Made by a program: the position numbers and the translations under genes
IMG/VR virus record: IMGVR_UViG_3300030090_003111
Location: 3,406 to 67,405 of that record
Length of the DNA stretch: 64,000 nt
Direction: 5' to 3' (one strand)
Source: a virus
Lineage: Duplodnaviria; Caudoviricetes
Notes under the pieces: model-generated
Seen by the model: only the letters and a program-made list of their open reading frames with translations
Database searches by the model: none
Told to the model about the DNA's origin: nothing
Part shown: one piece after another, positions 1 to 64,000 of the stretch
How positions within the stretch are numbered: the first letter of the stretch is position 1
Layout of the letters: each line of letters begins with the position of its first letter

Positions 1-22
1 CCCTGCTACGTTTTACTATTAT

Positions 23-331
23 ATGACAACAACAGCAAAAATAGCATTAGAATGTGAAAACATAAAAACACTTCTCTTAGAGAAGAATGCAAACTATGGC
101 AACAGTGCATTAGAGCCTCTGAATGTATTCAGTAAGCTCGATGCAGCAGAGGCTATTCAGGCACGAATTGATGATAAATTGGCTCGAATAAGCAATAAAG
201 GGCTCAATGATGCAACAGAGGATACTCTAGATGACTTGATAGGTTATCTAATCCTTCTCAAAATAGCCAGAGGGGGAGCTTCAATGGAGCCTAAAGGCCG
301 TATTGAAGTAGACATAGGAGCATCAGCATGA
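23..331 (+). CDS. DUF1599 / nucleotide-modification-associated domain 1-like protein
   Basis: Pattern KNANYGNS...RIDDKLARI...EDTLDDLIGYLIL is typical of this small helical phage family; ATGA overlap with next gene. Confidence 0.65.
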   Translation: MTTTAKIALECENIKTLLLEKNANYGNSALEPLNVFSKLDAAEAIQARIDDKLARISNKGLNDATEDTLDDLIGYLILLKIARGGASMEPKGRIEVDIGASA

Positions 332-1338
332 TTACGCTGCCCGATGGAGCCAAATGGGAACCCTCTTTTATGAGGTTGAGCCCTAGTAAGATTAATACAT
401 ACCATAAATGTCCTAGAGAGTTTTATTACAAGTATATAGCTCAGATGCCCGAAAAGAAAACAATACACTTATTTCGTGGAACCTTAGTGCATGCTGTACT
501 AGAAGACCTTTTCAAGAAGCAATTTCGTAATTTTACGGCTTGGGAGAAGGGAGACCCTTCCGCTTGGATGGAAGAACAGTTCCAGACTAGGTGGGCTAAG
601 GATATAGACAGTAAGACTTGGCTGCTTGAATTACACACCGCGGACGAAATGGCAGCCATGAAGCTTGAAACACAGGAATTATTACAAAATTTTGTAGGTT
701 CTGTCGATAAAAAGCTTAACGAAATGGTGACTTGGAAGATTTATAAGTCAAAATGGCAAGCATGGAACTCTGTAGCGCCAAAATATGCTGAAAAATGGGT
801 AAAATCCAAGGATTATGCTGTAATAGGGATAGTGGATGCTGTCTGTTCCGACTTTGATGGAGGAACTACTCTTCTGGATTACAAGACTTCTAAGCGATAT
901 GGACCATATCTACCAGAAGATTATTACAGACAGCTTATAATTTACGCATTTTTATACACTTTGGAGATGGGAGAGATGCCAAATTTCGTAGGTGTTAGCT
1001 ATTTACGCTTTGATGACACGTTTTATGTGAAAGTCAACCAAGGTGTTTTAGATGAAGCGAAAGAAGTTATCATGTATGTTCACGATTGTTTGAAAGAAAG
1101 GATGAAAGATGAGGATAAATATGAGCAAAAACCACAAAATTTATGTAAATGGTGTTCTTTTTACGTCGGAAATGGAGGACCATGTGACGTACAGCTACCA
1201 AAATGGAAGCCAAAAGGTAAAAGTTACACCAAAAAGTCAAATGTGAAAGCTGTTAACGCCATAATTGACGACGATATAGTAGATAATTTGCCTCAAGAAG
1301 GCGAAGGTGAGAAAAATACTGTCTGGCCGGAGGATTAA
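328..1338 (+). CDS. Cas4/RecB-like PD-(D/E)xK exonuclease with probable 4Fe-4S cluster
   Basis: LSPSKINTYHKCPREFYY, GIVDAV...LLDYKTS, QLIIYA, and C-terminal CKWCSFYVGNGGPC give the 1+3 Cys arrangement. Confidence 0.85.
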   Translation: MITLPDGAKWEPSFMRLSPSKINTYHKCPREFYYKYIAQMPEKKTIHLFRGTLVHAVLEDLFKKQFRNFTAWEKGDPSAWMEEQFQTRWAKDIDSKTWLLELHTADEMAAMKLETQELLQNFVGSVDKKLNEMVTWKIYKSKWQAWNSVAPKYAEKWVKSKDYAVIGIVDAVCSDFDGGTTLLDYKTSKRYGPYLPEDYYRQLIIYAFLYTLEMGEMPNFVGVSYLRFDDTFYVKVNQGVLDEAKEVIMYVHDCLKERMKDEDKYEQKPQNLCKWCSFYVGNGGPCDVQLPKWKPKGKSYTKKSNVKAVNAIIDDDIVDNLPQEGEGEKNTVWPED

Positions 1339-1955
1339 TGAGTAAATTCTTCATAGAAATAGGAACTTCCGACTTTGATACGCTAATTCCACTAGCTAAA
1401 GGTGGTTGGAAAGGTATTTTTGTGGAGCCAGTTGAGTATTTGTTAGATAATTTAGAGAGAATAGATGGTTGTGAGTATGTAAATGCTGCAATTACAGCCC
1501 ATACAGGTAAAACTACCATAAATTACCACTCTAACCCAGAGGAAGAATGGCATAAAGGTATAGGTTATGTCACTGATAAGAATATAATCGGTGACTTTAT
1601 ACCTCATTCTCACGAACCAGCCAAGCCTTCTAACTATTTTTGGCGTAATAATTTCGAAAATGTTACTAAAAAAGCTGTTGATTGTATGACTTTAGATAAA
1701 TTAATCGAAAAATATGACGTAAAAGAGATAGATTTCTTAAAAATAGACGTAGAAGGCATGGAACATACCATTCTTCACTCATATAGTTGGAAAATTAAAC
1801 CAAAAATCATGAAAATTGAGACAAAATGGGTGTATCGTGACGAAGATGACGTAGTTCATGGTGAGAATCTCATAGAGACTTGGCGCTCTCGTCTAGTAGA
1901 GTTAGGATACCTAGTTTACGAAGAAGATAGCGATTGGTACTGTTTATTGATATAA
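1338..1955 (+). CDS. FkbM-family SAM-dependent methyltransferase
   Basis: FIEIGT, IFVEPV, VNAAIT, TLDKLIEKYDVKEIDFLKIDVEGME motifs; TAATG coupling. Confidence 0.8.
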   Translation: MSKFFIEIGTSDFDTLIPLAKGGWKGIFVEPVEYLLDNLERIDGCEYVNAAITAHTGKTTINYHSNPEEEWHKGIGYVTDKNIIGDFIPHSHEPAKPSNYFWRNNFENVTKKAVDCMTLDKLIEKYDVKEIDFLKIDVEGMEHTILHSYSWKIKPKIMKIETKWVYRDEDDVVHGENLIETWRSRLVELGYLVYEEDSDWYCLLI

Positions 1956-1961
1956 AATAGG

Positions 1962-1975
1962 GAAAGCTTTATATA
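1962..1975 (+). promoter_or_regulatory. Archaeal BRE-TATA promoter (GAAAGCTTTATATA), near-leaderless start at 1999
   Basis: Exact copy of the genome-wide motif, 23 nt before ATG. Confidence 0.8.
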
Positions 1976-1998
1976 GGTGCATCGCATAAAGTATAGAT

Positions 1999-2946
1999 AT
2001 GGCGCGCGATGATTATGGTGCTATTTCCGTAATCTCTGATGATGAACGAGAAGCATTGGGATTAGGAGGTAGAAAACCTGACGAAGAAGAAGGTCTTTTT
2101 GAAACTATAGGCAAAGCAGGTGATAAACTAGGTGAAACACAACTAGGTAAGAAACTTGGGTCTATACTTACAGTTTTAATTTTAGCATTTTTTGGTAGTG
2201 GGGCCGACATAAGCGCGTTAGATGACCTTTTCGGAGGAGAGGAAGAGCCTGTGTCAAAGGGTGGATGCATGGACGTTACAGCTATCAACTACAAAGCTGA
2301 TGCTACGTTTGATAACGGTAGTTGTGTATTCCCTCCTCCTGTTATTTACGGTTGTACGAACCCAGAAGCAGACAATTATAACCCACAAGCTACTCATGAC
2401 AACGGCAGGTGTCAATTTCTTGGTGGACCAGTAGATAATGGTACAGGAAATCAAACACAAACTAACGAAACAGTATATGGTTGTATGGATATAGAGGCCA
2501 ATAATTACAATGATAGAGCTGAAGAAGACGATGGCAGTTGTGAGTATGAGGAATATGAATGTATGCCTAATGCAACTTATTTTTATAATGGTTTACAATA
2601 TGGAAACTATTCTAGAGAAGAAAACTCTTTAAATATCACAGTAGATATCGACACTGATTGTGACCAAGAAACTCTACCTGTATTGGTATACTATGACGTA
2701 GGTCATATAAAAGTCGAAGACAATGAAACAGTATGGAACGGTTATATGTATAATAACTATTTCTTTAACGTAACAGGATGGGAAAGTAACGAATATGAAC
2801 TAAGTTCTGGTCCAGAATACTTTACAGAACCTTATACTGGATGGTATATCGTTTATGTAAATTTATATGCTGACTGGGATTATGATGGAGTGTACGATTA
2901 CGTAAACTACTTTATCATAGACGAAATAGTTCTGGAGGAACCATGA
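1999..2946 (+). CDS. Membrane-anchored acidic protein with three GC(T/M)DxxAxNYxxxAxxDxGxC repeats
   Basis: One TM segment (ILTVLILAFFG); repeats at 2263-2541; Tyr/Asp-rich beta-type C-terminus. Confidence 0.75.
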   Translation: MARDDYGAISVISDDEREALGLGGRKPDEEEGLFETIGKAGDKLGETQLGKKLGSILTVLILAFFGSGADISALDDLFGGEEEPVSKGGCMDVTAINYKADATFDNGSCVFPPPVIYGCTNPEADNYNPQATHDNGRCQFLGGPVDNGTGNQTQTNETVYGCMDIEANNYNDRAEEDDGSCEYEEYECMPNATYFYNGLQYGNYSREENSLNITVDIDTDCDQETLPVLVYYDVGHIKVEDNETVWNGYMYNNYFFNVTGWESNEYELSSGPEYFTEPYTGWYIVYVNLYADWDYDGVYDYVNYFIIDEIVLEEP

Positions 2947-2949
2947 GCG

Positions 2950-3537
2950 ATGGAGGAACTAATAACAATTCTGGAAATACTTGCAGTTACACTAGCCGTG
3001 TTGACGACGGGTATTTTTGGTATTATATTTCTGAAGATGATAGCGAATTTACTATCACCATTAAGATTAGGAGCCCTGATTCACAGCGCGCCAAAGATTG
3101 TGAAGAAGGACAAACCAAAGAAGACGAAGAAGACAAGGAGGACTGAAAGAATGAGTAAAGACACAGCAAGTGAAGGAGTTACATTCAACGACATCTTTAT
3201 GTTTATGATAGCTGTACCTTTAGTTTTACTATGGGTAGGTTTTGCAGGATTCGTTATACACAGCGGATTACAAGATGACTCTGTTCTTGAACAAATCGAA
3301 GGTTATACAACGTTGATAGCTATATTAGGTGGGCCAGCCCTTCTAATTATCAAGGATGCTTTAGATGTTTGGAAACAAGAACAAGCAGAAAAGACAGCTT
3401 TCTATAAGGTAAAGGCTCAAGCAGTTATTGATTACAACGATGCAGCTCAAAAGCAAATGCAGCAGATTGAAGCTAATGCACAAGCACAAGAGCATAAGAT
3501 GGAATCAGCAACTATAGTAACAGCCAAAAAGAAGTAA
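2950..3537 (+). CDS. Membrane protein (about 3 TM segments) with coiled-coil C-terminus
   Basis: Hydrophobic stretches, basic linker, Gln/Ala-rich tail; good codon usage. Confidence 0.65.
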   Translation: MEELITILEILAVTLAVLTTGIFGIIFLKMIANLLSPLRLGALIHSAPKIVKKDKPKKTKKTRRTERMSKDTASEGVTFNDIFMFMIAVPLVLLWVGFAGFVIHSGLQDDSVLEQIEGYTTLIAILGGPALLIIKDALDVWKQEQAEKTAFYKVKAQAVIDYNDAAQKQMQQIEANAQAQEHKMESATIVTAKKK

Positions 3538-3542
3538 ATGAC

Positions 3543-3556
3543 GTAAGCTTTATATA
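3543..3556 (+). promoter_or_regulatory. BRE-TATA promoter (GTAAGCTTTATATA) upstream of a candidate small RNA
   Basis: Motif match; no credible ORF before the next promoter at 3646. Confidence 0.65.
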
Positions 3557-3575
3557 GTCTTACGCCGTATTAATA

Positions 3576-3641
3576 TTGTGGCTCTCACAAGACCACGAAC
3601 CCATTGGATACTTACGCAAAATGCGTCTCCGAGGGCCACAA
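3576..3641 (+). ncRNA. Candidate ~65-nt structured small RNA
   Basis: TTGTGGCTCTC (3576-3586) pairs with GAGGGCCACAA (3631-3641; one G-U); internal ACGCA-AAA-TGCGT hairpin; starts at the expected TSS of the 3543 promoter. Confidence 0.4.
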
Positions 3642-3645
3642 CAAC

Positions 3646-3659
3646 GAAAGCTTTATATA
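3646..3659 (+). promoter_or_regulatory. BRE-TATA promoter of the terminase operon
   Basis: Exact GAAAGCTTTATATA; AGGTGA RBS before ATG 3695. Confidence 0.8.
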
Positions 3660-3694
3660 GTCCTTTATGATTATATAATAACAGGTGAATACCT

Positions 3695-4117
3695 ATGGCA
3701 AACGAAACAAATAACAACACAGCAACCAACGAAACCAATGAGGGTAACCTCACTGCTATCTTGGACACTGTAGAAGAATCAGGTTTGTTAGACACTCTAA
3801 TGGATGAACCATTACTAATGGCTTTAGCTGCTTTAGTATTAGGTATGGGCGGTTATATCGCTTATACTGTACCAGCAGTCAAAATGTTAGTCTTTAAATA
3901 CTTAAAGAACAACGAAGCTGAGTTAATGGACTTATTAGACAAGAATCTAACCAAAGCCCAAATGAAAGCCTTTGACAAATTAGATGAGCAAGCTAAAATA
4001 CACGTCAAAGATTCTTTAGTCCGTAACGTATTAGTTACCGCTTGGGACGAAAAGGATGACGAGTTGGCTGGCTTAGTTAAATCTAAAGTTAAGGCTGCTC
4101 TCGATGAAAATAAGTGA
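3695..4117 (+). CDS. Single-TM membrane protein, hypothetical
   Basis: N-glycosylation-like NET/NNT repeats at N-terminus, TM LLMALAALVLGMGGYIAY, helical tail; AGGTGA RBS. Confidence 0.7.
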   Translation: MANETNNNTATNETNEGNLTAILDTVEESGLLDTLMDEPLLMALAALVLGMGGYIAYTVPAVKMLVFKYLKNNEAELMDLLDKNLTKAQMKAFDKLDEQAKIHVKDSLVRNVLVTAWDEKDDELAGLVKSKVKAALDENK

Positions 4118-4455
4118 TGGACGTCGAGGGATACGAAGCGCGTCTTCGCGAGAGGGTAGGAGAAGCTGAATATGCTAGGCATAAAGAGCTTGTCCGCCTT
4201 CTGGCACGCAATCTTGCTCTTGAAGACTTGCTTTGGCAAGAAATTTCTGTACATATTCGGGATGTTGACGCACGAACAGAGCTCTTGCGACAAAGAAACT
4301 CGGTTGTACGTGATATTCATACTGAGTTCCGTGCTCTTAATATAGAAGTTCCAACTGTAACTGAAAAGAATACAGAGAACTTTATGGCAATGTTGAGTGA
4401 TTTAGATGACAATCCCAGTGAAGAACGAACAGAAGAAGCTGAACGCAGCGATTAG
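4117..4455 (+). CDS. Putative terminase small subunit
   Basis: Small helical protein immediately upstream of and overlapping TerL; position-based; TGATG coupling gives ATG at 4117. Confidence 0.55.
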   Translation: MDVEGYEARLRERVGEAEYARHKELVRLLARNLALEDLLWQEISVHIRDVDARTELLRQRNSVVRDIHTEFRALNIEVPTVTEKNTENFMAMLSDLDDNPSEERTEEAERSD

Positions 4456-6070
4456 TGGAAGACTAGCACACGATTCTAGAGCTCTAGAGGACGTGTTCGA
4501 GAAGTGTAGATTAGATGAAAAGAAAATGACGCTCCTTGTTAGGGCATTTTGTGAGGCATATCTTATTGACCAAGCAAGAAGGCCACTTAAGTTAAGACCA
4601 TTACAAGAAAGAATTGTAGTAGCTTGTCTTACACACCCATCCAGTAACCCCGCAAAACACAGAAAACTAGCAATATTGGCTCCACGTGGTAGTGGCAAGT
4701 CCTATGCTTTATCTGTTGCTGTGGTTATATATATGTTTTTTAAAAGATTCAGAGATTTAGTATTTGTTTTGGCTCCATCTGAGGACCAAGCTTCATTAAT
4801 CTTTAACTATTGTTATAGACATTTTGCTGATAATGAGTTCTTGGGGAGCTTAATTGACCATTATAGATTCCATAACAAGCCTAATATCACAATGAAGGGA
4901 GGTACGGTGCTACGTAGAGCCCCTATTGCTGCTTCTAATCAAGGACAAGCAATACGAGGACAGCATCCTACTTTCTTAGTAGTAGATGAAAGCCCATTGA
5001 TTGATGATAAGTTATTCATTGATAATGTAGAACCTTCCATATTATCTAATAAGGCTCCATTTATCAACTTGGGAACTCCAAAGAGCAAAGAGAACCACAT
5101 GTATAGATATCTTTATGACGAAGATTATGAAGATTCATTTGAAAGATTACACTTTACATGGAGAGATGCTGTAAAGAAGGGTAGAGCCTACGCACCTCCT
5201 TATGATGAAGAAGATATGTTACAGAAGATGACAGAATGGGGAGAAGACTCTATATATTGGAGAACAGAATATGAGTGCCAGTTTGTAGAATCAACGAGTA
5301 ATATATTCAACCCCGAAATACTTAAGAAATGTTTTATTGACCAACAGTTTGCTGAATATGGTACACCATACCCTAACTGTGTTGTAGGTGTAGATATAGG
5401 TAAATCTGTGAATTCTACTGTTATTAGTGTATGGGCTAATGAAAAAAATGATGAAGGTAATATTGCAAATCTAATTTACTTAGAAGAGATAGGACCAAAG
5501 ACAGGAGGTCATGATATACCGTATCAACGTAAACGTATAATGGATGTAGCTACCAATTTTGGAGCAAAAAGAGTAATTATTGACGCTACAGGTATAGGTG
5601 GTGCTATTGAACAAGATATAAGAGTAGACTGCATACAAGCAGAAATACATTTTATACCTTTCGTATTTACAGGAGGACCGAAGGGTACTAAAACACAGGT
5701 CTACAGAGACCTAGTGTCATACGTCCAACAAGGTCAAGTTAAGGTACCAAACCCTAAATACCTACCCCCAAACGATGCAAAACTAGTGAATAAGTGGTAT
5801 AAAGAACATGTAAATCTAGAATATACAATGGATGCAGCCAATAAAACAGAAAAGATAGCTGCACCAGATGGTAAACATGATGACTATTGTGATAGCTCTG
5901 TGATAGGAATACATGCCTGTTTAGGTATGTTACCACCCGAATCATCGTTCGCATCAGTGAATATTAACCGTTCTACACACATTCCAGCCAAGAAAACAGC
6001 ATCAGGGCCTGTTTTTGGTAAAACTACGAGAAATTTCAAGGTTAATAAGCACTCTCCGGGCGGAATTTAG
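4406..6070 (+). CDS. terL: Terminase large subunit
   Basis: Walker A APRGSGKS, Walker B LVVDESP, GTP coupling motif, RNase H-like nuclease GVDIG...IDATG...HDDYCDS. Confidence 0.95.
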   Translation: MTIPVKNEQKKLNAAISGRLAHDSRALEDVFEKCRLDEKKMTLLVRAFCEAYLIDQARRPLKLRPLQERIVVACLTHPSSNPAKHRKLAILAPRGSGKSYALSVAVVIYMFFKRFRDLVFVLAPSEDQASLIFNYCYRHFADNEFLGSLIDHYRFHNKPNITMKGGTVLRRAPIAASNQGQAIRGQHPTFLVVDESPLIDDKLFIDNVEPSILSNKAPFINLGTPKSKENHMYRYLYDEDYEDSFERLHFTWRDAVKKGRAYAPPYDEEDMLQKMTEWGEDSIYWRTEYECQFVESTSNIFNPEILKKCFIDQQFAEYGTPYPNCVVGVDIGKSVNSTVISVWANEKNDEGNIANLIYLEEIGPKTGGHDIPYQRKRIMDVATNFGAKRVIIDATGIGGAIEQDIRVDCIQAEIHFIPFVFTGGPKGTKTQVYRDLVSYVQQGQVKVPNPKYLPPNDAKLVNKWYKEHVNLEYTMDAANKTEKIAAPDGKHDDYCDSSVIGIHACLGMLPPESSFASVNINRSTHIPAKKTASGPVFGKTTRNFKVNKHSPGGI

Positions 6071-6071
6071 C

Positions 6072-6085
6072 GAAAGCTTTATATA
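6072..6085 (+). promoter_or_regulatory. BRE-TATA promoter of head operon
   Basis: Exact motif directly after TerL stop. Confidence 0.8.
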
Positions 6086-6114
6086 CTGCCGCGTATTATA
6101 TTTATACGATAGCT

Positions 6115-7386
6115 ATGGCTCTAAGAGATTATTGGCCTTTCAATAGGCGGAGTTTCGCAACTAAAGGGACTAATCCACCGTTCACTAAGGATAATCCACG
6201 CTCCTTCGGAGATGGAGTAATACGCCGGATTCAATTGCAGTCCAATGCCTTCGGGCGTGGTGATGCGATGAAAGAACCGCAGGTTGGCGATTATCGAACG
6301 TACATGAATGTGTATTTGTCGGACCCTATAGTAAGAACTCTGATAGATTTGCCATGTCTCTACGCCTCTAAGGACGGATACGACATCGTAACGGACAGTG
6401 ATGAGGAACGCCAAGCTATCACCCAGCTTTTTGATAGTATAAATATAGAACAACTTATATATTCATGGCTACGTAATGGTAGAATCTTTGGTACATCCTA
6501 TCTAGAATGGACTGGAGATAACCTAGTGCTACGTTCATCTCAAAATATGTATGTACAAAGAGATGAGAGTGGACAAATCATGTATTATTATCAAGATTTG
6601 GGAGATGATAAGGAGTCCATAAGATTTGAAGAAGATGAAATCATTGAGTACAAGAACAATCCGTTTGATGATTATGCCTATGGCTTATCTGATATACACC
6701 CTATTCTTTATCTCATTGACCTTAAAGATTATGCAGAGCGCGACATCGGTGCGGCTCTTAATAAATACGCTAATAGTCGTTTCGATATTAGTGCTGGTTT
6801 ACCTGATATGCCTTATGGACCAGATAAAATCAACGAAATAGTAAGTGCCTTCAACGGTTTAGAACCCGGTGAAGATATTATACATGGTAATGATATAACA
6901 GTAAAGGAATTACAAGGAACTCAAAGAGCATTCGAATATGGTAAGTATACGGATGATATTATGAATAAAATAGCAATAGCTATGAAAGTTCCTATGACTA
7001 TGTGGGATAAGCCTGAACAGGCACGTCCTATATTTGAACCATATGTAAGACATTTACAATCTGCTATAGAAGCATCTATTAATTCACAACTGATGCCTCA
7101 AGTAGGTTCTGGAGATGCCTTATTTAGATTCCGTCAAATGAATGTCGATGATGCTTTCTTGAAAGCTAAGACTGATATGATATACCTTTCAGAGGGAGTT
7201 CTTTCACCTCAAGAGGTTAGAATGGAAAGAGGTTTAAACCCAGATGGAGTGGTAGAACAGCAAGAGACTGCAAAGAATGCCAACATATCTGGAGGTAGAG
7301 ACCAAGATAAGACAGAAGAAACAGAAAGAACAGAGAACCGCGCTGGTAACGAACCAAGCGCTAATACTACGGGGGACAGAGAATGA
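6115..7386 (+). CDS. Portal protein
   Basis: Position after TerL, size, YAYGLSDIHP and C-terminal GVLSPQEVRMERGL motifs. Confidence 0.9.
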   Translation: MALRDYWPFNRRSFATKGTNPPFTKDNPRSFGDGVIRRIQLQSNAFGRGDAMKEPQVGDYRTYMNVYLSDPIVRTLIDLPCLYASKDGYDIVTDSDEERQAITQLFDSINIEQLIYSWLRNGRIFGTSYLEWTGDNLVLRSSQNMYVQRDESGQIMYYYQDLGDDKESIRFEEDEIIEYKNNPFDDYAYGLSDIHPILYLIDLKDYAERDIGAALNKYANSRFDISAGLPDMPYGPDKINEIVSAFNGLEPGEDIIHGNDITVKELQGTQRAFEYGKYTDDIMNKIAIAMKVPMTMWDKPEQARPIFEPYVRHLQSAIEASINSQLMPQVGSGDALFRFRQMNVDDAFLKAKTDMIYLSEGVLSPQEVRMERGLNPDGVVEQQETAKNANISGGRDQDKTEETERTENRAGNEPSANTTGDRE

Positions 7387-8639
7387 GCGAATACGAATAC
7401 GAGCGCTGTATAATAGACGTAGCAGCTACACTTAAAAATCGTGGAGCTGAAAACTACGAAGAGACTGCGGCTAAAATGTGCCGCATGAGGGTAGATGAAG
7501 TCAAGACTGAAAGAAGTTTTGCTATGGATTCTGCCGGGGACCGAGAAAATAAAAGGAGTTTTGCTCCTACTATTGGTGAGATTACAAATACGGATGACTA
7601 CTTAGAATTCCCAGTAATCGCTATCACGTCGGGACCCCACGACGAAGATGGTGACCAAAAGGTTTTCATAGAACCATCCATCTTGGAAGAAAATATAAAA
7701 GCTTTTGAAACTCTTCCAGTATACTATAATCATCAAAGAACTGACGATGACCTCTTAGGCACGGCTATCAACCCCAAAATCGTCAAACTTGAAGATGGAA
7801 AGTCAGCAATTGAAATGTTGGCACGTATACACAGAGAGTCCGCAAAGGCAAGTGAAGTGTTAGAGAAATTGGAGAACGGTAACATGACGCATGTAAGTAT
7901 AGACTGGTTATCCAAAGACGTTGACGTCCTAGGTGAGCCATTCGCTACTGACATACGCCCTGTAGAGGTGAGCTTCATTGATAATGAGACTCGCACACCC
8001 GTTTGTGAAGCATGTACAATTGATAAAGGAGAGGAATGCAACGAACACCGTGAATTCGGTGAAAAAGATTCAGACTGTGGCTGTGGTGGCCACGAAGAAG
8101 AATCATGTGCCTGTGAAACACACGGGACAACCAGCGAGGAAATAACTATGGCTGAAGAAGTAAAAAACGTAGAAGACTCTGGAGCTGAAACACTTGTAGA
8201 GCGTGAATTCGCCGCTATGAGAACTCAGCTTGAAGAGATGAAAACTTCATACGAAGAATTGAACAGCAAGCACGAAGAAGCCCTCGCTATGATTACCAAA
8301 TTTGAAGAAGAGAAGGAAGTAAGAGCAGCTGAAGAAGCAAAGCTCAGAATTTCTAACTTCGTCAACACAATCATAGAGAAAGAAGCTGTCTTAGGTAAAG
8401 TCGATGACGAATCTAAGGAAGCACGTGCTGAGGAACTCACTTCTTGGGATGAGGTTAAGCTAGAAGGTTTCTCCATCGCCATGGAGTCTATGCCAGTACC
8501 AGAAGAATCCGAAAGGACCTTCGGTAAAGGTAAAGCCCACAGTGATGAAGAAAAGCCAGTGGAAGCTGAAGCAGAAGAAAAACCACGCATGTTTGCGATG
8601 GAAAACGGACGCATCGTTTTCACAGGAGAAGAAAAATAG
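7383..8639 (+). CDS. Prohead protease fused to scaffolding domain
   Basis: Protease core (PVYYNH, HVSI, VEVSFIDN..P...A), Cys/His linker, acidic coiled-coil C-terminal half. Confidence 0.85.
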   Translation: MSEYEYERCIIDVAATLKNRGAENYEETAAKMCRMRVDEVKTERSFAMDSAGDRENKRSFAPTIGEITNTDDYLEFPVIAITSGPHDEDGDQKVFIEPSILEENIKAFETLPVYYNHQRTDDDLLGTAINPKIVKLEDGKSAIEMLARIHRESAKASEVLEKLENGNMTHVSIDWLSKDVDVLGEPFATDIRPVEVSFIDNETRTPVCEACTIDKGEECNEHREFGEKDSDCGCGGHEEESCACETHGTTSEEITMAEEVKNVEDSGAETLVEREFAAMRTQLEEMKTSYEELNSKHEEALAMITKFEEEKEVRAAEEAKLRISNFVNTIIEKEAVLGKVDDESKEARAEELTSWDEVKLEGFSIAMESMPVPEESERTFGKGKAHSDEEKPVEAEAEEKPRMFAMENGRIVFTGEEK

Positions 8640-8649
8640 GTGATGAAAT

Positions 8650-9048
8650 ATGGCAGCAGGAATTAACATATTAGTTAACGACGGTGGCGCACCAGCTCGT
8701 GTTATGAAGTTAGGTAACGCAGGAGCAGACTTAGATGCAGGAACTATTGTTGAGTTCAACAGTAGTGGAGCAATCGTAGCAGCAACTGAAGACTTACCTT
8801 CATACTTAAACGCAGCTGTTGGTGTACTTTTTGTCGATGCAACGTCTGGAGACCCAGCATCCGTTATTACCGGTAAAGGAGCAGTTGTTTTCTTGAAAGC
8901 AACAGGAACCATTGCCGCAGGTGATGCACTAGGTCACAGCGCAGCAGGATTAGCAAAAGCTAAAACATCCGCAGACGAAAGGTTCGCTATTGCTCTAGAA
9001 GCAAAAAGCGCTACACACACAGATTTCGTAAAGGCACTCTTACTATAG
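8650..9048 (+). CDS. Capsid decoration/cement protein
   Basis: Small Ala/Gly-rich beta protein between protease and MCP; AGGTGA RBS. Confidence 0.7.
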   Translation: MAAGINILVNDGGAPARVMKLGNAGADLDAGTIVEFNSSGAIVAATEDLPSYLNAAVGVLFVDATSGDPASVITGKGAVVFLKATGTIAAGDALGHSAAGLAKAKTSADERFAIALEAKSATHTDFVKALLL

Positions 9049-9063
9049 GTATAAGGTGAAAAA

Positions 9064-10140
9064 ATGGTTACAGCAAAAGAAGGATTAATGTCATCCAATC
9101 TCAGTTCAACCGCAAACCGAGTACTTGTAGATTACAAAGACGCTATCCAAGACTACAAAGTTACGGATATGCCTGTAATCGCAATGTTCGCAGAGCGATT
9201 CAACACGGAGACTGGCGGCGACGTAGATATTACGTTCGCAAAACCTAGCATGACGCTAGAACAGATAGAAGAAGGAGACACTCCAGCTTATCAACACACT
9301 GACTTGAGAAACGAAAGAATTTCAGTCAAAGAGTGGGGATTGGCAGTAGGTGTCACCAGACGTATGCTTGAAGACTCAAGATTTTCAGAAATGGAAATGG
9401 CTTTGAACGAAGCTAGAAGAGCCGTCGAGCGTCACGTAACACAGCACTACATCTACACTGTATTCGGTTTATATAAAGCAGAATACGGTACTGGATACAA
9501 TGGCGCACACATTACAGCAAGTACAACTGAAGCAAACATAACAACTTTCGCAAACGCTTCACACGGTGGTTTCTACGGGTCTACCCCAACCACAGGTGGA
9601 GATGCAGTAAGGATTTATGACTACGGTGAGTATAGTGCAGCAGATTTGGCCGCTCTCGGTCCAAACACTGGTTCACACTACTTCGCAGCTCAAGACGGTG
9701 ATACTGATGCAACTGGTGACCTTGGTCTAGCAGATATTACAAGTGCTATGGAGTTAATTAATGCAAAAGGTGGAACAGCAGATACTTTGATGATTTCCCC
9801 TTCACATTACAAAACTCTACTCGACTTAGCAGACTTCACTGCACCATTCTCTGGAAGCGGCGACGCCCAGAAAGGTGGATTGGATTATGTAAACGACGTA
9901 TCAGCAAGTGGAATTGTCGGACAACTCTACGGACTAAACGTCTACATGAACCATTACATACCAAAGAACCGATTCGGTGTCTTTGACATGTCAATGAAGC
10001 CAGTAGCTTACGTCGAGAGACGCGGTCTAACCGTAGAAGAAGCTAACCCCGGATTCGGAATTCAAGGTAGCTACATGACCATGAGATATGGTCTAAAAGT
10101 TATCAGACCTGAAGCTGGAGTTATCGTAATCGGCGATTAG
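9064..10140 (+). CDS. Major capsid protein (HK97 fold)
   Basis: EQIEEG, VKEWGLAVGVTRRMLED, GQLYGLNVY, RYGLKVIRPEA motifs; AAGGTGA RBS; strong codon bias. Confidence 0.92.
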   Translation: MVTAKEGLMSSNLSSTANRVLVDYKDAIQDYKVTDMPVIAMFAERFNTETGGDVDITFAKPSMTLEQIEEGDTPAYQHTDLRNERISVKEWGLAVGVTRRMLEDSRFSEMEMALNEARRAVERHVTQHYIYTVFGLYKAEYGTGYNGAHITASTTEANITTFANASHGGFYGSTPTTGGDAVRIYDYGEYSAADLAALGPNTGSHYFAAQDGDTDATGDLGLADITSAMELINAKGGTADTLMISPSHYKTLLDLADFTAPFSGSGDAQKGGLDYVNDVSASGIVGQLYGLNVYMNHYIPKNRFGVFDMSMKPVAYVERRGLTVEEANPGFGIQGSYMTMRYGLKVIRPEAGVIVIGD

Positions 10141-10169
10141 ATATAACTATCTGGATTAAAATTTTGGTA

Positions 10170-10198
10170 TGGGTGCCACCAATAGAACAAGGCACCCA
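10170..10198 (+). terminator. Hairpin after MCP gene (terminator/stabiliser-like)
   Basis: TGGGTGCC-13 nt-GGCACCCA followed by CTTT. Confidence 0.45.
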
Positions 10199-10215
10199 CT
10201 TTAGGAGTATAGCAC

Positions 10216-11751
10216 ATGGTTAAGGAATACGGTTTAGATAACGAAGCCCTTTCAGGCAACAAACCCAAAAAGGGAATGCCCCTAGTATTAGACGACAGGC
10301 TACCCTCCAAACAATATATTAAAAATAAAGTTGACAATAAAGTCAGCAATGATGCATTTGACGCTACTTGGGACGCTGTAGAAGACGTAGCACCAAGTAA
10401 GAATGCAGTTTACGATAAAATAAATTCTCTATCAGCAGTTGGTGATGCATTTACTAGAGAGGATGATACCTCTTCGGCAAATGTTAGAGCTAACAAGACT
10501 GGTAATTACGCAATAGGCCCAGCTAATTTTACAGGTAAAGCAGACTGGGATAAGCTCTATGTATCAGGAGGCAATATAAAGACTACTGGTAACTATATTA
10601 TGCAAAATGATGGGAGCACTATAGGGCCTAGCTCTGGAGAGCTCACTTTAGATAGCTCTAATGGAGCCAAAGTTGCTACTAAGTTCGCTGTAGGCTCTAC
10701 TAATCCAAGTGTACCACTAGAAGTAAGTTTAGCAGGTTCTACTGCTAATTTAACCGATGGTACAGGTATAGTGCAAGTAGGTGCAGATAGTGGAGCTAAT
10801 ATGGGAATCGATGGAAATAAGATTCAAGCTAGAGATGGTAGTGCAGCAGGAGCACAATTAAATTTAAACACATCAGGTGGAGCAGTAAGCATAGGTTCAG
10901 ATGGAGTAACCACTACTATTAATGGTAATCTCAATGTAATAGGAACAGCTACCACAACTCTATCTGAGACAGTCAACATTAAAGATTCTTTCGTATTATT
11001 AAACTCTGACCAAACTGGCACTAGTGATGCTAATGCAGGTATAGAGGTAGAGAGAGGTGACTTGACAAACGTAGCAATCAGATGGAATGGTACTGATGAT
11101 GCGTGGCAAACTACGCTTAACGGTTCTGATTACTATAATATTCTTACGACAAACACAGGAGGTACAGTAAATCAATTAGGAACTAATACTGCCTCAGCTT
11201 TGTCTTTATCAACTACGACTAACACCAATGATACTATTAATCTGGCAGATAAGTTTGTACAACATGCTGGAGATAGTATGACAGGTGCCTTAACTATAGG
11301 TAGTAGCGGTGACCAAACTAGTAATAGTGGTGATGGAGCTACTATGCTAACTGTATTTGGAGGACCATCTACAGGTAATGCAGCTCTTACGGTTAACGGA
11401 CATCTGAAAGCAGATACCAAATCTTTCGATATACCACACCCTATTAAGAAAAATATGAGGTTAGTACACGGTACATTAGAAGGACCTGAGTTTGGTATGT
11501 ATCAAAGAGGAACTATAGTTAAATCTCACTTACCCACAGAAGAAATACCTTTACCAGCGTATTGGGGTAAGTTAGTTGCAGATTACACCGTGTCACTTAC
11601 ACCACACGGTAATTATAATGTATGGTTAGTGGAAAAACATAAGAACATGTTCGAAATCAAATCTAACGCAGATGCGATAAATGGTCCATGGTCTTGTGAC
11701 TGGATTGTAATAGGAAGAAGGAATGATTACCCACTGGAGGTTGAACAATAA
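10216..11751 (+). CDS. Fibre/spike-like virion protein with C-terminal chaperone-like domain
   Basis: Gly/Ser/Thr/Asn-rich beta repeats; C-terminal KSFDIPHP...LVHGTLEGPE...LPAYW...SLTP module common in phage fibres. Confidence 0.7.
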   Translation: MVKEYGLDNEALSGNKPKKGMPLVLDDRLPSKQYIKNKVDNKVSNDAFDATWDAVEDVAPSKNAVYDKINSLSAVGDAFTREDDTSSANVRANKTGNYAIGPANFTGKADWDKLYVSGGNIKTTGNYIMQNDGSTIGPSSGELTLDSSNGAKVATKFAVGSTNPSVPLEVSLAGSTANLTDGTGIVQVGADSGANMGIDGNKIQARDGSAAGAQLNLNTSGGAVSIGSDGVTTTINGNLNVIGTATTTLSETVNIKDSFVLLNSDQTGTSDANAGIEVERGDLTNVAIRWNGTDDAWQTTLNGSDYYNILTTNTGGTVNQLGTNTASALSLSTTTNTNDTINLADKFVQHAGDSMTGALTIGSSGDQTSNSGDGATMLTVFGGPSTGNAALTVNGHLKADTKSFDIPHPIKKNMRLVHGTLEGPEFGMYQRGTIVKSHLPTEEIPLPAYWGKLVADYTVSLTPHGNYNVWLVEKHKNMFEIKSNADAINGPWSCDWIVIGRRNDYPLEVEQ

Positions 11752-11939
11752 TGGCATCAAGTAGAGTAAGAATTGGAGTTGCTGGAGAAACCAACAACGC
11801 AGTTATAAGATTTCAAAGAGACAGTGATGATGACGGTGATTTCGACGATATTGATATATTAGCATTCGCTTTGAATGTTTCTAACAGCACTGTTACCATC
11901 GACGCCTGTGTGATAGATGGAGGGACTTTCGGGTCATAA
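11751..11939 (+). CDS. Small acidic fibre-adaptor-like protein
   Basis: 62 aa; [10 protein letters not shown] Ca-binding-like loop; ends IDGGTFGS; TAATG coupling. Confidence 0.6.
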
Positions 11940-11941
11940 AC

Positions 11942-14900
11942 ATGGCAAATAGAATTTACCACAAGCGTAGTGCAAAAGGGTCAGACGTACCCTCTAATGC
12001 AGATTTAGAATTAGGTGAATTGGCAATCAATACGTATGATGGTAAACTATTTACTAAAAAAGATGATGGTAGTCCAAGCATTGTAGAATTAGGTGACAAA
12101 GGTCAAAAAGGAGATATAGGAGCTACAGGTTCTCAAGGACCTGCTGGACCACAAGGAGACCAAGGAGATAAAGGTCTAAAAGGTGTAGGAGGAGATAAGG
12201 GAGCCACTGGCGACAAAGGTCAAAAAGGTGGAGACGGACCTTCAGGTCCCGGTGGACCACAAGGTGACAAAGGTCAGAAAGGTGTTACTGGTGACGGAGG
12301 ACCAACTGGACCTACAGGACCACAAGGTGCACAGGGAGAAAAGGGTAGTTTAGGAGATAAAGGAGCTACTGGTGCAACTGGACCACAAGGTGATAAAGGT
12401 CAACAGGGAGCTACTGGTACTCAAGGACCTACAGGACCACAAGGTGGAAAGGGAGAACCCGGCGACAAAGGAGCTACGGGTGCTGGTGGACCACAAGGTG
12501 ATAAAGGTGCTACAGGTGCTGGAGGAGATAAAGGACAGAAAGGTGTAACTGGAGATACAGGACCACAAGGAAGTCAAGGACCTCAAGGAGCTCAAGGACC
12601 TCAGGGAGATAAAGGTGATACTGGAGACAAAGGAGCTACAGGTGCTCAAGGACCTACTGGACCTACAGGACCAACTGGACCACAAGGGGTTGCTGGTAGT
12701 GACGGTAGTGATGGTTCTGATGGAGACAAAGGAGCTCAAGGTGCTACTGGACCACAAGGTGACAAAGGACAGAAAGGTGTAACAGGTGCTACTGGACCAC
12801 AAGGAGACCAAGGTGCTACAGGACCTCAAGGAGATAAAGGAGCTACAGGTGCTCAAGGACCTACAGGACCTGACGGACCTACAGGACCACAAGGAACTGC
12901 TGGTGACAAAGGTGCTACAGGTGGACAAGGAGATAAAGGTGCAACTGGTGCTACAGGACCTCAAGGACCTACTGGAGACAAAGGAGCTACAGGAGCTACA
13001 GGACCACAAGGTTCTAAAGGAGCTACTGGTGCTACTGGACCTCAAGGAGATAAAGGAGCTACCGGTGATAAAGGTATAAAAGGAGAAGTTTCATTACCTG
13101 CTTCTACTTTCTTAATGCATGTAGATTTAACAGATACTACTACTGCACCATCGACAAACGGAGAGATTGTTTTAAACCATGCTACATTAGCAAACGTTAC
13201 ACAGTTATCTATTTTTGAAGATGATGAGAATGGTGGTACACTAGATAATATTCTAACAGATATGTTAGTAACAGGTAATAGAATTAAATTAGAAAAGAAA
13301 GATGACATAACCAATTATGTTACTTTCGAAATGACTGGCAATGGTTCTGACCAAGGTGATTACAGAAATGTTGCAGTTACACATGAGGGCGGGGCAAGTG
13401 GAGCAGTCACTTCAACGTTCTCAGATGAAGATGATGTTTATTTTTCCCTTTCGATGAAAGGAGATACAGGACCTCAAGGACCTGTCGGACCACAAGGACC
13501 TACAGGACCACAAGGAGATAAGGGTGCAGCTGGAGACAAAGGTGCTACTGGTGCACAAGGAGATAAAGGAGCTACAGGAGCTACAGGACCTCAAGGACCT
13601 CAAGGAGACAAAGGAGCTACAGGTGCAGTGGGACCTCAAGGACCTACTGGGGACAAAGGAGCTACAGGAGCTACTGGACCTGATGGACCTCAAGGACCTA
13701 CAGGAAGCACAGGACCACAAGGAACTGCTGGTGACAAAGGTGCTCAAGGAGCTGCTGGTGATAAAGGAGCCACTGGTGCTACAGGACCTCAAGGACCTCA
13801 AGGTGACCAAGGAGATAAAGGTGCAACAGGAGCTCAAGGTGATAAAGGAGCTGCTGGAGATAAAGGCGCTACTGGTGCTACAGGACCTCAAGGACCTACA
13901 GGAAGTACAGGACCACAAGGACCTGCTGGAGATAAAGGAGCTACAGGAGCTACAGGACCAACTGGACCTGATGGACCAACTGGACCTCAAGGAGCTCAAG
14001 GTGATAAAGGAGCGACAGGCGCTCAAGGACCTACTGGAGACCAAGGACCTACTGGAGATAAAGGAGCTACAGGAGCTACAGGACCTCAGGGAGACAAAGG
14101 TGCTACAGGAGCTACAGGACCTACAGGACCTACAGGACCTACTGGACCTCAAGGACCACAAGGTGCAACAGGAGACAAAGGAGCAACAGGAGACAAAGGA
14201 ACTCAAGGTGCACAAGGTGACAAAGGTGCTACTGGTGCAACTGGACCACAAGGACCTCAAGGAGATAAAGGAGCAACTGGTGCTCAAGGACCACAGGGAG
14301 ATAAAGGTGCTGCTGGTGACAAAGGTGCTCAAGGAGCTGCTGGTGATAAAGGAGCTACTGGTGCTACAGGAGACCAAGGACCACAAGGTAGTAAAGGAGC
14401 TACAGGAGCTACAGGACCTACAGGACCTGATGGACCAACTGGACCTACAGGACCACAAGGTTCTAAGGGAGCAACCGGTGCAACTGGACCTCAAGGACCT
14501 ATCGGAGATAAAGGTGGTAAAGGTGCAACAGGAGACCAAGGACCACAAGGAGATAAAGGATTAAAGGGTGCTGGTGGTGACAAAGGAGCTACAGGAGCTA
14601 CTGGACCTCAGGGACCTCAAGGTGCACAAGGACCTACAGGTGCTCAAGGTACTGTTGGTGGTGTTAACTATACCTTTAGTACAACCACTACTGATTCAGA
14701 CCCCGGCCAAGGTGTTGTTAGATTTAATAATTCAACTTTTGGTTCTATTACAAAAATATTTATAGACGATGCAGACAGTAATGGTACTGATTTCCAAACA
14801 TGGATAGATTCCTTCGATGATACAGACGAAGGTACATTGACAATCAATTCTGCTGATGCTACAGATGCAACATTCTGTAACTTTACAGTAGATTCAATTA

Positions 14901-17470
14901 CAGGAGCTTCTGGATATACAAAACTTAATGTTTCACCATTATCAGGTGCAGCACCAAGTAATTCAGAAGCAATAGTATTACAATTCTCAGCTTCTGGTTC
15001 AAAAGGAGCTCAAGGTGCACAAGGTGACAAAGGAGCTACTGGTGCAACTGGACCTCAAGGACCTCAAGGAGATAAGGGTGCTGCTGGAGACAAAGGTGCT
15101 ACTGGTGCACAAGGACCTCAAGGAGACAAAGGTGCTGGTGGAGACAAAGGTGCTACTGGTGCTACAGGACCACAAGGACCTCAAGGTGACCAAGGAGATA
15201 AGGGTGCTACTGGTGCAACCGGACCTCAAGGTCCACAAGGTGATAAAGGAGCTACTGGTGCTACAGGACCTCAGGGAGATAAAGGTGCTGCTGGAGACAA
15301 AGGAGCTACAGGTGCTACAGGACCCGATGGACCACAAGGACCTGCTGGACCTACAGGACCTCAGGGAGACAAAGGAGCTACTGGTGCTACTGGACCTCAG
15401 GGAGATAAAGGTGCTGCTGGAGACAAAGGTGCTCAAGGAGCTCAAGGACCTCAAGGTTCAACAGGACCTCAAGGACCTCAAGGAGCTGCTGGTGACAAAG
15501 GAGCTACAGGAGCTGCTGGTGATAAAGGAGCTACTGGTGCAACTGGACCACAAGGACCGCAAGGTGACCAAGGAGATAAGGGTGCTACTGGTGCAACCGG
15601 ACCTCAAGGTCCACAAGGAGCTCAAGGACCTCAAGGTTCAACAGGACCTCAAGGACCTCAAGGAGCTGCTGGTGATAAAGGAGCTACTGGTGCAACTGGA
15701 CCACAAGGACCTGACGGTGACAAAGGAGCTACAGGAGCTGCTGGACCACAAGGACCTACTGGAAGCACAGGACCTACAGGACCTAATGGACCACAAGGAG
15801 ACAAAGGTGCTGGTGGTGACAAAGGACCAACTGGTGAACCAGCTGGTTTACAATATAACTTTGACACAAGTACAACCATGGCCGACCCCGGTTCTGGAGA
15901 ATTCAGATTAAACCATGCAACCGCAGCAAGTATTACCTCTATAGCATTTTCATCATTTGACCAGAATGCTGGTTCAAATTCATTATATACATATCTAGAC
16001 GCATATGACGGCTTCCCAACCGATATACGTTTAGTTGATATGTCAGACAATACTAATTTTATAATTCTAAGAACAGATGCATCTAGTGCATATCAAACAG
16101 ATTTTGCTAATACACATGTTCTTGTTACAATATCATCTGTACAAGCCAAGAGTGATACCGCAGTGAGTAACATATTCTCATCTGGTAGAACAGTACAGTG
16201 TACTTTTGCAGCTACAGGAGCCAAAGGTCAGAAAGGTGCCGCTGGAGGCACTGGACCTACAGGACCTACAGGACCTACAGGACCTACTGGACCACAAGGT
16301 TCACAAGGTTCACAAGGTTCACAAGGTGCTCAAGGAGACAAAGGTCAGAAAGGAGAAGAAGGTTCTGGCGGTGGTGGCGGAGGTAAAGGTCAAAAAGGTG
16401 AGCCCGGAGCTACAGGACCTACAGGACCACAAGGACCTGCTGGAAGTGATGGTAGTGATGGTGACAAAGGAGCTACTGGTGCACAAGGACCAAGCGGAAC
16501 TGGACCTACTGGACCTCAAGGACCTGCTGGACCAACTGGACCACAAGGTGATAAAGGTCAGAAAGGAGAAGAAGGTGGTGGAGGTTCTGGTTCTAAAGGA
16601 CAAAAAGGTGAACCCGGTGGTACTGGTTCACAAGGACCTGCTGGACCTACAGGACCTACAGGACCAACTGGACCAACTGGACCAACTGGGCCTACAGGAC
16701 CACAAGGAGACAAAGGAGCTACAGGTTCACAAGGACCTGCTGGACCTCAAGGTTCTCAAGGTTCTCAAGGACCTCAAGGAGACAAAGGAGAACCCGGAGA
16801 CCCCGGTCCTCCGGGAGAAGGAGGCGGTGGAGCATGTCACTTCCCACCCGGTACTTGTTTCGCACCCGGCACACCTGTCATGTTAGCTGATGGTAGTAGC
16901 AAACCTATCGAAGAGATAGACGACGGTGAAGAGATATTAATTTACAATATGGAAACTGGTGAGTATGACGTAGAAGTATTAGAACATGGTTCCTACGCTA
17001 CATACAGAAACCACTTCATAGATTTACACTTTGACGACGGTTCAAAGATTACATCTACACATGAACACCCTTATATAACAGCAGATAAGGAATGGGCTGT
17101 TGTAGAATTTGAAGACTGGATGAGAGAAAGATATCAAGAAGACACAGTATTTAAGAATATAAAACTTGGTTCTGTACTAGGTATACCAACAGGTGCTAAA
17201 GGATTAGGTATCAAAGGTAAGCAACTAGTAGAGAAGAAAGTAGTTGATGTAGATAAACACTGGTCTACTGGTGACAGACAAAATGCAGTATGGAATATTA
17301 TAACCAAATCTAACAACTACGTTGTTGATGGTTTAGTGGTTGGTACAGAAACCGACATGGACTGGGACGAGATAAACGTTTACGCTCTAACAGAGTATGG
17401 TATGTCTTTAGAAGATATGTATCAGATGTTTATCGAAGAAGGAACAATACCAGAGAGGAGGTCTAAATGA
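11942..17470 (+). CDS. Collagen triple-helix fibre: Mtd_N-like N-terminus, Gly-X-Y runs with three globular inserts, C-terminal Hint domain
   Basis: N-terminus IYHKRS...[21 protein letters not shown]; long GXY repeats; Hint [13 protein letters not shown]...THEH...YVVDGLVV at 16856-17347. Confidence 0.92.
12092..16821 (+). repeat. Coding collagen Gly-X-Y repeats ([15 protein letters not shown])
   Basis: 9-nt periodic repeats such as GGACCACAA/GGAGATAAA/GGAGCTACA, interrupted at about 13088-13460, 14657-14995 and 15841-16210. Confidence 0.95.
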
Positions 17471-17679
17471 TGAAAGAATGGGAAAGAGAAGAACTATTAA
17501 TCCGTATGGATGAAAGGATAAAAACAATCTATAATAGGATGGATAAGTTTGAAACTCTTTTTACTAACCACTTACATCACCACGAGATGTGGGAAGAGGA
17601 TATAAAACGACAAGTGCGCTGGTTAGTTGGTGTAGCTTTAAGTGCGGCAACTGGTGTAGGCGCATGGGGGATGATGTAA
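17467..17679 (+). CDS. Small coiled-coil plus C-terminal TM protein (holin/XhlA-like topology)
   Basis: 70 aa; heptad N-terminus, hydrophobic [16 protein letters not shown] end. Confidence 0.55.
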
Positions 17680-17864
17680 TGGCAAAGAAGAAATCAAAAT
17701 CAAGAGTTAACGAAGCAGGTAATTATACTAAACCTACTATGAGAAAAAGATTATTTAACAGAATCAAAGCAGGTAGTAAAGGTGGAGCACCCGGACAATG
17801 GTCCGCAAGAAAAGCACAGATGCTAGCAAAACAATACAAAGCTAATGGTGGAGGCTACCGTTAA
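17679..17864 (+). CDS. Small highly basic protein (61 aa) of a family common in marine phages
   Basis: [26 protein letters not shown]...GQWSARKAQMLAKQYK; TAATG coupling places the start at 17679. Confidence 0.8.
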   Translation: MAKKKSKSRVNEAGNYTKPTMRKRLFNRIKAGSKGGAPGQWSARKAQMLAKQYKANGGGYR

Positions 17865-18109
17865 TGGTTAAGAAGAAGTCCCAAAAGTCATTGACTAAGT
17901 GGACTAATCAAAAATGGGATTATATTTCCAAGGCTGATAAGAAGAAGCCTAAATCAAAAAGGGGACGTTATCTCCCTAAGAGTGTTAGAGCAGGACTAAC
18001 TAAATCACAAAAAGCAGCTGAGAATCGTAAGAAACGTAAAGCTGGTGGAGTTGGTAGTCGTGCTAAATATTCTAAAAAGGTAGCAAAAGCAGTAAGGAGG
18101 TCTAAGTGA
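17864..18109 (+). CDS. Small highly basic protein (81 aa)
   Basis: SQKSLTKWTNQKW...RYLPKSV; coupled at both ends. Confidence 0.8.
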   Translation: MVKKKSQKSLTKWTNQKWDYISKADKKKPKSKRGRYLPKSVRAGLTKSQKAAENRKKRKAGGVGSRAKYSKKVAKAVRRSK

Positions 18110-18165
18110 TGGCTTATAAAACAAAAAAGAAGAAAACATCAAAAAAGAAAAAGTATGGCTACTGA
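18109..18165 (+). CDS. 18-aa Lys-rich micro-peptide MAYKTKKKKTSKKKKYGY
   Basis: Hand-translated; TGATG coupling, GGAGG upstream, fills the gap in a basic-protein cluster. Confidence 0.55.
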   Translation: MAYKTKKKKTSKKKKYGY

Positions 18166-18337
18166 GAAGATTAAAGGTGTGAGTCTAGCTGGACTTAACA
18201 AAAGACAAGTAACAGCTATGAAAAGACATGGTAAACATCACACAGCGAAACACCTTAGAGCTATGGTTGTAGCAATGAAAAAAGGTGAAACATTTACACA
18301 GTCCCACAAGACTGCAATGAAAAAGGCAGGTAAATAA
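18155..18337 (+). CDS. Small basic His-containing protein (60 aa)
   Basis: KRHGKHHTAKHLRAM...FTQSHKTAMKK. Confidence 0.75.
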   Translation: MATEKIKGVSLAGLNKRQVTAMKRHGKHHTAKHLRAMVVAMKKGETFTQSHKTAMKKAGK

Positions 18338-18338
18338 T

Positions 18339-18632
18339 ATGGCAGCAAAAAAGAAAGACCCCAAATTGACAAGAGCAGGAGTATCAGGTTATAACAAACC
18401 TAAAAGAACTCCTAATCACCCAAAGAAATCACACGTAGTAGTTGCTAAAGTCGGAAGTAAAACTAAACTTATCAGGTTTGGACAACAAGGTGTGAAAACG
18501 GCAGGTAAGCCAAAGAAGGGTGAATCAAAAAGACAAAAAGCAAGGAGAAAGAGCTTTAAAGCCCGACATGGTAAAAACATTGCAAAAGGTAAAATGTCAG
18601 CAGCATACTGGGCAAATAAAGTAAAGTGGTAA
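18339..18632 (+). CDS. Small basic protein (97 aa) of a widespread phage family
   Basis: KLIRFGQQG...RRKSFKARH...MSAAYWANKVKW. Confidence 0.8.
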   Translation: MAAKKKDPKLTRAGVSGYNKPKRTPNHPKKSHVVVAKVGSKTKLIRFGQQGVKTAGKPKKGESKRQKARRKSFKARHGKNIAKGKMSAAYWANKVKW

Positions 18633-18633
18633 T

Positions 18634-19104
18634 ATGGCAATAACAAGAGATTCGACAATGACCCTAGATAAACTAGGTACAAGAGTCAGATTACTGACAG
18701 GTATAGAATCTGCGGAAGTAGATGATAGTGATTTGTCGGTTCTCGTGACTATGGCAATTGAATGGGTAGAAGAGCAGGAAGGTACTTCATTTACAGTGAA
18801 TACCAATGATTTAGTAGACCAAGCAGTCTGTTACTATACGTCTTATTTATTATGTATAGCACAGAACGGTATGGGAGTAGAAGATATGAAGATAGGAGAT
18901 ATTTTTATGTCATATACAAAAGATGACCCATACGGCAAATTCTTAGACATGGCAAATGATGCTTTGTTACAAAAGAATGCACTAAGTATAAAAACTTCTA
19001 CCTATAACGCAGACCCACAATTGGGAGATATAGATTGGAAAAAGAACATTGATGGTTCAAGTAGCACTCTGAATGTTCGTAAACGTCCACGCAATATAGG
19101 ATAG
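18634..19104 (+). CDS. Putative head-tail adaptor
   Basis: Helical 156-aa protein (RVRLLTG...LVTMAIEWV...QAVCYYT) at start of neck cluster. Confidence 0.6.
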   Translation: MAITRDSTMTLDKLGTRVRLLTGIESAEVDDSDLSVLVTMAIEWVEEQEGTSFTVNTNDLVDQAVCYYTSYLLCIAQNGMGVEDMKIGDIFMSYTKDDPYGKFLDMANDALLQKNALSIKTSTYNADPQLGDIDWKKNIDGSSSTLNVRKRPRNIG

Positions 19105-19105
19105 T

Positions 19106-20080
19106 ATGAGTAATTTAAAACTAGGTAGAGTAAACATGCCTAAACTTCTTAGGCAGATGAGACATCGTACAAGTCAAGTACGTGACCTAGTTTTTATTAG
19201 AGACCCAATTTATAGGAAATCAACTAAGACCACTAAATCAGGTGGTACATTAGCAGGACCAGCTGTAAATTTCGGTTATGAGCAAGATAGCTATGCAGCG
19301 CAATCTGAGGGCACGAATGCTGCTTACCATGCAGACAGTCCAGAACTCATTCTACCGGGCCTTAAATGCCTTCAAAGCCCTATTGTTAGCCGACAGGGTG
19401 AATTAGAAAGGACAGGACACAGGATAACAGGTCAATGTACATTCTATGCACCATCATTAGATTACATTCTTGCTCTAGATAATTTTAGTGAAACAGCTCA
19501 ATTTAATGAGTTAGAAACTTACGACAAGTTGATAGATATAGAAAGAGTAATATATACAGCACCCAGCTATTCAGCAACAAACACATCTCACACAATAAAA
19601 ACGTTTGATGATAAGTCAGCTGGTTATCAACTAGATAGGCTTCAATTTAAAATAAAGTCGGGCACTACATTAACGAAGATAGCTCTAAGTGGTAATGAAG
19701 GAGGCACAACTAAGAGTCTTACATGGAGCGGTTCATTGGCTCTATCTAGCAGCGAGTATATCACTATTGATGTGCCCTTGAGAGATATAGATGCAGGTGA
19801 GACTACATCGGTCTATAAAGATGGTGTCAGGACAGAACTTACAGCTGGCACAGATAACACTATATTAGATATAGATAAGCTCTATGGTGCATCCACTTAT
19901 GATTTATTGAGCCTAGTACTTACTACAAGCTCTGGCTTAGTAGAGCTTAAAGATATATATTTCTATAAAGAAGCTGAATGGAGAATAGATGCCATCAAAG
20001 ATTATAGAGATGAATATATGGAGATAGGTGCTGTTAGAGTGAGAGGAGATAGAGGAAGTAGGAGAAGAGCATATGGCTAA
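19106..20080 (+). CDS. Putative head-closure protein with inserted beta-rich domain
   Basis: LERTGHRITGQCTFY...WRIDAIKDY...GAVRV ends flank a large insert; position. Confidence 0.55.
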   Translation: MSNLKLGRVNMPKLLRQMRHRTSQVRDLVFIRDPIYRKSTKTTKSGGTLAGPAVNFGYEQDSYAAQSEGTNAAYHADSPELILPGLKCLQSPIVSRQGELERTGHRITGQCTFYAPSLDYILALDNFSETAQFNELETYDKLIDIERVIYTAPSYSATNTSHTIKTFDDKSAGYQLDRLQFKIKSGTTLTKIALSGNEGGTTKSLTWSGSLALSSSEYITIDVPLRDIDAGETTSVYKDGVRTELTAGTDNTILDIDKLYGASTYDLLSLVLTTSSGLVELKDIYFYKEAEWRIDAIKDYRDEYMEIGAVRVRGDRGSRRRAYG

Positions 20081-20579
20081 AGATTATTTAAATGTAATAG
20101 AAAGAGCCCTGATGATGGGTATAAGTGATAAAGTTAATAATTTAACTGGAAGTGGTGACGATATATTTGTATATGGACAATTCCCAGAAACAGAAGAATT
20201 GAAATTCCCATGTATAGTAGTACAACAGGTAGCTTCAGGAGTAGAAGAAAACTTCTTTGGTGAAAGTATAACCTTTGGAGATGATACTAGCCAAACTGGT
20301 GAAGCTTATGGTGTTGGATTTATGATACATCTGATGACTGATAAAGAAACAAAAATAACGGTTGGAAGCATAGATTATAAACAGAGAAGATTATTAAACT
20401 GGTTAATGTTGAATGTAGCAAATTCATTACATGACATTGATTGGGATACATATGAAGAGGAGGATTTACAAATACTAGAAAGACATGTTCTAGCATGGAA
20501 TGACATAGGTCATATGCCTCAGTTACAGTGGTATGGAGCATCCTGTCGTATGTCAATAGTATTCTTAAATAAAAGATAA
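20073..20579 (+). CDS. Putative tail terminator/completion protein
   Basis: VYGQFPE...FPCIVVQQV motif, size and position. Confidence 0.6.
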   Translation: MAKDYLNVIERALMMGISDKVNNLTGSGDDIFVYGQFPETEELKFPCIVVQQVASGVEENFFGESITFGDDTSQTGEAYGVGFMIHLMTDKETKITVGSIDYKQRRLLNWLMLNVANSLHDIDWDTYEEEDLQILERHVLAWNDIGHMPQLQWYGASCRMSIVFLNKR

Positions 20580-22420
20580 TGGCAGGTCAGTCAGTAGTAG
20601 TAGGTGGTCTTAAAAGACATAGGGCTGAAGGTTTTCGTGAATCATTTAACGCATCAAGGCAAGGTCCAATAGTTCAAAGAGGTCACGAATATCTTAAGAA
20701 TAGAAAAACAGACCCTGCTTTACGTGATGCTATAAAAGACACTAAAGGTGCAGTATTTTCTTTGACAGCAGGTTTTATTCCAACATTCTCACAACAATTC
20801 AATTCAGCAACATGGTATGATGATTATTCTGGTGCCACAGTTTTAGTAAACGAGGCTTTTAATAAGTCAGGACCAGCTGGGATGTTCTTGCGTGGTAACC
20901 ATGTGTGGTATAAGTATGCTACTGATTATATTGATACTGTGGAAGGTATACCCGGTAAAGATGAACGTGGTGTACCAGACTTGATAGGAGAACAAAGTAT
21001 ATTAGATAAAATATTTGACCAGTATGTTTCCATGGTAGTAGAACCATCTAAAGATGTTTTAACATCATGGAGAGAAGCGGTAGTTGGTGATTTACAAACT
21101 AGTTCTAAAGAAATTATTAGTAAAGATGAATTAGAAACTATAAGAAGTATGGGTAAAAACCCTGATGTTCCTGAAGAAAGAATACCTTCATTATTAGCAT
21201 CATTAGGATTTGGAGTAGAAGTAGAATTGGAAGGAGATGATAAAGAGTTACTGAAGACACACGGTAGGTCTGAACCTATTGATATAATATTTAAATTTAA
21301 TGGTCAGATATATAAAATAGATGTTACTCAGAGTAGAATATTATCTTCGGAAGGAGATACAGCTAAATCAACTCACACATCTATGGGAGCACTTAAGACT
21401 AATGTTAAGACAGCTACAGGCGCTACGAAAGAAGAATTGTTAGAATTAAGAGGAGATTTAACATCACATTTTCAGAACAGTGCTAAATATATAAATGAAG
21501 CTATAACAAGTATATACACAGCCTTTCAAGCCAACCCAGATAGATTTGGTGATAAATCACTAAGAGAAGCAGCTAGTGAGATGGGGGCTAGAGAACGTAT
21601 GACCCCTGCACAACGTAACACGATTTTAGAAAAATGGGGAGTAGCAGGTGCTTCTAAGTATAAGAGTCAAGCTATGGACTCTGCGTTACACATTATGGGT
21701 AGTAAACTCTGGGAAGCTGGTGAAAACTCGTTTACAGATATATTAGTATTTTCTGCACAAGATAGAATTATTGTTGGTATGAACTGGACTTTAGAACAAA
21801 CGATGGGAAAATCAGGTCCTTTTACATTAAGTGAAAAAACGAAGGATATAGAATCTGGTATAGTGATAGAACCCGGTCATGAATTTTATATGGATTACTT
21901 TATGAAAAATATCATGCAAATGAGTGATAGAGAAAGAGAAAGCATAATATTAGCTGCTAATTTCTTATGGGGTGCAGACGCTTTATATGCATCTGTAGAA
22001 AACTTAACACTAGGAGATATGATAGAAGCAGCTCATTCTATTACAAGCAGTGGTTATGTAGTAGCAGGTGGAGCATTAGCTTTTGAAGAAGAAAGAGTGA
22101 ATGAAGCTATATTAAACTTTTTAGAAGAAACTTTAGCTTCTGATAAAATTAAAAACAATACTAAAGTAAATCAAGTTATAAATAATGCTGAGAAAAGGCA
22201 TAGTAAAAAGTTTAGTACAGCATTTGGCAATATACAAGACCCTGTAGGTATGGAAATGGAAGAAGGCAGTATGGCAAACCCTGAAGCTGCTAACGCTATG
22301 TTACAATATAGAAACATGAATGAATACCTTAGAACTAATACTTGGGCAACCCCATACGTAGGAATTTACTATCAAGGAGGTCGAACTCAGAACTTAAGAC
22401 CTCTTTTGATGGGTAATTAG
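20579..22420 (+). CDS. Hypothetical virion/neck-region protein (613 aa)
   Basis: Long ORF coupled by TAATG; no family recognised. Confidence 0.7.
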   Translation: MAGQSVVVGGLKRHRAEGFRESFNASRQGPIVQRGHEYLKNRKTDPALRDAIKDTKGAVFSLTAGFIPTFSQQFNSATWYDDYSGATVLVNEAFNKSGPAGMFLRGNHVWYKYATDYIDTVEGIPGKDERGVPDLIGEQSILDKIFDQYVSMVVEPSKDVLTSWREAVVGDLQTSSKEIISKDELETIRSMGKNPDVPEERIPSLLASLGFGVEVELEGDDKELLKTHGRSEPIDIIFKFNGQIYKIDVTQSRILSSEGDTAKSTHTSMGALKTNVKTATGATKEELLELRGDLTSHFQNSAKYINEAITSIYTAFQANPDRFGDKSLREAASEMGARERMTPAQRNTILEKWGVAGASKYKSQAMDSALHIMGSKLWEAGENSFTDILVFSAQDRIIVGMNWTLEQTMGKSGPFTLSEKTKDIESGIVIEPGHEFYMDYFMKNIMQMSDRERESIILAANFLWGADALYASVENLTLGDMIEAAHSITSSGYVVAGGALAFEEERVNEAILNFLEETLASDKIKNNTKVNQVINNAEKRHSKKFSTAFGNIQDPVGMEMEEGSMANPEAANAMLQYRNMNEYLRTNTWATPYVGIYYQGGRTQNLRPLLMGN

Positions 22421-22421
22421 G

Positions 22422-22435
22422 GAAAGCTTTATATA
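22422..22435 (+). promoter_or_regulatory. BRE-TATA promoter of tail operon
   Basis: Exact motif right after upstream stop. Confidence 0.8.
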
Positions 22436-22488
22436 CTACCGTTTACTATATCTATATACACATTCGACGGAATGTGGGAGAAACAAGT

Positions 22489-23199
22489 ATGGCATACTAC
22501 CTAGGAAGAGATTTAGATATCGCCCTTACTACTGAGAACGTAAGTTTCGGTCTTGTAGCAGAAGAAAGTTCTGGAGATACTGGTGTGGAGACAATGGTCT
22601 TGAAAGACTTTGCTGCCGCAAGCGGTTCTATAGATGATTTTGTTACAACAGATGATGAAGCCGGTTTGTTCGCAGGTCCAAAGTTACAAAAAAACGGTAA
22701 TAGTGTTTTTGGAACCCAAACTTATGATGGGATATCCAGCGCTACAGCAGATAACAGACCTGATAACATGACTGGTGTTGACATATCACTCAGTACTATG
22801 GATGAAGATGTTCAGTTCATAGGACAAAGAAACATCTTAAAAGCAGAAATTAAGAAGGAAAATTCTGTCACACTAACACGTAAAAAGAAAGATAACGTGT
22901 GGAACGTTTGTTTTAACGAAGCAAGATTCGGTATAAACGAAGACGGTGATGGACTAGCAGACGGGCGCCAACAGCCCGATTACACAGGATACGGATTTAG
23001 AGTTTATCTCAAGTTCGCGACTGGCACAAGCGGTGAAACTTTTATTTTACCAAACTGTTGTATTACAGATTATACAACCACTATGTCACCAGATGCAACA
23101 CAAGAAGAATCGATAACTTTAATGTCTTACGTAGACCCAATTATATTAGACGGTGCTGATACTACAGAACAAGTAGCAGACGCAGCAGGAGGACTATAG
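22489..23199 (+). CDS. Major tail (tube) protein, paralogue 1
   Basis: ATG at 22489 follows GGAG RBS; acidic beta-rich protein upstream of chaperone/TMP. Confidence 0.75.
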   Translation: MAYYLGRDLDIALTTENVSFGLVAEESSGDTGVETMVLKDFAAASGSIDDFVTTDDEAGLFAGPKLQKNGNSVFGTQTYDGISSATADNRPDNMTGVDISLSTMDEDVQFIGQRNILKAEIKKENSVTLTRKKKDNVWNVCFNEARFGINEDGDGLADGRQQPDYTGYGFRVYLKFATGTSGETFILPNCCITDYTTTMSPDATQEESITLMSYVDPIILDGADTTEQVADAAGGL

Positions 23200-23955
23200 A
23201 TGGCTTATTATACAGGAACAGATGTAAAGGTTTGGATAACAACCGAACATGATGACAGAGGAATTATCATGGAAACAAGCGGTAACAGAGAAAAATTAGA
23301 TTTAACTTCAACCGGCGCAACATTTACTACAGCAAATACCAATGTTCAAATACCACCAAGGAATACTCACATAGGTTATACAGGTTATAACTTAGCTGAT
23401 ATCACAGGTGTTGATTTGTCTGTTGGAACTCAAGATGAAGATATTTCTTACTTTGGTACTAAAACTATAGGTAAGAGTAAAGTTAAAGATGACTTAAGTA
23501 TAACTATCACAAAGAAGAAGAGTAGTGCATTTTTCGCTGTAATGGCACAAGGTGAGTGTAAAGCTTCAATAAGTCAAGACGGAACTGGAACTCACACAGC
23601 AAAATACGGTTTAATCTTAGGAGATGGACTAGCAACAGGTGCAAGCGGTAACATGAGAATAGCTAACGGTACAACTGACCCTAAATCATCTACAGACGAT
23701 AATAGTGCAGTATCTTACGGTTACAGAGTAGCCATTCAATTGAAGGCAGCTTCTAGCGCTTCAGCTAAAGATGGAACTGTAATGGTTCTTAGAAACTGTA
23801 CTTTAGGAGAATATACACATACCACAACTAATGATGCAGCAAACGAAGAAAGTCTTACTTTCGTTTCTATGGTCGCTCCATTAATAATCAACGGTGTTAA
23901 AACTGGTAACGTTTTTGATGGTGCTGAAACCGCAACAGCTGCAACAGCAATGTGA
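23200..23955 (+). CDS. Major tail (tube) protein, paralogue 2
   Basis: Shares MAYY start, TGVD.S..T.DED, T.T.KKK, YG.RV, NC....Y, EES.T..S.V.P.I..G with paralogue 1. Confidence 0.75.
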   Translation: MAYYTGTDVKVWITTEHDDRGIIMETSGNREKLDLTSTGATFTTANTNVQIPPRNTHIGYTGYNLADITGVDLSVGTQDEDISYFGTKTIGKSKVKDDLSITITKKKSSAFFAVMAQGECKASISQDGTGTHTAKYGLILGDGLATGASGNMRIANGTTDPKSSTDDNSAVSYGYRVAIQLKAASSASAKDGTVMVLRNCTLGEYTHTTTNDAANEESLTFVSMVAPLIINGVKTGNVFDGAETATAATAM

Positions 23956-23963
23956 GGTGAATA

Positions 23964-24122
23964 ATGGCTGAAGAAAAGAAAGAAGTCAAAAAAGAAGTAA
24001 AAAAAGAAGAGAAGGTCGAAGAACCTGAACTTTTAAATAGAATTTATAAAGATGGCGATGGTAAAAAATATTATTGGACAAAAAAGTCTGGTATGACAGA
24101 ACCAATCAAAATCTATAAATAA
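23964..24122 (+). CDS. 52-aa Lys/Glu-rich protein
   Basis: Hand-translated MAEEKKEVKKEVKKEEKVEEPELLNRIYKDGDGKKYYW...; GAGGTGA RBS. Confidence 0.7.
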   Translation: MAEEKKEVKKEVKKEEKVEEPELLNRIYKDGDGKKYYWTKKSGMTEPIKIYK

Positions 24123-24129
24123 ACAAATC

Positions 24130-24150
24130 ATGGGGGTGAAATTCCCCCAT
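24130..24150 (+). terminator. Hairpin between tail-tube genes and chaperone gene
   Basis: ATGGGGG-TGAAATT-CCCCCAT. Confidence 0.45.
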
Positions 24151-24172
24151 ACAATATAAGGAGAGAAAAAAA

Positions 24173-24511
24173 ATGACAGAAACATGGAGTTTAGAAGAAT
24201 TGAAAACATTGACATCTGAAATAGCTTCTGATGTTATAACATACAGAGGAAAAGATGTTAAAGTTCAATGGTGTGAATTGACAGAGGCAGAAGAGCCAAA
24301 GATGGATATTCCAACAGAATCCGCATCTGAAGAAGAGAAGAACGCAATGTATCAAGCAATTGGTACAGCAAAAGTTATAGCTATGATAAATAAGGCTGAT
24401 AACATGTCCGAAGAAAAATGTGGACTAGCATCAGTATGGGAAGATTTACCCACAACACTTAGATATCAATTAACAGCTAAGGTTCTAGGGGCTCAGACAC
24501 CGGATTTTTGA
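24173..24511 (+). CDS. Tail assembly chaperone (lambda gpG analogue)
   Basis: Position between tail tube and TMP; ends at slippery site; AAGGAG RBS. Confidence 0.75.
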   Translation: MTETWSLEELKTLTSEIASDVITYRGKDVKVQWCELTEAEEPKMDIPTESASEEEKNAMYQAIGTAKVIAMINKADNMSEEKCGLASVWEDLPTTLRYQLTAKVLGAQTPDF

Positions 24512-24530
24512 AGTGGGCTGAAAACAGCCC
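24502..24530 (+). promoter_or_regulatory. Programmed -1 ribosomal frameshift signal
   Basis: G GAT TTT (24502-24508), 6-nt spacer, hairpin GGGCTG-AAAA-CAGCCC (24515-24530); -1 frame is open to 24804. Confidence 0.8.
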
Positions 24531-24804
24531 CGATATGGTCAATCTTTGGATACCACTGTTGAAAGAGGGTATAATTTCATATACTGAAATAAAAGAATGT
24601 ACCCGTGCAGAATTATTAGGTCTTGCAGCAGGACTCAATAATTATAATGTAATGCATGCCTTTGATGGATATTCTGAAAAAGATATATCTGAAATGGCTA
24701 AAAATAATCCCTCTGTTAGAGGTGATTACGCAAGAACACAAGCAATGAAAGCTAAGTATGGTGAAAAGAAAGCACCAACAAACTTTAGGGAGTTACTTAA
24801 TTAA
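24508..24804 (+). CDS. Frameshift extension of chaperone (gpT analogue; gpGT fusion 24173-24804)
   Basis: No RBS/ATG of its own at the junction; in -1 frame relative to gpG. Confidence 0.75.
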   Translation: MKWAENSPDMVNLWIPLLKEGIISYTEIKECTRAELLGLAAGLNNYNVMHAFDGYSEKDISEMAKNNPSVRGDYARTQAMKAKYGEKKAPTNFRELLN

Positions 24805-27539
24805 TGGCAAGTTTAACTGGTCTAGCATTCCAAATTGATTTCCTCGTAGGCAGAGGGTCGAGAAGGAACGCGGTCAGTGCCATTAGAGATACAGTTGACG
24901 CAGTAAATTTAGTAGCTAGAGAAGGTGCTACAGCAGCTGCCAAAGAGAGAAGAGCGAATTTAGAAAAAGATTTAGGTGAATTAGATACATTATCTAAAAC
25001 TGCTTCTGATAATTTAATCAAATCTAAAGAAGCTACAGGAAAAGCATTAGCTAAAAGAACTGCTGCTACAGCAGCGGCAGTTACAAGAAAAATTAAAACT
25101 GATACGTCTGGTATAGAAAAAGTTGGTAAAAAGACAGTTTCTGTAGCCAAGATGATGAAAAGCTCTTTCAAAGATTTGAATTCAGCTTTAGCAGCTAGAG
25201 GTATAGAAGGTATAGCAGGTTCATCTCTAACTAACGAAAAGGCAATGATAGACTTAGTTGGTAGAGAAAAGGGAGAAAGAGAACAGATACTTAACATACA
25301 GAGAGAAATAAACGATTCAAAAAGAGCAGCAGGTAAAATAACTGAGGGAGATATTAGAAATGAGAGAGCCCTCAAACAGTTAGTTGATGAGTTAAATTCT
25401 TTAGAAAAGCAAGAGGGTATGACTCAAGCTGAAATTCAGAAAAAGAAAAATGAACTACTTAGAAAATATAATGAAGAAACCAGAGATGAGCAAGCTGAAT
25501 TAAGAAGGAATATAGAGTTACGACGCGAGCAAGGTGCTGCTATAGAAAGAGTTGCTACTAGTATAGGTACTACTTTGCGTAACGCTTTCGTTTATTCAAC
25601 AGCAGCTATCGCAGCCTTTTATTATAAATTAAGCGAGACTGTTTCAACATTTAATGAGTTTGAAAATGAATTAATCAATGCACAATCTATTTTCCAAACT
25701 ACTCAAGACACTTTATTCGGATTATCAGATGAGATAGCTAAGTTTGGTTTAGAGTATGGTGTCGAATTACAAAATGCATCTACTGGTCTTTATCAACTTG
25801 CATCGGCAGGTTTAAGTGCTAATGATTCTTTAGCTGTATTAAATGATACTTTAACATTATCTATGGCTGTACAAGGTGACCACAATACAATTTCTAAGTT
25901 AACAACTCAAACAATATTCGGTTTTGGTTTAGAAATGAGTGACAGTACTGCACTTGTGGATAAGTTCGCACATGCTATTAACAAATCTTTGATTGAATAT
26001 CAAGATTTAGCCAGTGCTGTTAAGTTCGCTATGCCTTTCTTTGTATCCACAGGCCAGAGCGTAGACCAATTACTAGGTTCTTTGCAAGTATTAACTAACC
26101 GTGCTTTAGAAGCAGGTATTGCAGGTCGTGGTTTAAGACAGGCTATGGCAGAGTTCGCTGAAGGTGCTGAAGATTCTACAAGACAATTTGCTAAATTAGG
26201 TGTAAAAGTGGTAGATTCATCAGGTAATATGTTACAATTAACAGAAATAGCAAGAAATTTCGCACAAGCTTTCCCTGATATTAATGATAATGTAGAATTA
26301 ATGACTACATTACTAGAAGATTTGAACGTACGTGGTGCTACTGCATTTGTTCACTTAGTACAAAACGTTGATGAATTCGAAGCAGCAGTAGGAGATTTAC
26401 AGAATGCACATGGTTCGGCAGCAGAAATGGCTGAAATCCAACAGGCTTCAATGCTTAATCAGCTACAAATCTTAAAGAATTCACTGATGGCTCCATTTAT
26501 CATTACCGACGAGATTGGTAAAGCCAATGGCTTTATGAACGAATTCCATATGACACTACATGGTGTGGTTGACCAATTCAGTGATTTAATTTACACAGTA
26601 GGGCCTGATGGTGAAAAGGTGTTAACTGAACTTGGAAAGGGCATGAAAGAGTTTGTTATAGATGCTATGGTAGAACTAGCGAAATTATTACAACAAGGAA
26701 TGATGTTATTTAAATCATATAGTGGAGAAGTAGGAAATTTAAGTAATTTATTACATTTATTAACAATGCCATTGAGGATTGTATTACAAATTTTAGAACT
26801 ATTAGGACCTAGAGGTATAACCTTTATATTAGTATTAAAAACTCTTAACGGTCTCATACCAATATCTTCAATGATGATGTCATTATTAACAGCAAAAGCA
26901 ACAGAGGGAACCTTTGCATTTACACTATTTAGTACAACTTTAAAAATAACTGCGGACCATTTGTTTATGATACAAGCTTCAATGGGTATACTTACAGCAG
27001 GATTTGCATTCATAATAGCAGTTAATATAGCTTTAGCAGAAACTGCACCCGGCGTAGCAAGGGCATTAAGTATGATAGCAGGAGCTATAATGGCAGTAAC
27101 AATAGCAATGGTAGTTATGAGAAGTACATTCGGTGATATAACCGCTGCTCCATTGTTGTTTGCAGGTTTAGTTGCTGGAGGAGCAGCAGTGGGTATGTTC
27201 ATGGGTAATATAGCTCAAAAATTAGCAACTCCGCCAGATATAGAACCTATACCAACCCCAACGTATGAAGCTGGATTCCCAGTTGCAGATACTGGTATGA
27301 GAGTTCGTACTTATGATACAGGTGGTAGACCACACCACCAGATGGTATTAGTAGAACCGGGTGAAACAATAGTTTCTAAAACCCAAAATATGGCAGGAGG
27401 TAATGCAGCATTCGAAGGTGGCGGAGGAGTCACCATAGCAGTTCATGGCGACATTTATGACGCTGAAAAATTTGCTTCTAAGATTGCACAAGTATTACCT
27501 AATGCATTAAGAAATGTAAACGACACAGGAGGAATATAA
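24804..27539 (+). CDS. Tape measure protein (TP901-like core)
   Basis: FENELINAQSIF...GLYQLASAGLS...DKFAHAINKSLIEYQDLASAVKFA...AGRGLRQ; hydrophobic C-terminal stretch. Confidence 0.92.
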   Translation: MASLTGLAFQIDFLVGRGSRRNAVSAIRDTVDAVNLVAREGATAAAKERRANLEKDLGELDTLSKTASDNLIKSKEATGKALAKRTAATAAAVTRKIKTDTSGIEKVGKKTVSVAKMMKSSFKDLNSALAARGIEGIAGSSLTNEKAMIDLVGREKGEREQILNIQREINDSKRAAGKITEGDIRNERALKQLVDELNSLEKQEGMTQAEIQKKKNELLRKYNEETRDEQAELRRNIELRREQGAAIERVATSIGTTLRNAFVYSTAAIAAFYYKLSETVSTFNEFENELINAQSIFQTTQDTLFGLSDEIAKFGLEYGVELQNASTGLYQLASAGLSANDSLAVLNDTLTLSMAVQGDHNTISKLTTQTIFGFGLEMSDSTALVDKFAHAINKSLIEYQDLASAVKFAMPFFVSTGQSVDQLLGSLQVLTNRALEAGIAGRGLRQAMAEFAEGAEDSTRQFAKLGVKVVDSSGNMLQLTEIARNFAQAFPDINDNVELMTTLLEDLNVRGATAFVHLVQNVDEFEAAVGDLQNAHGSAAEMAEIQQASMLNQLQILKNSLMAPFIITDEIGKANGFMNEFHMTLHGVVDQFSDLIYTVGPDGEKVLTELGKGMKEFVIDAMVELAKLLQQGMMLFKSYSGEVGNLSNLLHLLTMPLRIVLQILELLGPRGITFILVLKTLNGLIPISSMMMSLLTAKATEGTFAFTLFSTTLKITADHLFMIQASMGILTAGFAFIIAVNIALAETAPGVARALSMIAGAIMAVTIAMVVMRSTFGDITAAPLLFAGLVAGGAAVGMFMGNIAQKLATPPDIEPIPTPTYEAGFPVADTGMRVRTYDTGGRPHHQMVLVEPGETIVSKTQNMAGGNAAFEGGGGVTIAVHGDIYDAEKFASKIAQVLPNALRNVNDTGGI

Positions 27540-27540
27540 A

Positions 27541-30500
27541 ATGGTAAAATTCGTAAAACAATCAGATATCTCAGTCTTTCCTAGCAGATGTTTTTCAGCA
27601 AAAATGTCTTCAGCTCATAAAGATGTGTTTGATAATTCACAAGACACAGTAGATATACAAGATAGACCCTATAAACAGGGACTTATATTAGAGATACCGA
27701 CCGCAGACACACCAGCATATGGTTCAGGACAGGTTGCAGGATATAAATTAGGGCTACATGTTAATAGTATTGGTACAGATTCAGCAAACGCAGCTACAGA
27801 TAACGCATCTATTGGAATATTTAAACTTAAAGCAGGTATCACAAAACATGAAGGAAGTTTTGGAACAACAATATTAAGAGATGTTTATTCAATATGGGCA
27901 GGTTTATCTGAAACACCATCAACAGTTTTACATGAAAATTTTCAGATAGATGATAAAGCAGACGAGGTAGTATCAGTAGAAGGAGTAAAGGTAACTTCAA
28001 CAGACCCTTATATTACAGTGGACGATGCTTGGGCTAATAGAGATGGTTCAGGTATGACCAATATGCTTTCATTTAAAAATAAAGAAGAATTTCAAGAAGC
28101 TTATGGTGTTCATGTAGAGGGCCAAGGATGGATTATACCATTAGTTAAAAAGATGGACCCTTATGAAGGTAAATTGTCTGAAGTTGATACTAACTGGCCT
28201 ACGTACATGGATTTTCAAAGCGGAGGCTGGAATTGGAAAGATTATAGTATTGACGTAGGTTGGACTGGTGAAAAAATAATAGATATACCTCCTGAATACC
28301 ACTACTATGCAAAAAACGCAGACAACACGTATAAAGATGCTACGAACGACCCAGTGTGGGAAGATAAAGAATCTTTTACTAAATTAATAAGATATCAGTT
28401 TGAAAAAACTGTTACAATAGAAGATACGATAAAAAGAAAATTAACACTTGCTGATACTAACCATCTTTCTAATTTATCAACTGCTCCCGAAATGACGTTG
28501 TTAAAAACTATTGAAAATAGTGAAGATGTAGAAACAGTTGCAGATGCTGGTAATTACGCTAATACAACTTCTCCATTGAATGGAGATAATGATTTGAGGA
28601 TGTATTCTTATATAGGTAGTAAAATATCTGAAGCTAGGGGTGACCCAAGTCCTTGGACTAATTTCCTGTCTAGAGATAATAAAGTCTCAGACAGACACTC
28701 TAGTGGTGGTTTAGTAACTAATTACTTCATGTATAATAGGATTCCCAGCCCTATTATGTTACATAAAGATGTAGAACGAGGTGCAGACCAAGAAGTAACA
28801 ACTGATACAAATAGAAGCGCATTAGATGTACAATTATCATTAAAGATAGAAGAGATTCCAGAAATTTTTGCAGCAAGTTCTACTGAGGTTTATTTTCCTA
28901 GTAGAGGTATAGCAGTATGGTTTAAAAATAGAAAACGTGCAGGAGGAATGAATCGTGCACATATTGTATCTGATATTATGATGAACCATTACGGTCTAGA
29001 TTCTGACGATGCAACTGACGTTACAGGTAATGCATATATACAGATGCAAGATAGTGTTGCGGCAGCTACAAAAGAGAACGAATCATACCCCTTTTGTGGA
29101 TTTTTACTATTTAAAATGAACGGAGAATTTTATGTTAAACAACTTGGTAAATCAGGCAGTATTGGATGGGATATAGGCGATGGTGCTACTGATGTTATTG
29201 AAATTGATGGTTCTACAGGTAGTTTAGGTGATTCTCATGGTTTATGTTTTAAGTTTAGCCCAGCAGATGCTACAAAATTAGATAACTCTCCCGAAGGGAA
29301 ACATATTAGTATGATTTTTAGATTTAAACCTGACGGTAACGGTTTTGAATTGATAATGTTAGATAGAGATAATGGTAATTCTTTAATACACGCTCCAATA
29401 CCTTGTTATGGAACTAGAGCCAGTTCATCAGACTGGAATATATCACATGGTTGGCCTATAATGACATTTGCTATGTATAATACTGCATCACTAGCTTCAG
29501 GAAACGACGGAACTAATGCTTATGATAATTTTAGATATGGTTATCTTTGGAACTCAAAACTTGATGGTACGTCTAGTGAGGAATATGTTCCCGATAATAC
29601 ACCCATGACTGCATCAGTAGATATAGATTCTATAAAGATAAGTAGAGCAGGATTTAACTACTCTCATTTAAATAATACATTTTCCGAACACGCTGAAGCT
29701 TCACGTTTACCAATTAAAAATCCAAATCCAGTTGACAGAAGTCAAACACTTACAGTTAATTCAGGTCAGGGACCCATATCTGAAGAATCAGCAAATAATA
29801 TGTCTGCTGCAAACTTCTGGGCTTTTGGTTTTAAAAACACAACAGATTTATCAGGTACACAAGCTGCACCTAAATATTTATATTTTAGTGATTTCGATTG
29901 TGGGTCTTTAGAAACTAACGAAGCAATAGATGCTAATCACATGAAATGGGCCTATTCTTGTGGAGTTGAAAGAATGGGTAGACAATTATGGTCACATGAT
30001 ATAGCTGGAACCGCAGCAGAACATAGAGGTTCTTTATCAAAAAGATTAACAGACAGTAATACTTCATCATATGGATGGCTTTATAAAGATAATTCTAGTG
30101 ATGGTAATTGGTGGGGAGATGGAACTACAGGCGCTGGACAAATAACAAATCTTTTAAATTGTGAAATGTTCACACAGAAGGGAGCTATAGGAATAACATC
30201 TGCCTTTTCAAACTGGACAAAAAGAGAAAATATATTTGCTTCTGCTAGAATAATAAAAAGAATCGATGAAGATAGTTACCAGAGTTTTTCAGTAGACGAT
30301 TTATCTATATTTAGAGATAGAGGGTATGGTGAAGACGAAGCATATATTATATATAAATATAACGGAGTTTACGGACCTACAAATTATTGTGTTGGTGCAG
30401 CAGGTAACGGTATAAAATTAGTAAAATCTAGTAACCAAGATGGACACTATAGAGTAGATTTTAACGAATCTTCTAGATATTCTTACGCTTATAAATTATT

Positions 30501-32487
30501 AACAGACGGTGGTGGTTTTAGAGGTACAGATTGTGCAGTAACTACCACAGACGATAAGTTTACTTTTGTAGCTCCAAAGATAGGTGGGTCTGGAGATACT
30601 ATAGATTTAAGACAATACTTTAATGTTGGAGACAAGATAACAGTATCAAATGCTGATGACAGTGGTAACAACGGTGATAAAGTTGTAAAAACAGTAACTG
30701 CAACTACAATCGGAGTACATGAAAATTTAACTGCTAGGGCAAGTGATACTAATTTAACTATAACTAAAAAGTCTGGTGTGTCAGACTTCATGACGAGAGA
30801 TATAGGTTCTGCATTATATGACGATTCATTTAGGATGTTTATATCACCTTATAGATACTGGCTTTTTGCAGAAATATTTAATTATAACAGTGATAATGAG
30901 ATGTTACCGGAAAAAAGTTACGGCTCTGTGGTGGTTACAGACTTTAAACCAAAAGGTTCTAGTGCAACAGGTTCAGGTGATTTTGGAACGGATGATTTTG
31001 GTGCTACTTGGAATGAGTATTTAATAACAGATGCTTCATCATATAATAATGCATGGAGTTTATCTAGACAGTCTAATAAAGGACATGGAGCACTAGAGTT
31101 AGAAACAGATTTTGGTTATGGAGCTTATGACGCAGAATCTGGCACTGGTGGAATGGTGTCGAAATTTACGCCCTCATTAACATTTGCAGGAGCTGCACTA
31201 TTTAACCTAGTGGATATAAGTAATATTATCAAAGGCCCTGAAAGTTACGAAGCTAACGATTCTCTTAAAGTTTATTTAGCAGCTGAAAATATAGGTTCAC
31301 AAACTAAAACAAATATTTCTACATTTAATCACGGCACTTCATCTCAAAGACCATTTTTACTTACAGTTTTTGAAGATGAATTACCAGCACATCCTGATTT
31401 AAGAGTTCAACCATTCGAAAACGACCAATTCGTTCCTCAATATACATGGAGCGCTAATGAAGATGATTTATGGTATGGTTTGCTAATGGTTTCTGATACA
31501 AATATTAAAAATCAATATCATAATAATTTATTTAGAATACCTCTAAACGAAGATTTAACAGGTTACGCAACAACAGATTTTGACGATGAAATATTTTTAC
31601 ATTTATCAAACGGCGATACTAAAACTCCACACACAGGAACATTTACTGGTATAACTGATAGATATGATGGTTTAGCAGGACATTCTAAAGAATGGAGTAA
31701 CAGTCATGGAAGTAGTGGAAGTATTATGAAATTTTCAGCAAGTGACATTTCTACTAAAGCTTTAGGCTCAGGAGAGAAACTTTCAGTTTTATGTCACGTT
31801 ATTTTATCAGGCGAAACTATATCAGAACAACAATATATTATGACTCAGTTGTCAAGTGATACAGCAGGAACTAATGATTTTGCTTATTATATATCCCTTA
31901 CAACAAGCGGTAACATAGAGATAGGTGTACAAGGTAATAATAGAACAGCTGATACAGACGTTATGACTGTGCTAACTTCATCCTCTATTGTGGCTGCTGA
32001 TGGAGAAACACCTACCATGATTTGTTTTACAGTAGATAACGAATTACCAACGCAGAATGTAAAATTATATATTAACGGTATTCTTGAATCATCATCTGGT
32101 GTTGCTCAAGCATCTACTAACACAGCTACACAATGGGCTAAAGGTTTACTAATAGAAGGTAGTGTTGCTTCAAGTAATAGCGAAGGTGATTTACATATAG
32201 GTAGTAGAGATGACGCAGGAAGTGGTGATTATAAATCATTCGATGGAAGAATAGAAGAGATAGTAGTATATGATGATGTAATATATCCAGTTAATCCGAA
32301 AGATGGTGAATATTTATATACTAAACCTCGTGCAGAATTTCAAGCTGGTGTAGGAGCACCTACATCATACGTTGCTAGATTATTTGTAAAGGATTATCAT
32401 AACATAAGAGGTACATCCACATCAGACATAGCTACCTCTCCACCTGTAAGTTTCTCGAAACCAATGTTCAATTTAAGAGGTGACTAA
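27541..32487 (+). CDS. Large tail-tip/receptor-binding protein with C-terminal LamG/ConA-like domain
   Basis: 1648 aa after TMP; C-terminal MICFTVD...KLYING...LHIG...FDGRIEEIVVY. Confidence 0.75.
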   Translation: MVKFVKQSDISVFPSRCFSAKMSSAHKDVFDNSQDTVDIQDRPYKQGLILEIPTADTPAYGSGQVAGYKLGLHVNSIGTDSANAATDNASIGIFKLKAGITKHEGSFGTTILRDVYSIWAGLSETPSTVLHENFQIDDKADEVVSVEGVKVTSTDPYITVDDAWANRDGSGMTNMLSFKNKEEFQEAYGVHVEGQGWIIPLVKKMDPYEGKLSEVDTNWPTYMDFQSGGWNWKDYSIDVGWTGEKIIDIPPEYHYYAKNADNTYKDATNDPVWEDKESFTKLIRYQFEKTVTIEDTIKRKLTLADTNHLSNLSTAPEMTLLKTIENSEDVETVADAGNYANTTSPLNGDNDLRMYSYIGSKISEARGDPSPWTNFLSRDNKVSDRHSSGGLVTNYFMYNRIPSPIMLHKDVERGADQEVTTDTNRSALDVQLSLKIEEIPEIFAASSTEVYFPSRGIAVWFKNRKRAGGMNRAHIVSDIMMNHYGLDSDDATDVTGNAYIQMQDSVAAATKENESYPFCGFLLFKMNGEFYVKQLGKSGSIGWDIGDGATDVIEIDGSTGSLGDSHGLCFKFSPADATKLDNSPEGKHISMIFRFKPDGNGFELIMLDRDNGNSLIHAPIPCYGTRASSSDWNISHGWPIMTFAMYNTASLASGNDGTNAYDNFRYGYLWNSKLDGTSSEEYVPDNTPMTASVDIDSIKISRAGFNYSHLNNTFSEHAEASRLPIKNPNPVDRSQTLTVNSGQGPISEESANNMSAANFWAFGFKNTTDLSGTQAAPKYLYFSDFDCGSLETNEAIDANHMKWAYSCGVERMGRQLWSHDIAGTAAEHRGSLSKRLTDSNTSSYGWLYKDNSSDGNWWGDGTTGAGQITNLLNCEMFTQKGAIGITSAFSNWTKRENIFASARIIKRIDEDSYQSFSVDDLSIFRDRGYGEDEAYIIYKYNGVYGPTNYCVGAAGNGIKLVKSSNQDGHYRVDFNESSRYSYAYKLLTDGGGFRGTDCAVTTTDDKFTFVAPKIGGSGDTIDLRQYFNVGDKITVSNADDSGNNGDKVVKTVTATTIGVHENLTARASDTNLTITKKSGVSDFMTRDIGSALYDDSFRMFISPYRYWLFAEIFNYNSDNEMLPEKSYGSVVVTDFKPKGSSATGSGDFGTDDFGATWNEYLITDASSYNNAWSLSRQSNKGHGALELETDFGYGAYDAESGTGGMVSKFTPSLTFAGAALFNLVDISNIIKGPESYEANDSLKVYLAAENIGSQTKTNISTFNHGTSSQRPFLLTVFEDELPAHPDLRVQPFENDQFVPQYTWSANEDDLWYGLLMVSDTNIKNQYHNNLFRIPLNEDLTGYATTDFDDEIFLHLSNGDTKTPHTGTFTGITDRYDGLAGHSKEWSNSHGSSGSIMKFSASDISTKALGSGEKLSVLCHVILSGETISEQQYIMTQLSSDTAGTNDFAYYISLTTSGNIEIGVQGNNRTADTDVMTVLTSSSIVAADGETPTMICFTVDNELPTQNVKLYINGILESSSGVAQASTNTATQWAKGLLIEGSVASSNSEGDLHIGSRDDAGSGDYKSFDGRIEEIVVYDDVIYPVNPKDGEYLYTKPRAEFQAGVGAPTSYVARLFVKDYHNIRGTSTSDIATSPPVSFSKPMFNLRGD

Positions 32488-32488
32488 A

Positions 32489-35400
32489 ATGGCAGCAAGA
32501 CCAACAGATTTCGTAGTAACCGTTTACCCCACAAAACAAGCAGCGGTAGACGCAATAGACCAGACAACAGCATATAGGATAGTAGGAAGCCAGTTAACAG
32601 CATCAAGAATTGTATCTGTTGCATCAACTAAGGTGATTACTTTGACTAGTCCTTCTCCAGCACCAGATGAAATATTTGACGTAGGAGATTCTATTACTAT
32701 AGGTCCTTCTTCATTAACAGACCCTCTCGACGGCACTCACACAGTGGCAGCAGTATCAGCAACTACTATAACAGTATCTACTACTGTACCTGATGCAGAC
32801 CATACGTTAGCTGTTACTATAGATAATGCTTCTAAGAAAAGGTCACATGTAGCTAATATAAATCAAGACAATGACACCTATTCTGATGAGAATGGTATTA
32901 CTCAAAGTTCACATTATTTCACACATAAAAGATATTATTACAGAGTAGATAGTCTAACTCCTTCTACTGAATTTTATATAGATTGGGACGACGGAGAAGA
33001 CAATACTCCACAAAATGCTAATTATTCTGTACAAAAGTTTACTTATCCTACTAATACAGCAATTTTTGAACATACATATACAAAACATGGACAATTCTTT
33101 CCTTTAATTAGATTAACTAACGCACATGGTTTTAAATCTAAATTCTATACTAATTGTGAAGCACCACGGTCATCTTACAGAGAATTAGAAAACTTTTTCG
33201 ATTTGACACATATAGGTCAAAGTGCTTCAGCGCCAGCACAAGATAAATCAATAGTGTCGTTAGATAGTGCTATATATTCAAGGATACCAAATTTTGTACC
33301 AGCAAATTACCCACCTACTGCCATTTTAAAAACAGATAGAAACGCAGTATTTAGTGGTATAGATAATAGTATTTCAAGTGATAGTGGTATTGACATAGCT
33401 GATAGAAGAGCGTTTTGTTACATAGATGGTATAGATTTAGGTATACGACACGCTAGTGGAATAAGTGGTGGTGTTTACACTATAGACAACTGTCTAGAAG
33501 TAACTTACGTAAATGGTAACGATGAAATAATTAAAGAGACAGTGTCAGCTACAACGGCTACAGGAACAACAGCAGCATCATTAGTAAACGCTATGTTTCC
33601 AGCTGCCGGTGCTGGTTATGGTTTAAAAGAAGTTTTATCGGTAAAATTAGTTAATTTAACAGAAAATCAATACGGTGATGCAGGTACTGGTGGTAAAATT
33701 AATGCGAAAATAACAGGTCTTTACCCTGATGAAAGAATCTGGATAAGATTATTTGATGATAGTGATAGAACTGGCACTGATAATGATTCATTACAAGCAT
33801 TCAATTCAGCTGACGCTCATACAGCAAATAAAATTTACCCTTCATTCTGTTACGTTTCTAACGGTAACCCTTATGTTTCAACAAATGAACCTAAATACTA
33901 TGTATCAGCAGATGGTTCAGAAAGTATACCACGTAATTCTAACGTAGATATATATAAATATTATTTATATGATGATAAATTAAGAAAACGTAAAAAAGAT
34001 GGTACATATAGTGCAGGTGTAACTGACTTGATAGCAGAGGCAACTGCCAGTATACAAGTTTCTGATTTGTTTGGTGGTACTGGAGCTACACAAGTAGAAT
34101 CAACAGACCATTCAAAACAAACATTATCCTACACACATGACTGGCAAATGGGACATCAAACCGACGATACAGAGTTTTATGCCAAAGGTAGTGATAGTAA
34201 TCAACTAACAGGAGTAGGTAGATTTTTTGATGAATTTAGATTATTGAGGTTACAAGTAGAAGACGGCTCTATAGATTCAACTGATAGCACTGTGGTAACT
34301 TTAACACAGGATGGAGATACAATGGACCGTTCGTTTATAGAACATTTTGGAAATTATAGTTATAATATACCCGGTAGACCTCCTGAATTGAAGAGTATAG
34401 GCTCATTATTCTATAAAAATGGCACAAATATATGGAGAGATTTGAACCAAGAAAATAATCTAACAAGTCATTTAATTATGGGTGGTAATTCCGATAGAGG
34501 TGGAAATGATGTACAATTAACATTATCTGATACAGCAACAGGTGATACAATGGCAGGAATAGCAAAAAACTTCTTACTCTGTGTAAGAGATAGGAAATTT
34601 ACAAAAATATTCCTTAGACAGTTCAATAAAATGACACCTAGAACTCTACATGGAGGTTCTGCACCTCAGTGTAGAATACAAGCTTATTATTCACACAGTA
34701 GTGGATGGAAACCCATGCCTATAAGAGATAATACGACATTAGATGACCATGTTATAACAGATATAGGACAAGCTACTTCTTTATTCAGGTCTGGAACTAT
34801 AGAGTGGGATATACCAGATGATTGGGAATCGCACGTTTCTGGAGGAATCAACGGTGGAAGTTGGAATATTACTGGACGAAGTAATACAGCAAATATATCA
34901 CATGTAGGTGGATATACTGTTACAGGAAGTGCAGGTAGTCAAGTAATAACGTTATCAGGTCCACCAGAAGCTCCTAATACAATTTTCTTACCGGGAGATG
35001 TAATAACGTTAAGTGGTATGGATAACGGAGCTAACAATATAAATATAACTGTACACGATGATGGATGTACTGCTACTACTATCAAAACTTCAACTACGTT
35101 AACTAATGAAACAGGTACAGGATGTACTATATCTGCTGCTGGTACAGCTAACGACCGAGGAACTCCGGGGTCGACATGGACATCTACAAAATGGCCACAG
35201 ACTCATGGAGAAGAGGGAGGATATGCTATTTTATTTACTATTAAATCAGCGAATGCATCAATTATAGAAAGCATGATGACACATATATGCGACAATCAAC
35301 ATAGTAGAGTTATAAAAATAGTAGACCCTAAACATATAAGTTTAAATGCTGCAATGGTAGCACAATCTGTAGGATTTACAAGGCAAGGTAAATATTATCA

Positions 35401-35776
35401 AGTAACTGATAGATTAGGTAGAGCAGATATAAGGAGAATAGGTGCTCAAAGTGGAAATATTACTTTTGGAGGTGTTGACTTAGGCGATAATACTGCTGGC
35501 ACAGGTAGTAGGACTAGAGAAAGACTAGTAGATTATCAAAAGAAAGGCACACCAGTTTATTACGATGTTAGACATAAAAATGGAACTTATACTAGGTTTT
35601 TCGGTGTAATAGCTTCACTTTCTGAAGATATGCCAACAGGTAATGCACCTCCTAAATTTGCAATTAATATGACAGTATCTCATATAGTGGAGTTTGCTTC
35701 TGACGGAACATGGGATGACGAGCTTATATCACTAGGAGGAAAGGTAGGGGGAGCTAGCTCCTATCTATTACATTAA
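32489..35776 (+). CDS. Large tail protein with PKD-like domain and distal-tail-like C-terminus
   Basis: ATG at 32489 after GAGGTGA; IDWDDG...FEHTYTKHGQF PKD-like motif. Confidence 0.7.
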   Translation: MAARPTDFVVTVYPTKQAAVDAIDQTTAYRIVGSQLTASRIVSVASTKVITLTSPSPAPDEIFDVGDSITIGPSSLTDPLDGTHTVAAVSATTITVSTTVPDADHTLAVTIDNASKKRSHVANINQDNDTYSDENGITQSSHYFTHKRYYYRVDSLTPSTEFYIDWDDGEDNTPQNANYSVQKFTYPTNTAIFEHTYTKHGQFFPLIRLTNAHGFKSKFYTNCEAPRSSYRELENFFDLTHIGQSASAPAQDKSIVSLDSAIYSRIPNFVPANYPPTAILKTDRNAVFSGIDNSISSDSGIDIADRRAFCYIDGIDLGIRHASGISGGVYTIDNCLEVTYVNGNDEIIKETVSATTATGTTAASLVNAMFPAAGAGYGLKEVLSVKLVNLTENQYGDAGTGGKINAKITGLYPDERIWIRLFDDSDRTGTDNDSLQAFNSADAHTANKIYPSFCYVSNGNPYVSTNEPKYYVSADGSESIPRNSNVDIYKYYLYDDKLRKRKKDGTYSAGVTDLIAEATASIQVSDLFGGTGATQVESTDHSKQTLSYTHDWQMGHQTDDTEFYAKGSDSNQLTGVGRFFDEFRLLRLQVEDGSIDSTDSTVVTLTQDGDTMDRSFIEHFGNYSYNIPGRPPELKSIGSLFYKNGTNIWRDLNQENNLTSHLIMGGNSDRGGNDVQLTLSDTATGDTMAGIAKNFLLCVRDRKFTKIFLRQFNKMTPRTLHGGSAPQCRIQAYYSHSSGWKPMPIRDNTTLDDHVITDIGQATSLFRSGTIEWDIPDDWESHVSGGINGGSWNITGRSNTANISHVGGYTVTGSAGSQVITLSGPPEAPNTIFLPGDVITLSGMDNGANNINITVHDDGCTATTIKTSTTLTNETGTGCTISAAGTANDRGTPGSTWTSTKWPQTHGEEGGYAILFTIKSANASIIESMMTHICDNQHSRVIKIVDPKHISLNAAMVAQSVGFTRQGKYYQVTDRLGRADIRRIGAQSGNITFGGVDLGDNTAGTGSRTRERLVDYQKKGTPVYYDVRHKNGTYTRFFGVIASLSEDMPTGNAPPKFAINMTVSHIVEFASDGTWDDELISLGGKVGGASSYLLH

Positions 35777-36813
35777 TGTTATACAACCCTAGATTGTTTA
35801 TAGACGGAAAAGAAAACTTTGATTTAAAAAGTTATACAATAACTTATCCCGGCACTAATCAATTAAATAATGCTAAAATACAATTAACAGACCCAGTCCT
35901 TGACGGAAATACTTTATTTGGTAAAATAGTAGAATTGTATACAAACTGTGGTTCTGAAAATAATATACCTACTTTTAGAGGTATCATCAAAGTAGTTAAT
36001 ACTTCTGATACAGAAATTTCTTTAAATTGTTTAGATGTAAGAGCTTATATATCTGGTAATGATGGTAAGAAAATAAATTTCGACGAATTAAATAATTATG
36101 ATGGGTTTAGTATTTCTCAATATTTAAAAAGTTATATAGAACAAGAAATAAACACAAAAGATAGGACCTTTATAGGAACGGATATGCTATCAGATACAAA
36201 AAAATGTTCTAATATGACAGGTGTGAGAGGTCAATTTTCAGTTCTTGACGCAGCAGTACAAAGATTAGATGAATCTTTTGATGATGATGATGATGAACCT
36301 TTAAGATATATTTTTGATGTAGTAGAAGGTCCCTTGTATAGTAATTTAGTATTAAGAAAACAAAGATTATTGACAGAAAAACCCTCTTTGTCATTGTCTT
36401 TACGTGATGGTATAGCATCATTTAATTACAAAAGAAGACCGTCACCGCAAGATATTTTAATTACAAATAGTGAAAATGATTTATCAACTAATATAAAATT
36501 GTCAGGGGCTAATCATGGTCCATTTTCAGCAACATTACAAGGTAAATTTCAAGATACTAGTTCAGCTAGAAATGCAGGTATTTTAGAACTTAAAAAACTA
36601 CAACAAGAAATAGATGAAATAGGTATAGAAATTACCAGAGGTTATGATATAGGTCTTGAATCTTTAGTTTTTGTTAATGTAGATAATGACGAAATAGATG
36701 GTATTCATAGAGTAGTAGGTAAAACTATTACTGGTAGTAATATGAATATGAAAGTTAATCTAAATCTCAATAAAAGACCTGTAAAAGTTAGCCAATATTT
36801 ATCAAAAGCTTAA
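35776..36813 (+). CDS. Baseplate hub/Tal-like tail protein
   Basis: PTFRGIIKVV...LNCLDVR, GLESLVFV..DEIDGIHRV; last late gene. Confidence 0.6.
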   Translation: MLYNPRLFIDGKENFDLKSYTITYPGTNQLNNAKIQLTDPVLDGNTLFGKIVELYTNCGSENNIPTFRGIIKVVNTSDTEISLNCLDVRAYISGNDGKKINFDELNNYDGFSISQYLKSYIEQEINTKDRTFIGTDMLSDTKKCSNMTGVRGQFSVLDAAVQRLDESFDDDDDEPLRYIFDVVEGPLYSNLVLRKQRLLTEKPSLSLSLRDGIASFNYKRRPSPQDILITNSENDLSTNIKLSGANHGPFSATLQGKFQDTSSARNAGILELKKLQQEIDEIGIEITRGYDIGLESLVFVNVDNDEIDGIHRVVGKTITGSNMNMKVNLNLNKRPVKVSQYLSKA

Positions 36814-37022
36814 TAACTTCTAGCGCTTTTATTAGTTTTACTTCTACTACCTAAATCACCATTGTCTGGTTCATCAGCAGCAGTTCTTCTAAGTATAGTT
36901 CCTTCAGGCATTTCAGTACCTTGTAAAGAATGTATACCTTGATTTAAAGTACCGTCTGAATTTAAATTTGCTGTTCTACCAAGTTTCTTGGTTCCTGTAA
37001 TAATATCTTTCTCAGATGTCAC
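36810..37022 (-). CDS. Hypothetical 70-aa protein
   Basis: GTG at 37022 overlapping nrdJ stop with GGAG 6 nt upstream; coding-like codon usage; stop overlaps the opposite-strand stop (TTAA). Confidence 0.5.
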   Translation of the reverse strand: MTSEKDIITGTKKLGRTANLNSDGTLNQGIHSLQGTEMPEGTILRRTAADEPDNGDLGSRSKTNKSARSY

Positions 37023-38877
37023 ACTTATCTCCTGTACATGCAAGCTCTTGTTTACCTTGAGTATTGTCCTCAAACTCGTATTCTGAGAGTTTGCTATAAT
37101 CTATTACGGGGAGGTTCTTTATAAAGCTTTCGTAGGTTCTATGGTCTATTTCCTCATATGGAGCTAATTTATAGTGTCCACCGTCGTATGGTAGGAAGGA
37201 CACACCATTGATTATATCCCAGTTTTTGTATACCCAATTCCCTACTTCAAACCATTCGTCGTCTCTGACATAAACAGTCATACTTGCGTTGTGTTCACAC
37301 CAGTTATGTTGTAGGTTTTTGTAATGACTTAGTTGTTCTAACGCAGTTACATCTTTACGTGTTACACAACCTTGTGGTGATTTAACAGGAAACTCTAATA
37401 CCCATGTACTTGCAGTCTCCTTTGTTTGTCCATTCTCTGGATGACATGGTATACCTACATCTTTCATCATCGCAAAGAGTGGGTCATTACCTGAAATTCT
37501 ATATCTTCTTATGTAATATTCAGAGTATCTTGGATGTACTCCTGATGCTGAATCTACAAGCTGTGAAACTGTACCACTTGGTTTGACACAAGTTGTTGCT
37601 GCTGGCATTTTTGTACCCAATATCCCTGATGCTTTACGAGATATGCGTAAAACACGGCTTTTAAGGGCCTTAAAGACCTCTGAGTTCATTAGGGAAGGGT
37701 TATCCATCTGACCGGTTAAACTAACGCCTAGAAGCGCTTCTGTGTCACAGTTCTTTTTCCATGTATTTCTGAGGTATGGGAAGTATGTAAATGAGCTCTG
37801 TATGACACCTAACCATGTAGCTGTCTCTACTTTGTCAAGTAGGCTATCTAAATCATCATCTTCTCTTACTACAACTTCACTAAGATTACAGAACTCCATA
37901 TCTCTAAGCATTATTTCGCCACAAGGGTTAGTTCCTTGTATTAATGGAGCATAACGTCTTGATGGAGCTTTGCTTTGTGCAGCATTAAGATTAAATATGC
38001 CTCTTTCCCCAGTGCCTGATAGAGCCAATGCAGCCCATTCAGACAAAAATTCACCTGCGGAGGGCTTTTCCCTATAGATAGCGCTATTATTTGCCATAGC
38101 ACGTTTGATGGGATAAGGCCACTCCTTCGCATGTCGCATATCTTTATCATGGAGGTCCGACAAGGATATCTGAGAGCTGCGACGAACTCCGCCAACAACA
38201 ACAATCTCAGCTATCTGATTACAAATATCATGACATTCGAGAGACGTGAGTTGACGTCCTTGAGCATTGTGCATGGTTTCACGTATGAAATCATGTAATT
38301 TTACCAGAGGTTGAGGTCCAGAAGCTCTACCACCCATAGTTTTGAGTCTAGCTCCTTCTAAACGAATCTCTGAGTAATCGAAATAGATGTTCTGTCCTTC
38401 ATACAGACTTTGCATAAGTGTCTTGACTGAGTCAGCCCATCCTTTTTTAGAATCTTCTATTACAACCTTTTTTAAGGCTTGTCCTGAGTTTATCTGTGGT
38501 ATTTTAGGTAGTTTACTTACTTCTTCTTGTTCTACTGAAAATCCGAATCCTGTACCACACATAAGGATATAAAGACACTCTGCAAATGCCTCTACGTTGT
38601 TTATCTTTGCAAAGGAACAGTTGTATATGCATGTATTATCTGCCTTTGCTGCTGGACCTGCGGCCCATAAAAATCTCATTGATGGCATTACTCCAAATTC
38701 CATCATATATTTCTTAATTTTATTCTGAGTTTTTTCAGGTATATCTGGTCTTTCTGAAATTACAAAACCCAAAAATCTATCTATGGTTTCTTCCCAATTT
38801 TCTCGTCTATTTTCTTCTTCTAACCAACGAGAATACGTTCTTTTATATATAAATTCTGCTACTTGATTCTTAAACAA
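37012..38877 (-). CDS. nrdJ: Class II (adenosylcobalamin-dependent) ribonucleotide reductase
   Basis: IYNCSF, GTNPCGEI...CNLSE, TCVKPSGTVSQL, C-terminal ELACTGDKCDI; no nrdB present. Confidence 0.92.
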   Translation of the reverse strand: MFKNQVAEFIYKRTYSRWLEEENRRENWEETIDRFLGFVISERPDIPEKTQNKIKKYMMEFGVMPSMRFLWAAGPAAKADNTCIYNCSFAKINNVEAFAECLYILMCGTGFGFSVEQEEVSKLPKIPQINSGQALKKVVIEDSKKGWADSVKTLMQSLYEGQNIYFDYSEIRLEGARLKTMGGRASGPQPLVKLHDFIRETMHNAQGRQLTSLECHDICNQIAEIVVVGGVRRSSQISLSDLHDKDMRHAKEWPYPIKRAMANNSAIYREKPSAGEFLSEWAALALSGTGERGIFNLNAAQSKAPSRRYAPLIQGTNPCGEIMLRDMEFCNLSEVVVREDDDLDSLLDKVETATWLGVIQSSFTYFPYLRNTWKKNCDTEALLGVSLTGQMDNPSLMNSEVFKALKSRVLRISRKASGILGTKMPAATTCVKPSGTVSQLVDSASGVHPRYSEYYIRRYRISGNDPLFAMMKDVGIPCHPENGQTKETASTWVLEFPVKSPQGCVTRKDVTALEQLSHYKNLQHNWCEHNASMTVYVRDDEWFEVGNWVYKNWDIINGVSFLPYDGGHYKLAPYEEIDHRTYESFIKNLPVIDYSKLSEYEFEDNTQGKQELACTGDKCDI

Positions 38878-38918
38878 TTTGTCACTTCCTTGCGGTTCAT
38901 TATTTTAGGCGACCCACC

Positions 38919-38932
38919 TATATAAGGTTTAC
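38919..38932 (-). promoter_or_regulatory. Variant BRE-TATA promoter for nrdJ (GTAAACCTTATATA)
   Basis: Motif variant about 40 nt upstream of nrdJ. Confidence 0.6.
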
Positions 38933-39015
38933 GGTGTATAGTCGCATTTTAGGCATTTTTTAGAGCCATCGTAAAAAAATCCAATGGCTCTACTTCCACA
39001 TAGTGGGCATATCAT
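38929..39015 (-). CDS. 28-aa CPxCG zinc-finger micro-protein MICPLCGSRAIGFFYDGSKKCLKCDYTP
   Basis: Hand-translated; ATGA coupling; two CxxC knuckles. Confidence 0.7.
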   Translation of the reverse strand: MICPLCGSRAIGFFYDGSKKCLKCDYTP

Positions 39016-39074
39016 TTGTAATCAACCAGAATGCGCTTAACTGGCTTCTTACTTGAATTAGAAGTTAAGACCAT
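39012..39074 (-). CDS. 20-aa micro-peptide MVLTSNSSKKPVKRILVDYK
   Basis: Hand-translated; coupled by TAATG upstream and ATGA downstream. Confidence 0.5.
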   Translation of the reverse strand: MVLTSNSSKKPVKRILVDYK

Positions 39075-39259
39075 TATGCCTGAGGTTGTTTTCCAGCTTT
39101 ATATTCTGGTGAGTCTTCTTCGACTACCTTCCAACCTACGCCAGTCCATACCTTAGTTACTAATTTCTCCTTAGGTACTTCCTTGACTTCTTCCTTTGGT
39201 TCTTCTTTAACTTCTTCTTTAGCTTTTTCAGCTACTTTCTTCTCAGCTTTGTCAGCCAT
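39074..39259 (-). CDS. 61-aa Lys/Glu-rich protein
   Basis: KEEVKEEPKEEVKEVPKEK low-complexity N-terminus. Confidence 0.7.
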   Translation of the reverse strand: MADKAEKKVAEKAKEEVKEEPKEEVKEVPKEKLVTKVWTGVGWKVVEEDSPEYKAGKQPQA

Positions 39260-39261
39260 GA

Positions 39262-39303
39262 TTACTCACAGCATTCACAGCTACAGTTTTCTTTGCAACA
39301 CAT
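39262..39303 (-). CDS. 13-aa Cys-rich micro-peptide MCCKENCSCECCE (metallothionein-like)
   Basis: Hand-translated; fills the gap between two genes with 2-nt spacers on each side; 6 of 13 residues Cys. Confidence 0.5.
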   Translation of the reverse strand: MCCKENCSCECCE

Positions 39304-39305
39304 GT

Positions 39306-39650
39306 TTACTTTTTTCTCCTTTTTGTTGTTGTTTTACGCTTACGCGCTGCCGCAGCTTTACGTCCTTTTTCAGGATGCATCTTATTATGTTGCGCGGCTG
39401 TCATTTTCTTTAAATTTGATTTTCTTGCCGTTTTAGCTGTGTGGACACCGGGCTTACCACGTCCACCTTTTCCACCACTCTTATGGTGTACTACTTCTCC
39501 TTTACCTGCATTAGCCTTTCTTCTGTAGTAGTGTGGAGATTTACCACCTTTCCATGAACCATTAGCTTTACCATAACGGGCCATAGGTGATTTCTTATTC
39601 CATCTCTTCTTACGGTTGGCACTTGTATCTTTAAACTTCTTACGTGCCAT
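39306..39650 (-). CDS. Very basic protein with HNH-like motif
   Basis: GKANGSWKGG, EVVHHK...SNLKKMTAAQHNKMH; GAGGT RBS. Confidence 0.7.
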   Translation of the reverse strand: MARKKFKDTSANRKKRWNKKSPMARYGKANGSWKGGKSPHYYRRKANAGKGEVVHHKSGGKGGRGKPGVHTAKTARKSNLKKMTAAQHNKMHPEKGRKAAAARKRKTTTKRRKK

Positions 39651-39662
39651 TACTTCTTACCT

Positions 39663-39989
39663 CTACTCTTCTTGTGCTTCGCTAGCTTCTTCGCTACTTT
39701 CGGCTTCTGACTGAACAGATACTTCCTCTGTTTGTTGCTCTTGAACGGCATTTTGCTTCTCCTCTAACCAAGCGTTCCAATCATCCATCAATTCTCTCGT
39801 CTCAAGAAACTCAGCATTTAAGTTTCTAAGAGCATTATATTGTCTCTCTATGTTTTGTGCATATGATTGAGTATTACGTAGAGAATCAATAAGATAATTT
39901 ATATTATCTAATGTTGGTCCACCTTCGTTTTCTGCAATCCATTTCTCTATTCCTTTGACCCTTTTGGTCAATCTTTCTACGTTTGCCAT
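39663..39989 (-). CDS. Hypothetical coiled-coil protein with acidic tail
   Basis: First gene after promoter 40010-40023. Confidence 0.75.
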   Translation of the reverse strand: MANVERLTKRVKGIEKWIAENEGGPTLDNINYLIDSLRNTQSYAQNIERQYNALRNLNAEFLETRELMDDWNAWLEEKQNAVQEQQTEEVSVQSEAESSEEASEAQEE

Positions 39990-40009
39990 ATATCTTTATC
40001 TCCTCGTAC

Positions 40010-40023
40010 TATATAAAGCTTTC
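40010..40023 (-). promoter_or_regulatory. BRE-TATA promoter, near-leaderless
   Basis: Exact motif, 20 nt before ATG 39989. Confidence 0.8.
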
Positions 40024-40024
40024 G

Positions 40025-41101
40025 CTACTCGCATGGACAGGAGTCACATTTACAGAGATTTCTTGCTTTTAAAGTCTCCTTTCTGTATCTCCAGCCAAAG
40101 TTTTCACTAAACTTTACAATTTGTCTACCGGGCACAGTCGGGTCATCATTATACCAACCATGGTCACCAGCAGGTTCATTATAGATAAATCTGAATACAT
40201 TAGAGATGTCCGTTAGGCTCCAATTTGCATTCAATAACTCACCTACAATAGCTTTATTCTCTTCATAAGAACTGTGTCCCTCTACTATATTATGCTCTAT
40301 AAGCTTAATAATACACTCTCTAGGTGCTAAATAGGGCCTATCCTTAATAGAGCCTGAGAAAGTTCTTATTACAAATTTGTCTTTCCCATTGAGCTTATCT
40401 AATAGGTAATCTACACTATTAGAAACGGTGTGTTTTATATCAGCCTCATCACAAAGGAAATCTACCATATCTCTTTGTGCCCGTTTTGATTTAACTATGT
40501 CGAGTCTATCTCTGGGTTCCATTGCTAGTCCATACAATTCCTCTATATCCATAGTCATAACCTCCTCAACTGATAGGGGTACACACCAAACGCCTGTAGG
40601 TTCCCCAGTCAATTTACTAATATATTGAGTGTTGGGAATCCTTCTTAAGCAAGCTACACTATTATTAATGCAAGCTTGGTCAAGTGTACTTAATTTATAC
40701 TTTGTCTTCAGATGCGTCAAATACTCTCGTAAAGCTTGTCGCTTCTGGTCGTCCGATAAGTCCAACGGGGAGTAGAAGTCTATGTTCATTTGAAAGCCCT
40801 TCCCCCCTGTAAGATATATCCTTGGGGTAATTTTGTTCGGTTTGCAATACCGCCTTAAAAACTTTCTTATATCTTTTAAACATTTACTCACATCCTTGTC
40901 GTGGTCAAAATCAAACCATATACCGTTAAGAATTGCAGAATCATAGTTAGGCTTACCATCTACATCTTTCATATCATCAAATACGTAGACACTGGTATAA
41001 CAGCTTTTGTTACCGTTATACTCTTCCATCAGCTTCTCTATATCTTCAGCTGAATAACATCTAGCTATTCTGGCTGGGATTCCGAATTCTCTGTAATACA
41101 T
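40025..41101 (-). CDS. Archaeo-eukaryotic primase (PriS-like)
   Basis: CYTSVY, IWFDFD, TGGKGFQ, RRIPNT motifs; ATG 41101 with GGAG RBS preferred over 41131. Confidence 0.85.
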   Translation of the reverse strand: MYYREFGIPARIARCYSAEDIEKLMEEYNGNKSCYTSVYVFDDMKDVDGKPNYDSAILNGIWFDFDHDKDVSKCLKDIRKFLRRYCKPNKITPRIYLTGGKGFQMNIDFYSPLDLSDDQKRQALREYLTHLKTKYKLSTLDQACINNSVACLRRIPNTQYISKLTGEPTGVWCVPLSVEEVMTMDIEELYGLAMEPRDRLDIVKSKRAQRDMVDFLCDEADIKHTVSNSVDYLLDKLNGKDKFVIRTFSGSIKDRPYLAPRECIIKLIEHNIVEGHSSYEENKAIVGELLNANWSLTDISNVFRFIYNEPAGDHGWYNDDPTVPGRQIVKFSENFGWRYRKETLKARNLCKCDSCPCE

Positions 41102-41418
41102 TCTTTTAATATCTCCACTCGTTGACACCAATCTGTAGGTATAGCGAATATATCTGCACCATCACATTGTGAACCGTGCATTACTAATACAGTAGCGTGT
41201 TCGTCTTGTGCTACCATTTCACCTACTGTCTCACATATAGTGAGATGTTCTTTTGGGTCTTCTGCATTTATACGGTAGGTCTTGAATGTGCTGGCTGCAT
41301 CATACCAAGTAACTTTAACTATAGGGCCAACAGAACCTAATGTTTCTGCTGTTCTACCTGTATTATCTACCATGTTTCCACTTCTAGTGTTTATTTTTTT
41401 CTCTTTTAGTTTTGTCAT
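41065..41418 (-). CDS. Conserved phage hypothetical protein
   Basis: VKVTWYDAA...CETVGEMV...FAIP pattern. Confidence 0.65.
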   Translation of the reverse strand: MTKLKEKKINTRSGNMVDNTGRTAETLGSVGPIVKVTWYDAASTFKTYRINAEDPKEHLTICETVGEMVAQDEHATVLVMHGSQCDGADIFAIPTDWCQRVEILKECITENSESQPE

Positions 41419-41767
41419 TTTTCCATTCCTCGTACATTTGTGCTACAATACCTAAATCACCTATGTGTTTATAAAACTTTGCATGAGATGGTGTCTCATC
41501 TACGTTTATATAATCAATTGGTCTGTCAAATATTAATCTATTATATGGTATTTGATTTAATTGTAACCATTGTTCAGTAGCAAATTTAACTGCTAAATCA
41601 TTAGGTCTCTCACACCATATAGTTATGTGGTGTTCTTTATCAGCCCACTGCATAAACTCTACTACATCTTCTATTGGTTTACAGTCTTTTATATATTCTA
41701 CTATACCAAACTGTATACCTTTAGCAGGTGTACATATAATATTGTCTAAACCGAAAACTAGGTTCAT
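41384..41767 (-). CDS. HAD-superfamily-like protein (first catalytic Asp replaced)
   Basis: LVFGLDNIIC, ITIWCER, TEQWLQLNQIPYNRLIF. Confidence 0.6.
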   Translation of the reverse strand: MNLVFGLDNIICTPAKGIQFGIVEYIKDCKPIEDVVEFMQWADKEHHITIWCERPNDLAVKFATEQWLQLNQIPYNRLIFDRPIDYINVDETPSHAKFYKHIGDLGIVAQMYEEWKNDKTKREKNKH

Positions 41768-41958
41768 TGTTTAATTGCAATAATATCTTTTTTGTTTACA
41801 ATAACTGTGCCTTTATCGCCAGTTAGATACACAAAATTCTCGTCGTCGTTGGTTATTTTACCACGACCAACTTTCGTTCTATCCTCTTCTCTCCAGACTA
41901 TCTTAACTTCATCGTCCTTAAGGAAAGTCATTAATCCTTTCATATCATTTTCTTCCAT
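41764..41958 (-). CDS. Small Sm/LSm-like beta-barrel protein
   Basis: VKIVWRE...GRGKITNDDENFVYL...TVIVNKKDIIAIK; GGAG RBS. Confidence 0.5.
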   Translation of the reverse strand: MEENDMKGLMTFLKDDEVKIVWREEDRTKVGRGKITNDDENFVYLTGDKGTVIVNKKDIIAIKQ

Positions 41959-41970
41959 ATTTACTCCGTT

Positions 41971-41996
41971 ATAGGAGCGGCAACGCGCCGTCCTAT
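41971..41996 (-). promoter_or_regulatory. 5'-UTR hairpin of the Sm-like gene transcript
   Basis: ATAGGA-G-CGGC-AACGC-GCCG-TCCTAT at the predicted TSS. Confidence 0.4.
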
Positions 41997-42016
41997 ATAT
42001 ACTTAGTATAAGCTAC

Positions 42017-42030
42017 TATATAAAGCTTTC
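42017..42030 (-). promoter_or_regulatory. BRE-TATA promoter of primase operon
   Basis: Exact motif. Confidence 0.8.
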
Positions 42031-42836
42031 TATACTTCTAGGTTTAATTCCACCTCTTTTTCAGTAGTTCCTGATAAAGATAGGAATATTTCCGACTTGT
42101 AATCTAATACAACTTCGGGAAACCTTCTACCTGCTACAAGTGTGATAAATCCTTGGTCACCACCGAAAAGATTCTCATCCCACCATCCTTCTGGTATAAG
42201 TTTCATTACTTCTCCATAGAAGTCTATCATATATTCTCTTTCACCTATCCATGTCCCACTACATAGATGTTTAAAAGGAGAACCCAGCCACTCATAGACT
42301 TCTTCTGTTTCTCTGACCTTAGCTAGTTCATTCTTCCATGAACCTAAATCTAAAGGTGCATCTCCTGATGAATCTGCTAGTCCTTGTCCTGTTTTTAGAT
42401 TAGGCCATTGATTTAACTCTGCACCAAACACGCAACGTGCTGTTTTCTTAACAAACTTACCTAATGCTTCATCACAAGCATCGTAACCTAACAACATAAC
42501 ATCAGTAGCATCTAAAGCCATTACATACTTAGTTTGTACAATCTTTAAATACTTCTCCATTTTTCTAATTTTATCTAAGAAATCAAATGGTTGTTTCATA
42601 GGTATAACTATAAGTCTGTCTTTTATACCCATCTGTTGCATACAGTTTTCTAACAACGTAGATTCACCGGGCACACTCCATGTTATAACAGTTAGTTCAT
42701 CACTTAACTGTCCATGACAAGGATTTTCTTTGAAATAGTGTGTAACTGCATCGTCCCAGTATTTTTCGTGCTTTGCGGGGCCATTGGCGTGCACGATAGA
42801 CACCATGTTGTTAGATAGTTTGTTTCTAAAATACAT
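42030..42836 (-). CDS. PLOD/LH3-type glycosyltransferase domain, circularly permuted
   Basis: LTVITW, LDATDV, FGAE..WP, LCSGTWIG, GDQGFIT, LDYKSEIF match LH3 GT motifs recalled from memory; HANGPAK segment is at the N-terminus. Confidence 0.8.
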   Translation of the reverse strand: MYFRNKLSNNMVSIVHANGPAKHEKYWDDAVTHYFKENPCHGQLSDELTVITWSVPGESTLLENCMQQMGIKDRLIVIPMKQPFDFLDKIRKMEKYLKIVQTKYVMALDATDVMLLGYDACDEALGKFVKKTARCVFGAELNQWPNLKTGQGLADSSGDAPLDLGSWKNELAKVRETEEVYEWLGSPFKHLCSGTWIGEREYMIDFYGEVMKLIPEGWWDENLFGGDQGFITLVAGRRFPEVVLDYKSEIFLSLSGTTEKEVELNLEV

Positions 42837-43429
42837 TAAAGAGACTCCACCATCTCAGTCATATCTGGTTGTTTTTCCCATAGATTTATAGCTATGGCGT
42901 ATCTCTTACCCTTTGTTATCTCAGTAACAGCATGTAACTGACCTGCATCAAATATAACTAATCTATTAGGCACTGGTGCAATCAATTCGTATGGTGCTGT
43001 CAAGTCCATCTCTTTAGTGTCATATATCTTCAGATATCCACCTTCACACTGTGGCTCTCCCATAGGAGGATAATATACTGTTCCTAGTTTAGGACTCACT
43101 ATTTCTCCTGTCTGGTGCCAGTGTGCTTCATCTTTATCAAAGTGATGGTTTAACGCATAACCTTGATTAATAGCTGCACCATTAGTGATAACTTTATCTT
43201 TAGATAATATACCTGTCCAGTGTTCAAAACCTTCTAGAGATGTACCTTGTAGTTGTGGTGGACAATTGTTTCTCCAAATAGTTTCAATCAATTCATGTCT
43301 AGTGTCCATAGGAGAATTACTATTCCACCATCCTTTCCACCACCTGTAACCTTCTTTCCAAAAATCTTCATCTTTTTGAATTTTAGAAAGTAATTTTTCG
43401 TCCTTTACAAAATCGTCAATTATTATCAT
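42836..43429 (-). CDS. 2OG-Fe(II) oxygenase (prolyl-4-hydroxylase-like)
   Basis: HFD...EGGYL...NRLVIFD...LHAV...KRYAIAINLW; ATGA coupling gives start 43429. Confidence 0.88.
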   Translation of the reverse strand: MIIIDDFVKDEKLLSKIQKDEDFWKEGYRWWKGWWNSNSPMDTRHELIETIWRNNCPPQLQGTSLEGFEHWTGILSKDKVITNGAAINQGYALNHHFDKDEAHWHQTGEIVSPKLGTVYYPPMGEPQCEGGYLKIYDTKEMDLTAPYELIAPVPNRLVIFDAGQLHAVTEITKGKRYAIAINLWEKQPDMTEMVESL

Positions 43430-44070
43430 CGGTAATGGTCTCCTCCAACCCATAATACAAGTGATTCTCTAGTACCTTTGGTAACTTCAGAAACTCTATG
43501 CATCATATAAGATGGGAATATTACTACTGTTCCTTTACCACGTGGTGCATCTAATGGATTTTGTCCTCTCCATAGTTGTAACTTACCACCTTCATAGTCA
43601 TCTGGGTCTGTAAGTTGTACGGTCAAACTAACCTTTCTATGTCTCTGCATACCGTGTCCTGCATCCATGTGCCAGTCATAGTGGCCTCCGCCTTCCTTAT
43701 ATATGGTATGTTGTATAGCATCTCTACCGTGAGACAAATTAAAGTTCCATACATTTCTATTGGCTTCTTCTATCATGGTCCATAATCTTTTATATAACCA
43801 TTCGAAATCATCACCAGTATAAACTTTCTTACCATTTGTATATGGTGCGTTACCATATAACCATCTTACTTCTGATTTTCTTATACCATCGTTCGCAGTA
43901 TCACTGTCACCTGTCGTACCTGATTCAGGTGGTACTCTCATAGCTTCCTTTTGTATTGTTTTTATTTCTTCATCGGTAAATGCTTTTTCAAAATAATAAA
44001 ATTCAGCCATATTTACATGACTCTCATCTATTCCATCTACCCACATATTTACTTTTTCTAATTCCATCAT
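43426..44070 (-). CDS. 2OG-Fe(II) oxygenase (PKHD/P4H-like)
   Basis: HYDWHMD, RKVSLTVQL, YEGGKL, IFPSYMMHRV, GTRESLVLW. Confidence 0.9.
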   Translation of the reverse strand: MMELEKVNMWVDGIDESHVNMAEFYYFEKAFTDEEIKTIQKEAMRVPPESGTTGDSDTANDGIRKSEVRWLYGNAPYTNGKKVYTGDDFEWLYKRLWTMIEEANRNVWNFNLSHGRDAIQHTIYKEGGGHYDWHMDAGHGMQRHRKVSLTVQLTDPDDYEGGKLQLWRGQNPLDAPRGKGTVVIFPSYMMHRVSEVTKGTRESLVLWVGGDHYR

Positions 44071-44621
44071 TACTCCTCATTAAAAAAGAATGTTTGAAAC
44101 AGTCTTGCTGATTCTAAATCTTCTCCAAAATAATCATCTGCTGCGTGCCATAAATCACCATTAAATATTATAGCTCTGTTATAAACGTTAGATATAACAT
44201 CTTCCCTAGTCCATTTATCATAATTATTACCATCACCTTCTATAGCTGCTCCATTATCATCAAAGATACGAGAGCCTGTTTCTTTATGTTTATAAAAGGA
44301 TGTACCTGAATTAGGTGCAGGGTCTGGATGTAAATATACTAAACATGACCAGTCTGTAGCAGTATCTGCGTGTACCCATGTTGGTGTATCCTTTGTTACA
44401 TACTGAAAAGAACCTGTGTATTCTCCTACTTTCCAGTGCATTTCATCTATGTTAATATTCATTATTCTTTCTAGATGTGCTCTAACATCGTCTTCTACGA
44501 ATGTTTCTGTTCTCATGCCGGGATAATTACCTTTGACTCCAAACTCTTGTGATAGAGCAAATTCTCTAATCGCGTCAGGGTCATGATAAAATCCATCAAT
44601 TACTATTATTTCTCTATTCAT
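44070..44621 (-). CDS. 2OG-Fe(II) oxygenase (DUF6445-like)
   Basis: IIVIDGFYHDPDAIREFAL, YPGMRT, WVHAD, SGTSFYKH, NRAIIF...WHAA...RLFQTFF. Confidence 0.85.
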   Translation of the reverse strand: MNREIIVIDGFYHDPDAIREFALSQEFGVKGNYPGMRTETFVEDDVRAHLERIMNINIDEMHWKVGEYTGSFQYVTKDTPTWVHADTATDWSCLVYLHPDPAPNSGTSFYKHKETGSRIFDDNGAAIEGDGNNYDKWTREDVISNVYNRAIIFNGDLWHAADDYFGEDLESARLFQTFFFNEE

Positions 44622-45229
44622 TATAACTCCTTTTTAACAAAAGAGACAATAATGTATCTTTTCCCTTTTGTAGTTGGTCTTCCACCATGTCTGTGTGTCA
44701 CACTAGGAAATAGTGTACATGCACCTGCTTTAGGATTAGCTAGTATTTGTTGTCTTGGAAACCATGTTCCTCCACCCTCAAAGTTAGTATTTAATCCTAC
44801 TGTAAAAGTATAATCAGCATGGTCATGGTGTATATCCAAAGCTGACTGGTCTTCATCAGTATACTTAGCTATAAAATCTTCTGATGTAGCATTATTCCAT
44901 GATGTACCTACTAGTCCCCATATATGTCTAGCTATAGGGTGGCAATATGTTTTAAGAACGTAGTTATACATTTCTTTTAAATCTAAGTCATCAAGTAACA
45001 TATCAGTTGTTGGGTAAAAGTTATGTCTTTCTTTAGTCCACTTGCCATTATCTTCAGCGTGTTCTATTATTAAATCACAGAATTCTTTTGTAAATAAAGG
45101 GAACCTATAAATCTCAGGACCTACTTCTTCTACTACTAAATCCCACTGTTTATCTCTAGTTCCTCTAGATATCATCTTCTTTGCCCATGCTTCTGGGTCT
45201 ATCTTATATGCACTTAGTTTGGGGTTCAT
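44621..45229 (-). CDS. PLOD-like lysyl hydroxylase catalytic domain
   Basis: IYRFPLFTKEFCD..I...E..G.W, PTTD, FIAKY..EDQ..L..HHD..YT..VGLN..FEGGGT, HRHGGRPTT.G.RYIIVSFV parallel the LH3 C-terminal domain. Confidence 0.85.
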   Translation of the reverse strand: MNPKLSAYKIDPEAWAKKMISRGTRDKQWDLVVEEVGPEIYRFPLFTKEFCDLIIEHAEDNGKWTKERHNFYPTTDMLLDDLDLKEMYNYVLKTYCHPIARHIWGLVGTSWNNATSEDFIAKYTDEDQSALDIHHDHADYTFTVGLNTNFEGGGTWFPRQQILANPKAGACTLFPSVTHRHGGRPTTKGKRYIIVSFVKKEL

Positions 45230-46011
45230 TTCACAGCTCCGTCAGGTAGACCTGTATCACTACCTACTACAGCAAATTCTCTTTGCCATACTACATGTGG
45301 GTCTACTGCATATGCATTCATGGTGGGAGGGTATTTAAAGCTTACGTCGCTACGTGGATGTTCAACAAATGTAGCAGATAAAAACTCATCTGCTGGTATT
45401 ATAGCTTTGTGTACATTATATTTTCTTATCTTTTCTATACCTGATTTAGATAATACATACCCATACGTGCAGTATGAAAAGTTTGGTTTGACTATACCTG
45501 ATACTATAGGTTCTTCAGGTATTGTTTGTGGTACTCTTCCAAGATATAACAAATCCCAATCTATACCCATAGTTTCTAAAGTATCTATGGTTACATCTCT
45601 TTTAATTTCCATAGCTTTAGTAAATACAGCGTCATCTTCAAGTATAGTTACAGGTCCATCACATTCATTCCATATAGACCAATGGCTTAGTGTACAACCT
45701 ATTTCTCCTCCTGTTAAAGGTCTTGACCACCATTTAGCCCATGATTGGTCTATTGATAGAGCTTCTCCTTCATCCATCTCCCAATCAAATAGACCGAATC
45801 CATTCTCTTCTAACCACTTATCCGTTATATCTTTTCCTACTTTGTTGTAAGGCCAGTGTGTGGTAAACTCAACACGTAAGTCAGGGGCTATAAAACCTTC
45901 TTCATTCTTTCTACCTTCTTCTTCTATTTCAAAACCATTTTCTCTTAGCATGGTATCACAAAGAAGTCTTCTATCTTCTCTGGTTGGTATGTTAATGATA
46001 TAGGTCTTCAT
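45226..46011 (-). CDS. GT25 glycosyltransferase, procollagen galactosyltransferase (COLGALT)-like
   Basis: RPLTGGEIGCTLSH..IW, ILEDD, WDLLYLGR, SYCTYGYVLS..G..K, IPADEFL....HP...AYAVDP...SDT; ATGA coupling to polB gives start 46011. Confidence 0.85.
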   Translation of the reverse strand: MKTYIINIPTREDRRLLCDTMLRENGFEIEEEGRKNEEGFIAPDLRVEFTTHWPYNKVGKDITDKWLEENGFGLFDWEMDEGEALSIDQSWAKWWSRPLTGGEIGCTLSHWSIWNECDGPVTILEDDAVFTKAMEIKRDVTIDTLETMGIDWDLLYLGRVPQTIPEEPIVSGIVKPNFSYCTYGYVLSKSGIEKIRKYNVHKAIIPADEFLSATFVEHPRSDVSFKYPPTMNAYAVDPHVVWQREFAVVGSDTGLPDGAVK

Positions 46012-48227
46012 ACCCACTCCATAAGACTCTGTTGTTTCCTATCTAGTAAGGTGAGCGGTGCTTTCTTTTGTATAGTATGTGCTAGACCAAATTTATCTAA
46101 TAACTTAGATACAATGTTCCAATAATACTGTACATCTAAATCTGACTTAGATTTCACAAGTTCCTTTATCCTATACCCATCTTTTGTTTTATAATACTCG
46201 TAGGTAGTTCTTATCTCTGGTTGTATACCTACTGTTATACCTTGTTCTACTAATGGTATCATCATGTCCGTTTCTGATTTATAATCTTCGAACTTCCTGT
46301 TTAGTGTCCTTCTTTGTAAGAACATCTCCATGGGTAACTCATCAAAGTTATATATATCTTCAATAAACTTCGAATTCACTCTATTATCCAATCTTGCGTC
46401 AATTAACCTATCAAGAATGGATTTGTAAAACTCGCTTCTTGTTGAAGCTTTAAAAGTCGAGCCATGTTTGGTAAGACTATTGTCCTCATTACGAAGGCAA
46501 TAATTACCAATTTGTATCCAAATTCCTTCTTTAAAAACATCTTTATCCAACGATATCCATTTAGATTCTACATTTGGTATTGTAGCTTCTAATATCAATC
46601 TTAATCTTTTAGTTAGCCATTCTACGTCAATATCACAATTAGTATTGATACCATCAGTGTGAACATAAACCACAGCTTTATCTCCATATTTTTTCCTGAT
46701 GAGTTCGATTCCCGTAGTAAGTAAAAACCTAGCAACCGCAGTAATTGCAATACCAACAGACATATCACCGTAGTTGAGGTAAGGGTTTGTATTAGCTCCA
46801 TAGAATGTATTCACCATAATCTTTAACGCATTGGACTTACTATCTCCTTCTTTAGTTCCCATTTCCTTAAAAGGTTTCCTAAGTTCTGTGAATTGTTTAC
46901 ACATATCATAGAGACAGCTGCGTCTATTACTGTCTATTCTAACCTTTACTCTTTTACCTATACGATTGTCAGGTATATAAAGGTTTCCATTCTTGAACTC
47001 TAATTTGTCACTATACTCATCATATCCTACAATTGTAGTAGTATCAGGACCTAAATTAAGAGCCATAGCTATAGATGGATAGAAAGAAGCAAAGTCCACT
47101 TTTATATTCTTAGCGTGGAATCCCGGTTCAAACAAATCTATATATGCAGCTTGAAAGTTACCTTTAGGTCCTTTGTATATATCTGTATGTCTGTCTTTGT
47201 TTATATCATCTGTTATGATATTCTGTTCATACAGCGCTCTACCTTGTAGAATCTTTGTGACATATGAACTTGGTGCGTTGATATATGTTTCTAGTGGCAC
47301 ACCAATAAATTCCGCAGTGAACTCCAGTCTTGGATAGTAGTGGTCAAAAAGATACTTTGTACAATCTACATCAGACAGGACATAATCGTGGATTTCAGAT
47401 AAGCTGTAATCAAGTAAATCCTTTTCAGCAAAGTCCAATTCAATTGGTTCTAGACCGAAATATTTACTCACAGGCTTAAGACCACGTGGTAATCCTGAGA
47501 GTGCGTAATCAAGGCGTGTATGTCTTAAGATATCAAGAACTACTCTACCTCCAGCACGCATTCGTAAATCGTCAGAATCTTTCTGAGGTTGCCAACCATA
47601 GTCTGACCCATCACGATTCAACAATTTCTTGTAGTTACGTATGCCATGATAGGCTGCACGATATAGAATCTGAGGGATATCATAACCTACAAGGTTATAT
47701 CCATAGATTATATCTGGGTCATATTCTTTAACGAACTTAGCAAAATCCATAAGGACTTGCTTGTCATCTTCTCCATCCCATAGATAGACTTCACGTTCTC
47801 CGGTTGAAGTGACAATCCCGATTGCCACTACGGGGTAGTTTTCCCCGAAGGGAAACGACCCGTCAGGACTATGAGTCTCTATATCAAAACAGAGAGATTT
47901 CACAGGTTGGTCATTTGCGAATTTATTAAAGTAATCTGGATGCTCTATTACGAGTCTATCCATAATATTTTCTCTACCTCCATCAAGTATTAGGCTCGAT
48001 GGAAGCTCTTCACCGGCTCTATAATACTCCTTTCGCAGCAAGATAGAGCCCTCTTTGCCTGTTCTATTGTACTGTTTGCCAGTCTCAGCATCAGGTACAT
48101 AACAGTAGGGCTTATAAGGTACAACGTGGCTTTCTTTCTTACCATTACGCCACATTATACTTTGTAAGTTACCAGTCTCTAGGTTAACTGTGTTGGGGCT
48201 ACATATACCAATAAGGGGTACTTTCAC
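46008..48227 (-). CDS. polB: Family B DNA polymerase with 3'-5' exonuclease
   Basis: FDIET, YNLVGYDIP, YVLSD exo motifs; DFASFYPSI, KIMVNTFYG, YVHTDG polymerase motifs. Confidence 0.95.
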   Translation of the reverse strand: MKVPLIGICSPNTVNLETGNLQSIMWRNGKKESHVVPYKPYCYVPDAETGKQYNRTGKEGSILLRKEYYRAGEELPSSLILDGGRENIMDRLVIEHPDYFNKFANDQPVKSLCFDIETHSPDGSFPFGENYPVVAIGIVTSTGEREVYLWDGEDDKQVLMDFAKFVKEYDPDIIYGYNLVGYDIPQILYRAAYHGIRNYKKLLNRDGSDYGWQPQKDSDDLRMRAGGRVVLDILRHTRLDYALSGLPRGLKPVSKYFGLEPIELDFAEKDLLDYSLSEIHDYVLSDVDCTKYLFDHYYPRLEFTAEFIGVPLETYINAPSSYVTKILQGRALYEQNIITDDINKDRHTDIYKGPKGNFQAAYIDLFEPGFHAKNIKVDFASFYPSIAMALNLGPDTTTIVGYDEYSDKLEFKNGNLYIPDNRIGKRVKVRIDSNRRSCLYDMCKQFTELRKPFKEMGTKEGDSKSNALKIMVNTFYGANTNPYLNYGDMSVGIAITAVARFLLTTGIELIRKKYGDKAVVYVHTDGINTNCDIDVEWLTKRLRLILEATIPNVESKWISLDKDVFKEGIWIQIGNYCLRNEDNSLTKHGSTFKASTRSEFYKSILDRLIDARLDNRVNSKFIEDIYNFDELPMEMFLQRRTLNRKFEDYKSETDMMIPLVEQGITVGIQPEIRTTYEYYKTKDGYRIKELVKSKSDLDVQYYWNIVSKLLDKFGLAHTIQKKAPLTLLDRKQQSLMEWV

Positions 48228-48706
48228 TCATCCTCCCAACGAGTACCTGTTCTGTCAGGTGTGGATATCTTCCATCTGTCACCTACAGGCCAGTAATAAG
48301 GATATGACTCGATATCAAAAGCATACTGTATTGCTTCTTCAGGCCATATCTGTGCGTAAAACTCAAAGTCTTTACGTAGTAAGTTAAGTCTGTGTGACTT
48401 GTGTATCTTGTCGTTACCTAGCCACTCTGGATACTCGATAGGTCCAGTAATCTCATAGAGTTGCATAGTGTTGTTGTAACCACGTGCTTTCCATTGTGTA
48501 ATCATAGTGTTGACATACTCCTTGAGTGCATTCTCATAACCATGCCACATAATCTTAGCTGGATGGTTGAGCCAACCTTTGTGTGGATAGTTAGGTTGCA
48601 TAGCGTTGATTAGTTGCATACCCTCAACACGTTGCTTACCCAAGCGTTTGTAGTCTAACATTTGTGCAGACTCTGCAAAGTCTGGTACTGGTAGGAACGT
48701 TTGCAT
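48224..48706 (-). CDS. Pyrimidine-dimer DNA glycosylase / endonuclease V-like protein
   Basis: MQTFLP...LDYKRLGKQRVE...HPAKIMW.GYE.AL..Y...W..RGY; TAATG coupling gives start 48706. Confidence 0.8.
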   Translation of the reverse strand: MQTFLPVPDFAESAQMLDYKRLGKQRVEGMQLINAMQPNYPHKGWLNHPAKIMWHGYENALKEYVNTMITQWKARGYNNTMQLYEITGPIEYPEWLGNDKIHKSHRLNLLRKDFEFYAQIWPEEAIQYAFDIESYPYYWPVGDRWKISTPDRTGTRWEDE

Positions 48707-48882
48707 TATTGACACTCCTCACATTTCTCGCTGTTGAACACTTCTAAGTGTTGTCCGCATTCTATACATTTTCTATATTTCATTTCTTTTCTCCTTTTAT
48801 TTCCTTTACCATCGCATGAACAGTTCTGATGTCCATATATACAATTGCATATATAAAAGTTTGTCTCGTTACTAATCGTCAT
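48706..48882 (-). CDS. Cys-rich small protein (58 aa)
   Basis: CNC...CSC...CIEC...CEEC. Confidence 0.5.
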   Translation of the reverse strand: MTISNETNFYICNCIYGHQNCSCDGKGNKRRKEMKYRKCIECGQHLEVFNSEKCEECQ

Positions 48883-49024
48883 ACTCTCTCCATATTTGTT
48901 CATACTCTTTTCTACATTCAGGACATTCCCATATAATCTTATGGTAGTCTGAGTATACCTTTGTGCATGGTCTTGTTAACATAAAGTTCTTTTTGTAACA
49001 CTCTGCACAAAACCTTCCCATCAT
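48872..49024 (-). CDS. 50-aa zinc-finger micro-protein
   Basis: Hand-translated MMGRFCAECYKK...WECPECRKEYEQIWREYDD; ATGA coupling. Confidence 0.65.
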   Translation of the reverse strand: MMGRFCAECYKKNFMLTRPCTKVYSDYHKIIWECPECRKEYEQIWREYDD

Positions 49025-49194
49025 ATATCTAACTCCCTGTATTCATCAGAAGATAGGAAACCAGTCAATGTTCCTCTACCTCCGATGTTTCTTCTCATAT
49101 ATCTTAAAAAGTCTATTGTAACTTCTAATCCTTTGTCTTCTAAATCTTCGTTGAGATATTGTAAATGTCTAATCAAATCTTCTATCACTATCAT
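49021..49194 (-). CDS. Hypothetical 57-aa protein
   Basis: Hand-translated MIVIEDLIRHLQYLNEDLEDKGLE...; ATGA coupled at both ends. Confidence 0.65.
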   Translation of the reverse strand: MIVIEDLIRHLQYLNEDLEDKGLEVTIDFLRYMRRNIGGRGTLTGFLSSDEYRELDI

Positions 49195-49793
49195 TCTTTC
49201 TCCGCTACTTTAAGATACGCTTTGTTTGCTTTAAAGATAGGACCACGTAACTCTTCAGGTATATAGTTTATACCTTCCATGCCTTCTTCTAGGTTCTCTC
49301 TGAATAAACGTATGTATATATCGTGATTAGCACTTATATATTCATAGCCCTTTTCTAAGTCTTCCTCGTAATCTCTTACAAAGTTAATGATTTGATACGC
49401 TCTACCTAATGCTCTTGCATATCCATCAGCTTCAGGTGGACAACCAAGTATACGTGCCATCATACAACCTACTGACTCTGAAGAACCTTTACAGTATTCT
49501 AACATAGATACCATAGTATGTTTCTTTCTAACTAAGTCAGTAAACATAGCGTGATGGAAATCCTCTAACCATTCACCTTCAAACTGATATTTATCACTAA
49601 CCTCATGGAATTGTTCGATGACCATTCTGTATTGTTTGAAATCATTTTCAGCTTCTACTCCTTCTACCATCTCATCTATCACTCGTAGATAAGCGTATAG
49701 CTTATATATATCTTCTCTTATACTTCTAGGCCATTCATCAACACACGCAAAGAACGTAGTGCTGAACTCTTCCATTATATCTTTACATCTCAT
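49191..49793 (-). CDS. Phytoene/squalene synthase family (CrtB/HpnD-like), compact
   Basis: STTFF, LYAYLRVIDEMVE, LEYCKGSSESVGCMM, ARALGRAYQIINFVRDYEED. Confidence 0.82.
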   Translation of the reverse strand: MRCKDIMEEFSTTFFACVDEWPRSIREDIYKLYAYLRVIDEMVEGVEAENDFKQYRMVIEQFHEVSDKYQFEGEWLEDFHHAMFTDLVRKKHTMVSMLEYCKGSSESVGCMMARILGCPPEADGYARALGRAYQIINFVRDYEEDLEKGYEYISANHDIYIRLFRENLEEGMEGINYIPEELRGPIFKANKAYLKVAEKE

Positions 49794-49795
49794 AT

Positions 49796-50068
49796 TTAAC
49801 CTGCTGGGCCCGGTTTATCTAAGACTTGGGCTTCGTCTTCCATCTCTTCAAAGTAACCATATGCTTCCATCTGTTGTATCAATGCTATAGCATCTTGTAT
49901 AGCTACAGATAAACTCATGTGGTATAGTTGGTCATCTGATATTTCTGCTCCAATGACAGGGCTTGCTAGTTCTTTCACTTTCTGCTGGTGATACATCCAA
50001 CCTGAGTGTAGTAACTCACACCACTGTCTTCTTTGTTCTGTCTTTGAATTATCGATTATCCCCGTCAC
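49796..50068 (-). CDS. Hypothetical protein
   Basis: ORF in coupled operon; start uncertain. Confidence 0.6.
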   Translation of the reverse strand: MTGIIDNSKTEQRRQWCELLHSGWMYHQQKVKELASPVIGAEISDDQLYHMSLSVAIQDAIALIQQMEAYGYFEEMEDEAQVLDKPGPAG

Positions 50069-50360
50069 CTTTTAGTACTCCTCTTTCTTTCCTATCAGTG
50101 AGTTTTAAGTAGTTCTCGTGTAATACTTCTACCAATGTCATGTCATACATATCAAATAGTCTTGCCATATACCACATTACATCACCAAGTTCTCCACGAA
50201 TCTCTTTGTACTTATCTCCATCTCCACGAACTTGTTTCTTGTATTTACCCAATACTTCTCCAACTTCGTTTGCTAAACCTATCATTAGGTATTCTTCTTC
50301 CTTTTCTTTAGGGTAGACTGCTGTCTCCCTTGTCCATTTCTTATATGTTTCAAAATCCAT
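50049..50360 (-). CDS. MazG-like NTP pyrophosphohydrolase
   Basis: GLANEVGEV..KYKK...ELGDVMWY...N..KL.DR..RG...G.GDNR. Confidence 0.9.
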   Translation of the reverse strand: MDFETYKKWTRETAVYPKEKEEEYLMIGLANEVGEVLGKYKKQVRGDGDKYKEIRGELGDVMWYMARLFDMYDMTLVEVLHENYLKLTDRKERGVLKGDGDNR

Positions 50361-50689
50361 TATATCACTAATTCCTCTGGTACCATATCTCTACGGTATA
50401 ACCAGCTTCTTTCTGCGGGTAGATATCTATATACTAAGTCAGCCTTTATATCACCTTGTATGGGCCAAGGCTTTATCAGTATCAAATCATTTGGTCTACA
50501 CCACATTCTACGTTTAAGTTTGCCGGGAATCCTTACCATTCTATTGTTACCATCTTCACAGAGAGCTGACATACGTGAGCCGCCAGACATTTCTCTGACG
50601 ACTGCATACTGCATATCACCACGTGGTAATTTACCCGCTCTCTTCTCTGTGCTTCCAGCTTTTGATTTCCTCGACTTCTTCTTTCCCAT
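50360..50689 (-). CDS. eif1a: Archaeal translation initiation factor aIF-1A
   Basis: LP...QYAVVREMSGGSRM..LCEDG..RMVRIPGKLKRRMW....DLILIKPW..QG..KADLVYRY...E..WL; GGAG RBS. Confidence 0.92.
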   Translation of the reverse strand: MGKKKSRKSKAGSTEKRAGKLPRGDMQYAVVREMSGGSRMSALCEDGNNRMVRIPGKLKRRMWCRPNDLILIKPWPIQGDIKADLVYRYLPAERSWLYRRDMVPEELVI

Positions 50690-52130
50690 AGTCTCCTTTT
50701 GCGTTAAGTAGGAATCCTACTTCATCCCATTCATTTTCGACTACCCAACGGTAGTCTTCTTTTGATTTGAACATATCTGGCCAATCACCCCCCACTACTT
50801 CTACTGAAGAAGCAGATGGTGCGTCAGCTAATATATTAACAGTCTCACCTGTAAAGGGGTCTGTTATATCTATGTCTTGACAGTATCTCTCGATATACTC
50901 TTGAGATATCTCAGGCCAATACTCTTCAACCCAATCTTTCGTTTCACTAATTAAGTCATTCCACTTTATCTTAGACTCAGGTGTAGTGAGTAGAGGACTT
51001 TTGAAGTAATACTTCTTACCATCCTCTTCTCTTTCTTCTAAAAACCCTGTCATAAGTAAACCTGTAATCACAGGTTCTAACTTAGTAAAGGGTAACCCAG
51101 CAGCCTTAGCAGCAGTCCGAATCTCACGTGATGTCATCTTTACAATCTCGCTACCTGCTAATCCAAATTTATCGATACGTGTATCGGGGAATAACTTAAG
51201 TAAGTCAGTCCCATGTGATGGCATATGCAGACATTCATTGATAAAGGTATTCAAGTAGATGCGTAGACCCAACCAAGTATGCTTAGGTGTCAGTAATCCG
51301 TAAGTAACACCATCTTTCTCGACCTTCAGAAGTTCATCTGGATAAAATCGGCCTACGGCATTTATGACCTTCAATAGGTATTGCACTTTACTTCTTGCCA
51401 CAGGGAAAGAAGTAGGTATAGCCTCAGAGATAAAAGGTGCGCAAGGATTACGTAAGAGAACAGCATTCTCATCATCTCTACGACCTATTGCATCTATTAT
51501 ATGCATTCTAAGTCCTTCTATCTCCTCATCGGTCATACTTTGCATATAGCTTTTAGGGACAGCTGAATCTTTTAACTTATGTTTCACTACTGCATCAGTT
51601 TGTATAGCAGTAGGATTGGTGTGACCTATCATACATCTTCTCTCCAACTCAGCATCAAAATATGCCGACCCTTTGTTGTTCTCCACAGCTACACACATAA
51701 ATACATATTTAGCGTGTAACTTTTGTTCGATGACATCCTGCGTGGTCACATCCGTGCGTTTACGGAATGCAGGTCTACCGTCTCCCCAAGTCTTTATAAC
51801 TTCCATAACCCCTTCTGGAAGTTTCTGAGCTTCAGGGATGGCAATAAATCTGGCACGGTTGATTTTATCCATTTCATACCAGACGGCTGTCTCAGAAAGA
51901 TGTTCTATCGTATGGAAGTATTCTTCAGGAAGTAGTCCGAAGACTGCATCCATTATAACGGTCTTGCCTGTACCGCTATACGCTTTAATAACAAAATTGT
52001 TATCTTCTAATAGATAGCTAAGGGTAGCTACTACTCCCAATTCGTCTTCTCCTATAATAGGATTGGCTGACCCATCTTTCTTCTTGACGTTATGTAAATA
52101 ACGAACAATGTCATGTATCTCAAAGCTCAC
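50631..52130 (-). CDS. AAA+ (MCM-like) ATPase, probable replicative helicase
   Basis: Walker A YSGTGKT, AIPEAQ, Arg-finger-like AELERR, C-terminal winged-helix-like region; AGGTGA RBS. Confidence 0.7.
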   Translation of the reverse strand: MSFEIHDIVRYLHNVKKKDGSANPIIGEDELGVVATLSYLLEDNNFVIKAYSGTGKTVIMDAVFGLLPEEYFHTIEHLSETAVWYEMDKINRARFIAIPEAQKLPEGVMEVIKTWGDGRPAFRKRTDVTTQDVIEQKLHAKYVFMCVAVENNKGSAYFDAELERRCMIGHTNPTAIQTDAVVKHKLKDSAVPKSYMQSMTDEEIEGLRMHIIDAIGRRDDENAVLLRNPCAPFISEAIPTSFPVARSKVQYLLKVINAVGRFYPDELLKVEKDGVTYGLLTPKHTWLGLRIYLNTFINECLHMPSHGTDLLKLFPDTRIDKFGLAGSEIVKMTSREIRTAAKAAGLPFTKLEPVITGLLMTGFLEEREEDGKKYYFKSPLLTTPESKIKWNDLISETKDWVEEYWPEISQEYIERYCQDIDITDPFTGETVNILADAPSASSVEVVGGDWPDMFKSKEDYRWVVENEWDEVGFLLNAKGDYGKEEVEEIKSWKHREESG

Positions 52131-52605
52131 TTATCACCTGTTTCATCTTCTCATTAATTTCTTTGGCTTTATTCAATTCTGCCTCTAATGATAGTATCGT
52201 TTTTTGTAATAAATGAGTCTCCTCGTCATGCTGTTCGATACTTATACTCTTGGCTTCATGAGGACTCTCTTTATATACTTTACTTATAAAGCCCTCTACA
52301 GCCTCATGAATATATTCTTTATAATTTTCTATACTTTTGACATTAAGCTCCATATGGCCTTCCATACGTTTAAGCTCCATATCAATGGCTCCATCAGGCA
52401 TACGATAATATCCTTTATAGAGCCAAGGGCGTTCTTCATCAGGATTGCCTGACTGAATGAAAGGTATGTATAACATCTCATCTTTCTCAGATATAACTAC
52501 ATTACCTTTATATATCTTTTCACCAGCCTGTTCTCTCAATCTTTTCTTATCTGCTTTATTACCCATCTTTCCTCTTGGCAGCCCGACGTAAGTCGACTGC
52601 TCCAT
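52120..52605 (-). CDS. Hypothetical protein with C-terminal coiled coil
   Basis: ORF in replication operon. Confidence 0.7.
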   Translation of the reverse strand: MEQSTYVGLPRGKMGNKADKKRLREQAGEKIYKGNVVISEKDEMLYIPFIQSGNPDEERPWLYKGYYRMPDGAIDMELKRMEGHMELNVKSIENYKEYIHEAVEGFISKVYKESPHEAKSISIEQHDEETHLLQKTILSLEAELNKAKEINEKMKQVISEL

Positions 52606-53260
52606 TATCTACTAGACGTATAGCGTATTGCTTCAAGTCTTTATCACTGTATGCAGGAAACCTTTCTTTCATCTCTACGAATAAAGATATAAGGTCCATA
52701 GGTTTACTATCTAAATCTAATAAACCATCAGCTATGATACGTGGAACTATCCACTCCATATCATCTTGGAATGGTGAAGGTCTATCAGCTTCAGCAACGA
52801 ATGCTGGCATCAATATGTTTATACCATTCTCTTCATCCCAATCAACCATAGGATTAAAGTCGTAACCGTTTACTTCTCTTCCTGTCAGTGTCTTTATTTT
52901 TCCCCTGCGAATTTCCCAAAGAACCTCACAAGGGTTAATATTCGCTTCAAAGAGGCGGTTGAAGTCTCTCTGAAGATTTTTATGAGTAGCTGAACTCGTT
53001 GATAGATATCTGATATCTTTATCTTCAGCGTTGATAAACAGTCCATAAGTATAGTCATATATCTTTTGAACGCCTTTATCACACATAAAACACTTTTCAT
53101 ACTTTTCTTCATAACAATATGTCCTACGTCTTGTTGTATTATTCCAATGCATTACACGTTGGATAGGTGTAACATATGCAAATTGAGCGAGAGCAGTCAT
53201 AGAGTCTTCTAACCAGACCCTATCTGACTTGCTACTCGCAATCCAATCGCTATATTCCAT
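52559..53260 (-). CDS. Putative Zn-binding ssDNA-binding protein (gp32-like)
   Basis: HW...C......CFMC zinc signature and IRRG...YDFNP; position upstream of helicase. Confidence 0.5.
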   Translation of the reverse strand: MEYSDWIASSKSDRVWLEDSMTALAQFAYVTPIQRVMHWNNTTRRRTYCYEEKYEKCFMCDKGVQKIYDYTYGLFINAEDKDIRYLSTSSATHKNLQRDFNRLFEANINPCEVLWEIRRGKIKTLTGREVNGYDFNPMVDWDEENGINILMPAFVAEADRPSPFQDDMEWIVPRIIADGLLDLDSKPMDLISLFVEMKERFPAYSDKDLKQYAIRLVDNGAVDLRRAAKRKDG

Positions 53261-53490
53261 CAGTCCATCATGTCCTGACTAGCAGTATTACCACCCTTCG
53301 GAACTTTCTCATTTAGATTGAAGTATGGTTTTTGTTCACCATCTTTCCAATAGTCATTTCTATACATAACTACTGTTCTCTTCTTTCCATCTATCTCAAG
53401 TGTTCCTGAGTAGTATACATTTCCGGCTTTGCTTGTGTTGCGGAATAATCCACCCCACTTGTGCAATTCAGTTTCTACTTGTTGTGCCAT
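53260..53490 (-). CDS. Small OB/PC4-like putative ssDNA-binding protein (DUF736-like)
   Basis: GGLFRNTSKAGNVYYSGTLEIDG...YRND...KPYF. Confidence 0.55.
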   Translation of the reverse strand: MAQQVETELHKWGGLFRNTSKAGNVYYSGTLEIDGKKRTVVMYRNDYWKDGEQKPYFNLNEKVPKGGNTASQDMMD

Positions 53491-53522
53491 ATTTAATCAC
53501 TTCTCCTATATTGTAGTGGTAG

Positions 53523-53536
53523 TATTTAAAGCTTTC
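53523..53536 (-). promoter_or_regulatory. BRE-TATA promoter (GAAAGCTTTAAATA) of the replication operon
   Basis: Motif variant 32 nt before ATG 53490. Confidence 0.75.
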
Positions 53537-53795
53537 GTAGCTTTCCTGTATCATCTACAGACCAGCCGTATGCTTTTAGGCTCTCCACAACTTTTTCCTT
53601 TTCTCTATTTGCTGTGTCAGTATAATCCATAAGTGCTTCAAACACTATATCTTTCATACCTACCACGCAATCTCCACACATCCAATGTCCACTACGGACA
53701 GTGGCGTGTTTTGCCCTATTGCTCTGACCTTCGACTATATAGTCTTTACAGAAGGTGCATCGCCCTAAGGTTGTTCCTGCTTCTGGTTCTCTCAT
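53526..53795 (-). CDS. ClpX-type C4 zinc-finger-like protein
   Basis: CTFC...WMCGDCV. Confidence 0.65.
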   Translation of the reverse strand: MREPEAGTTLGRCTFCKDYIVEGQSNRAKHATVRSGHWMCGDCVVGMKDIVFEALMDYTDTANREKEKVVESLKAYGWSVDDTGKLRKL

Positions 53796-54055
53796 CCGTG
53801 CATTGTTCCTGCATGAGACATAAGGACTTTATCACCTAACAAAAGCTTATCTCCATATCTCTCATGTAGGTTCTCAAGCACTCTGTCAAATACCTGTATG
53901 ATATCTATCTCTTTGTCAGGGACTATCTCTAAGTGAAATTGTCCTATCTTTAAGAGGTGCGTCATACCTTTCGACGCTTCTTTAGCAGCTAACTTTGCTT
54001 CAAACAAGTCAGCGGCCATATGTGCCATCTCAGGGTTAGAAGATGAATCTGTCAT
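53792..54055 (-). CDS. Hypothetical protein
   Basis: ATGA coupling; coding-like composition. Confidence 0.65.
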   Translation of the reverse strand: MTDSSSNPEMAHMAADLFEAKLAAKEASKGMTHLLKIGQFHLEIVPDKEIDIIQVFDRVLENLHERYGDKLLLGDKVLMSHAGTMHG

Positions 54056-54272
54056 CTATAACCTCTAGTTTTATTAGTATCTTTCTTAAGTTCTTTATCA
54101 TTCCTTGTGTTTCTCCTATATCATTACTAATTCTATCTATTTCATCAGATAGTAGTTTGATATGCTCCAGAACATCTTCGACATTCTGTATGAACGGTGT
54201 CCAATCAGCGTTGAAAGTTTCGCTTCTTTTTCTTATTGTATCTTTTAGTTCGTTTAGTTCTTCGTTTAGCAT
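54036..54272 (-). CDS. Hypothetical coiled-coil protein
   Basis: Heptad pattern; AGGA upstream. Confidence 0.65.
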   Translation of the reverse strand: MLNEELNELKDTIRKRSETFNADWTPFIQNVEDVLEHIKLLSDEIDRISNDIGETQGMIKNLRKILIKLEVIDDRFIF

Positions 54273-54483
54273 TCCTAAAACTCCTATCCCAATAAGGGTT
54301 TTTCCATTCTATCTTTCCCCATTTTGTTACTTTGAATGGTTTTATCCATCCCATATAATATTCAAAACAGATTTTTTCAGTAGGTTCCAATCCACGAGTT
54401 TTTACTTTTTGGATAAGGGTGTCTTTACCTTTGCCACCCTTATTCCATATAGTAGTGAATTGCTCTCTTTTGGCTTTAGTCAA
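54205..54483 (-). CDS. Hypothetical basic protein
   Basis: Only long frame filling 54272-54476; TTG start and 68-nt overlap make it uncertain. Confidence 0.4.
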   Translation of the reverse strand: MTKAKREQFTTIWNKGGKGKDTLIQKVKTRGLEPTEKICFEYYMGWIKPFKVTKWGKIEWKNPYWDRSFRNAKRRTKRTKRYNKKKKRNFQR

Positions 54484-54643
54484 TTGTGACAGTTGCCTTT
54501 CTTAGACAATAACATCCATTCTCTACATCCTCTACCCAAACACAGTGGGAGCCTTTATCAATATCAAGGGCTTCCATTATTTGCTTAGGGACATATACTC
54601 TCTCGTATTGGTCTATCGTCTTTACAGTTCCTATTTGATTCAT
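54476..54643 (-). CDS. AbrB/MazE/SpoVT-type DNA-binding protein (55 aa)
   Basis: Hand-translated MNQIGTVKTIDQYERVYVPKQIMEALDIDKG...; ATGA coupled to Hsp20. Confidence 0.75.
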   Translation of the reverse strand: MNQIGTVKTIDQYERVYVPKQIMEALDIDKGSHCVWVEDVENGCYCLRKATVTID

Positions 54644-55038
54644 TTTATACTTACCTTCTTTCCTTTCTTTTCTGCTACTTTACTCACAGTTATATCTAAT
54701 ACACCATTAGTAAATGTAGCCTTTGCTGAGTCTACGTCTACCTTTGGTTTAAACCTACGGGTATAGTTGTAGTCTCTTCCGTTACCGTTTGTAGCTGTCA
54801 CTTTAATAAAGTGGTCTTCTACTTCGATGTTTATATCTTTCTTAGATACGCCCGGCATATCAATAGTAAAGACTATGTCTTTATCTCTATCTTCGTAGGA
54901 CATTGTGTCCTTCTTTGGGGCGTTCTTTTTGCTAGCCATAAGTGGCTGGTCTATCTGATATGCTAAACTCATCATATCCATCCATGAGTCTAACAATGCT
55001 TCTATCCCTAACGGGTCATCTTTTCTTCTTCTTGTCAT
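54640..55038 (-). CDS. Small heat-shock protein (Hsp20/alpha-crystallin)
   Basis: FTIDMPGVSKKDINIEV...AKATFTNGVLDITV. Confidence 0.92.
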   Translation of the reverse strand: MTRRRKDDPLGIEALLDSWMDMMSLAYQIDQPLMASKKNAPKKDTMSYEDRDKDIVFTIDMPGVSKKDINIEVEDHFIKVTATNGNGRDYNYTRRFKPKVDVDSAKATFTNGVLDITVSKVAEKKGKKVSIK

Positions 55039-55174
55039 GATTTCTCCTATATGAAGGGTGTAACTTTACCAAGTTCTCTTCCTTCTCCCACCATTCTGGG
55101 TATATCGCCTTATTTGGTGGGTTTCCTATACGGGCTGGAACCCTACGACCGAGATTACCTTTGGACTTACCCAT
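55016..55174 (-). CDS. Hypothetical 52-aa basic protein
   Basis: Hand-translated MGKSKGNLGRRVPARIG...; overlaps both neighbours. Confidence 0.45.
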   Translation of the reverse strand: MGKSKGNLGRRVPARIGNPPNKAIYPEWWEKEENLVKLHPSYRRNHDKKKKR

Positions 55175-55463
55175 ACATCATCATCTCCGTCGTGTGGCTC
55201 TTTTCCATATCTTTCACCTTGCTGATTTTCTCTACCATTAACTCAAGGAACTTGATATACGCAAGTATAGTAACTTCCTCTGTTTTGTTAAACTTGTAGT
55301 TCTCTTCTACAAAGCGAACACCATTAGGTATGTCATGAATTTGTATATTATCAAATACATCAAGCATCTTCAACCATCTACGCTTATCAGCTGGAGATAG
55401 AAGTTCCTTAATGTCAACTAAGTCTTCGTCGTTATCTAATAGTTCTACAAATTCTTTCAACAT
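55167..55463 (-). CDS. Hypothetical protein
   Basis: ORF in operon. Confidence 0.7.
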   Translation of the reverse strand: MLKEFVELLDNDEDLVDIKELLSPADKRRWLKMLDVFDNIQIHDIPNGVRFVEENYKFNKTEEVTILAYIKFLELMVEKISKVKDMEKSHTTEMMMYG

Positions 55464-55465
55464 AC

Positions 55466-55771
55466 TTATGCTTCTCGCATCCTATCAATTCGATAGGAAC
55501 GGTGGTGTTGTGGGTATTGTGCAGCGAACTGCTTCAGGTTATACCTGTTGTCTTTACCCATGATGTATACGTTACCCTCAGCAGATAGACGGATGTCCTC
55601 TACTAAGATAGAACGCATAGCATCTGCGTCGTGTTCGTGTTTCCATGATGAGAACTCGAACTCTGTGCGAACTTCAGGGTCATACCTAAAGTTGACTTGC
55701 TTATGCTTTCCGGTGTCCCTAAAGTATTGGGCCGCCTTAAAGCATTTTTCAAAGATTGCTGTTTTTTTCAT
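55466..55771 (-). CDS. Hypothetical protein (WYL/SH3-like beta fold possible)
   Basis: VNFRY...RSILVE...YIMGKD...RSYRIDRM; AGGTGA RBS. Confidence 0.65.
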   Translation of the reverse strand: MKKTAIFEKCFKAAQYFRDTGKHKQVNFRYDPEVRTEFEFSSWKHEHDADAMRSILVEDIRLSAEGNVYIMGKDNRYNLKQFAAQYPQHHRSYRIDRMREA

Positions 55772-55807
55772 TTTTAATCACCTTTTGAATCTAATATGTA
55801 TTGGGAG

Positions 55808-55821
55808 TATATAAAGGTTTC
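55808..55821 (-). promoter_or_regulatory. BRE-TATA promoter (GAAACCTTTATATA)
   Basis: Motif variant directly after upstream stop. Confidence 0.75.
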
Positions 55822-55822
55822 G

Positions 55823-55930
55823 TCAGATTTGTTTTACAGAACATAGAAAGCATACGCCATCTAACAATCCGTCTTCACCTAAGGATATACGTTTACCACA
55901 TATACCACACTTTCTCCACGCTAAACTCAT
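55823..55930 (-). CDS. 35-aa zinc-finger micro-protein MSLAWRKCGICGKRISLGEDGLLDGVCFLCSVKQI
   Basis: Hand-translated; ATGA coupled; CxxC...CxxC. Confidence 0.65.
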   Translation of the reverse strand: MSLAWRKCGICGKRISLGEDGLLDGVCFLCSVKQI

Positions 55931-56421
55931 AAATGCTCGTCAAATAATTCTTGTAGTTGCCAACGTATTGGCGTTTTTAATCTTCTAAGTTCCGTTGCAT
56001 TAGCATGGAACCATTTCCAATTTATACTCTTACCATCTTTCTTTTTATATAGATAGTCAGCTTGTTCAGGTGTTATAGCCCAAACTCTCTTATTACGTGG
56101 TTCATCACGACGTATTAATATAAATGCTAAAGCTCCATGTCTCTGGGCTTGTTTAGCATATTTAATTTGATGTTGAGGTATAGACCTGCTACTACCATAA
56201 TATAAAGGGAAAGAAGTAAGATTGCGAGTGGTCTTGCACTCAATAAGGATAGGGCGACTGCGATACACAGCCATAAAATCAGCTGGTTGTTTCTCTGCGA
56301 CTGCTTTCTTAACGTATTTGCTGACATCATTCGTATCCTGTATTCTAAAGAACCAACAATCTGCTCCATGAAGGCTCTTCCTTATCTCATTCTCAAAGTT
56401 CTTTCCTGTATTCTTTGCCAT
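55927..56421 (-). CDS. Holliday junction resolvase, RecU-like
   Basis: GKNFENEI, FFRIQD, PADF, LIECKTT, HQ motifs. Confidence 0.82.
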   Translation of the reverse strand: MAKNTGKNFENEIRKSLHGADCWFFRIQDTNDVSKYVKKAVAEKQPADFMAVYRSRPILIECKTTRNLTSFPLYYGSSRSIPQHQIKYAKQAQRHGALAFILIRRDEPRNKRVWAITPEQADYLYKKKDGKSINWKWFHANATELRRLKTPIRWQLQELFDEHL

Positions 56422-56422
56422 C

Positions 56423-56506
56423 CCTTGCCTACTATTGCTTAATAAAGCAATATAGTATTATAGGGCAAGGCTCTATATAAAGTTTTCCTCTTGCTATATA
56501 GAGCCT
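56423..56506. repeat. Nested inverted repeats around the resolvase promoter
   Basis: CCTTGCC/GGCAAGG with internal ACTATTGCTT/AAGCAAT(AT)AGT arm, plus perfect 12-bp IR AGGCTCTATATA (56468-56479) / TATATAGAGCCT (56495-56506). Confidence 0.75.
56474..56487 (-). promoter_or_regulatory. BRE-TATA promoter (GAAAACTTTATATA) overlapped by a 12-bp inverted repeat
   Basis: Motif variant upstream of resolvase. Confidence 0.7.
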
Positions 56507-56810
56507 ATAATAGTAGAACCATAATGCCTAATAGGGTAATACATTTAGCTACGTATATAGCTGGTGCCACTATTAGACCTCTATTGTATGCTTGTAATCT
56601 TTCTGTTTGGTGTTGGAATGTATCTATAGTTGAGGCAGTCTTTATATCTCTTGGTGTTCTCTCCTTTGTCCCAAATCTATCTCTCAGTTCTTTTCTAATT
56701 TGCCACTGATGTTTAACACCTTTCCAAATTTGAGAATCTTCCTCATGGTCTAGTAGCCGTTTAAGGTCTGAGATGTCAGAATCTATATCTAAAATTTCCG
56801 CTCGCCCCAC
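56505..56810 (-). CDS. Hypothetical protein with hydrophobic C-terminus
   Basis: GAGG upstream of GTG; operon context. Confidence 0.6.
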   Translation of the reverse strand: MGRAEILDIDSDISDLKRLLDHEEDSQIWKGVKHQWQIRKELRDRFGTKERTPRDIKTASTIDTFQHQTERLQAYNRGLIVAPAIYVAKCITLLGIMVLLL

Positions 56811-56812
56811 GC

Positions 56813-57004
56813 TTATTTCCTCACTTCCATTCTACTACCACAGCGTGGACATTTATAACAGTATAAACCTCCACCCATGTATAATTCTTCTCTTTCTATA
56901 TTACAATATGGACACATCATATAATCATCCACATCCATAGAGCCATAAACACTGACAGTAGTATGTATACTTCTGCTTCCTGTATATCTCTTGGACTGTG
57001 CCAT
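56813..57004 (-). CDS. CPxC zinc-ribbon protein
   Basis: CPYC...CYKCPRCG. Confidence 0.7.
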   Translation of the reverse strand: MAQSKRYTGSRSIHTTVSVYGSMDVDDYMMCPYCNIEREELYMGGGLYCYKCPRCGSRMEVRK

Positions 57005-57019
57005 ATCTCTTTAATTCTC

Positions 57020-57136
57020 TTAATCATCATAGAGTCCTATCCCTAATTCCTCTTCAGCCATCTCTACGGCTTTATCAAATAAATATTCACTTGTTATAAG
57101 TAGTTCACGGGCTAATTCTAATACCTTCTCATTCAT
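57020..57136 (-). CDS. 38-aa acidic micro-protein
   Basis: Hand-translated MNEKVLELARELLITSEYLF...; ATGA coupled. Confidence 0.55.
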   Translation of the reverse strand: MNEKVLELARELLITSEYLFDKAVEMAEEELGIGLYDD

Positions 57137-57225
57137 AATATATAATATCCTATAACTATACCTATACCTAATCCAAAAAAGAATCCTGAATATGCACCTT
57201 CTTCATACGGAGTTAGTAAAAACAT
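57133..57225 (-). CDS. 30-aa single-TM micro-protein
   Basis: Hand-translated MFLLTPYEEGAYSGFFFGLGIGIVIGYYIL; TAATG coupled. Confidence 0.6.
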   Translation of the reverse strand: MFLLTPYEEGAYSGFFFGLGIGIVIGYYIL

Positions 57226-57338
57226 TATATCTGTCCACCTATAACAGTATAGCATTGTTGACAATAAGGGTTGCCTTCTATATCTCTATACCTTATATAC
57301 TTAGCCATAAGTTGACATTGACATAATCTACAATTCAT
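57225..57338 (-). CDS. 37-aa zinc-finger micro-protein MNCRLCQCQLMAKYIRYRDIEGNPYCQQCYTVIGGQI
   Basis: Hand-translated; CxxC...CxxC; abuts neighbours. Confidence 0.65.
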   Translation of the reverse strand: MNCRLCQCQLMAKYIRYRDIEGNPYCQQCYTVIGGQI

Positions 57339-57479
57339 TTATATACCCCTCTTTATCTTTACCTTTTTAACAGGTTTCCTTTCTATCACTTTATTGAAGT
57401 CTACAAACTGTCCACCTTGCTCAGCAGATGGTGGGAGTTCATATCCCTCATATGGTATCTTTACCTTACGCTGTTTCAT
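57339..57479 (-). CDS. 46-aa basic protein, probably leaderless
   Basis: Hand-translated MKQRKVKIPYEGYELPP...; ATG at the predicted TSS. Confidence 0.6.
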   Translation of the reverse strand: MKQRKVKIPYEGYELPPSAEQGGQFVDFNKVIERKPVKKVKIKRGI

Positions 57480-57501
57480 ATTCATATTTATATCTCGCTT
57501 A

Positions 57502-57515
57502 TATATAAAGCTTTC
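57502..57515 (-). promoter_or_regulatory. BRE-TATA promoter
   Basis: Exact motif. Confidence 0.8.
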
Positions 57516-57519
57516 GCTA

Positions 57520-57978
57520 AGTGATAGCAGAAGAGACAGCCTCTACCAGCGATGAGTTCGAGGGTATATCCTCCGTGTGGTCTGTCCTACTCTCCTTTGC
57601 TTTCGGCTGATTTGCCTACTTTGTTCGGCGTGGCCTGACACACATACTACTGTTGCTCATCAGTCTCTAAGACTCAATAGACTTACACAGGCTAACGTAT
57701 AACTCCAGCTTGACGTAAAGGTAGACGCAACCGCATAATGCGTTCAGCTAATCTCCTATACTTGGTTCAGCGTATAACTACCAAACATGGTTCGTATACG
57801 AGGTAGCACCATATCGCTACCTGAGTTTTACTCATTGGCATAGGGGCGTTTGTTCAAGTTCTGCTATCTTTAGTGGGATAGAAGCAAGGATAAAATTCGT
57901 TGCGTCATTCATCTCGTGGTGAACGACAAGTAAAAGAGGTAAAACAATGAGTTCCCTACTTCTATCCTATCACCATTA
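57520..57978 (-). ncRNA. Candidate ~460-nt structured non-coding RNA
   Basis: ORF-free, less AT-rich stretch with multiple long helices (10-bp 57523-32/57859-68; 9-bp 57876-84/57959-67; 8-bp 57830-37/57945-52) and a promoter-like box at 58002-58015. Confidence 0.55.
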
Positions 57979-58170
57979 GCGTTTGAGAGAAGCAACAGCC
58001 TTACTTAAAGCTTTGGCTATTACTTCTTTAGTTCTCTTACGACCATCACTACCATATAGGTTCAGGCCATATTTCTTTATCAGTGCATTGATTTGTATAG
58101 CGGTGGGGCGGACGGATTTGTATTCCTTCCGAATTAACCGTCTAATGATATCAATGCGACTAACTTGCAC
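57976..58170 (-). CDS. Small basic hypothetical protein
   Basis: GGAG upstream of GTG; overlaps ligase stop. Confidence 0.55.
   Translation of the reverse strand: MQVSRIDIIRRLIRKEYKSVRPTAIQINALIKKYGLNLYGSDGRKRTKEVIAKALSKAVASLKR
58002..58015 (-). promoter_or_regulatory. Candidate intragenic BRE-TATA (CAAAGCTTTAAGTA) for the ncRNA
   Basis: Matches consensus at most positions; predicted TSS about 57979, 11 nt before the first helix; lies inside a CDS so could be chance. Confidence 0.45.
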
Positions 58171-59029
58171 GTATAGACTCCGGTATCTGTGAGTATAGAC
58201 ACTCTGTCAACGACTTATCATCACGCCAACTATAGAACTTAGGATGACGAACGGACCCAGATGGGAACCAGCCATTACCTTTGGCAGTGAATACTTGACC
58301 GATATACTTGTCGGGATTGTCAGTGAACTCACGTCGCATAGCTTCAGTAAGACCACCACACTTTACGTCACAAGGCTTGTCAAACAGACTACCTCTGACA
58401 GCACCTACTTGACCAGCATACTTAGACTCAGGGTCAGCCATATCGAAACCAATACACATATACTCAATCTCTACCCGTTGTTTGATACGGATGTTTGCTT
58501 GAGGATAGTCATAGGCTTCGTTCTGTTTGAATACTAGACCCTCGAAGCCAGACATCTCTACGTAGTATTCCCACAGGTCTTCTACGTTATGAGTAGTATG
58601 AGCCATATCATAAGTGGGTGATACTCTGAAGTATTGTGATAGATACTTGTCTTTTAGTTTAGGTATAACATACTCGGCGATGTAAGATACATAGCCTTGT
58701 CTCGCACCGTATATCTCTTTGGATACATTACTACCTCGATACACAATACAATCAAAGGCATAGAACGCTTGGTTTGTATGAACAGGATGATTCTTGTTGT
58801 TTATATACTCACCTATAACTTCGTAGTGTATACCTTTGTCTTTTCCTTTATATACCCCGTGCTTCTTGAGTTTACCATTACGAGAGAATATTGCATACTC
58901 ACCGTCTTGGATAACCATTCTACCCCATATACCGTCATACTTAGGTTGAATATATCTGTATTGTGACAGAGATATATCATCCATATTGTCTTGGGTATAC
59001 TCGCTATACTTTGGTCTGTCTGTTATCAT
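58160..59029 (-). CDS. lig: ATP-dependent DNA ligase
   Basis: QPKYDG, GEY, FYAFD, EGLVFK, RIK, C-terminal OB fold RHPKF..WRDDK. Confidence 0.92.
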   Translation of the reverse strand: MITDRPKYSEYTQDNMDDISLSQYRYIQPKYDGIWGRMVIQDGEYAIFSRNGKLKKHGVYKGKDKGIHYEVIGEYINNKNHPVHTNQAFYAFDCIVYRGSNVSKEIYGARQGYVSYIAEYVIPKLKDKYLSQYFRVSPTYDMAHTTHNVEDLWEYYVEMSGFEGLVFKQNEAYDYPQANIRIKQRVEIEYMCIGFDMADPESKYAGQVGAVRGSLFDKPCDVKCGGLTEAMRREFTDNPDKYIGQVFTAKGNGWFPSGSVRHPKFYSWRDDKSLTECLYSQIPESIRAS

Positions 59030-61137
59030 ATCTTTAACACCTTCCTAATTAGTTTACTAAGCTCGATTGATAGCTTAGATGAATCTTCAATATACTTGTA
59101 GTTGGTAAACATATTACGCATCCAATGTTCGGATGCACCGGCAAAGCCTAACTGTATGACTGACCAGCCACGTGACTCTACGTGTTTGACACACTTGGCA
59201 GTATGCTCAATTGCACTTGCACCTCTATATGAAGCCGCTGAAGGCTGACCATCACTAAAGATAATCATAAGCTTATGCGACTGAGGTTGGTCAGTTTGTT
59301 CTACTACTCTGTCGGCTGATGCAACGATAGCATTACCGTCACGGTTTTCATACCTTGCACGCATACCACCCATACTTGTAGGGCGGTCGGAAGTGCGAGG
59401 ACCGAAGTATTCTATCATATCAGTCTGACCTCTACCACCTTCGTCGGCACTGTGACCGAATACCCAAAGGTTTAGTTGGTCATTACCACTCAATGCTTCT
59501 TTGACAGATATAGCGGCATCACGTGCGTGACGCATAGTGTATGAACCCATACTACCTGACTCGTCTACAAGTAGACATACATCCAATGGTTTATCCTGCT
59601 CAACAATGTCGAACTTGAATAGGTCAGAGCGACGCATAGGTATACGATGTAGCATACGCTTGTCAAGCTTACCTACCTTTTGGTTCCTGACAGTATACTT
59701 GTTCATATTACCATATAGTTGTATCTTACGCTTGAGTGAACCAATCACACCTTTCTTACGTGAGACAGCATCTCTATATACTTCTTTGTCTCTCGCAGTA
59801 TCTCTAGCAGTAGTCCAATTGATTTGTCTTTGACCATCAGCTATAGCGAGGCCCTTGTCCATATCATACTCTTCGTAGTCTGACTCTATCAAGCTACGTA
59901 TCTCTTCGATAACTTCACTATCAAGACCTTCACTTATATAGTCACTAAGCTCTACCCTTGCTTCACCACGTGCGTCACGTATAGGTGACTTACGTTCGAG
60001 TGCATCTTTGGCACGGGAGATAGCATCATCAGTCATACGGTCAAGAATCTTATCCATCTCACTGTCAGATAGTTCTATGTCTGATTCTGCAAACCTTGAT
60101 TTCATATCAGCGAATGCGTCATCTACCTCTGACATTACTTCTTTCATATCTATCTCATCGTCTTTAGCCATACGTTCGGCTGCTTTCTTAAGATAGTTGT
60201 ATAGGGATAAGATACAGGTATAAGTATTTTCTCTACTATCAAGACCCGTAGCTAATGCACGGGCAAAGAAGCGTATATGTGGGGCGTGTCGCTTTTTTCT
60301 ATCGTCATCAATAAGTGTAGGATAACGTATAAGCATCATAAGAGTATTGATAAGGTCAGCTAATGGTTGTGAAGATTCTTCGTCTATACCACTATCTGCG
60401 AAGTAATGTTCTTTAGTCTTCTCGATATAGTGAACGAAACCACCACACGTTTTAGCTAATTGCTTTTCGATATACTCATCTTCCACAATATTACATATAG
60501 AATGCAACAACCATTGTTCGTCACCATTCACACATGAGTCATACTTTTGTTTACGTTCCCACTCCATAAGGTCTTTGGAGTGTATAAGGTGTAGCTTTTC
60601 ATGGATAGCGAGACCTGACACAACGTCTAACTTTTCGTCATCGTGTTGTATCAGTTTACCATCTACTACTATTCTACCACTACGGATGTCAGTATAACCT
60701 GATGATGTGTTGGCAAACTCAAGAGTATGCTTGACAGTAGGGTCAACTACTTTACATAGGGAGTCAAGGTGTGACTTATGTTTAGCTAATCTCTTAGCAG
60801 TATCGTCATAACCATACGAACTACCTCCCCACATACCACTCAGTGTGGTAGAGCCACTGCCTGACCACCATGAGCTACCGCTACCCCATGTGAAACCACC
60901 ACCGGTTCTACCCCAAAGGTCACCGCTGGAGTATACGCTTGGTGCAGGTGTGATAGCTGTCTTAGCTGTGGTAGGATGAGCATACTCATCACCTACTACT
61001 CCATCAAGGTGGTTGCCACAGGTAGAACAACACTCGTTGTCATCTTCTTTAGTCTTTACCCAATCCTGACAGGTATAACACCAGCCTTCACTCTTATCGG
61101 CTGAAACAGCCCAATCGTCTATAGTGTAGATATCCAT
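59026..61137 (-). CDS. vWA (CobT-like) protein with N-terminal HExxH metalloprotease-like domain
   Basis: AIHEKLH...NIVED..IE; MIDAS LVDESGSM, NRDG, IFSDGQP. Confidence 0.88.
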   Translation of the reverse strand: MDIYTIDDWAVSADKSEGWCYTCQDWVKTKEDDNECCSTCGNHLDGVVGDEYAHPTTAKTAITPAPSVYSSGDLWGRTGGGFTWGSGSSWWSGSGSTTLSGMWGGSSYGYDDTAKRLAKHKSHLDSLCKVVDPTVKHTLEFANTSSGYTDIRSGRIVVDGKLIQHDDEKLDVVSGLAIHEKLHLIHSKDLMEWERKQKYDSCVNGDEQWLLHSICNIVEDEYIEKQLAKTCGGFVHYIEKTKEHYFADSGIDEESSQPLADLINTLMMLIRYPTLIDDDRKKRHAPHIRFFARALATGLDSRENTYTCILSLYNYLKKAAERMAKDDEIDMKEVMSEVDDAFADMKSRFAESDIELSDSEMDKILDRMTDDAISRAKDALERKSPIRDARGEARVELSDYISEGLDSEVIEEIRSLIESDYEEYDMDKGLAIADGQRQINWTTARDTARDKEVYRDAVSRKKGVIGSLKRKIQLYGNMNKYTVRNQKVGKLDKRMLHRIPMRRSDLFKFDIVEQDKPLDVCLLVDESGSMGSYTMRHARDAAISVKEALSGNDQLNLWVFGHSADEGGRGQTDMIEYFGPRTSDRPTSMGGMRARYENRDGNAIVASADRVVEQTDQPQSHKLMIIFSDGQPSAASYRGASAIEHTAKCVKHVESRGWSVIQLGFAGASEHWMRNMFTNYKYIEDSSKLSIELSKLIRKVLKI

Positions 61138-61493
61138 TCGTCTATATTATCCTCTTCGTTCTTAGCTTCTAGTATAAGCTTCATCTCAAAACATTTCAAT
61201 GTTCTTTTCATAGCACCTATGCTACAGTCATATACAAATCTATCATCATCAGTGACCAAACCGTATGATATACTCAGTGCATCATTCATGTTCATAGTAG
61301 CAGTGGTGGGGCGGTCGGGAACTATACCTTCGGTTTTAAGCCTACGGTTATATGCTCCGACGTGTCGCCCTGTCACTTCGCTTAGTGGGAATACATCTTT
61401 TATACACTTAGCAACTAATGCAGGTTTGAGACCCATAGAAAGCAAACCCTTAGCAAGGGTATGCCAATATGTATCTTTCTTTCTACTAACCAT
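61119..61493 (-). CDS. Hypothetical protein
   Basis: ORF between MoxR ATPase and vWA gene. Confidence 0.7.
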   Translation of the reverse strand: MVSRKKDTYWHTLAKGLLSMGLKPALVAKCIKDVFPLSEVTGRHVGAYNRRLKTEGIVPDRPTTATMNMNDALSISYGLVTDDDRFVYDCSIGAMKRTLKCFEMKLILEAKNEEDNIDEWISTL

Positions 61494-62654
61494 TTAGTCT
61501 CCCATTGATTGTATAGTCTGCATAACTTTTACTCTTTCTGTATCGTCACCTGCTTGGATAGGATAGAATGGTAGACATACCTGCTTGAGTGCTTCAAGCA
61601 TAGTCATACCATCTGCAACGTATTCAGCAGTGGACAAACACATACGTGTAGATACAGCAGTATTCAACTCTTCCGATTTGTAGAGATTTCTGACTCTACT
61701 TGCGAAGTCAGTGATACGTTCAGCGTCTACATCAGAGATAGTAGGAACTCTTATCTTAAGAAGTTCTGCTTCTTTATCTGCTGGTAGATACTCTAACTCG
61801 TATATACCTCCGGTAAATCTATCTTTCCATGCTCTATCTAAGTCATGGGCCGCACCCAAATACTCTCTACCAATGTTGGCAGTAGCATAGAAGAAAGCAC
61901 CGTCGTTTATCTGAACGGTATCAGCGTCATCACTCTCATCGAGTGCTAAGTATTTCTGTCCGTCAAGGACAGGCATAAGGATATTAGCTAAGTCACCGGT
62001 TCTATCTCTCGTGACTTCGTCAAGCATAATGAATGCACCCTTGTCATCTTGTAGGGCAGAGACAAATCTGGATGGTTTGAAGAATGTCCCACGCTCACTA
62101 TCATATTTAGTGTCACCGAGTATCTTTGCAGATGGATTCATAGTGTCACCAAAGTTGAAAGCATAGAATGGTTTGTTGGATATATCCGCCAATATTCTAC
62201 CGAGACTACTCTTACCACATCCGGATGGACCGGTAATCAATATACTCTTACCTCTGAAGATGTTTCTAAGCATAGTATAAAATGTCATACTATCAGCGAA
62301 CTTGAACTCTTCAGGGATATCAACACTACCCTTCAGCTTAGATAGGACTGTTGGTATATGTGGGGCAGGTGGCTCAGGTTCTACTTCTTCTTCTGCAACA
62401 GCAGGAGTAGTAAAATGCCATGCGTCTATATCATCCACTATTTCACTCCATTCGGAACGGGAGATATACTCACTATCACTATCATATTCTCCACAACACA
62501 GTTCCATATAGTCACTGCGTAGACGGTGTATACGTGTCTCTTTGTCCATACCTTTATAGTATTCTGTTCCTACTTCATCGGGGGAACTATCCTCATCATG
62601 CACGGGCTCTCTATCATAAGATAGGTCACCTCTTTCTATGTCTTTATAACTCAT
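61494..62654 (-). CDS. MoxR/CbbQ/NirQ-family AAA+ ATPase (CobS-like)
   Basis: GPSGCGKS, IMLDEV, ATAN, LDRAWKDRF, STR; ATG 62654 lies downstream of the predicted TSS. Confidence 0.9.
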   Translation of the reverse strand: MSYKDIERGDLSYDREPVHDEDSSPDEVGTEYYKGMDKETRIHRLRSDYMELCCGEYDSDSEYISRSEWSEIVDDIDAWHFTTPAVAEEEVEPEPPAPHIPTVLSKLKGSVDIPEEFKFADSMTFYTMLRNIFRGKSILITGPSGCGKSSLGRILADISNKPFYAFNFGDTMNPSAKILGDTKYDSERGTFFKPSRFVSALQDDKGAFIMLDEVTRDRTGDLANILMPVLDGQKYLALDESDDADTVQINDGAFFYATANIGREYLGAAHDLDRAWKDRFTGGIYELEYLPADKEAELLKIRVPTISDVDAERITDFASRVRNLYKSEELNTAVSTRMCLSTAEYVADGMTMLEALKQVCLPFYPIQAGDDTERVKVMQTIQSMGD

Positions 62655-62692
62655 TGTTTTTCTCTTCGTTATGGTCAATAATGTTTTAGGGG

Positions 62693-62706
62693 TATTTAAA
62701 GGTTTC
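62693..62706 (-). promoter_or_regulatory. BRE-TATA promoter (GAAACCTTTAAATA)
   Basis: Motif variant upstream of MoxR gene. Confidence 0.75.
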
Positions 62707-62709
62707 GGT

Positions 62710-62859
62710 CTACTCTATATCCTCCACCTCAGGTTCCCATATACCTTTCTCTCTTATATCTTTCAGCCACGCATCCTGATAGCGTAGAGGTAATTGCATA
62801 TAGATTATCTCCGCTATACTATGCACGGCATCCAATAGTTCATCTGTGTGTTTACTCAT
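62710..62859 (-). CDS. Hypothetical 49-aa protein
   Basis: Hand-translated MSKHTDELLDAVHSIAEIIY...; AGGTGA RBS, ATGA coupled. Confidence 0.65.
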   Translation of the reverse strand: MSKHTDELLDAVHSIAEIIYMQLPLRYQDAWLKDIREKGIWEPEVEDIE

Positions 62860-62978
62860 GCTTCACCTGTTTCCTCATCGTATACTCCACATGATGGACA
62901 TACGTATTTATCTTTGAATACGGCTAAGTCAGCGAACTCAGCACAATCATTACAGTAGTATACTTCTTTTATATCCAT
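62856..62978 (-). CDS. 40-aa CPxCG zinc-finger micro-protein
   Basis: Hand-translated MDIKEVYYCNDCAEFADLAVFKDKYVCPSCGVYDEETGEA; GGGAGG RBS, TGATG coupled. Confidence 0.7.
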   Translation of the reverse strand: MDIKEVYYCNDCAEFADLAVFKDKYVCPSCGVYDEETGEA

Positions 62979-63325
62979 CAGTTCTGCCTCCCTCTTCGTA
63001 TATACTTACCATCGACACGGCTTCTATCATAACCATACATACGCTTGCCGGTTATACCTCCGCTTGTGCCTTTGACTTCATACTTCTTAAATATGTTCAC
63101 AATCCTATTATAGTCAGCTTGCTCCATATGTCTCATACCTGATAGCATACTATTCATACCTGATGTAATACTGTGCATATAGTCTTCGGTATTTGGTTTT
63201 ACTCGTAGGACAAAGTCCCTCATAGTCTTATAGTCAGGGTCATCTATACCACTAACTGACATGATAGGGTGCTTGGCTCTACCTTGCAAATAAGACTTTA
63301 TATCTTCAATAGTTATATCACTCAT
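62978..63325 (-). CDS. Hypothetical protein
   Basis: AGGTGA RBS. Confidence 0.7.
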   Translation of the reverse strand: MSDITIEDIKSYLQGRAKHPIMSVSGIDDPDYKTMRDFVLRVKPNTEDYMHSITSGMNSMLSGMRHMEQADYNRIVNIFKKYEVKGTSGGITGKRMYGYDRSRVDGKYIRRGRQN

Positions 63326-63545
63326 ATATCACCTGTGTGCGGATAGAATCAGAATGATTGACATAGTCAGCAAAGTCATTACACATATGTGGCTTTGGTG
63401 CTGAGTTGTGGTATAAAGCAGTTCGTGCTATACGCTTGGCTCTACGATTAGTGTCTATCCTTCGAGGGCCATTACTTGCTATCTTTGCCATAACAGCTTT
63501 TATCTGTTCGGCAGTCATACTGTTTATCAGTTCGTCTAGGTTCAT
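63318..63545 (-). CDS. Hypothetical protein, first gene of the early arm in this window
   Basis: Follows promoter 63616-63629. Confidence 0.7.
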   Translation of the reverse strand: MNLDELINSMTAEQIKAVMAKIASNGPRRIDTNRRAKRIARTALYHNSAPKPHMCNDFADYVNHSDSIRTQVIYE

Positions 63546-63615
63546 GTTTATATCTCTCTTACTTTTTGGGCCTCGATGTCGTCATCCTAAGCCCGACTAT
63601 ACAGGGTCACGGTAG

Positions 63616-63629
63616 TATTTAAAGCTTTG
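63616..63629 (-). promoter_or_regulatory. BRE-TATA promoter (CAAAGCTTTAAATA)
   Basis: Motif variant at the head of the minus-strand arm. Confidence 0.75.
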
Positions 63630-63661
63630 GGTTGATTTCGGCGGGTAAACATATAGAGCAT

Positions 63662-63702
63662 TACTATATTATACTATATTATACTATATTATAGCTATAT
63701 TA
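63662..63702. repeat. Tandem 10-mer TACTATATTA x3 plus one variant
   Basis: 63662-71, 63672-81, 63682-91, variant TAGCTATATTA 63692-63702. Confidence 0.9.
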
Positions 63703-63740
63703 AGCAACTATGCTTAATTAGAACCTTACCCTATGCTATA

Positions 63741-63917
63741 TAGTGCCTATTAGACTTATAGAGCCTATAAGCATATTAAGCTCTAAGTGTGGTCTATAGT
63801 ATACACACGGGCTCTACTTATCTTTTTACTCAGGCACTATTGAGCCGTATGCATATATACGCATATACACGCGAGCTTATATGCTTAGTAGTGCCAATTG
63901 TTATATCTTAGGCTCTA
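63741..63917. repeat. Array of six TAG(A/T)GCC heptamers in both orientations
   Basis: 63741(+), 63759(+), 63810(-), 63833(-), 63889(+), 63911(-). Confidence 0.75.
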
Positions 63918-64000
63918 TTAGGCATACCCCCCGTGCTTAATCGTGCCATATTCATTTATATATACCGTTACAAGATAAACATATAACTCAGCGGGGCGAA

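Follow-up and report, generated by a model that had tools for sequence, protein, structure and literature searches.

Relatives of the animal collagen lysine-modification enzymes, encoded beside the replication genes of a tailed virus with a collagen-like fibre and a probable archaeal host

In the 64,000-nt stretch of viral DNA analysed here (the window), six overlapping genes follow the gene for a family B DNA polymerase (polB; 46008..48227, minus strand; Pfam DNA_pol_B_exo1 and DNA_pol_B) on the minus strand. PolB lies immediately upstream of this cassette, and an ATGA overlap with the start of the first gene, a GT25 glycosyltransferase, at 46011 couples its translation to that of the cassette. 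The remaining junctions are likewise ATGA or TAATG overlaps, and they join GT25 to a lysyl hydroxylase (LH) at 45229, LH to an oxygenase of the DUF6445 family at 44621, the latter to a further oxygenase, Oxy3a, at 44070, Oxy3a to a second enzyme of the same Pfam family, Oxy3b, at 43429, and Oxy3b to a second glycosyltransferase at 42836. All of the enzymes are single-domain proteins of one coupled operon. An earlier note on this DNA had described six coupled genes after polB, and the arrangement holds at the positions it gave, except that the start of the fifth gene (Oxy3b), previously placed at 43453, has been replaced by 43429, where an ATGA overlap with the stop codon of the fourth gene makes it the most likely start as judged from the sequence.

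Directly after the stop codon of the cassette, a motif search located a BRE/TATA-like box (AAAGCTTTATATA, 42017..42029, minus strand), which marks where the next transcription unit begins. The AAAGCTTTATATA motif was matched 33 times where 9.5 matches are expected; exact copies of it fall between genes and share their orientation. An aIF-1A gene scores 96.7 against an NCBIfam cut-off of 91. The repeated motif and the aIF-1A gene support a host that is archaeal at the domain level, as the description of this genome as an archaeal virus had implied, but stop short of the magrovirus label used in the earlier note, and this tailed virus probably infects marine archaea.

The structural module contains a gene for a collagen-like fibre protein of 1842 aa (11942..17470, plus strand; Pfam Collagen, E 2e-157), which ends with a Hint-like domain. 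Its 389 G-X-Y triplets include 68 that are GDK, and where dozens of G-X-Lys-Gly sites had been claimed we count 93. Lysine is found 84 times in the Y position and never in X, a split far beyond chance, while proline occupies X 133 times and Y 6 times. We predict this fibre to be the substrate of the cassette.

The second gene of the cassette (44621..45229, minus strand) encodes a stand-alone LH domain of the PLOD type. In the PDB it matches human LH3 (E 4e-24, residues 11-199) and mimivirus L230 (E 1e-20), as against E 8e-4 at best for prolyl hydroxylases, and its HHD, HRH and KRY segments align with their LH3 counterparts. Across 13 homologues H134, H179, H181 and R191 never vary, and conservation at D136 is 90% or higher; with the distal Fe-ligand histidine being one of the invariant pair H179/H181, the Fe/2OG site is, on its sequence, intact. 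Characterised LH enzymes act on X-Lys-Gly, and by analogy with them we predict that the viral enzyme hydroxylates lysine in X-Lys-Gly of the collagen-like fibre. The likeness of this gene to the LH3/PLOD3 hydroxylase domain, and that of the preceding gene to COLGALT1, had first been noticed in the earlier note from shared motifs, and these same motifs are found in the HMMER alignments.

That preceding gene (45226..46011, minus strand) encodes a single-domain GT25 enzyme akin to GT2, the catalytic domain of COLGALT1. It scores 56 bits with PF01755, whose cut-off is 24, the model covering residues 60-135, and COLGALT1 is its sole PDB match above noise (E 4e-21), with residues 94-246 aligned to COLGALT1 373-534. 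The different extents of these two matches, together with the fusion of GT25 to LH in phages, give indirect support to a possible placement nearer to COLGALT than to bacterial LPS GT25. The Glu-Asp-Asp (EDD) motif, which binds Mn in the catalytic site of COLGALT1 (PMC12003778), aligns with an EDD in the viral protein. The two-domain GT1-GT2 architecture of animal COLGALT is absent from the viral protein, which has 261 aa in one domain and lacks GT1. We predict, again by analogy, a hydroxylysine galactosyltransferase.

The last gene (42030..42836, minus strand) was thought to track the glycosyltransferase domain of LH3, and the match stands but the plain topology does not. Pfam GT_PLOD scores 30.9 bits, above its cut-off of 27, and the predicted structure (pLDDT 94) superposes on the human LH3 GT domain (6wfv) with Z 17.9, 183 aligned residues differing by an rmsd of 2.4 A and sharing 26% identity; mimivirus R699 follows at Z 16, and the next family, GT6, at Z ~11. 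However, the chain topology of LH3 is not kept, the structural alignment pairing model residues 44-268 with LH3 35-235, and the HxNGP strand, C-terminal in LH3, here occupies residues 12-20, so that the enzyme is a circularly permuted GT-A glycosyltransferase of the LH3/R699 type whose Mn-site histidine (H16) is supplied by the N-terminal strand. D109 and D112 align with Asp112 and Asp115 of the LH3 Mn site (DxxD), and among 41 homologues H16 and D112 are invariant and D109 nearly so. W144 aligns with the gate Trp145 of LH3. The UDP-stacking Tyr114 of LH3 is not retained, being Thr111 here, and only one of the two LH3 catalytic aspartates aligns, a point that counts against our preferred interpretation. 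By eye, viral D227-Q228 presumably corresponds to Asp191-Gln192, with glycine in place of Asp190; Q228 is nearly invariant among homologues. Because of the Tyr-to-Thr change and the single aligned catalytic aspartate, both donor and acceptor of this enzyme are uncertain, and it is by analogy that we predict it to be the second transferase, a glucosyl one.

Between LH and the permuted enzyme lie the three further 2OG oxygenases that had been noted, now assigned by Pfam to DUF6445 and, twice, to 2OG-FeII_Oxy_3, with their HxD...H triads intact. The DUF6445 (PF20043) 2OG-Fe(II) oxygenase (44070..44621, minus strand) has H84, D86, H159 and R173 invariant among homologues, and its homologues flank fusion genes (GT4-GT25-LH) that adjoin phage collagens. 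Oxy3a (43426..44070, minus strand; PF13640) has H134, D136, H191 and R201 invariant among homologues and a predicted prolyl-hydroxylase fold, the model (pLDDT 78) matching PHD2, Pseudomonas P4H and the collagen P4H of PBCV-1 (vCPH) with Z 17-18.6. Oxy3b (42836..43429, minus strand) is a second PF13640 enzyme with a conserved HHFD...H motif, seen only in the close relatives. Metal and 2OG ligands are thus conserved in all four oxygenases of the cassette.

Some phage 2OG oxygenases modify nucleic acids (Iyer et al. 2010, PMC2938197), and a cassette located among the replication genes, its translation coupled to that of polB, might be suspected of hydroxylating and then glycosylating bases of the viral DNA, as in T4 or in the base J pathway. 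We regard this as highly improbable. Neither TET/JBP nor AlkB is among the best matches, which are instead hydroxylases of protein lysine and proline and glycosyltransferases of collagen, and the fusions and collagen adjacency seen in phages, described below, speak against it as well.

Co-occurrence was followed in relatives found through the terminase. In three of these records the collagen gene is accompanied by GT25, LH, GT_PLOD and Oxy_3, whereas one relative that is 100% complete and one that is partial lack the collagen and all of the cassette genes. In a sample that is small (four records with everything, one complete and one partial with nothing), cassette and collagen are therefore jointly present or jointly absent, and the cassette was not found in relatives devoid of collagen. 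Relatives that keep the cassette have an LH 76-95% identical to that of the window. The nearest relatives of the GT_PLOD gene occur on other contigs in GT25-LH-GT_PLOD clusters of shuffled gene order.

A wider survey covered the best 80 IMG/VR viral loci. In most of them LH forms a fusion protein with GT25 and/or GT4 (as GT4-GT25-LH, GT4-LH or GT25-LH), and in most a collagen-like gene is located 1-3 kb upstream of the fusion, the collagens in question having lysine in Y and almost never in X. Oxy3a is the most constant companion of collagen and LH in phage loci, and in most of the IMG/VR viral loci its gene has the collagen gene on one side and the LH fusion on the other. In the window fibre proline stands in X 133 times, but several of the phage collagens paired with Oxy3a have 1-3 prolines in more than 300 triplets; since some of its partners are almost without proline, Oxy3a is not necessarily a prolyl hydroxylase. 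The system extends beyond archaeal viruses, as cyanophages have it too: the cultured cyanophage S-CAM9 encodes a GT25-LH fusion (gp218, annotated as hypothetical) adjoining a collagen with lysine in Y. The LH domains of such fusions, in S-CAM9 and hundreds of IMG/VR contigs, are 45-48% identical to that of the window, and the two kinds of locus have in common the GT25, Oxy3a and DUF6445 partners and a collagen with lysine in Y. They differ in that in phages an LH fusion with GT25 and/or GT4 immediately follows the collagen gene, whereas in the window the genes are split, the collagen gene is unlinked, a PLOD-type glycosyltransferase takes the place of GT4, and the host is probably archaeal. 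We found no publication describing phage GT-LH fusions beside collagen-like fibre genes.

The enzymes might instead act on proteins other than the fibre, such as the host surface or S-layer or other virion proteins, with the collagen co-occurring incidentally. The cassette is indeed part of a replication operon ~25 kb from the collagen gene, a distance that weighs against our own interpretation, and papers on Poseidoniales viruses read 2OG oxygenases and glycosyltransferases as auxiliary genes or as general tail glycosylation. The closest cellular relatives of the LH, from Thiotrichaceae (Thiothrix, Thiolinea, Leucothrix, Cocleimonas; 55-60% identity), are also single-domain proteins, form the sister clade in a rough tree, and are solitary on the chromosome, where GT25, GT_PLOD and collagen are all absent within 10 kb, and because they stand alone in this way the LH family may have other substrates. 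Nevertheless, we think a target outside the fibre unlikely, given that cassette and collagen are all-or-none among relatives, that LH fusions tightly adjoin collagens with lysine in Y in most of the viral loci, and that the fibre offers the X-Lys-Gly site of characterised LH enzymes 93 times.

In animals, PLOD1-3 (LH3 being GT-AC-LH) and COLGALT1/2 (GT1-GT2) produce Glc-Gal-Hyl on X-Lys-Gly. The window virus has the three catalytic domain families in common with this pathway, along with conserved metal sites and the lysine-in-Y substrate motif. It differs in having neither the accessory (AC) domain nor the non-catalytic GT1 domain of COLGALT, and its enzymes are unfused, lack ER targeting, are ~25-30% identical to the animal ones and include a glycosyltransferase of permuted topology. 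Mimivirus, which encodes L230 (LH and glucosyltransferase), R699 (galactosylhydroxylysyl glucosyltransferase), R655 (a putative GT25) and collagens (L71 and others), likewise combines collagen-like proteins with LH, GT_PLOD and GT25 homologues, and the LH and permuted enzyme of the window match the L230 LH domain and R699, respectively. Mimivirus is a giant virus of amoebae, in contrast to a 67-kb tailed virus with a probable archaeal host, whose predicted set comprises single-domain enzymes in one operon, a permuted glycosyltransferase and three extra oxygenases.

Taken together, relatives of all three animal enzymes and a lysine-rich fibre gene make it probable that the virus modifies its own fibre in a way similar to that of animals and mimivirus, and we hold it likely, with good though not complete confidence, that with this cassette the virus encodes a pathway of protein modification directed at its own collagen-like fibre. 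The earlier proposal of a hydroxylysine-glycosylated viral collagen made by stand-alone enzymes thereby finds in silico support in the homologies, the catalytic residues, the co-occurrence and the phage fusions. The PLOD-type LH would convert Y-position lysine (G-X-K-G, mostly G-D-K-G-A-T) to hydroxylysine with Fe(II), 2-oxoglutarate and O2, the COLGALT-like GT25 would place the first sugar on the new hydroxyl, and the permuted LH3/R699-type GT-A enzyme would add the second. The other three oxygenases, among them the one with a prolyl-hydroxylase fold, may carry out further hydroxylations of the same fibre, in which X is proline 133 times. Being co-translated with replication genes, the enzymes would precede the structural proteins. 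We infer the fibre as substrate, the order of the steps and the targets of the extra oxygenases from these data, and the sugars, galactose then glucose, by analogy.

Within this reading, the fibre could be modified by a chemistry other than the animal one, with other sugars, a single sugar (Glc-Hyl, as by mimivirus L230) or other hydroxylated residues. This sub-case, whose probability overlaps with that of the fibre pathway as a whole, we consider a serious if minority prospect. GT4, of the GT-B fold, replaces GT_PLOD in the phage versions, the equivalents of Tyr114 and (by eye) Asp190 differ in the permuted enzyme, the presence of four different oxygenases implies at least two kinds of hydroxylation, and the viral enzymes R699 and L230 themselves differ in specificity (PMC9546862). 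Against this, GT25, GT_PLOD and LH form exactly the animal triad, and the EDD motif and gate tryptophan are conserved.

The earlier note knew of no such pathway in an archaeal virus, and our literature search found no published description of a collagen lysine-modification pathway in any prokaryotic virus. What is new in the window virus is the split genes, the PLOD-type glycosyltransferase and the likely archaeal host. It is conceivable, although on balance we doubt it, that the single-domain LH, GT25 and GT_PLOD of archaeal and bacterial tailed viruses represent the ancestral modular state of collagen hydroxylysine glycosylation, of which animal LH3 and COLGALT and mimivirus L230 would be later fusions; if so, a hallmark of the animal extracellular matrix would have arisen in the virosphere of marine prokaryotes.

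We suggest that the six minus-strand genes following polB in the window are likely to encode enzymes that hydroxylate and glycosylate the virus's own collagen-like fibre. The family B DNA polymerase gene (polB, 46008-48227, minus strand) lies directly upstream of the cassette and is followed on the same strand by genes for a Glyco_transf_25 protein (GT25, protein 1; 45226-46011), an OGFOD2-like protein (LH, protein 2; 44621-45229), a DUF6445 protein (protein 3; 44070-44621), two 2OG-FeII_Oxy_3 proteins (protein 4, Oxy3a, 43426-44070, and protein 5, Oxy3b, ORF 42836-43453) and a GT_PLOD protein (protein 6; 42030-42836), every Pfam score being above the curated cut-off. The OGFOD2-like family corresponds to the N-terminal part of PLOD-type hydroxylases. 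Inspection of the gene junctions revealed ATGA or TAATG overlaps, and polB and the six cassette genes are therefore translationally coupled, as the earlier note had claimed. For the fifth gene, the ATG at 43429 is in frame and shares bases with the stop codon of the fourth, and is a likelier start than the ORF start at 43453.

The resemblance of these proteins to the collagen-modifying enzymes of animals, proposed in the earlier note, was borne out for proteins 1 and 2. When compared with solved structures, GT25 has COLGALT1 as its sole match above noise (E 4e-21), with residues 94-246 aligning to residues 373-534 of the COLGALT1 catalytic GT2 domain. COLGALT1 binds Mn through a Glu-Asp-Asp motif (PMC12003778), which is aligned and conserved in the viral GT25. 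Over residues 11-199 the LH protein resembles the hydroxylase domain of human LH3 (E 4e-24); it also matches that of mimivirus L230 (E 1e-20), whereas prolyl hydroxylases reach only about 8e-4. The HxD segment, distal-His segment and 2OG-binding Arg of LH all align, and across 13 diverse aligned homologues H134, H179, H181 and R191 never vary, while D136 hardly does. Some relatives encode an additional GT25 protein, which is longer, at about 447 aa (comparison loci L014, 4935-6275, and L188, 1916-3262) and in L188 also has a faint sulfotransferase match; this hints at further modifications of the fibre.

Protein 6 had been said to track the LH3 glycosyltransferase domain, and here the claim stands for the fold and must be amended for its topology. 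By sequence the match is weak (Pfam GT_PLOD, 30.9 bits; LH3 GT domain, E 0.002). A structural model (pLDDT 94), for which an exhaustive HMMER search supplied 40 homologues, superposes on the human LH3 GT domain with Z 17.9 and an rmsd of 2.4 A over 183 residues at 26% identity, and on the mimivirus collagen glucosyltransferase R699 with Z 16, the next family, GT6, scoring about 11. Model residues 44-268 align structurally with LH3 residues 35-235, and the first 43 residues include an HxNGP strand whose counterpart in the HMMER alignment lies at the C-terminal end of the LH3 GT domain, so that protein 6 is a circular permutant of the LH3/R699 glycosyltransferase. Across the family H16 and D112 never vary and D109 hardly does; D109, D112 and H16 are the counterparts of Asp112, Asp115 and His253, which bind Mn in LH3, and W144 corresponds to the LH3 gate residue Trp145. 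In contrast, Tyr114 of LH3 is replaced by Thr, and only one Asp of the Asp190/Asp191 pair seems to be kept, as judged by eye; both differences could affect specificity. Elsewhere the permuted domain is fused to B12/radical SAM, GT2 and GT64 domains (proteins P0147, P0232 and P0242). The permuted family is thus broader than collagen modification, and membership in it is by itself no proof of a collagen substrate.

The remaining three proteins, DUF6445, Oxy3a and Oxy3b, all keep the HxD...H triad. The Oxy3a model (pLDDT 78) groups with prolyl hydroxylases at Z 17-18.6, namely PHD2, a Pseudomonas P4H and the PBCV-1 collagen P4H; the fold fits a collagen prolyl hydroxylase, but some of the partner collagens are poor in proline, and Oxy3a may act on another residue. 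PDB sequence searches gave no matches for DUF6445 or Oxy3b.

The candidate substrate is a collagen-like fibre of 1842 aa (11942-17470, plus strand; Pfam Collagen, E 2e-157), whose gene sits in the structural module between capsid and tail genes. Lysyl hydroxylases act on Lys in the Y position of G-X-Y triplets when Gly follows. Among the 389 triplets of the fibre, the commonest of which are GAT (76), GPQ (73), GDK (68) and GPT (40), Lys occupies the Y position in 84 and the X position in none, while Pro occupies X in 133 and Y in 6. The dozens of Gly-X-Lys-Gly sites that had been reported were confirmed by count, 93 of the 116 fibre lysines falling within G-x-K-G. Three non-collagen segments, each about 110-135 aa long (window about 13091-13456, 14657-14992 and 15842-16249; residues about 384-505, 906-1017 and 1301-1436), break up the collagen runs; they look alike by eye and have in common a short motif, N-H-A-T or N-N-S-T. 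At the C-terminus (16835-17470) there is a Cys-initiated Hint-like domain (a weak Pfam Hom_end_hint match, residues 1639-1666) with an acidic tail after it, which suggests that the end of the fibre may be autoprocessed. In the relative G003 (IMGVR_UViG_3300009104_000017) the collagen gene is split over both contig ends (3-158 and 66537-67304), and this genome is therefore probably circularly permuted or terminally redundant.

Genome comparison links the cassette to collagen. In metagenomic and IMG/VR relatives whose LH is 76-95% identical, polB is followed by all six genes in unchanged order. Among terminase-related records, three (70-96% complete) have collagen, LH, GT25, GT_PLOD and Oxy_3 together, and all of these are missing from a 100%-complete 81-kb relative with a 70% identical terminase and from a 46%-complete record; in this small sample the co-occurrence is all-or-none, as the proposed pathway predicts. 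More widely, at least 300 IMG/VR viral contigs hold a relative of the window LH. In most of the best 80 of these loci it forms the C-terminal domain of a fusion (GT4-GT25-LH of about 780 aa, GT4-LH of about 560-610 aa or GT25-LH of about 456-613 aa), and a large collagen-like ORF lies 1-3 kb upstream of the fusion gene, usually with an Oxy3a homologue in between. These ORFs have Lys in 11-48% of Y positions and in almost no X positions. The closest relatives of the permuted glycosyltransferase (35-37% identity) also lie in GT25-LH-GT_PLOD clusters, with differing gene orders. In the cultured cyanophage S-CAM9 (NC_031922.1, 399-5891 and 7414-9255), the gene for tail fibre gp222, whose collagen stretch of 59 triplets abounds in GQK and GPK, is followed by two oxygenase genes and then by that for gp218, a GT25-LH fusion annotated as a hypothetical protein. 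Domain fusion, conserved neighbourhood and co-occurrence thus tie LH, GT25, GT_PLOD, Oxy3a and DUF6445 to collagen-like fibres and, with the homologies, lend in silico support to the proposal that the virus makes a hydroxylysine-glycosylated collagen fibre. The position of the cassette after polB had raised DNA modification as another possible role; we rejected it on the evidence of homology and context. If the fibre is indeed the substrate, Glc-Gal-Hyl is a possible product, of which we are less confident, the sugar identities and the order of steps being drawn by analogy.

In cells the LH family is rare, with 35 loci among 185,579 species representatives, the majority in Thiotrichaceae and none in archaea. 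The Thiotrichaceae homologues (for example 10001-10627 of L005, the Thiothrix litoralis chromosome, and loci L191-L214) are the nearest cellular relatives of the viral LH, 55-60% identical to that of the window. They are solitary genes with neither GT25 nor a collagen gene within 10 kb, so that in bacteria the family may have substrates other than collagen. In a rough FastTree tree without support values their clade is sister to that of the window, and gene flow between these bacteria and viruses is likely; the tree contains no animal PLOD/COLGALT, mimivirus or bacterial LPS GT25 sequences, and we therefore claim no direction of transfer.

The host is probably archaeal, judging from one gene and a promoter-like motif in the 67.4-kb IMG/VR record (estimated 96% complete, with HK97-type capsid, portal and terminase genes). 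An aIF-1A gene (50360-50689) scores above the NCBIfam cut-off, and the 13-mer AAAGCTTTATATA, combining a BRE and a TATA box, has near-matches at 33 sites where 9.5 would be expected, and no shuffle reached 33. Its exact copies (1963-1975, 3647-3659, 6073-6085 and 22423-22435 on the plus strand; 40010-40022, 42017-42029 and 57502-57514 on the minus strand) are intergenic, point the same way as the genes that follow and precede their start codons by about 20-60 nt, and the motif looks like an archaeal-type viral promoter that splits the genome into transcription units. A scan of genome contigs returned no aIF-1A relatives, and a protein search returned viral-clade sequences only, more than 300 clusters of this viral clade occurring in marine metagenomes. 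Against cultured phages, polB and TerL have distant matches only (Salinibacter, Bacillus and Halogranum viruses), and the CobT-like VWA (59026-61137) and CobS-like AAA (61494-62678) genes are compatible with descriptions of Poseidoniales viruses and thaumarchaeal viruses alike. The genome also encodes a 200-aa squalene/phytoene-synthase-like protein (49191-49793) and a T4 endonuclease V-like pyrimidine-dimer glycosylase (48224-48715).

Glc-Gal attached to hydroxylysine counts as a hallmark of animal collagen; outside animals, we know of biochemical support for it only in mimivirus. There, lysine hydroxylation and glycosylation of collagen are documented for L230 and R699 (PMC9546862). Iyer et al. 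2010 (PMC2938197) drew attention to dioxygenase genes arrayed in tandem in cyanophages, and predicted that other dioxygenase families hydroxylate bacterial collagen-like proteins. In papers on Poseidoniales viruses, genes for 2OG-Fe(II) oxygenases, prolyl 4-hydroxylases and glycosyltransferases are classed as auxiliary or assigned to general tail glycosylation, with no mention of collagen or lysyl hydroxylase; in the literature on magroviruses, cyanophages and bacteriophages we found no description of a collagen lysine-modification system in bacterial or archaeal viruses. Virus-encoded modification of collagen lysine is hence already known. What is distinct here is that the genes are split and single-domain rather than fused, that a permuted PLOD-type glycosyltransferase completes the animal-like enzyme triad, and that the host is probably archaeal.

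A full enzyme set is thus present as small separate genes in a probable archaeal virus, alongside a fibre of G-X-K-G repeats. In hundreds of contigs from marine phages, cultured cyanophages included, a related hydroxylase is tied to genes for collagen fibres, and S-CAM9 is a tractable model for testing the chemistry. The small enzymes may express easily in bacteria, and so be useful for making modified recombinant collagen. If the proposed pathway is true, the origin of the animal pathway would become directly testable, many of the 2OG-Fe(II) oxygenase genes now catalogued as auxiliary metabolic genes would have to be reinterpreted, and marine viruses would commonly have glycosylated collagen fibres as a surface material.

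Follow-up and report, generated by a model that had tools for sequence, protein, structure and literature searches.

Hydroxylysine-linked glycosylation of collagen is known from animals and from giant viruses, and collagen lysyl hydroxylases act on lysine in the Y position of the repeat. Two enzymes of this kind are the closest described counterparts of the protein analyzed here. The N-terminal glycosyltransferase (GT) domain of human LH3/PLOD3 (PDB 6FXR, 6WFV) is a collagen galactosylhydroxylysyl glucosyltransferase, in which Asp112, Asp115 and His253 shape the Mn2+ site, Tyr114 of the DxYD motif stacks on the uridine, Trp145 gates the sugar, Trp75 sits on a glycoloop formed by residues 72-87, and Asp190/191 are essential (PMC6082870). 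The mimivirus collagen glucosyltransferase R699 (PDB 9DYT, 9DZS, 9E92), which acts on collagen-type substrates, binds Mn2+ through D83/D86 and touches O2 of the sugar with H216, while K222 acts as a switch for UDP binding and the lining of the sugar pocket includes K62, W118 and D163/Q164 (PMC12279948).

The protein described here, a GT of 268 amino acids from a marine tailed virus, has in common with LH3 the GT-A fold, the DxxD motif, the His of an HxNGP motif, the gating Trp (W145 in LH3, W144 in the phage GT) and the Asp-Gln pair of the sugar pocket. It differs from LH3 in the position of the HxNGPxK block, which is C-terminal in the human domain and N-terminal in the phage GT. In addition, the phage GT has a shorter glycoloop, Thr111 in place of Tyr114, and some 30 inserted residues at approximately positions 150-180. 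While LH3 is fused to its lysyl-hydroxylase (LH) partner, the phage carries that partner as a separate gene; and while both LH3 and R699 possess an accessory (AC) Rossmann domain, the phage GT is a single domain with neither AC nor LH. R699 is also a viral protein, and its residues D83/D86, K62, W118, D163/Q164, H216 and K222 all have counterparts in the phage GT, but it retains the canonical segment order together with a second Rossmann (AC) domain and belongs to a giant eukaryotic virus, whereas the phage GT is permuted and belongs to a tailed prokaryotic virus.

The virus and the glycosyltransferase gene

The window, that is, the whole stretch of DNA analyzed, covers 64 kb of an IMG/VR virus record that is 67.4 kb long and has an estimated completeness of 96%. 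Terminase, portal, HK97-type capsid and tape-measure genes in the window identify a tailed dsDNA virus, which also encodes PolB, RNR, a primase-like gene, an ATP-dependent ligase, an eIF-1A-type factor and CobS/CobT-like AAA+VWA genes. This gene content is similar to that of the magroviruses of Marine Group II archaea (PMC5434244, PMC11706807); judged on gene content alone, the virus is probably magrovirus-like, with an archaeal host.

The GT gene starts with an ATG that overlaps the TAA stop codon of the upstream oxygenase gene (TAATG), and a check of its translation returned the ends quoted in the initial annotation, with the start MYFRNKLSNNMVSIVHANGPAK and the finish ...VVLDYKSEIFLSLSGTTEKEVELNLEV. 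The protein is without a family in PHROGs, and no match to it was found in 50,697 GenBank phage records (tblastn, 1e-3). Its parts, as delimited by the analyses below, are as follows.

42030..42836, minus strand: whole ORF, permuted PLOD/LH3-type GT-A glycosyltransferase, 268 aa (PF25342, AF2 model, LH3 superposition)
42765..42836, minus strand: residues 1-24, transposed block with strands 2-5, 10-12 and 14-16 and the HANGPAK motif, homologous to LH3 ~237-259 and R699 ~208-224
42771..42791, minus strand: HANGPAK, H16 to K22; H16 corresponds to LH3 His253 and R699 His216, K22 to R699 Lys222
42702..42764, minus strand: residues 25-45, new connector of a helix (25-36) and a loop (DSSP), lying on the plateau of the rotation scan
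42033..42701, minus strand: residues 46-268, GT-A core, collinear with LH3 35-235 and R699 8-201
42501..42512, minus strand: D109-A-T-D112, DxxD Mn2+ motif, corresponding to LH3 D112/D115 and R699 D83/D86
42297..42389, minus strand: clade-specific insertion, approximately residues 150-180 (loop and helix 164-183), missing from canonical PLOD GT domains
42147..42164, minus strand: G225-G-D-Q-G-F230, sugar pocket, counterpart of LH3 Asp190/191-Gln and R699 D163/Q164

Sequence evidence for a circular permutation

The Pfam model GT_PLOD (PF25342) matches the protein with 30.9 bits (gathering cut-off 27; E 2e-7), a match confined to the middle of the protein (residues 89-146 against positions 55-114 of the 246 in the profile). 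A metagenomic protein of canonical order, P0179, covers positions 2-243 of the same model, against only 55-114 for the phage GT. Searches against the PDB explain where the remainder lies. With phmmer, query residues 91-147, 241-260 and 4-24 align to LH3 positions 72-125, 186-205 and 218-238, respectively, so that the three pieces are out of order in the query, and a profile of the 22-sequence family (HMMER) yielded the same three pieces for both LH3 and mimivirus R699. The latter is the best PDB match of the profile (E 4.7e-8), and its pieces are the stronger ones, with profile positions 88-148, 179-258 and 8-24 aligning to R699 64-125, 128-196 and 211-227. These target positions are PDB chain indices, which relate to the numbering of the papers by +3 for R699 and -23 for LH3. 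The initial annotation had stated that the viral C-terminus matches the segment that in LH3 immediately precedes the one found at the viral N-terminus; the three out-of-order pieces give the same result from database sequences. Between these ends, the motifs LTVIT, DATD, FGAE..WP, LCSGTWIG and GDQ follow the LH3 order in an end-to-end alignment, also as first described.

A search for longer homologues provided a canonical reference set of seven proteins, consisting of four metazoan PLODs and three metagenomic fusion proteins. The motif order in all seven is DxxD, DDQ, HxNGP, an order that the phage protein does not follow, with HxNGP at position 16, DxxD at 109 and DQ at 227. We then built an HMM from the family alignment rotated at each of 37 cut points and scored it on five canonical GT domains. 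In the native order the best single-domain score averaged 54.7 bits; with cuts after residues 24-46 it reached a plateau at 79-80 bits, and all rotations outside this range scored below the plateau. On the plateau, HMM coverage increased from 201 to 229 positions, and each of the five targets gained 20-29 bits. An HMM built from residues 1-24 alone scored 16-27 bits at the HGNGP block that follows DDQ in six of the seven full-length canonical proteins, whereas the highest score among 221 reversed decoys was 5.7 bits.

When the rotated family was aligned with the canonical domains (MAFFT), the phage C-terminus (...VELNLEV) joined Met1 (MYFRN...) without a gap, at a point where the canonical proteins pass uninterrupted through a beta-hairpin. 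Because this junction is gap-free and lies inside the canonical hairpin, the chain appears to have been cut in the turn, cleanly to one or two residues. The segments are thus homologous but swapped, and a single rotation restores the alignment in the rotation scan, the MAFFT alignment and the block-alone search. The rearrangement is real; that it is a clean circular permutation of a PLOD/LH3-type GT domain, as the initial annotation had proposed, is supported by these sequence statistics, and the structure alignment described below agrees with it.

Structure model

An AF2 model calculated from the 22-sequence alignment had a pLDDT of 91.3 and a pTM of 0.91, with residues 1-30 at 87-91 and the lowest confidence in the insertion at ~150-180 (pLDDT ~69 at 151-160). 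In a Foldseek search of the PDB, the top 15 matches were all R699 or LH3 (TM ~0.5). Using VIA-align, model residues 44-268 superposed on LH3 35-235 with a Z of 18.1 and an rmsd of 2.3 A over 183 residues (26% identity), and residues 46-267 on R699 8-201 with a Z of 16.1, as compared with a Z of at most 10.9 for other GT-A families. The sequential alignment with LH3 ends at model residue 268 and LH3 residue 235, leaving out the transposed block on both sides; LH3 from ~237 onward is the very segment that the phage N-terminus matches in sequence. The model opens with strand 2-5 and its final secondary-structure element is strand 262-265, the pattern expected of an opened hairpin; we infer that H16 is placed at the metal site as His253 is in LH3.

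Enzymes of family GT6 align over model residues 6-264 (7% identity, Z ~10.6), a hint of a similarly placed N-terminal element. At this identity and Z, they do not count as the closest relatives.

In the canonical domain, a beta-hairpin, the strand that bears the His of the metal site, the NGPxK loop and a helix come last. In the scenario that we propose, the chain of the phage GT is cut in the turn of the hairpin; everything beyond the cut (residues 1-24) now leads the chain, and the helix and loop of residues 25-45, which link the old C-terminal block to Rossmann strand beta-1, constitute the new joint. The active site would be put together from the same pieces as in LH3, with D109/D112 and H16 at the metal, K22 on the UDP phosphates, and K89, W144 and D227/Q228 surrounding the sugar.

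Two other views of the N-terminal block have to be weighed against this scenario. The permutation could be real with the N-terminal strand acting in trans, such that the His/Lys block completes the active site of a dimer partner by a three-dimensional domain swap. R699 and PLOD GT-AC constructs do work as dimers, in which a loop of one subunit affects UDP-glucose binding by the other (PMC12279948), and an N-terminal strand left free on its connector of 20 residues could extend to a neighboring subunit; the AF2 monomer nevertheless places residues 1-30 with the confidence given above, and the junction alignment points to an intact hairpin within one molecule, which makes a swap quite improbable. 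Far less credible is the view that there is no true permutation, with HANGP arising by convergence or chance, or with the gene being a product of a mis-called start, a fusion or an assembly artefact. In its favor, the out-of-order pieces are individually weak when a single sequence serves as the query (i-Evalue well above 1). Against it, the rotation gains ~25 bits on non-permuted homologues and the isolated block exceeds its decoys as described, statistics that exclude the chance similarity against which the initial annotation had advised a check. A mis-called start or an upstream fusion was rejected since the upstream gene is an unrelated 2OG oxygenase with the TAATG overlap, and since Met1 and the motif are the same in 22 of 22 close homologues, and an assembly artefact since the nearest cluster alone is present on 31 contigs. 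We therefore retain the reading of an intramolecular permutation, and consider the protein very probably a permuted GT-A enzyme of the PLOD/LH3/R699 collagen-glucosyltransferase lineage, with a predicted dependence on Mn2+ and UDP-sugar, that would carry out the last step of a collagen lysine pathway.

Conservation of catalytic residues

The phage counterparts of the mapped LH3 and R699 residues are D109/D112, H16, K22, K89, W144 and D227/Q228. Among the 22 sequences, H16, N18, G19, P20, K22, K89, D109, D112, W144 and Q228 are invariant and D227 is at least 90% conserved, GGDQGF as a whole being invariant or nearly so; in a broader set at 21-64% identity, H16, G19, D109 and D112 remain invariant. 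The initial annotation held that the permutation moves the metal-ligand His of HxNG to the N-terminus while the DxxD ligands are kept, and at the level of sequence both parts hold: the block around H16 is homologous to the canonical C-terminal block (rotation scan and block HMM), and the invariant D109 and D112 align to LH3 D112 and D115. Judged by these residues, catalysis is likely to be retained.

Some features of the donor site depart from the canonical enzymes. The uridine-stacking Tyr (Y114 in LH3, Y85 in R699) is absent, its position being taken by Thr111; the loop equivalent to LH3 72-87 is shorter by ~11 residues, with the aromatic F86, a position occupied by Trp in many relatives, near the column of Trp75; and a single Asp precedes the Gln, as opposed to the poly-Asp run of the canonical enzymes. 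Because of Thr111, the shortened loop and the single Asp, donor binding and handling may differ from those of LH3 and R699. As a natural experiment, the phage GT can show where the GT-A active site accepts an altered chain connectivity. At 268 aa in a single domain, it is also a compact relative of LH3/PLOD glucosyltransferase, an enzyme of medical importance, that could serve studies of structure and inhibitors.

Distribution and origin of the permuted family

The permutation, which the initial annotation had suggested looking for in other viral genomes, is not special to this virus and is shared by hundreds of viral and bacterial cluster representatives, at least 413 by the stricter threshold below. 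An exhaustive profile search returned 1107 representatives of 50%-identity clusters at E<=1e-3 (413 at E<=1e-10), most of them 235-270 aa in length and with a profile match that is collinear from residue 1. Among 144 stand-alone matches, the N-terminal strand with its His was present in 116 by a strict pattern and in at least 138 after inspection, while any H-x-[NP]-G after DxxD occurred in only five. This stand-alone family of Bacteria and viruses thus resembles the phage GT in having the N-terminal strand and His, followed by DxxD. It differs in that most members carry a motif of the H-A-P-G type rather than HANGPxK, and are without FGGDQGF and the insertion at 150-180. The clade defined by HANGP and FGGDQGF was not found, at the sensitivity of a pattern scan, in 185,579 prokaryotic species genomes, in which 154 stretches matched, none of them a relative.

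Members of the family are unnamed or labeled "hypothetical", as is HEX8137935.1 from a Pyrinomonadaceae metagenome-assembled genome, and some are fused to radical-SAM/B12 or GT2 domains. In the stand-alone members Pfam GT_PLOD reaches only profile positions ~53-195, and it is because such models cover only the middle of the protein that hundreds of clusters have been left as "hypothetical". The permuted GT-A/PLOD-type transferase is widespread and unannotated, and a rotated profile, once the permutation is recognized, would permit its proper annotation. Our full-text literature searches found no paper on a permuted PLOD-type or GT-A enzyme, and a natural GT-A permutation that moves a catalytic residue of the metal site is apparently undescribed.

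In a quick, unrooted maximum-likelihood tree of 113 rotated permuted domains and seven canonical ones, the canonical sequences fell on one side of a single branch (SH-aLRT 92), and none of 500 label shuffles was as clustered, a topology that is compatible with one ancient event. Since other GT-A structures align to the model from residue ~46 (VIA-align), the canonical order is most simply taken as ancestral, which would give the direction of the change.

Neighboring genes and a putative collagen pathway

The permuted GT is the last gene of a co-directional run, preceded by GT25, an LH homologue, a DUF6445 gene and two 2OG-FeII_Oxy_3 genes, and the same window encodes a candidate substrate.

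45226..46017, minus strand: GT25, homologue of the human ColGalT1 catalytic domain (PF01755, 4.8e-15; 9evj/8zgc ColGalT1, E 4e-21)
44621..45229, minus strand: LH-domain homologue (OGFOD2-like oxygenase), 202 aa (LH3 513-714, E 4e-24; mimivirus L230, 6ax6, E 1e-20)
44070..44621, minus strand: 2OG-Fe(II)-oxygenase-type gene, DUF6445
43426..44070, minus strand: 2OG-Fe(II)-oxygenase-type gene (2OG-FeII_Oxy_3), PiuC/PKHD-like
42836..43453, minus strand: 2OG-Fe(II)-oxygenase-type gene (2OG-FeII_Oxy_3)
11942..17470, plus strand: collagen-repeat protein, 1842 aa, candidate substrate (PF01391, E 2e-157)

The LH homologue keeps the HHD...H...R ligands for Fe and 2OG. The collagen-like protein contains 406 Gly-X-Y triplets, with Lys in 22% of the Y positions and Pro in 33% of the X positions, and thus ~90 G-X-K sites. 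Three enzyme types and a candidate G-X-K substrate are accordingly encoded together, and their co-occurrence is conserved: the trio of GT25, LH-like protein and permuted GT is kept, with a shuffled gene order, in viral contigs at 32-36% identity (L004-L006), and collagen ORFs are present in all three relatives that are at least 60% complete (G001-G003), with open frames of 1780 aa in G001 and 2311 aa in G002. The same activities are found within single natural proteins, GT25, a canonical PLOD-GT and LH in the metagenomic fusion P0179, and LH and GT in mimivirus L230. These proteins join the activities in one chain with a GT of canonical order, whereas the phage encodes them as separate genes with a permuted GT; that the fusions carry the same activities ties those activities functionally.

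The presence of LH, GT25 and GT modules alongside a collagen protein with 22% Lys in the Y position suggests a Hyl-Gal-Glc pathway as the likely function. The LH homologue would hydroxylate Y-position lysines of the 1842-aa protein, GT25 would then attach galactose, and a second sugar, by analogy glucose, would follow from the action of the permuted GT. The permuted GT thus probably decorates the virus's own collagen-like fiber. Together with its neighbors, it suggests that Hyl-linked glycosylation of collagen could occur also in tailed viruses of marine prokaryotes. A literature search combining magrovirus and collagen returned nothing relevant, and the magrovirus literature lists 2OG oxygenases as generic auxiliary metabolic genes (AMGs), with collagen unmentioned (PMC5434244, PMC11706807).

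That listing is one of the points in favor of a different acceptor, which could be another virion protein, a host glycan or hydroxylated DNA bases, with the oxygenases serving as generic AMGs. Four different oxygenases in a row exceed the needs of a lysine pathway, and distant cellular members of the family sit in polysaccharide, sulfation and nonulosonate (NeuB) clusters, not in collagen modules, so that the acceptor cannot be read from family membership and a collagen role would therefore be specific to this viral clade. The immediate neighbors speak for collagen, however, in that their best PDB matches are the lysyl-hydroxylase domain of LH3/L230 (4e-24) and ColGalT1 (4e-21), the trio is conserved despite the shuffled order and fused in one natural protein, and giant collagen ORFs with the ~90 G-X-K sites counted here co-occur with it. 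We consider an acceptor other than collagen unlikely, although less so than the domain swap discussed above. For the collagen reading as a whole, we lean slightly towards a history in which one ancient permutation founded a bacterial and viral family of more than 1000 clusters, one viral branch of which would catalyze the final step of a full Hyl-Gal-Glc pathway of the animal type, acting on the giant collagen fiber of marine archaeal tailed viruses. The 1842-aa collagen-like protein also has a weak Hint-like C-terminus.

Insertions and fusions of the glycosyltransferase domain

The hairpin region of the PLOD-type glycosyltransferase (PLOD-GT) domain, in whose turn the chain is cut in the permuted family, seems to tolerate chain breaks as well as insertions. 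The protein P0177, of 920 aa, has its canonical PLOD-GT domain split by a SAM-methyltransferase domain (residues about 464-555), which lies between DDQ (409) and HANGP (676), the same region of the chain as the permuted family's cut; insertions in this DDQ-to-HANGP region are also found in P0028, P0030 and P0181.

A comparably placed N-terminal element may be present in GT6 enzymes, judging from comparison of solved structures with the AF2 model of the permuted enzyme (me7a367ae48d9) by VIA-align. The alignments with GTA/GTB and alpha-3GalT cover model residues 6-264 (Z about 10.6) and include the N-terminal block; those with LH3 and R699 begin at residue 44-48.

Two JGI metagenome proteins carry the domain as part of a fusion. 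P0179 (876 aa, on a 20.7-kb contig) joins GT25 (5-182), canonical PLOD-GT (240-482) and a lysyl-hydroxylase-like (LH-like) domain (694-783), and is a natural single-chain fusion of the same three activities as are seen in the phage cluster. In P0045 (677 aa) a B12-binding and radical-SAM enzyme is fused N-terminal to a permuted domain (match 427-661). A distant permuted glycosyltransferase, on a 113-kb ENA metagenome scaffold (L015), is adjoined by a sulfotransferase and a methyltransferase; around it are an HNH gene and numerous short ORFs that carry no annotation. The scaffold may belong to another large virus.

Genes next to the permuted glycosyltransferase, and the collagen-repeat gene

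41764-41958, minus strand: 64-aa ORF just downstream of the permuted glycosyltransferase; homologue read through in P0003
42836-45229, minus strand: four different, consecutive 2OG-oxygenase-type genes (2OG-FeII_Oxy_3 twice, DUF6445, LH-like)
11942-17470, plus strand: collagen-repeat protein, 1842 aa, 406 Gly-X-Y triplets

The 64-aa ORF has no Pfam match, but since the glycosyltransferase of one relative (P0003, 357 aa) reads through into its homologue, this small ORF is conserved beside the enzyme. Among the four oxygenase genes, one of the two 2OG-FeII_Oxy_3 members being PiuC/PKHD-like, only the LH-like gene has an obvious role in a lysine pathway.

In the collagen-repeat triplets, Pro (33%), Ala (29%) and Asp (20%) occupy the X position and Thr (32%), Gln (29%) and Lys (22%) the Y position, where Pro accounts for just 1.7%; with Pro placed mostly at X, the repeats offer no evident target for the three other oxygenases. 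The protein's C-terminus contains a weak Hint/intein-like region with Cys as its first residue (Pfam Hint-type matches below cut-offs).

Other genes in the window

50360-50689, minus strand: eIF-1A-type factor (PF01176, 2e-15)
58160-59029, minus strand: ATP-dependent DNA ligase
59026-62678, minus strand: CobS/CobT-like AAA+VWA pair
49191-49793, minus strand: squalene/phytoene-synthase family protein, 200 aa (PF00494, 4e-28)

The first three of these are reminiscent of the magroviruses, which have a similar gene content. The squalene/phytoene-synthase family gene is located inside the replication-gene block.

Follow-up and report, generated by a model that had tools for sequence, protein, structure and literature searches.

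A gene-free stretch of about 460 nt in a viral genome very probably encodes a member of a real structured-RNA family, conserved, modular, read in the sense of the neighboring genes and located at the end of a MoxR/VWA operon. The family is uncatalogued and matches no RNA family described in Rfam. The window (the whole stretch of DNA analyzed, 64 kb out of an IMG/VR virus record of 67.4 kb with an estimated completeness of 96%) contains this element on the minus strand between 57974 and 57523 (452 nt), starting at the conserved GGUGAUAGG and stopping at the end of the 3′ strand of helix P2.

57523..57974, minus strand: the whole RNA element, with boundaries kept in 31 distinct relatives.

The element starts 2 nt past a stop codon (57976-78) and its 3′ end lies 5 nt before the next BRE/TATA box, in agreement with an earlier annotation made from the letters of this DNA (hereafter, the sequence-only reading), which had the element end at the next promoter. 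The same reading saw no credible ORF in these ~460 nt, and indeed the longest ORFs within 57520-57978 are 32 and 41 aa. The element occurs once per genome, and its G+C content is as high as 0.44 (vs 0.32-0.39 in the adjacent small-ORF region). The comparison with dinucleotide shuffles that the reading had suggested as a check showed the element to be more stable on both strands: the minimum free energy was −145.3 kcal/mol for the minus strand (shuffles −125.7±6.1, z −3.2) and −147.1 kcal/mol for the plus strand (shuffles −126.5±6.0, z −3.5), with 0 out of 100 shuffles folding as well as the element. The window sequence by itself is insufficient to place the helices beyond chance; they are so placed because relatives keep them through compensatory changes.

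The relatives were first reached through homologs of the neighboring ligase, which led to syntenic contigs also containing a gene-free gap. In a close relative (ligase 88% identical) this gap aligns with that of the window except for whole blocks lost or gained, and in the contig L005, with a ligase 49% and a VWA protein 56% identical to those of the window, the first 130 nt, which include the P1 domain, are 87.6% identical. A search pattern derived from P1, GATAGGATAGRAG-N(48-78)-YCTATCCCACTA, matched 42 marine metagenome contigs and 4 IMG/VR contigs, and had no matches in 185,579 cellular species genomes. A second pattern, from the inner junction, retrieved a more divergent member (L068). 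It also caught L067, an unrelated IMG/VR contig that does not belong to the family; past a gene end (1250-1800, minus strand) it carries an apparent iteron array, made up of over 20 irregularly spaced GAGAGAACCA-like units. Altogether, the marine metagenomes and IMG/VR yielded 31 distinct full-length elements of 271-705 nt, with L014 as the minimal one (271 nt), and an additional ~235-nt version read by eye in L016 brings the family span to 235-705 nt. Marine sequencing runs, 14 of them and from no fewer than 7 studies, contain DNA nearly identical to that of the window. BLAST of the element and the surrounding 14 kb against 50,697 phage records gave no match; the IMG/VR scans with the ligase as a single protein and with an exact 24-mer found nothing, and neither did a scan of genome contigs for aIF-1A performed as a host search.

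Common to all members are an almost invariant P1 hairpin domain, a closing stack of helices P2-P3-P4 and an inner three-way junction. The first two are laid out in the window as follows.

57873..57973, minus strand: P1 domain, with P1a GUG/CAC (57973-71 with 57875-73) and an AUA bulge.
57967-53 with 57890-76, minus strand: P1 and P1b, GGAUAGAAGUAGGGA/UCCUUGCUUCUAUCC.
57928-20 with 57911-03, minus strand: P1 apical hairpin.
57936..57951, minus strand: single strand at the P1 apex, CUCAUUGUUUUACCUC, near-invariant and present in all members.
57869..57877, minus strand: junction J1/2, CCCACUAAA, with CCCACUA invariant in all pattern-derived members.
57859..57868, minus strand: P2 5′ strand, GAUAGCAGAA, pairing with 57523-32.
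57523..57532, minus strand: P2 3′ strand, UUCUGCUAUC, the RNA 3′ end; in relatives a BRE/TATA box or RBS lies within 2-25 nt.
57840..57847, minus strand: P3 5′ strand, GCCCCUAU, pairing with GUAGAGGC, with one C-A mismatch in the window.
57539..57546, minus strand: P3 3′ strand, GUAGAGGC, the covarying partner.
57830..57836, minus strand: P4 5′ strand, AAUGAGU, overlapping the CAAUGAGU of the sequence-only reading (57837-30) and pairing with ACUCAU at 57552-57.
57551..57557, minus strand: P4 3′ strand, ACUCAUC, the covarying partner.

The features by which the family is recognized are all found in the window: a 5′ hairpin P1 composed of GUG, an AUA bulge, GGAUAGRAG ... CUYCUAUCC and CAC (57973-57873); the junction CCCACUAWA and, after it, a P2 helix of 9-11 bp whose second strand is the 3′ end of the element (57868-59 with 57532-23); P3 and P4 stacked inside P2 (57847-40/57546-39 with one C-A mismatch, and 57836-30/57557-51); an inner three-way junction containing GAACCAAG, CGUCAAGC and a RAUAUGGU-loop hairpin (57768-61, 57715-08 and 57822-01); and a location downstream of, and on the same strand as, the MoxR/VWA genes, ending at the next promoter. 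The consensus of the junction ahead of P2 is CCCACUAWAK. The first two pairings originally proposed, GATAGCAGAA (57523-32) with TTCTGCTATC (57859-68) and GGATAGAAG (57876-84) with CTTCTATCC (57959-67), are both present, and both are preserved in relatives by compensatory changes.

Compensatory changes are seen in P1, P2, P3 and P4. The variable part of P1, read at fixed offsets from the invariant anchors, occurs in 11 stem variants, which comprise 60 Watson-Crick, 17 G-U and no mismatched pairs. Even the divergent L068 retains the P1 helix (as GGUAAUAAG/CUUGUUACC), and keeps P1, P2 and P4 with other letters. P2 was tested separately, being out of register between subgroups in the alignment described below: a 9-bp partner was found at the expected offset in all 31 sequences vs 0-3 out of 31 at control offsets, and at least 11 distinct, perfectly complementary versions of P2 exist among the relatives. 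P3 occurs in approximately 15 covarying versions (e.g. GCCCAAAA/UUUUGGGU, GCCCAAGA/UCUUGGGU and CCAAAC/GUUUGG). The P4 versions of relatives include CUGAG/CUCAG, CUGAG/CUUAG (with a G-U pair) and CUGAAU/AUUCAG, and in L068 the helix is flipped (CUCAGU/ACUGAG). The apex strand of P1, CUCAUUnUUUUACCUC, precedes the apical hairpin (5′ side) in group A, whereas group B has it on the 3′ side. A bulge-helix-bulge motif of the splicing endonuclease, sought by eye in P1a and P2-P3, was represented only by a single, non-canonical 3-nt bulge.

For a statistical assessment, 29 pairs of P1a, P1, P1b, P3 and P4 were scored in a sequence-only MAFFT alignment of 28 members (A3). The pairs were canonical in 95.9% of 811 cells, 13 of the 29 pairs showed two-sided changes, and the covariation score of 0.327 was not reached in any of 500 column shuffles (0.12±0.01). 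Sliding the partners by 1-3 columns reduced the canonical fraction to 38-51% and the score to at most 0.087. The collection of homologous loci and the covariation test that the sequence-only reading had called for thus returned strong covariation in the P1-P4 helices. The invariant loops show no covariation that would point to a tertiary or intermolecular contact.

The same cells contain 70 G-U vs 12 A-C combinations (46 vs 0 in P1 and P1b). As the G-U pairs would turn into mismatches on the opposite strand, this asymmetry identifies the gene-sense strand (minus in the window) as the functional one, in line with the minus-strand RNA originally proposed. It also bears on a second option of that reading, a structured DNA origin, or more generally a DNA-level element (a replication origin or a protein-binding site with extruded hairpins). 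Such an element would be compatible with the location in the replication-gene half of the genome, with the sequence conservation of the P1 stem and with the equally good folding of the plus strand. However, selection for G-U over A-C is not expected in duplex DNA, long-range helices spanning 330-680 nt covary, the G+C content is raised, neither iterons nor an AT-rich unwinding region are found, and contigs from RNA libraries exist (see below), all of which makes the DNA option highly improbable.

The inner part of the element combines the conserved three-way junction with a set of variable hairpins.

57801..57822, minus strand: hairpin H1, AGGUAGCG-AUAUGG-UGCUACCU, belonging to the inner three-way junction, which is conserved.
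57771..57800, minus strand: extra hairpin CGUAUA...UAUACG, a subgroup insertion in the window and L039, replaced or missing elsewhere.
57708..57768, minus strand: inner junction region, with the invariant GAACCAAG (57768-61), helix H2, its apex and CGUCAAGC (57715-08).
57761-55 with 57721-15, minus strand: helix H2, GUAUAGG with CCUUUAC, the apex carrying a CGCA-UUA-UGCG hairpin.
57560..57707, minus strand: variable plug-in modules, each present in some relatives and missing from others.
57662-74, minus strand: module, AGUCU hairpin.
57636-27, minus strand: module, AGGCCACGCC.
57620-00, minus strand: module, AGUA-GGC..GCC-GAAA hairpin, in the window, L005, L029 and L042 and not in L003.
57592-84, minus strand: module, GAGUAGGAC.
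57573-60, minus strand: module, GAGG/CCUC hairpin.

The local hairpins listed in the sequence-only reading (57801-22, 57771-800, CGCA-TAA-TGCG, and AGTCT-CTA-AGACT at 57662-74) were all found at these positions. H1 retains the loop motif RAUAUGGU on a covarying stem (GUAGC/GCUAC, GGUAUC/GAUACC, GUAUAAC/GUUAUAC, GGAGG/CCUCC), GAACCA is invariant in all 28 aligned members, and H2 also covaries (GUAAAGG/CCUUUAC, GUAUAGG/CCUAUAC, ACGUAGG/CCUAUGU). When the three-way junction was simply aligned with MAFFT, register shifts left RNAalifold with no more than 5 pairs. The threefold range of lengths in the family is due to hairpin modules that come and go between members.

Several side observations concern short motifs in this part of the RNA. 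In 8 members (L017, 2715-2726, and seven others) the apex of H2 forms a perfect palindrome of 12 nt, GAUUAGCUAAUC, which is imperfect in the window (57754-57743); other subgroups have different palindromes near this apex (AGGUUAACCU, GGCAUGCC and CGCAUGCG). The palindrome could be a mini-hairpin or a kissing-dimer site. Palindromes of at least 8 nt are not enriched overall (47 observed vs 78±8 in shuffles). An optional module, GUGAUAAACAAGG(UAGC), present in L005, L012, L013 and L017, resembles GUAACAAGGUAGCC, which we take to be universally conserved near the 3′ end of 16S rRNA. Likewise, the P1 apex strand ends with ACCUCY, presumably comparable to the anti-Shine-Dalgarno tail at the 16S rRNA 3′ end.

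One of the optional modules accounts for the only trace of a known RNA family. The search of Rfam 15 proposed in the sequence-only reading gave no match at the gathering score in the whole window, and at E ≤10 only the RT-2 RNA motif (RF03077) appeared, with 20.6 bits, and no ribozyme or riboswitch models. The RT-2 match (cmscan, E 0.016, 57494-57633, minus strand) reflects a short AGUA-hairpin-GAAA module followed by AAAGGAGAG, the common letters being ACAAAGUAG-hairpin-CGAAA and AAAGGAGAG (RT-2 is described in Weinberg et al. 2017, PMC5737381). That the element is a relative of RT-2 working with a reverse transcriptase has next to no probability: the score is half of the gathering score of 40, the match covers only the optional module that L003 lacks, and a reverse-transcriptase domain (PF00078) is absent from the whole 67-kb record. 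We therefore reject RT-2 membership, and the common piece looks like a generic AGUA/GAA loop motif. ARAGORN found no tRNA or tmRNA in the element, which together with the Rfam result upholds the original proposal of a novel large structured viral ncRNA on the minus strand.

Two other features of that proposal, a pseudoknot and a switch, fared less well in the comparison of relatives. In the window, ACTCATTG (57830-37) does pair with CAATGAGT (57945-52) as described; this pairing, however, reaches 8 bp only in the subgroup of the window and 4-5 bp elsewhere, and the covarying partner of CAAUGAGU (57837-30) is ACUCAU (57557-52, P4) and not the P1 apex strand. The partner-swapping GAUAG segments interpreted as a switch are subgroup-specific. 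The comparison supports neither the pseudoknot nor the switch, although either may form in this virus. A conformational switch or riboswitch, in which either these GAUAG-type segments or the ACUCAUUG/CAAUGAGU pairing would swap partners and regulate a neighbor gene, could draw on the two potential partners of CAAUGAGU in the window, the P1 apex strand (8 bp) and ACUCAU of P4, and on the complementarity, read by eye, of the 5′ flank and GUGAUAG to CUAUCAC-UUAGCG at the 3′ end. But both alternatives are confined to a subgroup, the apex pairing shrinks to 4-5 bp elsewhere while P4 covaries, and no Rfam riboswitch matches even at E ≤10; we consider a switch very improbable. In addition, a BRE/TATA promoter separates the RNA from the next ORF in the window and most relatives, which argues against a riboswitch or a cis-regulatory leader in a 5′ UTR.

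A ribozyme, be it self-cleaving or self-splicing, or the remnant of an intron or mobile element was considered in view of the size of the element, its multi-helix core and a CUGAUGAG string at 57664-57657. Short segments (ACUAAAU and ACCAAGU) resemble what we take to be group I junctions, and group I introns are similar in size and in having stacked helices closed by long-range pairings. On the other hand, ribozyme models, including those of group I, group II and hammerhead, gave no match at E ≤10, and neither exons nor a homing endonuclease accompany the element, which is bounded by a stop codon and a promoter. Relatives do not conserve the CUGAUGAG string, and there is a single copy of the element per genome. 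The catalytic and intron options are accordingly very improbable.

Among large RNAs, the closest in appearance are GOLLD, ROOL, OLE and raiA, the large "ornate" ncRNAs of bacteria, phages and prophages, shown by cryo-EM to form RNA-only homo-oligomers (PMC12286853). The element shares with them a size of several hundred nt, many helices, conserved junctions, carriage by viruses, the non-coding character and recognition by covariation. It differs in its host viruses, which have archaeal-type promoters, in its constant place, which is not near tRNAs but closes a MoxR/VWA operon, and in a fixed base with swappable modules. The models of GOLLD, ROOL, OLE, raiA, HEARO and IMES had 0 matches at the gathering score in the window and 7 related loci, and none at E ≤10. 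The manA RNA (RF01745), also a structured RNA of marine viruses, was rejected as it gave no match at E ≤10 and has a different locus and architecture. Tan1, an abundant ncRNA of 229 nt attributed to Marine Group II archaea (Hou et al. 2016, PMC5069720), is similar by description alone (ocean habitat, presumed host lineage, complex fold, abundance in metatranscriptomes, no known family) and is set apart by the lack of the P1 pattern in the cellular species genomes searched.

The genome carrying the element encodes a large terminase, a family-B DNA polymerase, an eIF-1A-type factor (aIF-1A), RecU and a B12-dependent ribonucleotide reductase (37012-38877). A motif, cGAAAGCTTTATATA, is present in the window in 11 copies (vs 0.2 expected), each of them preceding a gene and oriented like it (e.g. 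1960-76, 6070-86, 40009-25 and 57501-17); judged by its letters, it reads as a putative archaeal BRE with a TATA box. These archaeal-type promoters and the gene set fit magroviruses of Marine Group II archaea (PMC5434244). Since the DNA polymerase had only distant bacterial-phage matches among phage records and no named magrovirus match, we use the label "magrovirus-like". The host viruses are marine tailed viruses with archaeal-type promoters, and they probably infect archaea. The neighborhood of the RNA in the window is as follows.

58160..62678, minus strand: upstream operon, one block of abutting genes with Pfam, PHROGs and PDB matches.
62678..61494, minus strand: MoxR-type AAA ATPase.
Between the MoxR and VWA genes, minus strand: 124-aa ORF.
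61137..59026, minus strand: VWA protein of CobT/NorD type, 703 aa, with NorD as the best solved relative.
59029..58160, minus strand: ATP-dependent ligase, 289 aa.
57976..58170, minus strand: conserved basic 64-aa ORF, its stop codon abutting the RNA, with homologs before the RNA in group A, L017, L054 and L016.
58002..58015, minus strand: promoter-like box CAAAGCUUUAAGUA, within the coding sequence of the 64-aa ORF (codons A-K-A-L-S-K-A).
57501..57517, minus strand: BRE/TATA promoter of the next unit, GCGAAAGCTTTATATAT, driving a 48-aa ORF (57485..57339).

Every locus with sufficient DNA ahead of the RNA has a VWA gene there, on the same strand and at a distance of 127-1786 nt. In most loci the ligase lies within 190-875 nt of the RNA; one group has it upstream, the other downstream. 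In L068 it is non-adjacent. With the VWA gene constant and the position of the ligase varying, the constant companion of the RNA is the MoxR/VWA operon, of which the RNA is the last element. A module of the Ro60/Y-RNA type (VWA protein, structured RNA and ligase) was rejected, as this VWA protein has only VWA and CobT_C domains without TROVE and its best solved relative is NorD.

The RNA begins 2-10 nt past the stop codon of a small gene, encoding either a basic protein of 64-99 aa or one of 35-55 aa with a hydrophobic tail, and no promoter-like sequence is shared upstream of it. At the other end, the next BRE/TATA box comes 2-25 nt past the P2 3′ strand; four members (L030, L042, L046 and L053) have an RBS and start codon there instead. 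An AlphaFold2 model of the 64-aa protein (pLDDT 88.6) has three helices and a short beta hairpin. The protein has no Pfam, PHROG or PDB match, and Foldseek found nothing similar to the model at E ≤0.001, so this fold without a solved relative offers no functional lead; the gene is not always adjacent to the RNA and the model lacks a recognizable RNA-binding fold. In group B (L012, 1794-1934; L014, 2642-2761; and others) the gene preceding the RNA encodes 35-55 aa with a tail of the type ..EAEWYILxxFFxMIWMWMF.., and L017 has both small genes in tandem before the RNA.

The sequence-only reading assigned to the RNA a promoter of its own at 58015-58002. The box does exist (core AAAGCTTTA at 58006-58014, minus strand), but it is coding sequence, has 4 mismatches to the consensus of the virus and is not conserved, being missing from two relatives with an unchanged gene order, L005 and L050, and from all group-B members. 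It may act as a weak internal promoter in the subgroup of the window and is not a feature of the family.

Transcription of the region is suggested by contigs lying wholly inside the element in 3 out of 4 RNA libraries, from 3 studies, although these are assembled contigs and not reads, and DNA carry-over is possible. One contig (57584-57748) is identical to the window at a word depth of 33.7, two others cover 57628-57760 and 57708-57760, and another (57654-57831) comes from a relative of 90-95% identity. In the RNA run X18, a contig follows the element as far as 57628, where a variable module has its edge, and continues with 11 unrelated letters; this sample appears to also contain a relative with a different module. 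No contig of any RNA run covered the flanking genes and the run X17 yielded none at all, but neither of these absences carries weight as evidence.

As an explanation of the whole, we tentatively favor, at somewhat less than even confidence, a modular structured RNA at the end of the MoxR/VWA(-ligase) operon that forms a trans-acting stable particle; on the trans-acting mechanism itself we are a degree more reserved. The RNA would be made as the tail of the MoxR/VWA operon transcript, a co-transcription suggested by the lack of a conserved promoter of its own, and would persist as a compact particle with its ends locked by the P2-P4 closing stack. It would act in trans via its invariant surfaces, namely the apex strand CUCAUUnUUUUACCUC, the junction CCCACUAAA and the GAACCAAG/CGUCAAGC junction. 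A conserved partner, viral or from the host, would be bound by these surfaces, the RNA serving as scaffold or decoy and perhaps forming a homo-oligomer, and the swappable modules would tune this.

The main competing possibility is a cis-acting element that stays on the MoxR/VWA(-ligase) mRNA, protecting its 3′ end from exonucleases or insulating it from the transcription unit that follows, with no function in trans. The fixed position at the operon end fits this role as well as it does a role in trans: the RNA is always the last operon feature, starts right past a stop codon, ends at the next promoter and has no conserved promoter of its own. At the same time, a length of 235-705 nt with invariant loops and junctions and a three-way junction exceeds what end protection needs, and entire modules differ between members on a fixed base. 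Furthermore, no U-tract terminator follows P2, the sole U-rich run, AGUUUUGUUUUGGG, being inside the fold and missing in the window. Overall, we regard a purely cis-acting role as unlikely, though a serious contender.

A more specific version of the favored trans-acting particle is suggested by analogy with ROOL and GOLLD: a self-assembling RNA particle of archaeal viruses, a homo-oligomer or an RNP core, that would capture or mimic a host component during infection. We consider this version improbable as it stands. In such a particle the P1 apex strand and the junctions would be the contacts and the modules the outward-facing, fast-evolving parts. A putative resemblance of the ACCUCY apex strand to the 16S rRNA 3′ end, in a virus that encodes aIF-1A, is one possibility for such mimicry suggested by the letters of this strand.

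Large structured RNAs of unknown role are rare, and new classes of them have tended to reveal new biochemistry. No such large structured RNA is described for archaeal viruses in two papers on magroviruses (PMC5434244, PMC11706807). The family reported here belongs to viruses common in the ocean, combines deep covariation with a base-plus-modules design, and has a fixed genomic partner, the MoxR/VWA operon, itself unexplained in viruses. Together, the covariation, the design and the fixed partner provide handles for structure determination, binding tests and metatranscriptome mapping.
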